A program made the position numbers and the translations under genes. Under the pieces are notes generated by a model that had not been told where the DNA came from, ran no database searches, and saw nothing but the letters and a program-made list of their open reading frames with translations. A stretch of 20,000 nt of DNA from an uncultured virus (IMG/VR IMGVR_UViG_3300042483_000521) (taxonomy: Duplodnaviria; Heunggongvirae; Uroviricota; Caudoviricetes): the IMG/VR virus record IMGVR_UViG_3300042483_000521. The stretch is one strand, 5' to 3'. Positions within the stretch are counted from its first letter, which is position 1. Each line of letters begins with the position of its first letter. Shown here in pieces: positions 1 to 20,000 of the stretch.

Positions 1-684
1 ATCAGTCATGTCAGTCTTCAGATTGAAATAGCTCTGTAGAAGCTTCTGTGAGGTTAAGTCTAACACTTGCTTCTCCAAGTATCCTGGAAGAGCAAACTCT
101 TTATCTAGAGGATTCTGACAAAGCTGGTCAGTTGTATAGCTTGGAGTTCCGCATCCACATTCAGGATACATAATATCGTTAGGTACGTCTTCTTCAAATA
201 AAGCTACGAATCTAACAGCCTGTAATGCTGGATTGCTGACATAAAGATAACCATTTGAAATCCAGAAATACTGTTCTTTTTTAATAACAGGAAGTTTTAA
301 TAGATTTAGATAACGATTAACAGTGATCTCTTTCATCTTAGTGCCTTGTCCAGATAATGCGTTTATTGAATAAACGCCTTGGATTACATATTGATAATTT
401 CCTTCAGATATTCTAGGAAGTTTATATGTTGATCTCGCAACAGAACAAGGATCTGCATAATTGCAGCATTCTGAGATAGGCACCTCGCACATTTCCAAAC
501 ATGGAATTGTTGTAAAAAGTGTATCTGTTGCCCACAGCTTTCTAAGATTGGTTTCTCTTTTTATCAACAATAATGCATTATTTCGCACCTCAGAGGCGAT
601 TGCCCTGTCTGTGATGAGACTATCTGTTGATATGATCTTGTGCGTTGCTCGCACATCAGATACTAATTTTCTTAATGTTGACAT
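1..684 (-). CDS. crAss-like tail ring/tubular protein (partial, runs off left edge; absent from ORF track)
   Basis: Manual translation from ATG at 684 gives MSTLRKLVSDVRATHKIISTDSLITDRAIASEVRNNALLLIKRETNLRKLW...PLDKEFALPGYLEKQVLDL..., open to position 1 (228 codons). The ring-protein call rests on resemblance to crAss tail ring proteins and position downstream of the hub/fibre genes. Confidence 0.7.
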   Translation of the reverse strand, partial: MSTLRKLVSDVRATHKIISTDSLITDRAIASEVRNNALLLIKRETNLRKLWATDTLFTTIPCLEMCEVPISECCNYADPCSVARSTYKLPRISEGNYQYVIQGVYSINALSGQGTKMKEITVNRYLNLLKLPVIKKEQYFWISNGYLYVSNPALQAVRFVALFEEDVPNDIMYPECGCGTPSYTTDQLCQNPLDKEFALPGYLEKQVLDLTSQKLLQSYFNLKTDMTD

Positions 685-717
685 TTTGTGTTCCTGATTT
701 TCAGAGTTATATGTACT

Positions 718-725
718 CAAATTTA
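718..725 (-). promoter_or_regulatory. possible Bacteroidota -7 promoter element (TAAATTTG)
   Basis: TAnnTTTG on the minus strand just after a terminator and ~35 nt upstream of the ATG at 684; no -33 TTTG at canonical spacing. Confidence 0.35.
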
Positions 726-740
726 ATCATTTTTCCAAAT

Positions 741-770
741 AAAAACTCCCAGACAATAAATGCCTGGGAG
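741..770 (-). terminator. intrinsic terminator
   Basis: Minus strand CTCCCAGGCA-TTTAT-TGTCTGGGAG followed by TTTTTATTT; a second hairpin AAACTCTAC/GTAGAGTTT lies adjacent at ~771-800. Confidence 0.75.
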
Positions 771-807
771 AAACTCTACAAAACCAATAAAGTAGAGTTT
801 ATTTAGT

Positions 808-1458
808 TTATGGTATTGCAGTGGTTGTAGTTGTTGTTGTAGGACATACATAAGGTATACAAGCTGGTAATGAATTTACATCATAGAATGCAGTTATTAT
901 GCCACCAGTAACTGTAACAACATAAATTGGAGGTGTTGTATAGAATGGATCTGGACTTGATGAAGGGGAATTTGGTGAATAAACATAATTTCCTGAATTA
1001 GTCAAAGGCACACCAACAGAATTGTATAATTGAGCCCCCAATACAAACCCAACACTTGAATAATAATATAAATATCCTCCACTAACTCCAACAAGAGGAT
1101 CGAAACCTTTCAACCAATCACACTTTACTTCACTTGGAGTTTTTGGAACCCAATTTACATACACTCCACAAATATTTGCTCCTATTGAAACTACCGTTGA
1201 TAAAAGTGTAGGCGGTCCTGACGTAGTTGTTGTAGTAGTGGTAGCACCTATAACTACATCAATGTAATTTGTACATACTCCTGTACTAATTATTCTCACT
1301 GTTGTTGTACCAGCTGGAGCAGTTGTAGCATATCCTGCTAACAATGTTGCTTTGCTTACACCTATAGCAAATGCAGACACAAACCCGTCAACATTTGAAT
1401 AAAGATTGAATGGACCTGAATCTGCTCCAGCTGATGTAAGAGTTATAAATATGTACAT
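808..1458 (-). CDS. Thr-rich putative virion surface/fibre protein
   Basis: 216 aa; beta-rich N-terminal domain, TTTTTTTS linker, C-terminal CPTTTTTTTAIP; lies in the tail-fibre region. Confidence 0.6.
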   Translation of the reverse strand: MYIFITLTSAGADSGPFNLYSNVDGFVSAFAIGVSKATLLAGYATTAPAGTTTVRIISTGVCTNYIDVVIGATTTTTTTSGPPTLLSTVVSIGANICGVYVNWVPKTPSEVKCDWLKGFDPLVGVSGGYLYYYSSVGFVLGAQLYNSVGVPLTNSGNYVYSPNSPSSSPDPFYTTPPIYVVTVTGGIITAFYDVNSLPACIPYVCPTTTTTTTAIP

Positions 1459-1476
1459 GCACTTTTAGTTTAATAG

Positions 1477-1983
1477 TTAGCAAGAAGTTGCTGCACTCAA
1501 CACTCCCCCACTTGATACTGTCCACTTAGTACTTAAGTTGGTTACATAAATATATCCACTGTAAGGAGTTGTTAATCCGCTATTAGTGTACAATACTACA
1601 CCATTAGCTAATACAGGAGCAGACGTGTACAATATAGGAAGCAACACAGCTGATGTACATGGACTAGCAAGATTCACCAATCCTCCTAAATACCAAGAAT
1701 AATACGCAGCTCCTGTAGTTGTAGAAGTTGTGGTGCTGGTTGTGGACGTACTAGTTGTTGATGTAGTTGGTGGTGTAGGTGTAATTATTTCCTTAATGGC
1801 TAAAATTTGTGCATCAATTATTTGAAGAATTTCTGTCAAGTCATCACAACTCTGTATTCCTGTTCCTGGAAGATTTGGACCAACATATTTTACTTGTGAT
1901 GTTGATAGTAAATCATTTCCAGGATCACTACAACCACAAGGATCAAGTGCTCCACATCCTAAACATTTATTATTAGTTACCAT
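1477..1983 (-). CDS. Cys/Thr-rich putative tail fibre protein (start moved to ATG 1983)
   Basis: MVTNNKCLGCGALDPCGC...QVKYVGPNLPGTGIQSCDDLTEIL resembles the N-terminus of 1988-3136; has a Thr/Ser linker; ATG lies 4 nt after the upstream stop. Confidence 0.65.
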   Translation of the reverse strand: MVTNNKCLGCGALDPCGCSDPGNDLLSTSQVKYVGPNLPGTGIQSCDDLTEILQIIDAQILAIKEIITPTPPTTSTTSTSTTSTTTSTTTGAAYYSWYLGGLVNLASPCTSAVLLPILYTSAPVLANGVVLYTNSGLTTPYSGYIYVTNLSTKWTVSSGGVLSAATSC

Positions 1984-1987
1984 AGTC

Positions 1988-3136
1988 TTATGGGATATAC
2001 ATGATATAGTAAGCACCAATTGTAGGCTGGATGTTGTTATGGGATAGTCCACCACCTGCTACGTCAACAACTACATTAGTTGTAACATTTACTGTTGCAT
2101 TGTTAGTTGGTCCTCTATCATGAGTTCCTGATATACTTTTTAATGAATATGAAAATCTATCTGGTGAGCCAATGCTACCAGGCACATCATAGTATGTAAC
2201 AAGAGGTGAAGTAGCTGTTAGATCTCCAATATTTGCAGAACCAGTCTTAGCAATAAGGTGATTATGAGGATCAGCTGTTGATGTAGCTGTAGCTGTGTGC
2301 GTGTGAGAAGGGATTTGAGTAGCTGATAAGGTTACATTGTTCAAACCTGCTACACCAAATAGTGAATAACTTGGATTACCTGCTGTAGATGGATTAACTA
2401 TAGAACTCATTGGTATACTTCCAGCCATACTTCCATCTGTAGTTCCTACAGCAACACGTCCTCTCTTATCTGGTGTACCATTACTACCATTACACAAAAA
2501 CACATCTATAAATTGTCCAGTACCTGCTCCTGTAATATCAAAACCTGTAAGAAGACCATAATACTCATAAGCAACATAAGGAACCATCTTGTTCTTGTAC
2601 AAGTTAGATGGAGCAATGCTGTCTAGATATGCTTGAATGAGCGTATTCAAATCAGCCAGTTTAACATAGTTTGTATCAACCTCAGCTTCTAGTGCTGTTA
2701 AGCCAGCAGCTGTTGAACACAGCTTGTTAATAGCTGCTTGGAGAATGTCATGTGTATCAGACGATGCTGTTACACCTGTAAGACATCCAATTGTGTAATT
2801 GGCATTAAGGGTGGCGAGCGTTGCGTCAATTGCCGTAACATTGGTTTTTAAAGCACAAATTGACTGCAACAATGCTGATATAACATCATTAAGTGTGATG
2901 TCACCAGACACTGGAAGAAATCCACTCACCAATGGGCAGAGATCAGCTGGATCAATAACAGGAATGATTCCATTACCTGTAGACAAGTCTATGATAAATG
3001 TTGAAATTTGTAATTCAACAAAAGCGAGAGTATCGCCATTAGAAATACCAAGAGCAGGAATACCATATCCTGTATATCTTACGCACTGATCAGATATGAT
3101 TTCTGTGCATCCGTTAAAGCAATTAGAGCAGCTCAT
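1988..3136 (-). CDS. tail fibre protein with C-terminal tail-collar-like domain
   Basis: 382 aa; motifs FLCNGSNGTPDKRGRVAVG, VTLSATQIPSHTH and GGGLSHNNIQP..YYIM are typical of phage tail collar/MdpB-like domains; Cys-rich N-terminus and central coiled coil. Confidence 0.75.
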   Translation of the reverse strand: MSCSNCFNGCTEIISDQCVRYTGYGIPALGISNGDTLAFVELQISTFIIDLSTGNGIIPVIDPADLCPLVSGFLPVSGDITLNDVISALLQSICALKTNVTAIDATLATLNANYTIGCLTGVTASSDTHDILQAAINKLCSTAAGLTALEAEVDTNYVKLADLNTLIQAYLDSIAPSNLYKNKMVPYVAYEYYGLLTGFDITGAGTGQFIDVFLCNGSNGTPDKRGRVAVGTTDGSMAGSIPMSSIVNPSTAGNPSYSLFGVAGLNNVTLSATQIPSHTHTATATSTADPHNHLIAKTGSANIGDLTATSPLVTYYDVPGSIGSPDRFSYSLKSISGTHDRGPTNNATVNVTTNVVVDVAGGGLSHNNIQPTIGAYYIMYIP

Positions 3137-3403
3137 TTATTTATATTTTAGAAGTTTTACTTTACTAGCTATTTGACATACGCTAAACTCTTTAGCGTAA
3201 TCTGGGTTACAATACTTATATGTCAGGATTCTTCTGTAGTTAAGAAGATCTATCATTGTTGTATATGGAACAGGCATATTCAATGCAAACACAGTGTTGT
3301 TGTAAAGATTCTTTGCAACTTCTGTAATCTTGCATTCAATATCACCTAATAATGTTGGAATATCAACACATTCAGGACAAGATGTTAATCTAGGTTGTAA
3401 CAT
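3137..3403 (-). CDS. small structural protein, putative tail hub component
   Basis: 88 aa, abuts the next gene; position matches the crAss tail hub region. Confidence 0.5.
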   Translation of the reverse strand: MLQPRLTSCPECVDIPTLLGDIECKITEVAKNLYNNTVFALNMPVPYTTMIDLLNYRRILTYKYCNPDYAKEFSVCQIASKVKLLKYK

Positions 3404-3426
3404 ACTTATTTATTTTTAGAAGATGT

Positions 3427-3579
3427 TTATACTAATCTTTCTAGTTCGATTCTATCAGTAGTGGTTGGTTGCACAACTTTGATTTCCTCTTTTTTCTTAT
3501 TTGCACAGAATGCACACATCCCATTTTTAAGATTGCATCCACACCCAACACTTGCTCCGCAGCTTAAACACTTTGCCAT
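3427..3579 (-). CDS. 50-aa Cys-rich (Zn-finger-like) protein, absent from ORF track
   Basis: MAKCLSCGASVGCGCNLKNGMCAFCANKKKEEIKVVQPTTTDRIELERLV; ATG 1 nt after the upstream stop; fills the gap between two genes. Confidence 0.75.
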   Translation of the reverse strand: MAKCLSCGASVGCGCNLKNGMCAFCANKKKEEIKVVQPTTTDRIELERLV

Positions 3580-3580
3580 A

Positions 3581-4150
3581 TTAATAATACGTTGTTACTG
3601 TTGCATAATTATTTCCTGAACATCCACAGTTATTTCTTAAGAAGTTGTTCAACATTTTGTCAGCTTGAAGATACAATCTATTTGCTTCAACTGTAGCACA
3701 ATTATTTGCAGCTGCTATAGCCCCATTAATAAAAAATGATATAGTTGTAAGCTCTACCTTAGCTTGTGTTTTAATTGCTCTATCGCACTCCATCATGTCA
3801 AGTTTCATAAATGCTCCATCAAACTTCTCCTGAATTCTCTCAGTACGCATGATAGTTCTCTCAACATAGTTTATATATGCTGGAGCCACTGAATACTTCA
3901 GATAATAAATGCCATCAGGAAGAGGATCATTTGTCCCAACTGGTGTAATTCCTAGATTAGAGGATGATAATACATTTATCTGGTTAACGACAAATGGAAC
4001 ATTTACTATTCCAAAGTTTGGAACATTAACTTCCAAGTTTGGAGCAGTTACACTTGGTGGTGTAGTTGGATATGTAGATGCGTCAGCAACAGCCATTGTT
4101 AGCGTGTTGTATGTTGGCACTACAAGTATGTCTAGTTGCAGAGTTGGCAT
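3581..4150 (-). CDS. putative tail hub/fibre-docking protein
   Basis: 189 aa; Ig-like N-terminal half with LPDGIYYLKYSV, helical C-terminal half ending in CGC; crAss synteny. Confidence 0.55.
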   Translation of the reverse strand: MPTLQLDILVVPTYNTLTMAVADASTYPTTPPSVTAPNLEVNVPNFGIVNVPFVVNQINVLSSSNLGITPVGTNDPLPDGIYYLKYSVAPAYINYVERTIMRTERIQEKFDGAFMKLDMMECDRAIKTQAKVELTTISFFINGAIAAANNCATVEANRLYLQADKMLNNFLRNNCGCSGNNYATVTTYY

Positions 4151-4159
4151 GGGAGTTAT

Positions 4160-4209
4160 AAAGAAAATGCCAGAGGACTTTGAGAACTAATCCTCTCACC
4201 CTCTGGCAT
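4160..4209 (-). terminator. terminator/attenuator hairpin after the auxiliary capsid gene
   Basis: 10-bp stem ATGCCAGAGG (4167-4176)/CCTCTGGCAT (4200-4209), inner TGAGA/TCTCA, followed on the minus strand by TTTCTTT. Confidence 0.65.
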
Positions 4210-4238
4210 AGGTTGTAGAAATTTTAACTTACCTACTA

Positions 4239-5417
4239 TTAAGGAATCAAAGTGCTAGTAGTGGTAGTAGTTGTTGGAGGTGTAGAAGTTGTAGTGGTAG
4301 TAGTAGTGATACAAACATTGTTGTCAACTACAGTACCAAGAGCAGCTTCAAGAACAGCTTCAACAGCAGCAGCGATACCAGCATTACCTAGAGTGGCAGC
4401 ATTAGGAGCAGCAAGAATAACCATGCTATCTTCGTGGATATAATCACCCCACTGATAACCAGAACGATCATACTGATTGAACTTGATGTAATAGGTATCA
4501 TAAATAGTACCAGTAGTTACATAAGTCTCAAAGTTCTCGTTGTAGCCATTCATTCTGTACAAGTGCTTCAAGTAACCTGCCTGATAGCTGTAGAAGTTTT
4601 TCTCAAGCTGAGCAATTTCTTCAGCAGTACCAGTTGGGTAAGAAGCTCTCTGAACAACAACAGGGTCAGCAACAATATCACAGTTGTCAGCAACAATGAA
4701 GTCAGCAGTGGTAGCAGGACCTTGGTAAACAAAGGTACGGAAGTACATTCTGTCATATTCCCAAGGGAATGCAGCAATATCGCAAGGCTGGCCATACTTA
4801 GTAAGAGGCTTACCAGAAATACGAAGGATAGTTCCACCTACGTTCTCAAAAGTATAGAAGTCAGAGAATGTGATGTTGTCAGGGTTGTTACCAGGAGCAG
4901 CAAGGTTCAATTGGAAAATGAATTGATTAATCAATGCATTTGTATCAACATCAGTGCAAGGATCAGCACCACAATCGCAACAAGGAGCTTGCACAGTTAC
5001 TGAACGGGTGAAACCGTTGAAGTACAAGGTGTCAAGATAACTAGAATGAGCTCTTAGAGTAAGAGTCACAACTTCTCCACACTGTACGCTCCAATTAGTC
5101 ACATCAGTGATTTGGACAGCAGGAGTACCGCAACCTGATACTTTGTACCATTCAGTTACGTTAGAAGAGCAACCTGAACCAGAAGGACAACCCTTGATTT
5201 TATCAGAACGCTTAGAGCCCTGTAGGTAGGTGTTTTGTCTACCTTGTGCTACATAGAAGTATGGTGCAGCAGCAATGTTTGCAGCCGTAGCAATACTATA
5301 GTCGTTCTTGAAGAAACCAACTTGACCAGCAGTTAGATCCTGAGTAGAACCAGAGCTAGGAAGCGAAGTTTGCCCTACTGGAACTACAAAAAGGGTGGTT
5401 AACGAGAAATCAGCCAT
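4239..5417 (-). CDS. crAss-like auxiliary capsid/structural protein with poly-Thr tail
   Basis: 392 aa, third gene after the MCP as in the crAss capsid module; followed by a terminator; C-terminus ITTTTTTTSTPPTTTTTTSTLIP. Confidence 0.65.
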   Translation of the reverse strand: MADFSLTTLFVVPVGQTSLPSSGSTQDLTAGQVGFFKNDYSIATAANIAAAPYFYVAQGRQNTYLQGSKRSDKIKGCPSGSGCSSNVTEWYKVSGCGTPAVQITDVTNWSVQCGEVVTLTLRAHSSYLDTLYFNGFTRSVTVQAPCCDCGADPCTDVDTNALINQFIFQLNLAAPGNNPDNITFSDFYTFENVGGTILRISGKPLTKYGQPCDIAAFPWEYDRMYFRTFVYQGPATTADFIVADNCDIVADPVVVQRASYPTGTAEEIAQLEKNFYSYQAGYLKHLYRMNGYNENFETYVTTGTIYDTYYIKFNQYDRSGYQWGDYIHEDSMVILAAPNAATLGNAGIAAAVEAVLEAALGTVVDNNVCITTTTTTTSTPPTTTTTTSTLIP

Positions 5418-5442
5418 TTTTTTGTTTGTTTGTTAAGTTTAT

Positions 5443-6174
5443 TTATTCATTTGTTTGTATTCTGAACTGGGCACTTTGTACCGCAGATGCATTCTCTGTA
5501 TACATTGCTAAGTTCTGGACAGTTAAATCTACTAACTCGTCTTCCAGATAAGCTTCAAGTTCACAATCAACGTCTGTTGAGGGTTGACCATCAAACCTGA
5601 TGTAGCCTGTCTTATCAATGTAGATTGGGTATCTCATGTACGAAATGTATATCGCAGTTGGAGTGAACGTTCCGTCAGTGAATATACTAATTTCATCTGA
5701 AGAGATAAAATTAAATGTTTCTTGATATTCAAAGGATGGCTTGTAGTGAACGTTGTTCAATAAGAACTGCAAATCACCATGTTTTGCCAAATCTTTATTT
5801 ATCCAGATTTGTCGATCCTTACATACACCCTTGTCAGCTAAAACATAACTGTCAATGTAGAACATATATTTTGGATCAAGTAAATCAATATCAGCTGCCC
5901 ACTGATTTAGTGTTTGGTTTTTGAGATGAAGATTTAACACGCCAGCATTGTAATTAATTACAAGCTTCTGTAAGTCTTCATAACGCTTTTTGAAAGCGTC
6001 TAGTCCCATTCCACTAACAACACTAAATCCATCAACCTTCTGTTTGATAAGCTTAATCTGCGCTTCGTTAAGTGCAAGTATTTTATCTTCTAGTTGAATC
6101 TGCTGATGCTCATTAGTTGATAGTTTATTTAGTTTTTGATCAATCTTATATAATAAACTATCTACAGGTATCAT
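5443..6174 (-). CDS. crAss-like tail ring (head-tail connector) protein
   Basis: 243 aa; LNEAQ, YMRYP and DCELEAYLEDELVDLTV motifs resemble crAss ring proteins; ATGA overlap with the upstream gene. Confidence 0.7.
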   Translation of the reverse strand: MIPVDSLLYKIDQKLNKLSTNEHQQIQLEDKILALNEAQIKLIKQKVDGFSVVSGMGLDAFKKRYEDLQKLVINYNAGVLNLHLKNQTLNQWAADIDLLDPKYMFYIDSYVLADKGVCKDRQIWINKDLAKHGDLQFLLNNVHYKPSFEYQETFNFISSDEISIFTDGTFTPTAIYISYMRYPIYIDKTGYIRFDGQPSTDVDCELEAYLEDELVDLTVQNLAMYTENASAVQSAQFRIQTNE

Positions 6175-7139
6175 ACAGAAGCGAGTTTCTTAGATTTCAA
6201 CTTTTGTTCTAGAGTAATTAGTTCGTCTTGATTATCATCGTTAGCCAAGAATTTCACCAATTCATCTTCGTCTTTTGCCACTTCATATTCACCTTCAAAG
6301 ACACGTCCACTGGACTTAACTCTGTAAACTGAATGTGCAATAGCTTGCTTAACCAAATCTTTGATATGGAGTAAATTTTCCTTCATGTCTGCAAATCTGT
6401 TAAACACTTCGATTGTTGACAATCCTTGGTATTTACCAGCTTTGAATTCAGTCTGCTTGAGAATATTATCCACTTGATTATATACAAAATCTTCTTTGGA
6501 ATCTTCTGTAACTGGAAGTCCTAGAAGTCTTGCCACCTTTCTTTTCTTCTCAGGAGTCATTGAATCAAACTTGGAGATTGCCTTGTTGATCAATTGTTTC
6601 TTCTTGAAGATTACAGCATTTTCGATATCATCATCTACAACGTAGAATTGTGTATCTGCTGGATAGTCACCTCTTTCCCATGCTTGATAAGAACTAGCAA
6701 TAGTTGGATGAACTCTCAACCAAGAAAAAGCAAGTTCTTGAAAAGGTATTACTAAATCGAAGTAGTTGTCACCATCAAGAAGTTTTACAGGTTGGACATG
6801 ACTATTATCATCTGTTGATCTTGATAATCCATAGTTCCAGAAAGTAGCTCTTGGTCCAAGATCTATTCCACCTAAAGCATTTTCAAGTTTCTGTCTTAAC
6901 GCTGTTACACGTTCAGTTTCTAGTTCACGTTCTGTAGGATCAGCAATTCTTTTGATGTAAGCAGCATCAGGATCTAAACCTGTTCTGTATCTTCCATCAA
7001 GTTCCTTGTAAGGATATTTAAAAACTCCAGTTCCTGGAATTCTTGATAGTCCTCTTTGTGATAATCCTCCTTGCATAGTTTGCAAGCCAGCACTGTTATA
7101 CTCCTTCTTAATAGTGGAGATTTTCCCTAATTTACCCAT
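6171..7139 (-). CDS. conserved crAss capsid-module protein downstream of MCP (function unknown)
   Basis: 322 aa; occupies the conserved slot immediately after the MCP. Confidence 0.65.
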   Translation of the reverse strand: MGKLGKISTIKKEYNSAGLQTMQGGLSQRGLSRIPGTGVFKYPYKELDGRYRTGLDPDAAYIKRIADPTERELETERVTALRQKLENALGGIDLGPRATFWNYGLSRSTDDNSHVQPVKLLDGDNYFDLVIPFQELAFSWLRVHPTIASSYQAWERGDYPADTQFYVVDDDIENAVIFKKKQLINKAISKFDSMTPEKKRKVARLLGLPVTEDSKEDFVYNQVDNILKQTEFKAGKYQGLSTIEVFNRFADMKENLLHIKDLVKQAIAHSVYRVKSSGRVFEGEYEVAKDEDELVKFLANDDNQDELITLEQKLKSKKLASV

Positions 7140-7173
7140 TACGTAGTTATTTGATTATTATTGGTTTGTTTTG

Positions 7174-7218
7174 CAGAGTGCACCAATCAAATGGCTAGGC
7201 TCACTGACCCACACTCTG
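7174..7218 (-). ncRNA. compact three-way-junction RNA in the MCP downstream intergenic region
   Basis: CAGAGTG/CACTCTG closing stem enclosing two hairpins, GGGT-CAGTGA-GCCT and GCCA-TTTGAT-TGGT. Confidence 0.45.
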
Positions 7219-7266
7219 TTTTGAAACGTTTTCACGTCAGTCTGAAAGAGCTACTTTCAGAGAGGT

Positions 7267-7297
7267 AAAAAGTGCCCCTCGCTTTGAGGGGCTCTTT
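7267..7297 (-). terminator. intrinsic terminator after the major capsid gene
   Basis: GCCCCTC-AAAGC-GAGGGGC followed by ACTTTTT; T-tracts on both strands. Confidence 0.8.
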
Positions 7298-7301
7298 TAT
7301 A

Positions 7302-8855
7302 TTAGAACTGTGGAATTTCTTCGATAAGAACAGTTCGTGACAAATCTTCGATGAATACATCGCAACGATCTTGCATCCAGATTTCATAGCCTGGGAATTT
7401 GTTGGCAGAAGACATACCCTGAGACTTAGCAAAGCCTAAGTGGTGTCTACGTCCATCAATATAACCCCAAGTCATAGAAGGAGCACCCTTCATACGTACT
7501 TCACGAATGTTGTTGACCATAGAGCCATCAGACATTGGAGATACGTCAAATACCATGAACACAGGAGTGGACTTCTTGTTCTGACCAAATTCCAAGTTGG
7601 ACTGAGGAAGATCAAGTTCTTTCAAGTGGATAAGTTCAACACGACCAGTCTCACGAGTTACCATTGCATCGAATGCAAAGTTGTAAGTGATGTGCTGTCC
7701 TTCTCCTTGCATGTAACGGTTACCGCTATCTGCCATGAAAGTAAGACCAGAATTCAAAGCATCTGCTTTAAGAGCCTGCTGGAACACATCGAAGCCAGCT
7801 TCGTTAGTGTACATTTTAACTCTTCTATCCTTAACATCCACACGTCTGTAGAACAAGTCTCCAAATACGGAACGGATAAGGTTTGCGGAGAATTCTCCAC
7901 GATTGTATTGTACCAAGTTACCATTGTTACGCATTCTGTGGTAAACACCAGCAGACACACGCTTCAATTCTTGCTTAGATCCATTAGTTTTTACAGTGCC
8001 TGGCTTAGACCAGATCATTCGCTTCACCTTAAGTTCAAGCATTGCTTTTCTCAACATGAATTCTACGAATGGCTCCCACTTAACATCGTTACGGGTTAGA
8101 GGAAGTTGGTTTCTACGCTGAGGAGCATATACCAAGATGTCAAGAGCTTTTCCAGAAGCATCCACCATCATTTTGTCATCAGCCCATGCAGTAACTTGGT
8201 GCTCAAAACCATATCCAGAACCAAGAGATTCGAACATAGTGATTTTCTCACCAAGTCTTGGCAAACCAAGAAGATCCTGATCAAATTCACCAATTGCAGC
8301 ATCAACCAATTCTAGTTCGATACCAATTTGCAAGAAAGTAGAGCTTACAAAGTCCACGATTGGGTTATCAGAAACCAATGTGAAAGTGTAAAGGAAACCT
8401 GCATTCCAAGGAACTGGATCTTTTACAGCATACCATCTTGGACCATACTGACGAGAACCTACAGAAACGATAGCGTTCTTAGAGAATTCGTTAGTGTCCA
8501 ATACCACCTGAAATTCCTGACCATCAATACCTGGCTTGCTCAACTCAGCAGTAGAGCTAGGGATGTCAATGATTTTAGGGAATTTGTAAGGAACTTGAAC
8601 TTCCCACTTCCAAGAATCGCTGTTGTTGTCGATGTAATAAGGAGTGGACTTGTTGATCATATCAAGGAAGTCATTGCTATACAATGAGCTCTGAGTGTAC
8701 AAGGAGATAATCTTCTTGTCATAGTCAGCTGGCTCAGTAGAGTGGAATGACTCCAAGTGATTTGAATCAGTTAGCTTTCCTACGGCACGTTTGTCCATTG
8801 ACGCAACACGGGCATAGGTAAAGCCAGTTAAACCTGGGATTGTTTGAATTGCCAT
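7302..8855 (-). CDS. major capsid protein (crAss-like, HK97 fold)
   Basis: 517 aa, follows portal and scaffold-like genes, followed by a strong terminator; crAss-type motifs WKWEV, MYTNEAGF and a C-terminal CDVFIED. Confidence 0.88.
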   Translation of the reverse strand: MAIQTIPGLTGFTYARVASMDKRAVGKLTDSNHLESFHSTEPADYDKKIISLYTQSSLYSNDFLDMINKSTPYYIDNNSDSWKWEVQVPYKFPKIIDIPSSTAELSKPGIDGQEFQVVLDTNEFSKNAIVSVGSRQYGPRWYAVKDPVPWNAGFLYTFTLVSDNPIVDFVSSTFLQIGIELELVDAAIGEFDQDLLGLPRLGEKITMFESLGSGYGFEHQVTAWADDKMMVDASGKALDILVYAPQRRNQLPLTRNDVKWEPFVEFMLRKAMLELKVKRMIWSKPGTVKTNGSKQELKRVSAGVYHRMRNNGNLVQYNRGEFSANLIRSVFGDLFYRRVDVKDRRVKMYTNEAGFDVFQQALKADALNSGLTFMADSGNRYMQGEGQHITYNFAFDAMVTRETGRVELIHLKELDLPQSNLEFGQNKKSTPVFMVFDVSPMSDGSMVNNIREVRMKGAPSMTWGYIDGRRHHLGFAKSQGMSSANKFPGYEIWMQDRCDVFIEDLSRTVLIEEIPQF

Positions 8856-8880
8856 TGTTTTTTACTTTGTTTAATTTAAT

Positions 8881-10125
8881 TTATAAGAACCATGAGTTCG
8901 CTTTTCCAGGATTGCCACCAGAACCAGGTTTTTTACTGGTCTGTCTTGCGACTTCCTCAAATAACTGGGTTGACTTCTTAGTCACTCCTGTTCTTTGTAT
9001 GGTAGATAACGTAGGATCTTTTTCTAAAATCTTAAGAAGAAGTCCCAGCTTAACTTTCATAGCATGGTTCTCAGGTCTCTTAAGTTCCAGGATAGTCTTG
9101 TCAAAATCTGTTAGGGTTTCGCCTGAAGAAGTTTTGTACTTGTCTACCAAAAGGAAGTCTTGTAGTTCTGATGCCAATTTGGGGTTTAATGGAATTCCAT
9201 CAAACTCCTTTGTTTTCAATTTGTCTTGAAGGACAGACTGAACGTTTTGTATATACTGATTTCGAACCATTGCTTTCTGCTGAAGTTGTTGTTCAGCTTG
9301 TTGCTCCATCTGTTGCAACTTTACTGCTTCCTTCTTAACAAGCACTTTGTGATGCTTGCTAGCAACTGTTTCTAAATCACCGTAGTTTCTAAGTCTTTCA
9401 ACTTCTGTAGTGACATCTTCTTCATCGAATCCTTGATCTGTCAGAGCTTGTTTGATAACTCTCACTTGATTGTCTTCATTAGAAAGATCCAACTCAGCAA
9501 AACTCACCACATTGTTGTATACACCAAAATAATCTTTAGGGTTTATACCCTTTACAAATATGGCATCAAACGCTTTTTGGTAATCTTCTCCAAATTGACC
9601 TATGAAGTTGTCAACAATTTCAATTGCACCTTTTTTCTTTTCTGAATTGAACTTTTCCAAGAATTGCTCTGGAGTTTCAATTGCAGCATCTTCTTCCTCA
9701 TCATCTTTTGTAAAAACACCAAGTTTGAAAAGGTCTTTCGATAAAGAAACAAATGGTGATTCTGCAACATCATCATCTTCTTCCTCAGCTTCTGCTTCTG
9801 CTTTAGCTTTGGTTGGTGTTGCTACAACATCTTCTTCTGTTTCTTCTTCATCATCATCTCCAAGAAAGTTTTTCAAAACATCTTGTTGAGTGGTTTCTTC
9901 ACCATCTAGCTTTTGGACAACTTCTTTACCTTTTAATACTTCTGGTTTTTTAGGAGCTTTTGGTTCATCTGCTGTCTTTACAATCGTCTCTAACTTATCA
10001 GGATCTTCTGTAGAAGTTTCTGGAGAGAACAAATCGTCCAACAACTGTGTGTTACCTATCCCCATTTCCATAGTATCTTCAATACCAAAGTTACCAAATG
10101 ACGGAGTGTCTAGGTTGTCTGCCAT
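8881..10125 (-). CDS. acidic scaffold-like protein
   Basis: 414 aa; highly acidic low-complexity N-terminus and helical C-terminus; lies between portal and MCP. Confidence 0.65.
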   Translation of the reverse strand: MADNLDTPSFGNFGIEDTMEMGIGNTQLLDDLFSPETSTEDPDKLETIVKTADEPKAPKKPEVLKGKEVVQKLDGEETTQQDVLKNFLGDDDEEETEEDVVATPTKAKAEAEAEEEDDDVAESPFVSLSKDLFKLGVFTKDDEEEDAAIETPEQFLEKFNSEKKKGAIEIVDNFIGQFGEDYQKAFDAIFVKGINPKDYFGVYNNVVSFAELDLSNEDNQVRVIKQALTDQGFDEEDVTTEVERLRNYGDLETVASKHHKVLVKKEAVKLQQMEQQAEQQLQQKAMVRNQYIQNVQSVLQDKLKTKEFDGIPLNPKLASELQDFLLVDKYKTSSGETLTDFDKTILELKRPENHAMKVKLGLLLKILEKDPTLSTIQRTGVTKKSTQLFEEVARQTSKKPGSGGNPGKANSWFL

Positions 10126-10160
10126 ATATGTAGTTAATTAATTGATTGGTTTGTATGATA

Positions 10161-10191
10161 TAAATGTACTTTCGTTTATAAAATAATCAAA
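10161..10191 (-). promoter_or_regulatory. Bacteroidota primary-sigma-type promoter for scaffold/MCP
   Basis: TTTG (10191-10188)-N19-TACATTTA (10168-10161), one mismatch to TAnnTTTG. Confidence 0.6.
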
Positions 10192-10258
10192 TAAGGAATA
10201 ATCAAAATTGTTGTTTTTTTGACACGTATAGCATTAATATTAATTTTTCCATATTTTA

Positions 10259-12853
10259 TTATTTCTTATTGCTTTTAGATGCTCTATTTGTAGCATTTAT
10301 CTTAGCCACTTCAACATCATTCTTCATATTCTCTCTAGCAACATTTAGTTTCTCTTTTTCAAGCTGTAGCTTCTGCATAGCTTGATTGTTTTTAGATTGA
10401 ATATCCTGCATCTTCAATTGATAATCTTGAGCTGCTTTAGACTGTTGCATAGATAGATTTGATATCTCTAGTATATCAGCAGTGCCTGACTGATCAACAT
10501 CTTGTGTTGCTGCCTCTCCTCTTGCAGCTGCATTAATAAGAGCTATTTCCTTCTTATTGATTCTATCAAGTTCTTGCTGATAGTTTTGGTTAGCCAACAT
10601 TTCTTGCTGTTGTTGTTGCTGAGCTTGCATCTGAGCAGCTGCAATTTGTTGTTGTTGCTCAATCTGTTGTTGCTGTTGTTGCATCTGTTGGTCTTGAATC
10701 ATTTGCTGACGATCCTTGAGATTTTTGAATGTCTTCTTCATCTCTCTCATAGACTTAGTAGAATACAATTCTATTACATCATATAGTGTGCCACCATTCT
10801 GAATGACAGCCTGAGATAGCTGACGAAGCTCATTAAACATTTGTGTATCTTCTGGTCTGTTAGTTACAAACACTTTAAGATCACGAAGCTTCAAATCATT
10901 ACCATTAACTTGTATAAATGCAGATTCTCCCTCTGATGTAATATATGACAATGTAGACATAGGCTTAGCACTTTCTATATATTGTGCAGCATCTACAATA
11001 GCTTGATATAACTGACCTAATACATACTCGTGTGCGATGAATAGAGGCTCTGTCTGGGCATATGACTGACTGACAGCTGTGTTGACACCTGTGGCAGATT
11101 CGCTCGCTTGTACGCTTCCTAAACGCTGTCTAGAGATGCCTATAAGTTCCCAACATTCGTTCTTCAGTTGGAGAGCAAGATTATATCTAGACTGGATTTC
11201 ACCAGTTCTTGTCAAGTCTATATTTCTCGCAATGGTAGTGTTGGAGACAGCAGCCTTTGTGTTCTCTGGACTGTCGTCATCGAATATGATACCACGCTCT
11301 CTTGCTTCCATTTCCCATACATCTAGAGCATCTTGATCATCTCCATCTTTTAGTCTAGGAACACGTCTAATATTTACAGAAGCTACGTTACCAATTTCTT
11401 TTTCTAGCAGTTTGTAGAGCTGATTCATGCAAATGTTGTACAACACCTGGAATGGCTTCATTAAATCCACTAATGATTTGGCTTCTGTGTTCTTCACCTC
11501 ATACGTAGTGCCTATGATAGGGCAATAGTTGAGGATTTTAAGAGGTTTGATGTGATAGATGTCTGGACCAATCTTTGTTCCTTGATACCACTGATTAATC
11601 CAACCCCACTCAAGAGAGATTTCTGTAGGAATAGTTTTTGCTTTGTAGTTTTCGTCAACAAGAACGGTTTGTTCATTACCCATCTCATCAAGATAGGAAA
11701 GTTTACCAATCTTTCTCTTACTGATCCAATATGATCTAACAACAACATATTTGTATCCAAATGTAGACACGTTTGTTGTTAAGCCTAAGAAGTCTTTTAG
11801 TCCATCATTGTTTTCTTTCATCTCACTTTCAATCATCATTCTTGTCTGAAGAACAAGAGGATCGAATGTGTCGTATTGAATAGAGTCAATACCATCAGCA
11901 GCATTAGGATTACCAAGATTGGATTCACGAACGTTGATGAGTCCGTAGTCTTGTAATGAGCTTCTTAGGTGATCAATCTCTTCTTTAGTGAGGTCAGGAA
12001 TGCTTTCAATAATTTCAGAAAGTTCCATAACTTGCACAGTACCAGCAGCATACGCTCCTTGATTTCTTCCTGTTGGATCAGAAATCCACTTTCTATCTGG
12101 CGTTGTTAGGAACCATGTATTCTTTGGGTTGGCTACTTCTATGTTAAATCCAAGTTTGGAGTTATCTTCATAGATGTGATAGAATTCTCTAGCAGAAATA
12201 AGAAGATCTCTAAATGCATCTTCACTCTTTTCTTTGAGATTGAATTCTGCTTTCTGACATGTAAGAATGTGGTTGGCCCATTTTTCTGCTACAGAAGTGT
12301 AAGAATCTAGTTGATCCTTCACTTGCTCCATTGTCATCTGCTCTAGCTGCTCTTCGTCAATTTCTTGACCCTGCATAGCTATCTTCTGCATTATTTTTTG
12401 TCTTGCCTGAGAAAGAATAAACTCTTGTAGAACATCTGTTTTGAATTGTAGTTCTTCAGCTTGACTATCATCATCAAATGCCTTTACACGAAATGTATCT
12501 GGACGCTTAGATATTTCACCTACAAGGTTATTGATGGGAGTGGTTACAATAGAATAATGTTTAACATATGCTGGTAAACCTAAGTCTGCCTGAAGCATTT
12601 CTGTAAAAGATTTTACATCTGGCTCCTGATAAAAGTCTTCCATACGTAGAATACCTTTAACCAAGTCATAGTTTTTAACAAACGTGTCACGACTTTTCAT
12701 ATATTCTGCATACGACTTGTTTGCAAAATAATCCATCGTGTTTTTTACCCAGCTCTCATCATTCTTCTCTTTCTCTGTCTTAAATTGATCAGGAAAAATG
12801 TTAAGATAGGCATATCGTATGGTTGCGTCCTTTGTATATCTAATGATTGCCAT
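10259..12853 (-). CDS. portal protein
   Basis: 864 aa directly after TerL; crAss portal-like motifs (KHYSIVTTPINNLVGE, SLVDLMKPFQVLYNI, GISRQRLG); Gln-rich C-terminal coiled coil. Confidence 0.88.
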   Translation of the reverse strand: MAIIRYTKDATIRYAYLNIFPDQFKTEKEKNDESWVKNTMDYFANKSYAEYMKSRDTFVKNYDLVKGILRMEDFYQEPDVKSFTEMLQADLGLPAYVKHYSIVTTPINNLVGEISKRPDTFRVKAFDDDSQAEELQFKTDVLQEFILSQARQKIMQKIAMQGQEIDEEQLEQMTMEQVKDQLDSYTSVAEKWANHILTCQKAEFNLKEKSEDAFRDLLISAREFYHIYEDNSKLGFNIEVANPKNTWFLTTPDRKWISDPTGRNQGAYAAGTVQVMELSEIIESIPDLTKEEIDHLRSSLQDYGLINVRESNLGNPNAADGIDSIQYDTFDPLVLQTRMMIESEMKENNDGLKDFLGLTTNVSTFGYKYVVVRSYWISKRKIGKLSYLDEMGNEQTVLVDENYKAKTIPTEISLEWGWINQWYQGTKIGPDIYHIKPLKILNYCPIIGTTYEVKNTEAKSLVDLMKPFQVLYNICMNQLYKLLEKEIGNVASVNIRRVPRLKDGDDQDALDVWEMEARERGIIFDDDSPENTKAAVSNTTIARNIDLTRTGEIQSRYNLALQLKNECWELIGISRQRLGSVQASESATGVNTAVSQSYAQTEPLFIAHEYVLGQLYQAIVDAAQYIESAKPMSTLSYITSEGESAFIQVNGNDLKLRDLKVFVTNRPEDTQMFNELRQLSQAVIQNGGTLYDVIELYSTKSMREMKKTFKNLKDRQQMIQDQQMQQQQQQIEQQQQIAAAQMQAQQQQQQEMLANQNYQQELDRINKKEIALINAAARGEAATQDVDQSGTADILEISNLSMQQSKAAQDYQLKMQDIQSKNNQAMQKLQLEKEKLNVARENMKNDVEVAKINATNRASKSNKK

Positions 12854-14880
12854 TATGAAAATAATTTATTTTTTCTCGTATTAAACATATTTTTAGAGCT
12901 GGTGAACAGCGTATTACTCTTAATCTTTCTTGAATACAATGACTTAACTCTATCATCACTAGTTCCTCCAATCTTTCCTAATATAGGGTCCATTTTAAGT
13001 GCCTGAGCTATAGCAAGTTCTGCTGCTATAATTCTATCGAAGTTTCCCTCATCGTTGTATTGGATGATTTCTTCAAGAAGCATTGGGTCAAATATCTTAC
13101 TCACTCCTGCCACTTCTTTAGTTATTTTACCATCATCATCTTTCTCAGAATAAATAACATCTTCCATATATCTTTTTAGACATGTATGTAGATAGTCAAT
13201 TATTTTTTGAGCTGATCTGTGAATTCCATACTCTCGTTTCACAGTAGTGTTTGGAATCACTTCTAACAACCATTGTGGTTGCTTCTCTAGATAGTGTGCA
13301 TCACCTTTGCTTTTCATGTATTCAATGAACGAAATATCGTCATTTTCACAAAGAGCTCTAGCATTGTAATATTTAATCAGTAATCTAGCCTGTTCTTCCC
13401 ACGTCTCCTTCTTATCAGGTCTTGCACAATACGAAGCTACGAACATATCCTGATATTTTTCACCAGTGAGATCGTGCATTCTCTTGTAAATATACACAGA
13501 ACCTAGTGAAGTTGAATACTTTGCCTGTCCTTGTCTGTAGGGGTCAACTCCTGCAACGTATAATCCATAGGGAGGATTCTCAATAGGAAACTCATATATC
13601 ACTATAGGAGCATCTTTTCTGTCTGTACTCTTGAGAGGAAAGTTTGTAATAGGCATGTTGTCTGTAAACTCATGTCCTATTTTTCCTTCGTCACTAAATA
13701 ATATAACAGGCGTTCCTGTTCTTTCATTCTGTAACAGCCTGATTTTCTGCCTCTTAGCAGCTTCTATGTCAAAGATGTTGGTGTCTTCGTTGAGGAATAT
13801 GTCATCCACCTTTTGTGGGTAGTACATTTTCTCTTTTAAGAATGCTATTCTATCGCCAGCTTTCTTTAATCTTTCTAAGTTATCGTTAGTGATTTTTTCA
13901 GCCTTCTCTTCATTAGACACTAATATTTTTACATTATGAAGATCACTATTTTTTGAAGCATTTACGTAAGCTCCTAACGTAGAATCTTCTTTGGCTTCCA
14001 TTCTATACTTGTTAGAAATGAATAGCCCATGTACACGTTTTGTATCATCTTCATTGTTGTATGTTAGGAAGTTGTAATTGTCAACATCAAACATCAACGA
14101 TTTAGCATCCATAAAACGCTTCATATCACCTCCTGTACCTGTAAGAATAGGAGAACATCCCCATCCAAATGGTGTTGTGAAGCCAGGAACAGCAGCCTGT
14201 AAGCCTCTTAAGAAAGACCCCTTACCAATCTCGTCAATAATGAGCTTACGTGGTTTTGTACCAGCAATAGCTTCTTCATTATTGCCCTCATCTAAGTTAC
14301 GAATAAGAATTTGAGAGAATGGTATTCTCTCTCCTCCCTTTGTCTTTATTCCTAATGTCACCTGATTCTTCCAATTATCTTCTACACGTTGCCATCTGAA
14401 GTATTCAGGGAGGAAGTTGAGGCCCTTGTCAAGCTTGTCTGTAATAAGCTTAATATCTGGAGCATTCAATCCAGCAATAACATTCTGTGAGTTCTCATCA
14501 AATGTGGCACCCCAAGCAATATAACTTGCCTCAAGCACAGACTTAGCAAAACGTCTAATGCCCAAAATGACCAACCCACGCTTCTCAGCATGGGCTCTGT
14601 CTATTTCATTTGTCACTAACCATTCATTGTCTCTTAGCGAGGGATTGGCATATTTTTGATAAATGCGTCCTCTATCATCCATAACATCCACTTCTGTATG
14701 CCACAGATTCAAATGCCAATACAGAAAGGGGTTGATGAACACACCATCCATCATAAATCCATCAAGACACAGCTTCTTATGAAAGTCAAAGAAGGGCTTG
14801 TATTCCTGTGATGTTTTATCAGGAAGACGTGGCTGGTTAATCAACCACTCACTGTATTTAACATTTTCTAAATGATTCAT
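12853..14880 (-). CDS. terL: terminase large subunit
   Basis: 675 aa; variant Walker A (GIRRFAKS), Walker B (LIIDEIGK), coupling motif GTGG, nuclease motifs YVAGVDPY and NFDRI; uninterrupted. Confidence 0.92.
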   Translation of the reverse strand: MNHLENVKYSEWLINQPRLPDKTSQEYKPFFDFHKKLCLDGFMMDGVFINPFLYWHLNLWHTEVDVMDDRGRIYQKYANPSLRDNEWLVTNEIDRAHAEKRGLVILGIRRFAKSVLEASYIAWGATFDENSQNVIAGLNAPDIKLITDKLDKGLNFLPEYFRWQRVEDNWKNQVTLGIKTKGGERIPFSQILIRNLDEGNNEEAIAGTKPRKLIIDEIGKGSFLRGLQAAVPGFTTPFGWGCSPILTGTGGDMKRFMDAKSLMFDVDNYNFLTYNNEDDTKRVHGLFISNKYRMEAKEDSTLGAYVNASKNSDLHNVKILVSNEEKAEKITNDNLERLKKAGDRIAFLKEKMYYPQKVDDIFLNEDTNIFDIEAAKRQKIRLLQNERTGTPVILFSDEGKIGHEFTDNMPITNFPLKSTDRKDAPIVIYEFPIENPPYGLYVAGVDPYRQGQAKYSTSLGSVYIYKRMHDLTGEKYQDMFVASYCARPDKKETWEEQARLLIKYYNARALCENDDISFIEYMKSKGDAHYLEKQPQWLLEVIPNTTVKREYGIHRSAQKIIDYLHTCLKRYMEDVIYSEKDDDGKITKEVAGVSKIFDPMLLEEIIQYNDEGNFDRIIAAELAIAQALKMDPILGKIGGTSDDRVKSLYSRKIKSNTLFTSSKNMFNTRKNKLFS

Positions 14881-15209
14881 CGTCTACCTTTAAGGAAATC
14901 TTCAGCCATTGAGCCAAGCTCACCATTGCCACGTATTTCCACTTTAGATTCTTCTTTCTCTCTAAGCTTATCTACCACCTCAAGCAAAGCCAGATAGTTC
15001 TTCATTGTCTCCTGGATAAACTTACCCTGACTCTCAATACTAGCAATCACCATAGGTAACATTCCACCCTTAGCTGTAGGCTTCCATTCTATTCTGTCTG
15101 TCAGCTTATGCAGAGGATTGGCATCAACATATTCCTTCCAGGAAGCAAGTTGTTGTTCTGCCCAATCAAGCTCTGTATTAATGTACGTAGTTTTCTTAGG
15201 AGCAGCCAT
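14877..15209 (-). CDS. putative terminase small subunit
   Basis: 110 aa helical protein with an ATGA overlap on terL; call is positional. Confidence 0.45.
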   Translation of the reverse strand: MAAPKKTTYINTELDWAEQQLASWKEYVDANPLHKLTDRIEWKPTAKGGMLPMVIASIESQGKFIQETMKNYLALLEVVDKLREKEESKVEIRGNGELGSMAEDFLKGRR

Positions 15210-15403
15210 TATGAGAGGGTTACAATACCAACAGCAGCTGTCTTCAGCTCTGTAACAGATGTTTGTATTGGACCGCTGAGCAAGTCTTGGATTTGCTTGT
15301 TAGCAATCTCCTTTGTCTTCTCATCAATACCAGGCGTAGCGCACAACGCTGCCAATCTTTCAATAACGGACATTGATTCTTGTCCAATCATAGCTCTAGT
15401 CAT
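15209..15403 (-). CDS. hypothetical protein
   Basis: 64 aa, translationally coupled on both sides. Confidence 0.65.
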   Translation of the reverse strand: MTRAMIGQESMSVIERLAALCATPGIDEKTKEIANKQIQDLLSGPIQTSVTELKTAAVGIVTLS

Positions 15404-15648
15404 ATTAAATTGTTTATATCTTCATCAGAAAGTGGTTGATCATCGTCTTCTTCTTCATCATACACATCAGTTTCTTCTTCAGACATGTATTCTTCTTTGA
15501 CAACAATATTAATGACATCTTGATCTTCACCTTGAATACCAATAATGTCAACGTAATCAGCTCCAGAGTCCCATATATTTGTTAATGCATCGAGGAGCAA
15601 TTGCAAGTTGATTTTTCTAAAACGTATTTCTTTATTCTGCCTCATCAA
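15400..15648 (-). CDS. acidic hypothetical protein
   Basis: 82 aa with a D/E-rich C-terminus; overlaps its neighbours. Confidence 0.7.
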   Translation of the reverse strand: MMRQNKEIRFRKINLQLLLDALTNIWDSGADYVDIIGIQGEDQDVINIVVKEEYMSEEETDVYDEEEDDDQPLSDEDINNLI

Positions 15649-15913
15649 TTTCGTCCTCCTGTTCTCTTGTCATAACTGGTTTCCATTTATCTGTAGGACA
15701 CGCACAAGACAGACATTTTGTTTTAGCTGACAATGTACATCCGCAATGTGTACAATGTGCATCTAAACGTATTGTCTTGTGGTTCTTAGAATGAAACTTG
15801 CATTCATTGCAAATACTCATTCTTTCCTCTGACACTTGATCAATCTGTTCCTTTAGGCTTTCTTCTGGAAGTAGATTGTTTTTCCAACCTTCGTAAATCT
15901 GTGTTAAGCTCAT
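15632..15913 (-). CDS. Cys-rich Zn-binding protein
   Basis: R..ICNEC...CTHCGCTLSAKTKCLSCACPTDKW pattern. Confidence 0.75.
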   Translation of the reverse strand: MSLTQIYEGWKNNLLPEESLKEQIDQVSEERMSICNECKFHSKNHKTIRLDAHCTHCGCTLSAKTKCLSCACPTDKWKPVMTREQEDEIDEAE

Positions 15914-16253
15914 TTATCTTATTCATTAATACTTTACGCCTCAACAACATGTAATCAATATCATCATTCCACTTCTCCGTTTTAACATCACTGTCAGAGC
16001 TGGAAATCATGTCTCTCAAACTTCTAATCTTCTCATCTAGAACATCAAGTCTCTTCTGTGCAGCTCTATCATTCCACTTCAATGTGCCAAACCCAGAAAT
16101 CTCCACTGTCTTATTCTTCTGTAAAGCAGCTAATGCACTATCAAACTGATGTCGTATTATTTGATCAACAATCTTCACATCCATCTCTAGGGACTCAGCA
16201 AGCTTCCTAACAAACCAATCCCTATGGGACATTGAATTAGGCTTTTCCTTCAT
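15840..16253 (-). CDS. HU/IHF-like DNA-binding protein
   Basis: Helix-helix followed by VEISGFGTL, the HU/IHF signature; IHF-like genes occur upstream of terminase in crAss-like phages. Confidence 0.75.
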   Translation of the reverse strand: MKEKPNSMSHRDWFVRKLAESLEMDVKIVDQIIRHQFDSALAALQKNKTVEISGFGTLKWNDRAAQKRLDVLDEKIRSLRDMISSSDSDVKTEKWNDDIDYMLLRRKVLMNKINELNTDLRRLEKQSTSRRKPKGTD

Positions 16254-16584
16254 GCAAAATCTTTATCTCTAATGTAATGTCACTGGAGAAATCTAGGGAA
16301 ATTAAAGGATTGACAACAATCTTTCCATCTTTCTTAAGAAGAAGGTTACGCTTCTTCAGCTTCGACACCATATTATTCACCGTTGCTCCTGTTGTACTGT
16401 ACGTAGTACAGAATTTCTCCCTATTACTAGGAACAGAAATACTTCCAGAAACAGCAATGAAAGACATCAACTGAACTTCCCTCTCTGTAAGCATTAAATC
16501 GTTCAATGCAGAAAGAACAGAATAGTATCTGTACGACACATCCGTGTCATTCTGTAATCCCTTCTTTAATCGTTGTACAATCAT
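16237..16584 (-). CDS. winged-helix DNA-binding protein (start moved to ATG 16584)
   Basis: LTEREVQLM...TVNNMVSKLKKRNLL..KDGKIVVNP is a wHTH pattern; the ORF-track TTG start lies inside the promoter -7 box. Confidence 0.7.
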   Translation of the reverse strand: MIVQRLKKGLQNDTDVSYRYYSVLSALNDLMLTEREVQLMSFIAVSGSISVPSNREKFCTTYSTTGATVNNMVSKLKKRNLLLKKDGKIVVNPLISLDFSSDITLEIKILHEGKA

Positions 16585-16602
16585 TTCCTTATTGGTTTCT
16601 AA

Positions 16603-16635
16603 CAAATATAAAACATCCTCCGTGAAAATAACAAA
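16603..16635 (-). promoter_or_regulatory. Bacteroidota primary-sigma promoter heading the late operon
   Basis: TTTG (16635-16632)-N21-TATATTTG (16610-16603), an exact consensus match. Confidence 0.75.
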
Positions 16636-16828
16636 TTTTATTATTTCTTGTTTTTGTAAACCGCCCCACCCACAAGAGGAATTGTAAAGAAGCCCCCCAC
16701 CAAAATTTTCAAAATTTGGAAAAGTGTTGTGTCAATGGGGGAGGAGCTTACATCTAATTAATTCCCCTCAGGGGATTTGGGTAGTCGAGTGACTCCCCCA
16801 GTTTGTTAAACACATAAACAAAAAACAC

Positions 16829-17242
16829 ATGAGTAAGATTGTAGAAATGATCATTGAAGGTGAGGACATTGATAGAGTTCAGTTCGTTCGCACTAGACAG
16901 TACAAGAGCACCAAAGAGGGCTTTGCAGGAGAATCTTTCGAGGTCTACAAGGTTAAAGGCATCACCTTTAGAGTACCTAGCAAAGATGCTTTTAACAAAG
17001 ACTTTGAGGGTAGAGCCAAAGTAGTTCGAAAGATCTATTTGATTGAACGCAAAGGCGTTGAATTGAAAGCACAGGACGAAAACGGTGATGCGATCGTCAA
17101 GGATCTTTGGGACTTCGATGGCTATAGCACCAACGATAGTTTTCTTGCAAACAAGAAGGTTGAAGGCTTAGCAAAGCGTTACTCTGAAGGGAACTTCACA
17201 GACACTGCTAACATCGTTGAACTAGAAGAGGCACTAGGTTAA
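16829..17242 (+). CDS. hypothetical protein, first gene of the plus-strand (early) cluster
   Basis: 137 aa with an A-rich leader AAACAAAAAACAC-ATG. Confidence 0.85.
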   Translation: MSKIVEMIIEGEDIDRVQFVRTRQYKSTKEGFAGESFEVYKVKGITFRVPSKDAFNKDFEGRAKVVRKIYLIERKGVELKAQDENGDAIVKDLWDFDGYSTNDSFLANKKVEGLAKRYSEGNFTDTANIVELEEALG

Positions 17243-17520
17243 CACGGAAGGGGCTTAGGCCCTTTCCTCGTGTATAGGCACTATTACACATCCAATGCAT
17301 CTGAGCAAATCAGACGTATATGATACATGTTGCGTTGTATTATATATGGTGTGAGGATGTGTAGTTGCTATTCTCTAGGTAAAATGCAATGGTTTTATGG
17401 TAATGTACAATTTAATAAACTTTTCTCGAGGGAATTGTAAACTTCATGTTGTACTTTACTAATAAATTGTTGTGAGAATAAGAGTAGGAGTGACACCACA
17501 CACGTAATAATGGGGTGTTT
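17242..17520 (+). ncRNA. candidate multi-domain structured RNA
   Basis: ~320-nt gap without a plausible ORF, densely filled with stems containing G-U pairs on the plus strand. Confidence 0.5.
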
Positions 17521-17565
17521 TCGTAAGTGTTGATTTCAGTATTCATTATTTTATATAGCATTAAC

Positions 17566-17793
17566 ATGTATACCATCATTAATAAAACAAAAAGAAACAT
17601 CATTAAGTGTGAAGGTGATTGGCCTGATCTTGATGAAGCATTAAATGCAGGAGATAAGATAATTGTAATCAGTCTTTATTCTAACACTATTAAAGTTCCA
17701 TATTATACAGAACATAATGGTATTGTAGAATGGAGATGGGATAATTATCCTTTTGATCCTAATTGTTTTAACATTAAATCCAATCAGGTATGA
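17566..17793 (+). CDS. hypothetical protein (start at ATG 17566)
   Basis: 75 aa MYTIINKTKRNIIKCEGDWP... Confidence 0.75.
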   Translation: MYTIINKTKRNIIKCEGDWPDLDEALNAGDKIIVISLYSNTIKVPYYTEHNGIVEWRWDNYPFDPNCFNIKSNQV

Positions 17794-17948
17794 CAGTATT
17801 CATTGTATTCATTGCAGAGATTCCTTCTATACATAAGAAAATAGAGATTAGGAATGATGAGTTGTATGCAGATGATAGACTTATTTGTGATGCTATGTAT
17901 GTACAAAAAATCATCATTACAACAACAGACAAGATTGAGAGCCTGTAA
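17790..17948 (+). CDS. 52-aa hypothetical protein, absent from ORF track
   Basis: MTVFIVFIAEIPSIHKKIEIRNDELYADDRLICDAMYVQKIIITTTDKIESL; ATGA overlap with the previous gene. Confidence 0.7.
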   Translation: MTVFIVFIAEIPSIHKKIEIRNDELYADDRLICDAMYVQKIIITTTDKIESL

Positions 17949-17986
17949 CAGGACTCTTTTGTTTTTAACATTAAACCAATAGAAAT

Positions 17987-18268
17987 ATGAAAGTATATTT
18001 AGTTTATTACGATAATGGACATGCTTATGAAGATCATGACGTTAGCGTTGTTAGAATCTTTCTTAGTGAGGATAGTGCATCTAAGTGTGTCATTGATAGA
18101 AACAACAACAGAGAGTTTGTTCCTTCTATGACTAAACATGAATATTATTCTCAAGATCCAGAAGAGATTGGTCAATCTTATGAAGATTGGTTAAAGTATG
18201 CAAAGTCATCATGGGATTTTTACAATTGTGGTAGATATTTCCATGTAGAGGCAGAAGTATTTGAATAA
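17987..18268 (+). CDS. hypothetical phage protein
   Basis: 93 aa; MKVYLVYYDNG..YED....V.IF.SE..A type N-terminus common in small phage ORFs. Confidence 0.8.
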   Translation: MKVYLVYYDNGHAYEDHDVSVVRIFLSEDSASKCVIDRNNNREFVPSMTKHEYYSQDPEEIGQSYEDWLKYAKSSWDFYNCGRYFHVEAEVFE

Positions 18269-18339
18269 TTGTATGTGGCCACGTAGTGCCTTAATCCATC
18301 CGTGATGCATGTGAAAGCATGTAGGATGGACATACAATT
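18267..18339 (+). ncRNA. three-way-junction RNA directly upstream of the ribozyme
   Basis: Perfect 10-bp AATTGTATGT/ACATACAATT stem; TCCATCC/GGATGGA stem capped by TGCATGT-GAAA-GCATGTA. Confidence 0.55.
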
Positions 18340-18490
18340 TCAATGCACCACAACTCATTTCCCAAGGATGAGCAGTTGTAATATCCATATGGGTCAAAGC
18401 ACTTGTGTACAGAGTGTGACGTAACTAAGGATGGTCTATGTTCATTACATAGTTCCTGAATGTATTACAACTGAGTGCAGAGGGATTTGG
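18335..18490 (+). ncRNA. twister-like self-cleaving ribozyme (type P1) with an extended P5
   Basis: C^AA-TGCA-CC ... CTCAT-TTCCCAAGG-ATGAG - P5 - TGCA-GA-GGG. P2, P4 and pseudoknots T1 (CCC/GGG) and T2 (CC/GG) occur in twister order. Confidence 0.7.
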
Positions 18491-18561
18491 AGGGATATAT
18501 GCTCCCAAGCAGGTGCAAAGCCTGCATTTATTTATTTATTCATTTAAACCCACACAACAAC

Positions 18562-18741
18562 ATGTTAAAATCAATTCTAACTTTCTTGTTTCCTAAGACT
18601 ATTGCTTCTATAAAGAAGGATGCTCTTGATAAGTATTTTGCTGATGATATGCAGCAACAATGGGATGAGATCAATGAGTATGAAGAAAGAATGCATCTTG
18701 AAAACGAGCAATTGGATCAATCTTACATGCATGACTTATGA
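18562..18741 (+). CDS. hypothetical protein (start at ATG 18562)
   Basis: 59 aa MLKSILTFLFPKTIASIKK... with an A/C-rich leader. Confidence 0.7.
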   Translation: MLKSILTFLFPKTIASIKKDALDKYFADDMQQQWDEINEYEERMHLENEQLDQSYMHDL

Positions 18742-18860
18742 TCACATTATGTATTATGCCCAATTTCAAGGGCACAAGCACTGAGACTATTAAAGCATTT
18801 GTTACATGTCTCGTATTAGATAGTATTTATTGTTTACCAATTTTAATCAATTATTTATGA
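18738..18860 (+). CDS. 40-aa hydrophobic peptide, absent from ORF track
   Basis: MITLCIMPNFKGTSTETIKAFVTCLVLDSIYCLPILINYL; ATGA overlaps at both ends. Confidence 0.6.
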   Translation: MITLCIMPNFKGTSTETIKAFVTCLVLDSIYCLPILINYL

Positions 18861-19162
18861 ACACACTAAAATTAGTTAGAGCTATAGCTATGGGAACAGC
18901 TGTGCTTGCAGGAGTCTTATCTATTTGCATTCTTGTATTTACAGGATCAGCAATTGATATGGGTGTAACAGATGAGCAGTTTCTCATCACTGTTATTGTA
19001 TTCTTCATTTCCACATTGTATTGGTCAGCTGTTGATGCGATTATTAGAAGAGATGAGGCTTATACAGAAGCTGTAAAGAAGATTCATCAGACAACATTTA
19101 ATCAAGCTGTTACATTGATGATCATTTGTATTCTTGGAACACTTTCTCTGGTATTCTTATGA
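18857..19162 (+). CDS. membrane protein, about three TM helices
   Basis: 101 aa from ATG 18857 with three hydrophobic segments. Confidence 0.75.
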   Translation: MNTLKLVRAIAMGTAVLAGVLSICILVFTGSAIDMGVTDEQFLITVIVFFISTLYWSAVDAIIRRDEAYTEAVKKIHQTTFNQAVTLMIICILGTLSLVFL

Positions 19163-19374
19163 AGTATGCCAGAGAGTGTTCTATTACAGGTGAAGGAATG
19201 AATCAAGGATGGGTTGGAGATGATGGATGTGTCTATTTCAAATATGAGAAAGATGCATTACAATGGTGCATAAGCAGAGGATATAGAGATATTGACGATG
19301 CTTATGTTGATGATGTAATTTATTACACAGAATGGGAAGATTTTGAACAAGACGCTGAAGATTATGATAATTGA
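19159..19374 (+). CDS. hypothetical acidic protein
   Basis: 71 aa MKYARECSITGEGMNQGW...YYTEWED; ATGA overlap. Confidence 0.8.
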   Translation: MKYARECSITGEGMNQGWVGDDGCVYFKYEKDALQWCISRGYRDIDDAYVDDVIYYTEWEDFEQDAEDYDN

Positions 19375-19573
19375 AAGACAAAGTATTGTATCTGGTAAAG
19401 TTTATCAGATGGAATTGGATATTACTCAACAACAGTTGAATGATTTCACTAATGGTAGACTTGGATTGATTCAAGAGGCATTTCCTCATTTATCTATTGA
19501 TGAACGTGAGTTCATTATATCTGGTATTCATCCAATAGAATGGAGAGAGTTATTTGGAGAATTAGAGGATTAA
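19364..19573 (+). CDS. hypothetical phage protein
   Basis: 69 aa with LIQEAFPHLSIDEREFIISGIHPIEW, a motif typical of a widespread small phage protein. Confidence 0.8.
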   Translation: MIIERQSIVSGKVYQMELDITQQQLNDFTNGRLGLIQEAFPHLSIDEREFIISGIHPIEWRELFGELED

Positions 19574-19588
19574 TTTAATCAAACGCAC

Positions 19589-19717
19589 ATGAAAAAATTA
19601 ACTAAAAGAGAATTCAGCTATGCAATAGTATTCTATAGCATGCTAAGCTTGTTAATCTGCGCACTTATTGTGTGGTGGGTTGAATTTATTAAGCAATATC
19701 CGCAAATCATATTCTAA
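19589..19717 (+). CDS. 42-aa single-pass membrane peptide, absent from ORF track
   Basis: MKKLTKREFSYAIVFYSMLSLLICALIVWWVEFIKQYPQIIF. Confidence 0.65.
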   Translation: MKKLTKREFSYAIVFYSMLSLLICALIVWWVEFIKQYPQIIF

Positions 19718-19730
19718 TGTGATTTGTGCG

Positions 19731-19758
19731 TCTGCTGAGCATCAGAATAAACTGCTCA
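19731..19758 (+). ncRNA. candidate H-type pseudoknot
   Basis: TCTG/CAGA stem whose loop TGAGCA pairs with TGCTCA after an ATAAAC linker. Confidence 0.45.
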
Positions 19759-19818
19759 ATTATATAGCATTAAGTAAAAATCAAAGCAAATAAACAAACA
19801 ATTAAAGCAAAAACGCAC

Positions 19819-20000
19819 ATGAAAGCACACACAACAATTGCAGACGTGTTGATGGACATCAATACACCTGAAACAGCAAAGAAGTTCGTTGTGATTACAG
19901 ATCACGAGAACACGTTTTACTTTTCCTATCCAGGAGAAGATGAGTTTGAAGCAATGAGAGGACAAGATTTTCTCACACGTACATTTATTCCTTTCTCAAT
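19819..20000 (+). CDS. hypothetical protein (partial, runs off right edge)
   Basis: MKAHTTIADVLMDINTPETAKKFVVITDHENTFYFSYPGEDEFEAMRGQDFLTRTFIPFS..., open to the window end. Confidence 0.75.
   Translation, partial: MKAHTTIADVLMDINTPETAKKFVVITDHENTFYFSYPGEDEFEAMRGQDFLTRTFIPFS

Follow-up and report, generated by a model that had tools for sequence, protein, structure and literature searches.

Organization of the early arm

Is the early region of this phage a series of small ORFs interleaved with structured RNA cassettes, with a polycistronic transcript that is cut into separate RNAs, as was proposed in a sequence-only reading? The window (the whole stretch of 20,000 nucleotides analyzed) belongs to a crAss-like phage, since it encodes a Crass_capsid protein (PF23898, 1e-25), as well as a portal protein and a terminase matched in PHROG, the best matches of the terminase being crAss-like. 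The opposed late and replication arms, a further Crassvirales-like feature, are taken from the layout of a complete relative (G003). No tRNA or tmRNA was found in the window, and sigma70 promoters are not in excess (14 found versus 17.9 expected). The rightward (early/replication) arm begins with an ORF of 137 residues (16829–17242, + strand) of unknown function, which has no family match and no usable Atlas match, and has homologs in four of eight relatives.

The layout described previously is confirmed in its basic elements. Three gaps are non-coding (gap 1, 17243–17565, 323 nt; gap 2, 18269–18561, 293 nt; gap 3, 19718–19818, 101 nt), and nine small ORFs of 40–101 residues with ATGA overlaps lie between them. 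Three of the nine (40, 101 and 42 residues) are hydrophobic as claimed, with a best 19-residue hydropathy of 1.9–2.5, compared to ≤1.14 for the other six. The late arm of the same window also contains gaps, of 133, 162 and 177 nt. The first three ORFs (75, 52 and 93 residues; 17566–18268, +) occupy a hypervariable accessory slot; they are present in one, none and none of the eight relatives, respectively, which carry different ORFs or none at this position. The next six (59, 40, 101, 71, 69 and 42 residues; 18562–19717, +) form a conserved block, each being detected by tblastn in five to seven of the eight relatives, one of which has an incomplete sequence. Of 150 candidates for the 101-residue protein, 141 are homologs, and the 69-residue protein matches phrog_20898, whose function is unknown.

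The claim that all three gaps fold extensively stands for gap 1 (z −5.2; 0 of 100 shuffled sequences equally good) and gap 2 (z −2.7; 2 of 200), but not for gap 3 (z −0.5; 62 of 200). As 120-nt windows within ORFs also reach z values of −3 to −5.6, a low folding energy by itself says little in this case, and the argument for structured RNA is carried by covariation.

Gap 1 contains a clade-specific structured RNA

A GC-rich, terminator-like hairpin (17246–17268, +) lies 3′ of the stop codon, and other hairpins take its place in relatives. It is followed by a multi-stem structured RNA of ~280 nt (17283–17564, +), identified from the folding of the gap and from covariation, which has no Rfam family. 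Changes on both sides are found in 8 of its 58 predicted pairs among nine sequences, with the structure derived from the same alignment; the minus strand gives 23 pairs, two of them compensatory. Insertions are tolerated at the tip of one hairpin. The core motif of this element occurs in 13 viral contigs, every one from the same clade, and an nhmmer search of 164 other loci returned zero matches. The element is thus restricted to one clade. A leftward conserved peptide in gap 1 was ruled out by inspection, as the stops differ among relatives.

A probable twister ribozyme variant in gap 2

Gap 2 consists of three modules: a three-way junction (D), a twister-like ribozyme and a double hairpin (E). 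It houses the ribozyme-like core that had been noticed in one of the gaps. Comparison with the env22 construct and the review consensus identifies this core as a type-P1 twister-like ribozyme (18333–18489, +), with the cut predicted between C18341 and A18342 (+) and G18480 as the predicted catalytic residue. Stem P2 pairs 18344–18347 with 18476–18479, and P4 pairs 18354–18358 with 18368–18372. The pseudoknots T1 and T2 would be formed by 18361–18363 with 18482–18484 and by 18348–18349 with 18366–18367, respectively. The P5 arm (18373–18473) carries an insert of ~80 nt.

We recovered 109 distinct copies of this family, with twister anatomy throughout in the order P1-cut-AA-P2(4 bp)-T2-P4-L4(U,T1,AA,T2)-P5-P2-GA-T1-P1. 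Part of the invariance of the loop motif stems from the search pattern and parser used for the collection, which fixed it. Among 32 aligned copies, 92.8% of cells are paired, compared to 83.6% after shuffling, and two-sided changes are seen at 19 of 28 pairs. As in type-P1 twisters, P1 (four of four pairs), P2 (two of four) and P4 (five of five) covary, as does P5, and P2 (4 bp) and P4 are paired in 100% of cells. P1 pairing in the family is 2.26, compared to 1.13 ± 0.10 in 500 partner shuffles. P1 of the window copy is weak, with one contiguous pair; according to PMC5408937, this stem is dispensable in vitro for twister. Likenesses to env22 extend to features outside the search pattern: the cut is followed by two A residues, P2 has 4 bp, and the GA-GGG strand is present. 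All 32 aligned copies share the A after the scissile bond and, at the P2 base, the G-A. The residue before the cut is U in 102 of 109 copies and C in five, including that of the window. T1, with three predicted pairs as in twister, is CCC/GGG in 32/32 copies and never varies, its CCC being preset by the search pattern. T2 pairing is possible as CC/GG in 97 and UC/GG in 10 of 109 copies, and varies on one side only. Consequently, the two pseudoknots have no compensatory support.

The family departs from the twister consensus in several respects. T2, formed in twister by a conserved GC in L2 (PMC5408937), is here CC/GG or UC/GG instead of GC/GC, and P3 is absent. The invariant G-C pair that extends P4 is not kept, the variable closing pair of L4 being C-G in 17, A-U in nine, U-A in five and U-G in one of 32 copies. 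L4 has an extra U, and is 9 nt long versus 8 nt in env22. Every copy has a P5, whose insert can reach ~200 nt, whereas only 1% of annotated twisters have this stem (PMC6154101). The Rfam twister models match neither the window nor any family member tested, including one of 68 nt whose P5 is short, and scans of the window and of short members yielded no other credible Rfam family.

Among eight close relatives, the ribozyme is intact in four, broken in two and absent in two, and it is duplicated in some relatives. No second identifiable ribozyme is present in the window.

Portable modules and exchanged inserts

Module D (18269–18337, +) is an unclassified three-way junction without an Rfam family, with changes on both sides in 9 of 21 pairs (nine sequences). 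It is free-standing in the window and forms the P5 arm of the twister in other phages. It was found in 15 viral stretches, and its 13 distinct contexts comprise five within a twister and eight free. Module E (18488–18535, +), from a terminator scan, combines two short hairpins with an AT-rich run and is possibly a partial terminator; none of its 10 pairs shows a compensatory change. It recurs in five of eight relatives and at three other phage loci. Module T, a terminator-like hairpin with a T-run around the stop of the 52-residue ORF (17938–17966, +), is likewise portable (four of eight relatives and four further twister loci).

The only conserved structure in gap 3 is module F (19732–19758, +), a 27-nt hairpin or H-type pseudoknot conserved in 12 contigs, which shows no covariation (0 of 9 pairs compensatory). 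Gap 3 thus does not form a structured cassette. A hammerhead was also rejected: on inspection, gap 3 lacks the GAAA strand, and the relatives yield regular-expression matches only.

The motif TATATAGCATTAA occurs in three copies per genome, all in identical orientation: in gap 1 (17552–17564), as an exact repeat followed by an A-rich leader (19761–19773), and in the interval that separates the portal gene from the gene preceding the capsid gene (10227–10237). It is a candidate promoter or protein-binding signal. It is unlike the middle promoters of phi14:2 (TTG...TAnnTTTG, upstream of g070, g075, g108 and g110). We estimate that its occurrence near twisters outside this clade is at about chance level.

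Across the eight close relatives, the order of modules varies, the upstream ORFs are reshuffled, and ORFs and modules are gained or lost between the motif and module E, at the repeated elements. The P5 inserts are similarly diverse, with 87 clusters in 109 copies. Of the 18 clusters with several members, 7 place the same insert on more than one P4 scaffold, and some inserts are 94–98% identical despite different flanks. The inserts have a mean folding z of −0.95 (17 of 94 below −2), compared to −0.33 for coding controls (4 of 60); that of the window has a z of −0.3. Mimicry of CRISPR repeats by the P5 stem, an idea based on the ends of Cas13b repeats, was rejected: matches of a repeat-sized pattern of the P5-stem ends in 14 of 401 genomes are isolated (one or two each) and about as frequent in the control, no arrays were found by the P5-stem pattern in these genomes, and the Rfam CRISPR families give no gathering-level match.

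Proposed mechanism

We consider it probable that the twister variant cuts the early transcript within a slot in which small ORFs are combined with portable RNA modules. This accessory slot would make up the beginning of the rightward arm and be crossed by a rightward early transcript, as the layout of phi14:2 suggests. The structure and conservation of the ribozyme point to self-cleavage at the predicted site. The upstream piece would end just past the three-way junction D with a 2′,3′-cyclic phosphate. The downstream piece would begin with a 5′-OH held in a compact double pseudoknot that displays the P5 insert, and would either end at module E, as an RNA of ~190 nt, or head the mRNA of the six ORFs. 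The cut would thus provide a promoter-independent and probably protected 5′ end. Mosaicism of modules, inserts and ORFs is observed among relatives; the near-identical ribozyme halves and the other modules could act as homology blocks for the exchange of inserts and ORFs by recombination. Circularization by a phage RtcB was rejected, as none of four near-complete relatives encodes this enzyme, and a host enzyme could act instead.

This account retains part of the proposed processing of the early transcript, namely one probable cut site, folded modules and terminator-like hairpins. It abandons the series of processed cassettes: only one ribozyme is identifiable in the window, gap 3 does not constitute a structured cassette, and the ribozyme is broken or missing in half of the close relatives. 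With one probable cut and modules that are reshuffled, the locus is therefore better described as an accessory, recombining slot than as a transcript cut throughout. The suggested roles in host takeover, anti-defense or superinfection exclusion found no support, PADLOC giving a match for none of ten ORFs.

A bolder proposal is that the ribozyme is a self-releasing display chassis, in which aquatic crAss-like phages retain a fixed catalytic frame and swap a large repertoire of structured RNA payloads (the 87 insert clusters, and nested modules such as D) into P5; we think this distinctly unlikely. Module D might then itself represent an undescribed class of functional RNA. That the products would be stable 5′-OH small RNAs acting as decoys or regulators against host defenses is similarly doubtful, as is the view of the chassis as an RNA counterpart of variable anti-defense gene slots.

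Alternative explanations

The locus could instead consist of regulatory cassettes resembling the PeSLs of T4-type phages, with units of terminator and start signal (T, E, F and the TATAGCATTAA motif) that separate transcripts and shuffle genes, the twister being incidental. The first two motif copies do each lie behind a hairpin and ahead of ORFs, T and E are terminator-like, and the two relatives that lack the twister keep the motif and F. PMC2839356 describes similar shuffling in T4-type phages. We nevertheless regard this explanation as unlikely: the motif has only three copies per genome, is not found after T or E, and its third copy would oppose the late genes if read rightward. Nor would it explain why a core of catalytic type is under purifying selection in 109 copies.

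The patchy, broken or duplicated state of the ribozyme among close relatives, and its hyperdiverse, modestly structured inserts, would also suit a passenger, selfish or nearly neutral, that recombination carries into spacers devoid of genes, with the P5 insert as tolerated filler. However, no mobility gene was seen adjoining the ribozyme, compensatory changes run throughout its core, inserts are preserved across different flanks, and D covaries on its own, which makes a passenger quite improbable. A twister-derived, non-cleaving scaffold, with a protein-binding or nuclease-blocking fold, would account for the two lost consensus features and the failure of Rfam, and some RNAs near ribozyme-associated genes failed cleavage tests (PMC6765202), but it is very doubtful given that nearly all copies retain the residues described as catalytic (the A after the cut and the G at the P2 base), which the collection pattern left free, and that U so regularly precedes the cut.

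Comparison with known systems

The locus had been put forward as an undescribed system. It is not of an undescribed kind, since ribozymes beside phage genes, and the idea of polycistronic RNA processing, are already in print in PMC6765202. The neighborhoods described there include twister, hammerhead, hatchet, pistol and non-cleaving companions and, like this locus, have small phage genes interspersed with orphan folds and ribozymes of several classes; the reason for the presence of self-cleaving ribozymes in phages is posed there as an open question. Within 1.5 kb of family members, we found a hatchet at three of 20 loci and a pistol at one of 20 other loci, which fits such neighborhoods. In contrast to them, modules here nest (D in P5, D in D), inserts are swapped between scaffolds, and D, E, F and the gap-1 element are without an Rfam family. 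Such neighborhoods go by the name RAGATH.

The PeSLs share with this locus small elements that recur in an early region of hyperplastic type, and non-essential genes gained or lost at their borders; they comprise a promoter and a terminator (PMC2839356), whereas the most widespread repeat here is a probable ribozyme. In phi14:2, long non-coding stretches also head the early arm, and these intergenic regions are strongly transcribed, according to bioRxiv 2020.03.07.982082. However, neither sequence nor profile comparison links them to the gaps, and the twister model has no match anywhere in the phi14:2 record; a relation was ruled out.

The family offers a natural series of large size: its core is fixed, it departs from the twister consensus, its inserts are exchangeable, and close relatives have intact, broken or missing copies, which makes both catalysis and purpose directly testable. 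If the inserts are selected payloads, phages would have in them a novel means of producing and diversifying small RNAs; otherwise, the family still merits inclusion in Rfam as an uncatalogued twister subfamily. No RNA data set is listed among the sequencing runs as a carrier. In vivo work is limited by the lack of a cultured carrier among the 50,697 phage records searched: a match in a Chryseobacterium phage sits inside a gene, in a record without a model match, and Lbo-JY46 gives one weak match (E 0.38). Cellular genomes contain 21 pattern matches, with the full fold at only four loci, all on MAG contigs.

A probable twister-like ribozyme in gap 2

Re-measurement of the region reproduced the gap sizes, ORF sizes, ORF overlaps and three hydrophobic ORFs described in a sequence-only reading of the window. 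The extensive folding claimed for all three gaps is borne out for gap 1 (17243-17565; z -5.2 versus shuffles) and gap 2 (18269-18561; z -2.7) but not for gap 3 (19718-19818; z -0.5). Since neighbouring coding windows can attain z -3 to -5.6, weight was given to comparison across relatives. Within the coding sequence of a 137-aa ORF, the stretch 16900-17140 gives z -4 to -5.6 (+ strand).

The ribozyme-like core proposed for one gap is upheld: gap 2 holds the element order of a twister, C|AA UGCA CC ACAA CUCAU UUCCCAAGG AUGAG (P5 arm) AG UGCA GAGGG, backed by covariation and with a predicted cut at C18341|A18342. Other copies were collected with a 22-letter pattern that took in the loop and the first bases of P5 and matched at least 120 viral stretches; over these, 16 earlier loci and the window, it gave at least 135 matches, 113 of them distinct among those listed. 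The upstream AA-P2-T2 strand and the P4 partner accompany nearly all listed matches, although the pattern left both free. One match, in sequence L078, was due to chance. A looser parser, demanding the loop, the GAGG strand and four of five P4 pairs, returned at least 128 copies (109 distinct, from 115 sources, among the matches listed). Across these 109, the base before the cut is U in 102 and C in 5, T2 pairs as CC/GG in 97 and UC/GG in 10, P2 has three compensated variants and P4 has 17, and P1 pairs at twice the shuffled level. In the window copy, C precedes the cut and P1 is reduced to a single pair; in the twisters covered by PMC5408937, the base before the cut is less conserved and P1 is dispensable. 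When the window copy was aligned with the short-P5 copies (31 out of 32, as L130 is a near-duplicate and was omitted), 19 of 28 pairs changed on both sides, a count inflated by kinship among the aligned copies; it was reached by none of 500 shuffles, and slid controls collapse. The twister variant is real and probably active.

Relation to known twisters

The references were the env22 construct (PMC6101554) and a review consensus (PMC5408937). The gap 2 element shares with them the element order, an A directly following the cut, a P2 of 4 bp and the G-A step. Its putative T1 agrees as well: CCC/GGG can pair in 32 of 32 aligned copies, invariantly, with the CCC fixed by the search pattern. It differs in that T2 lacks the conserved GC, the invariant G-C closing L4 is missing, and L4 is one U longer. 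Rfam scans of the window and of family members with a short P5 gave no twister match. From these agreements and differences, the element probably functions like a twister but on sequence falls outside strict membership. According to PMC6154101, P5 occurs in 1% of annotated twisters; all copies collected in this analysis have it, in part because its start belonged to the search pattern.

PMC6765202 already describes ribozymes close to phage genes, companion motifs that do not cleave, and the idea of polycistron processing; in PMC2839356, repeated cassettes of the early region are sites of shuffling. A literature search on this twister family found nothing specific, and the main text of PMC10690425 mentions neither ribozyme, twister nor crAss.

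P5 inserts and module D

Judged from the sequences compared, the P5 insert of the twister variant is exchangeable, and the twister lies within a mosaic slot composed of accessory ORFs and RNA modules that are portable. The P5 domain spans 26-184 nt in parsed copies and 204 nt in one MAG copy; a 314-nt P5 in phage locus L045 was a parsing error. The 109 inserts of the copies listed fall into 87 clusters, 69 of them singletons, and 7 of the 18 multi-member clusters occur on more than one P4 sequence. Within such clusters some P4 sequences are one pair apart, and others three or more (L051 versus L004/L007, L040 versus L064, and L112 versus L121). The inserts have modest structure; 4 of 100 tested were flagged outside a twister, one being an edge artefact. 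In locus L126, the insert contains a tRNA T-arm-like stretch, and relative L015 (early side, 660-770) has a P5-type stem that stands alone, carries an insert of its own and lacks the twister core.

Module D, a three-way junction (18269-18337), ends four bases upstream of the predicted cut and is the twister P5 arm in 5 of 13 contexts. Nine of its 21 pairs covary, in sequences from essentially two lineages, and in L081 and L201 it holds a second D-like copy. As its model matched only the window, L032, L081, L199 and L201 among 89 sources (E <0.01), D is one insert type among many.

Organization of the slot in relatives

Relatives were gathered through the 122-aa gene adjoining the early region (16237-16605, minus strand), which is 89-97% identical across 15 loci. 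Ten of these extend over 1.5 kb into the early side; as two duplicate L004, eight distinct relatives are left (L002 partial). The slot was compared in each from the first motif copy (17552 in the window) to module E, a double hairpin (18488-18535). With T a terminator-like hairpin, it reads ORFs-T-ORF-D-twister-E in the window, D-twister-E in L001, T-D-twister in L002, D-twister-twister-E in L004 and T-twister-ORF-D-E in L007. L003 has a twister without P4/L4, and in L009 (twister near 8600-8800) a multi-hairpin insertion of about 170 nt separates the P4 5′ strand from the loop; upstream in L009, a homolog of the 75-aa ORF is frameshifted. The string of modules and ORFs differs from one relative to the next, and L010 and L015 have no twister. 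Five whole records contain 1, 1 (weak), 1, 0 and 2 copies. The three ORFs upstream of D are present in 1, 0 and 0 of the eight relatives, and the six downstream of E each in 5-7. PADLOC matched none of the ten ORFs of the region.

More distant phages have up to three twister copies inside 3 kb. In one phage locus (L047, 1-1660), about 1.65 kb, seemingly non-coding by eye, holds three copies and other hairpins. Relatives L004 (4237-4340) and L001 (5819-5927, minus strand) carry tRNA-like elements, their anticodon region enlarged, farther out on the early arm.

Probable cleavage and a proposed role in new 5′ ends

The idea of a processed polycistronic transcript survives in part: the region has one probable self-cutting site, not a transcript cut throughout. 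Hatchet ribozymes, also with long variable loops, lie near family members in 3 of 20 loci. Hatchet cleaves at its extreme 5′ end (PMC6561176), and a P1-poor twister would effectively cut at its own 5′ end likewise. This likeness would be consistent with a function in generating new 5′ ends.

Gap 1, gap 3 and a shared motif

Gap 1 is kept within the clade and confined to it. Its covariation is modest and speaks for the rightward strand; it is a probable orphan RNA or leader of ~280 nt. Gap 3 holds a small conserved hairpin or pseudoknot with zero covariation. Both terminate in TATAGCATTAA (17552 and 19761), whose third copy (10227) lies ~100 nt upstream of the gene preceding the capsid gene. 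Loci L001-L015 contain 31 exact copies, all in one orientation, at three orthologous sites and hence not independent; the complete relative G003 has exactly three. In the leftward direction TATAGCATTAA looks like an extended -10 box, whereas in the rightward direction it may act as a start signal for a virion polymerase. Closing the terminal stem of the gap-1 RNA is a further possible role of the gap-1 copy. The 122-aa gene product, a candidate binder of this motif, gives weak winged-helix repressor matches (PF03965, E 0.007; SrlR, E 0.009).

Phage identity and arm layout

Genes for a crAss-type capsid (PF23898, 1e-25), a portal and a terminase lie on the leftward arm of the window; the terminase is best matched by crAss-like phages at no more than 40% identity. 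The nearest terminase in the phage collection (L219, PP438436.1; 40%) has a cyanobacterial deposited host, odd for a crAss-like terminase. We infer that the rightward arm is early because that of G003 continues into replication-type genes and the arm of this type is early in phi14:2 (bioRxiv 10.1101/2020.03.07.982082). On the minus strand, 16606-16640 has the shape of a Bacteroidota-type host promoter (TTTG, 21 nt, TATATTTG) facing the late arm, and this stretch is kept in relatives.

What the first reader, a model, noticed from the sequence alone, without database searches (positions are those of the whole stretch)
18335..18490. Variant twister ribozyme carrying a 79-nt structured insert in P5
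Seen in sequence: C18341-A-A; P2 TGCA (18344-47)/TGCA (18476-79); CC (18348-49); P4 CTCAT (18354-58)/ATGAG (18368-72) around loop TTCCCAAGG; a perfect 11-bp stem CAGTTGTAATA (18373-83)/TATTACAACTG (18463-73); then GA-GGG (18480-84). Established: twister ribozymes have the order N^AA-P2-GC...P4[UCCCAAGC]-(optional P5)-P2'-GA-GGG. Here T1 (CCC/GGG) is kept and T2 appears as a compensatory CC/GG instead of GC/GC. L4 has one extra U and P1 is weak. Inference: it self-cleaves between 18341 and 18342, processing the early phage transcript and leaving a 5'-OH RNA that carries the insert and the downstream membrane-peptide genes.
Basis: partly seen in the sequence, partly recalled or inferred. Interest (0 to 1): 0.85.

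Follow-up and report, generated by a model that had tools for sequence, protein, structure and literature searches.

The report
Divergent phage twister ribozyme with long P5
This stretch is one copy of a large, phage-only family of RNAs built like the twister self-cutting ribozyme but different enough that the standard catalogue misses it; it probably trims the leader of a phage message, though cutting has not been shown.

Summary
P4, left free in that pattern, pairs 5/5 in 129 of 132 matches. In bacterial genomes the same pattern gives chance-like pairing (5/5 in 8 of 125). P1, P2, P4 and P5 covary. The catalytic G is kept in 90 of 97 copies.

Order and conserved letters match twister. Canonical twisters from the same collection share UAAUGCA...UGCAGAGGG with it.

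Three results count against it. No Rfam twister model scores the family, even natural copies with a 4-bp P5, while canonical phage twisters score 40-61 bits in the same call. The two pseudoknots are almost invariant, so covariation barely tests them. Cleavage is untested.

Verdict: a divergent twister subfamily of crAss-like phages, with P5 extended and a hairpin upstream, usually lying shortly before a gene. The scan reached the same reading earlier on other DNA (e1-6104661).

The parts
17987..18268 (+). upstream ORF (93 aa), no family match
18267..18339 (+). P0-like structured domain: closing helix 18267-77/18329-39 around two hairpins, ending 2 nt before the cleavage site
   Evidence: -27.4 kcal/mol, z -3.94, 0 of 200 shuffles as good; near-identical in G007 and largely kept in L167
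18341..18343 (+). predicted cleavage site C^AA (cut between 18341 and 18342; A18342 would be the general acid)
   Evidence: N-1 is T in 103 and C in 3 of 106 distinct copies; the roles of these bases come from PMC11662667
18344..18347 (+). P2 5' strand (pairs with 18476-79)
   Evidence: UGCA/UGCA, UGUA/UACA, AGUA/UACU; 97.8% of cells paired
18348..18349 (+). T2 (PK1) 5' side CC, pairs with G18366-G18367
18354..18372 (+). P4 (18354-58/18368-72) with the 9-nt loop L4 UUCCCAAGG (18359-67); C18361-63 form the T1 5' side
   Evidence: compensatory U-A to C-G change against G007
18373..18473 (+). P5: 11-bp stem (18373-83/18463-73) holding a 79-nt insert (18384-18462)
   Evidence: in the family the span from the start of the 5' arm to P2' runs from 14 to 290 nt
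18474..18479 (+). AG linker and P2 3' strand
   Evidence: linker is AG in 105 of 106
18480..18484 (+). GAGGG: G18480 would be the general base; G18482-84 form the T1 3' side
   Evidence: G in 90 of 97 copies, at positions not fixed by the search pattern
18489..18501 (+). GGAGGG followed by ATG 18499 (possible short leader ORF)
   Evidence: in my reading of A3, the only two differences from G007 in its first 11 codons fall at third codon positions and are synonymous
18509..18540 (+). terminator-like hairpin GCAGG..CCTGC followed by a T-rich run
   Evidence: conserved in G007
18562..18741 (+). downstream ORF (59 aa), same length in G007

Best explanation
Window 18340-18484 encodes a type-P1 twister self-cleaving ribozyme of a divergent, phage-specific subfamily. 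On the + strand RNA, P2 and P4 form. The L4 loop UUCCCAAGG docks by two pseudoknots: CCC with the GGG of GAGGG (T1), and GG with the CC after P2 (T2). A long P5 arm projects from the junction. The RNA should cut itself between C18341 and A18342, with G18480 and A18342 acting in acid-base catalysis as in known twisters. Cutting would leave the upstream message ending in a 2',3'-cyclic phosphate just after a stable structured domain (18267-18339). The downstream RNA would start with a 5'-OH and the folded ribozyme body. Shown here: the family, its helices, the conserved letters, kinship with canonical phage twisters, the intergenic position and the orientation. Inferred: the pseudoknots, the cut itself, and its use to uncouple and stabilise the two halves of a read-through transcript.
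For: P4, unspecified in the pattern, pairs 5/5 in 129 of 132 matches, and 120 of 132 have a fully complementary P2' followed by GAGGG downstream; 106 of these are distinct. Control: in 596 Gb of prokaryote genomes the same pattern gave 125 matches with chance-like P4 pairing (5/5 in 8), of which 6 are full members. Covariation on 109 model hits: 88.4% of cells paired against 78.0% when shuffled and at most 53.7% when slid; 27 of 31 pairs change on both sides; 0 of 500 shuffles reach the observed values. P1 is a short covarying helix in the family: mean contiguous length 2.51 against 1.28 (sd 0.11) with permuted partners. The 3' block was not fixed by the pattern and is conserved: G 90, A 93, GGG 90/90/92 of 97. 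A close relative (terminase 97% identical) has a compensatory P4 change at the same site. T1 has one compensatory CAC/GUG copy (L092:489-635). T2 has two independent UC/GA copies (L167, L177) and two U.G copies. G.U pairs outnumber mismatches at variable pairs, which fits an RNA read from this strand. Kinship: 34 of 66 matches to a canonical-twister pattern in viral contigs pair fully and read U^AAUGCA-GCC...UCCCAAGC...UGCA-GAGGG. The 8 of them that I scanned are all scored as twister-P1, 9 hits in all. Published tolerance: P1 is dispensable (PMC5408937 passages; PMC11662667); PK1 5' is 'NC'; L4 position 1 and L2 tolerate changes; all tested twisters with a P5 were active. Context: the element is intergenic and co-oriented with small ORFs in the 6 loci examined, 7 sites counting the window. 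The downstream open frame is longer on the same strand in 59 and on the opposite strand in 25 of 88.
Against: No Rfam twister model reports the window or any family member: cmscan; RF03160, RF02684 and RF03154 on five records at E<=10. In one search the minimal natural forms L021 and L029 got no twister hit, while all 8 canonical sources scored 39.8-60.8 bits. T1 and the inner T2 pair are essentially invariant, so covariation cannot test them. At the outer T2 pair, uncompensated C.A is commoner than the compensated form among copies whose L4 ends in A: metagenome CC/GA 14, UC/GA 1, CC/GC 1 distinct; viral UC/GA 2, CC/GA 1. McKinley et al. found most non-wobble mismatches there harmful. In this window P1 is a single pair and its 5' strand is locked in the upstream domain. 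L4 has 9 nt. A related class keeps L4, P5 and the 3' half but lacks the 5' half, so the 3' part may have a role apart from cutting. There is no evidence of cleavage: the four RNA-library runs are contigs and cannot show ends.
Confidence: 0.75

Rival explanations
1. It is a conserved structured RNA with a twister-like fold that no longer cuts, or never did. It would act as a folded leader, for example a protein-binding site, a stability element or a translation regulator of the gene that follows.
For: No twister model scores it. Uncompensated C.A at the outer T2 pair occurs in 14 distinct metagenome copies. A sister class keeps L4, P5 and the 3' half without the cleavage-site half. The P5 arms are conserved in sequence beyond what pairing needs: CAGTTGTAATA/TATTACAACTG in 34 of 106.
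Against: Every base that twister catalysis needs is kept: N^AA, the G of GAGGG in 90 of 97, and the L4 adenines. Canonical twisters scored by Rfam share the same P2 and flanking letters. A mere leader would have no reason to keep them.
Confidence: 0.15
2. The family is catalytic, but this window's copy is crippled. P1 is lost, the 5' flank is held in the upstream domain, and the copy may be a recombinant of two tandem ribozymes.
For: Only 1 P1 pair. Helix 18267-77/18329-39 ends 2 nt before the cut site. A relative carries two tandem copies; the window combines the upstream context of the first with the body of the second.
Against: P1 is dispensable in tested twisters. The core is intact and scores 80.9 bits on the family model. 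G007 keeps the same arrangement together with a compensatory P4 change, which points to selection.
Confidence: 0.07
3. It is a DNA-level element (a repeat, recombination site or protein-binding site), or a chance set of motifs.
For: The flanks are unrelated between copies and some contigs hold two copies.
Against: Helices are kept through compensatory and G.U changes on one strand. Chance expectation is 2e-8. The prokaryote-genome control shows what chance matches look like.
Confidence: 0.02

Closest known systems
Twister self-cleaving ribozyme, type P1 (Rfam RF03160)
   Same: Same order of parts: P1, N^AA, P2, NC, P4 with an L4 loop holding UCCCAAG, optional P5, P2', GAGGG, P1'. Both pseudoknot pairings are possible, and the catalytic A and G are present (Rfam consensus line printed).
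   Different: T2 is CC/GG, not GC/GC. L4 has 9 nt. There is no P3. P5 is always present and often long, whereas P5 is reported in 1% of annotated twisters (PMC6154101). The 3' junction is AG, against UAAA in the Rfam consensus line. P4 is A/U-rich. P1 is short or absent. The Rfam model gives no score at E<=10.
Canonical twisters in the same viral-contig collection (e.g. L339, L344, L347)
   Same: They share U^AAUGCA...UGCAGAGGG, including the UGUA/UACA variant of P2, and the L4 core.
   Different: They have GCC and UCCCAAGC, a G/C-rich P4, a clear 4-bp P1 and no P5. They score 39.8-60.8 bits on RF03160.
Twister-sister, hammerhead, pistol and hatchet ribozymes near phage genes
   Same: All are small self-cleavers found in or near phage genes, and their biological role is unknown (PMC6765202 passages).
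   Different: No Rfam match to any of them.
Engineered ribozyme insulators placed in 5' leaders (RiboJ type; recalled, not from a call)
   Same: This concerns how it would work, not membership: a self-cleaver just upstream of a start codon removes whatever was transcribed before it and leaves a fixed, folded 5' end.
   Different: Those are synthetic and use other ribozyme classes. Nothing here shows that the natural element does this.

Membership tests
twister ribozyme | Cleavage-site N^A followed by a second conserved A, directly 5' of P2 | tested here: met
   C18341-A-A then P2. N-1 is T in 103 and C in 3 of 106. AA was fixed by the search pattern, but it is also present in the extra full-length copies that the model found (L048:227-311, L092:489-635, L067:478-617).
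twister ribozyme | P2 helix joining the 5' and 3' halves | tested here: met
   4/4 pairs in the window. 97.8% of cells are paired, and all 4 pairs change on both sides somewhere in the family.
twister ribozyme | P4 hairpin whose loop L4 carries UCCCAAG | tested here: met
   P4 pairs 5/5 in 129 of 132 matches, with 17 pair combinations among 106 copies. L4 is UUCCCAAGG, one U longer than the rice loop quoted in PMC11662667.
twister ribozyme | Pseudoknot T1 (PK2): the CCC of L4 with the GGG 3' of the catalytic G | tested here: inconclusive
   Both sides are present and near-invariant: CG in 101, 99 and 101 cells. There is one compensatory A-U copy. Invariance neither supports nor refutes the pairing.
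twister ribozyme | Pseudoknot T2 (PK1): NC after P2 with the last two bases of L4 | tested here: inconclusive
   The window's CC/GG can pair. In the family: CG 98, UA 2, UG 2, other 2. Among metagenome copies whose L4 ends in A: CC/GA 14 against UC/GA 1.
twister ribozyme | Conserved G (general base) in GAGGG, directly 3' of P2' | tested here: met
   G18480. G in 90 of 97 copies at a position not fixed by the pattern.
twister ribozyme | P1 helix closing the motif | tested here: not met
   The window has 1 pair. The family has a short covarying P1: 2.51 against 1.28 with permuted partners. P1 is reported to be dispensable for cleavage, so this does not exclude membership.
twister ribozyme | A score with the Rfam twister covariance models (RF03160, RF03154, RF02684) | tested here: not met
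   No hit at E<=10. Positive control: 9 hits of 39.8-60.8 bits in all 8 canonical sources in the same call.
twister ribozyme | Site-specific self-cleavage giving 2',3'-cyclic phosphate and 5'-OH ends | not testable with these tools
   The RNA-library runs were contigs only.

The most novel reading that the evidence does not exclude
The subfamily is a natural insulator coupled to a terminator. The cleavage site sits a few bases after a terminator-like hairpin and U-run, or after a larger structured domain as in this window, and typically some tens of bases before the next start codon. Terminated and read-through transcripts would then get the same protected 3' end. The downstream gene's message would always begin with the same folded 5'-OH leader, whatever was transcribed upstream. 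The P5 arm would be a free docking place for variable RNA modules. That would give twisters in phages a concrete, testable job.
Probability: 0.3. Interest if true: 0.7.

Novelty: new variant of a known kind. Interest (0 to 1): 0.5.

Why it matters
The chemistry of twister ribozymes is well understood, but what genome-encoded copies do is an open question (PMC6765202). This is a large phage-only subfamily that the standard models miss, so surveys based on Rfam undercount twisters in phages. Its placement is regular: after a hairpin and before a gene, in one or two copies per roughly 100-kb genome. That regularity yields a testable idea about function. It also shows that twister tolerates CC/GG in T2, a 9-nt L4 and P5 arms of widely varying length.

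Tried and rejected
Known RNA families. Rfam at gathering threshold found nothing in the whole window. At E<=10 on 18250-18600 only a mir-33 and a snoRNA match appeared on the minus strand; I rejected both as chance.

Similar DNA in cultured phages. There was no match to 17000-20000. The minimal ribozyme gave only weak chance hits.

Nearest held record. G001 lacks the element.

Nearest cultured relative by terminase. Leptolyngbya phage Lbo-JY46 gives only a 13.7-bit hit with the family model, not a clear member.

RNA evidence. Four RNA-library runs hold relatives of the core at a 0.04-0.10 share of words. They are stored as contigs, so they show no starts, ends, strand or expression level. I draw nothing from them.

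Second TCCCAAGC (18503-10) and second GAGGG (18490-94). I considered a second or alternative ribozyme. G007 changes CCCAAGC to CCCGAGC there, and the stretch reads better as a GGAGGG-ATG leader plus a hairpin.

Second model hit, 17404-17442 (12.5 bits). It is an inverted repeat TACAATT/AATTGTA with no ribozyme core.

A promoter reading of the 5' flank. The sigma-70-like site at 18311-18338 is one of 14 found against 16.1 expected, and the 5' flank shows no fixed-position motif across the family.

The TAATCAG variant class. I could not map it onto a twister.

Natural short-P5 copies were used in its place.

Full report
**1. The observation**

- C18341-A-A.
- TGCA 18344-47 facing TGCA 18476-79.
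- CC 18348-49.
- CTCAT 18354-58 and ATGAG 18368-72 around TTCCCAAGG.
- A perfect 11-bp stem, 18373-83 with 18463-73, enclosing 79 nt.
- AG 18474-75, then GAGGG 18480-84.

P1 is almost absent: only U18340-A18485 pairs. From the window's base composition the whole descriptor is expected 2e-8 times in the window. The 5' half, with no pairing demanded, never occurred in 2000 shuffles. The nested minimum-energy fold shows P2, P4 and P5 but is not unusually stable (z -1.10).

**2. A large family**

The exact 20-mer across L4, P4' and P5 occurs in 5 viral contigs. In the alignment the two core blocks are invariant, while both flanks and the inside of P5 are unrelated.

I then searched with a loose pattern that fixes only AA, CC, TTCCCAAGG and CAGT and leaves P2 and P4 free.
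- Of 132 matches, counting the window and the first five loci, P4 pairs 5/5 in 129, 4/5 in 2 and 3/5 in 1.
- 120 of the 132 have a fully complementary P2' followed by GAGGG within 400 nt. Of these, 106 are distinct.
- The same pattern in 596 Gb of prokaryote genomes gave 125 matches whose P4 pairing looks like chance (mostly 1-3 of 5; 5/5 in 8). Only 6 are full members, and at least 4 of those lie on short contigs of one metagenome-assembled genome.

That control shows what chance matches look like, and that the family belongs to phages.

**3. Anatomy and covariation**

Among the 106 distinct copies:
- N-1 is U in 103 and C in 3.
- P2 is UGCA/UGCA in 91, UGUA/UACA in 11 and AGUA/UACU in 1.
- P4 occurs in 17 combinations.
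- The linker before P2' is AG in 105.
- P5 has at least 8 contiguous pairs in 94.
- The span from the start of the P5 5' arm to P2' runs from 14 to 290 nt.

P1 exists in the family as a short helix that starts at position -2. Its mean contiguous length is 2.51, against 1.28 (sd 0.11, maximum 1.58) when 3' flanks are permuted among copies.

On 36 aligned copies, 87.2% of cells pair, against 78.1% when shuffled and at most 43.3% when slid; 0 of 500 shuffles reach the observed values.

A covariance model built from those 36 copies, without the window, scores the window at 80.9 bits. It finds 109 hits in 98 loci. On that alignment, which leans toward the model's structure:
- 88.4% of cells pair, against 78.0% shuffled.
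- 27 of 31 pairs change on both sides.
- The 3' block, which the DNA pattern did not fix, reads G in 90, A in 93 and GGG in 90/90/92 of 97 copies.

**4. The pseudoknots**

T1 is almost invariant. One extra copy, L092:489-635, has CAC in L4 and GUG in place of GGG, a compensatory change.

The inner T2 pair never varies. The outer T2 pair varies as follows:
- C-G in 98 copies, U-A in 2 (L167 and L177, unrelated copies), U.G in 2, and unpaired in 2.
- A metagenome scan aimed at copies whose L4 does not end in G found CC/GA in 14 distinct sequences, UC/GA in 1 and CC/GC in 1.

Uncompensated C.A is therefore the usual state when that G is lost. Covariation does not establish T2. T2 rests on complementarity and on likeness to twister.

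**5. Is it a twister?**

The evidence for:
- The order of parts and all letters assigned to catalysis and docking match what the literature describes. I read section 2.1 of PMC6154101, passages of PMC5408937, and sections 9, 27, 32, 33 and 35 of PMC11662667.
- Those sources state that P1 is dispensable, that the 5' side of PK1 is 'NC', that L2 and L4 position 1 tolerate changes, and that all tested twisters with a P5 cleaved well.
- A pattern for canonical twisters found 66 matches in viral contigs, 34 of them with full P2 and P4 pairing. They read U^AAUGCA-GCC...UCCCAAGC...UGCA-GAGGG. They share the P2 sequence and its UGUA/UACA variant with this family.

The evidence against:
- No Rfam twister model reports the window or any member.
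- In one search all eight canonical loci scored 39.8-60.8 bits on RF03160, with 9 hits. That is below the curated cut-off of 67.2 but at E 1e-12 to 1e-6.
- In the same call L021 and L029, natural family members with a 4-bp P5, gave nothing at E<=10.

Against the consensus line printed, the family differs in several ways: G to C and C to G in T2, one extra U in L4, an A/U-rich P4, AG in place of UAAA, an added P5 and a weak P1. I read it as a divergent subfamily, not as an ordinary member. Cleavage remains to be shown.

**6. Surroundings in the window**

The window is phage DNA.
- Large terminase, portal, major head and tail genes lie on the minus strand up to about 16.6 kb. An array of small ORFs lies on the plus strand from 16.8 kb.
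- The terminase is 39.8% identical to that of Leptolyngbya phage Lbo-JY46 and about 30% to Cellulophaga and crAss-like phages.
- The ribozyme lies between a 93-aa ORF ending at 18268 and a 59-aa ORF at 18562-18741.
- Directly after the stop codon, 18267-18339 folds into a closed domain (-27.4 kcal/mol, z -3.94) whose closing helix ends 2 nt before the cut site.
- After GAGGG come GGAGGG, ATG 18499 and a terminator-like hairpin with a T-rich tail.

G007, whose terminase is 97% identical, keeps all of this. It differs in the P4 closing pair (U-A to C-G, compensatory), in the junction, and inside P5.

**7. Surroundings in the family**

- Five near-complete genomes of 83-124 kb carry one or two copies each, 6 hits in all. 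Four of them have terminases only 29-31% identical to the window's.
- In the 6 loci examined, the element is intergenic and runs the same way as the small ORFs around it.
- Downstream, the longest open frame lies on the ribozyme's strand in 59 cases and on the other strand in 25, of 88 copies. A start codon opening a long frame was found in 73 of 88, at a median of 54 nt after GAGGG. Upstream there is no strand preference (49 against 54 of 104).
- The 50 nt upstream fold to -8 kcal/mol or better in 62 of 105 copies, against 33 of 105 control stretches taken 100 nt further up (Wilcoxon p 1e-5). Many of these are hairpins followed by a U-run that ends at the cut site.
- Twister reviews describe an optional P0 hairpin in that place in 21% of members.

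**8. How it most likely works**

The chemistry is inferred from known twisters, the layout from the results above. A transcript running through the upstream hairpin folds the ribozyme and cuts after N-1.
- The upstream RNA ends in a cyclic phosphate just behind a protective hairpin.
- The downstream RNA starts with a 5'-OH and a compact fold, shortly before its start codon.
- This would uncouple the two messages and could stabilise both.

In the window the hairpin and T-run after the ribozyme raise a second possibility: a short RNA running from A18342 to about 18540. I cannot decide between the two.

**9. Prior knowledge**

Paper searches found no description of this subfamily. They cover open-licence PubMed Central papers and bioRxiv only. 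I could not read Roth et al. 2014 or Weinberg et al. 2015, and their supplementary lists may hold members.

Several other notes describe twisters next to phage non-coding RNAs. I treated these as leads only.

**10. Verdict**

The element is a new variant of a known kind, not a new class.

Noticed in passing
L133, L134, L136, L139, L142, L143, L144, L146, L147, L150 (also L033:125-263 and L020:163-290): A sister class keeps UCCCAAGA, a P4'-like pentamer, the P5 arms, AG, P2' and GAGGG, but lacks the AA-P2-CC-P4 half. Instead TAATCAG pairs over 7-8 bp with CTGATTA 50-90 nt upstream, inside a conserved motif AAGATGT[GA]AAAC..CTGATTA that contains ATG directly followed by TGA or TAA. There is no Rfam hit, and I could not map it onto a twister.
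   Followed up: partly
window 18267-18339: A strongly folded domain (-27.4 kcal/mol, z -3.94) starts at the stop codon of the upstream ORF and ends 2 nt before the predicted cut. It is nearly identical in G007.
   Followed up: partly
window 18489-18540: GGAGGG, ATG 18499 and a hairpin with a T-rich tail are conserved in G007. In my reading of the alignment, the only two differences in the first 11 codons are synonymous third-position changes. In G007 the frame stops after 15 codons; in the window it runs into the 59-aa ORF. This may be a leader peptide, or only a hairpin.
   Followed up: partly
L167 (same contig as L005); L014, L016, L026, L056, L069: Tandem ribozymes lie 217-370 nt apart on one strand. 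In the L167 contig the first copy has the window's upstream domain and the second has the window's P4 and P5 insert. The window's single copy therefore looks like a fusion of the two.
   Followed up: partly
L144: A tRNA gene (53.3 bits) starts 6 nt after the GAGGG of a sister-class element.
   Followed up: no
L339-L399 (viral contigs): Canonical P3-less twisters occur in viral contigs: 34 of 66 pattern matches pair fully. The 8 loci scanned scored 39.8-60.8 bits, all below the RF03160 gathering cut-off of 67.2, and a default Rfam scan of 20 such loci reported none.
   Followed up: partly
window 17405-17441: An inverted repeat TACAATT ... AATTGTA around a 20-nt loop containing GAGGG gave a weak (12.5-bit) hit with the family model. 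The same ACAATT word lies in the ribozyme's 5' flank.
   Followed up: no
window 1-16605 (minus strand): A structural module (large terminase, portal, major head, tail) of a freshwater phage distantly related to crAss-like phages. The nearest cultured terminase is 39.8% identical (Leptolyngbya phage Lbo-JY46).
   Followed up: partly
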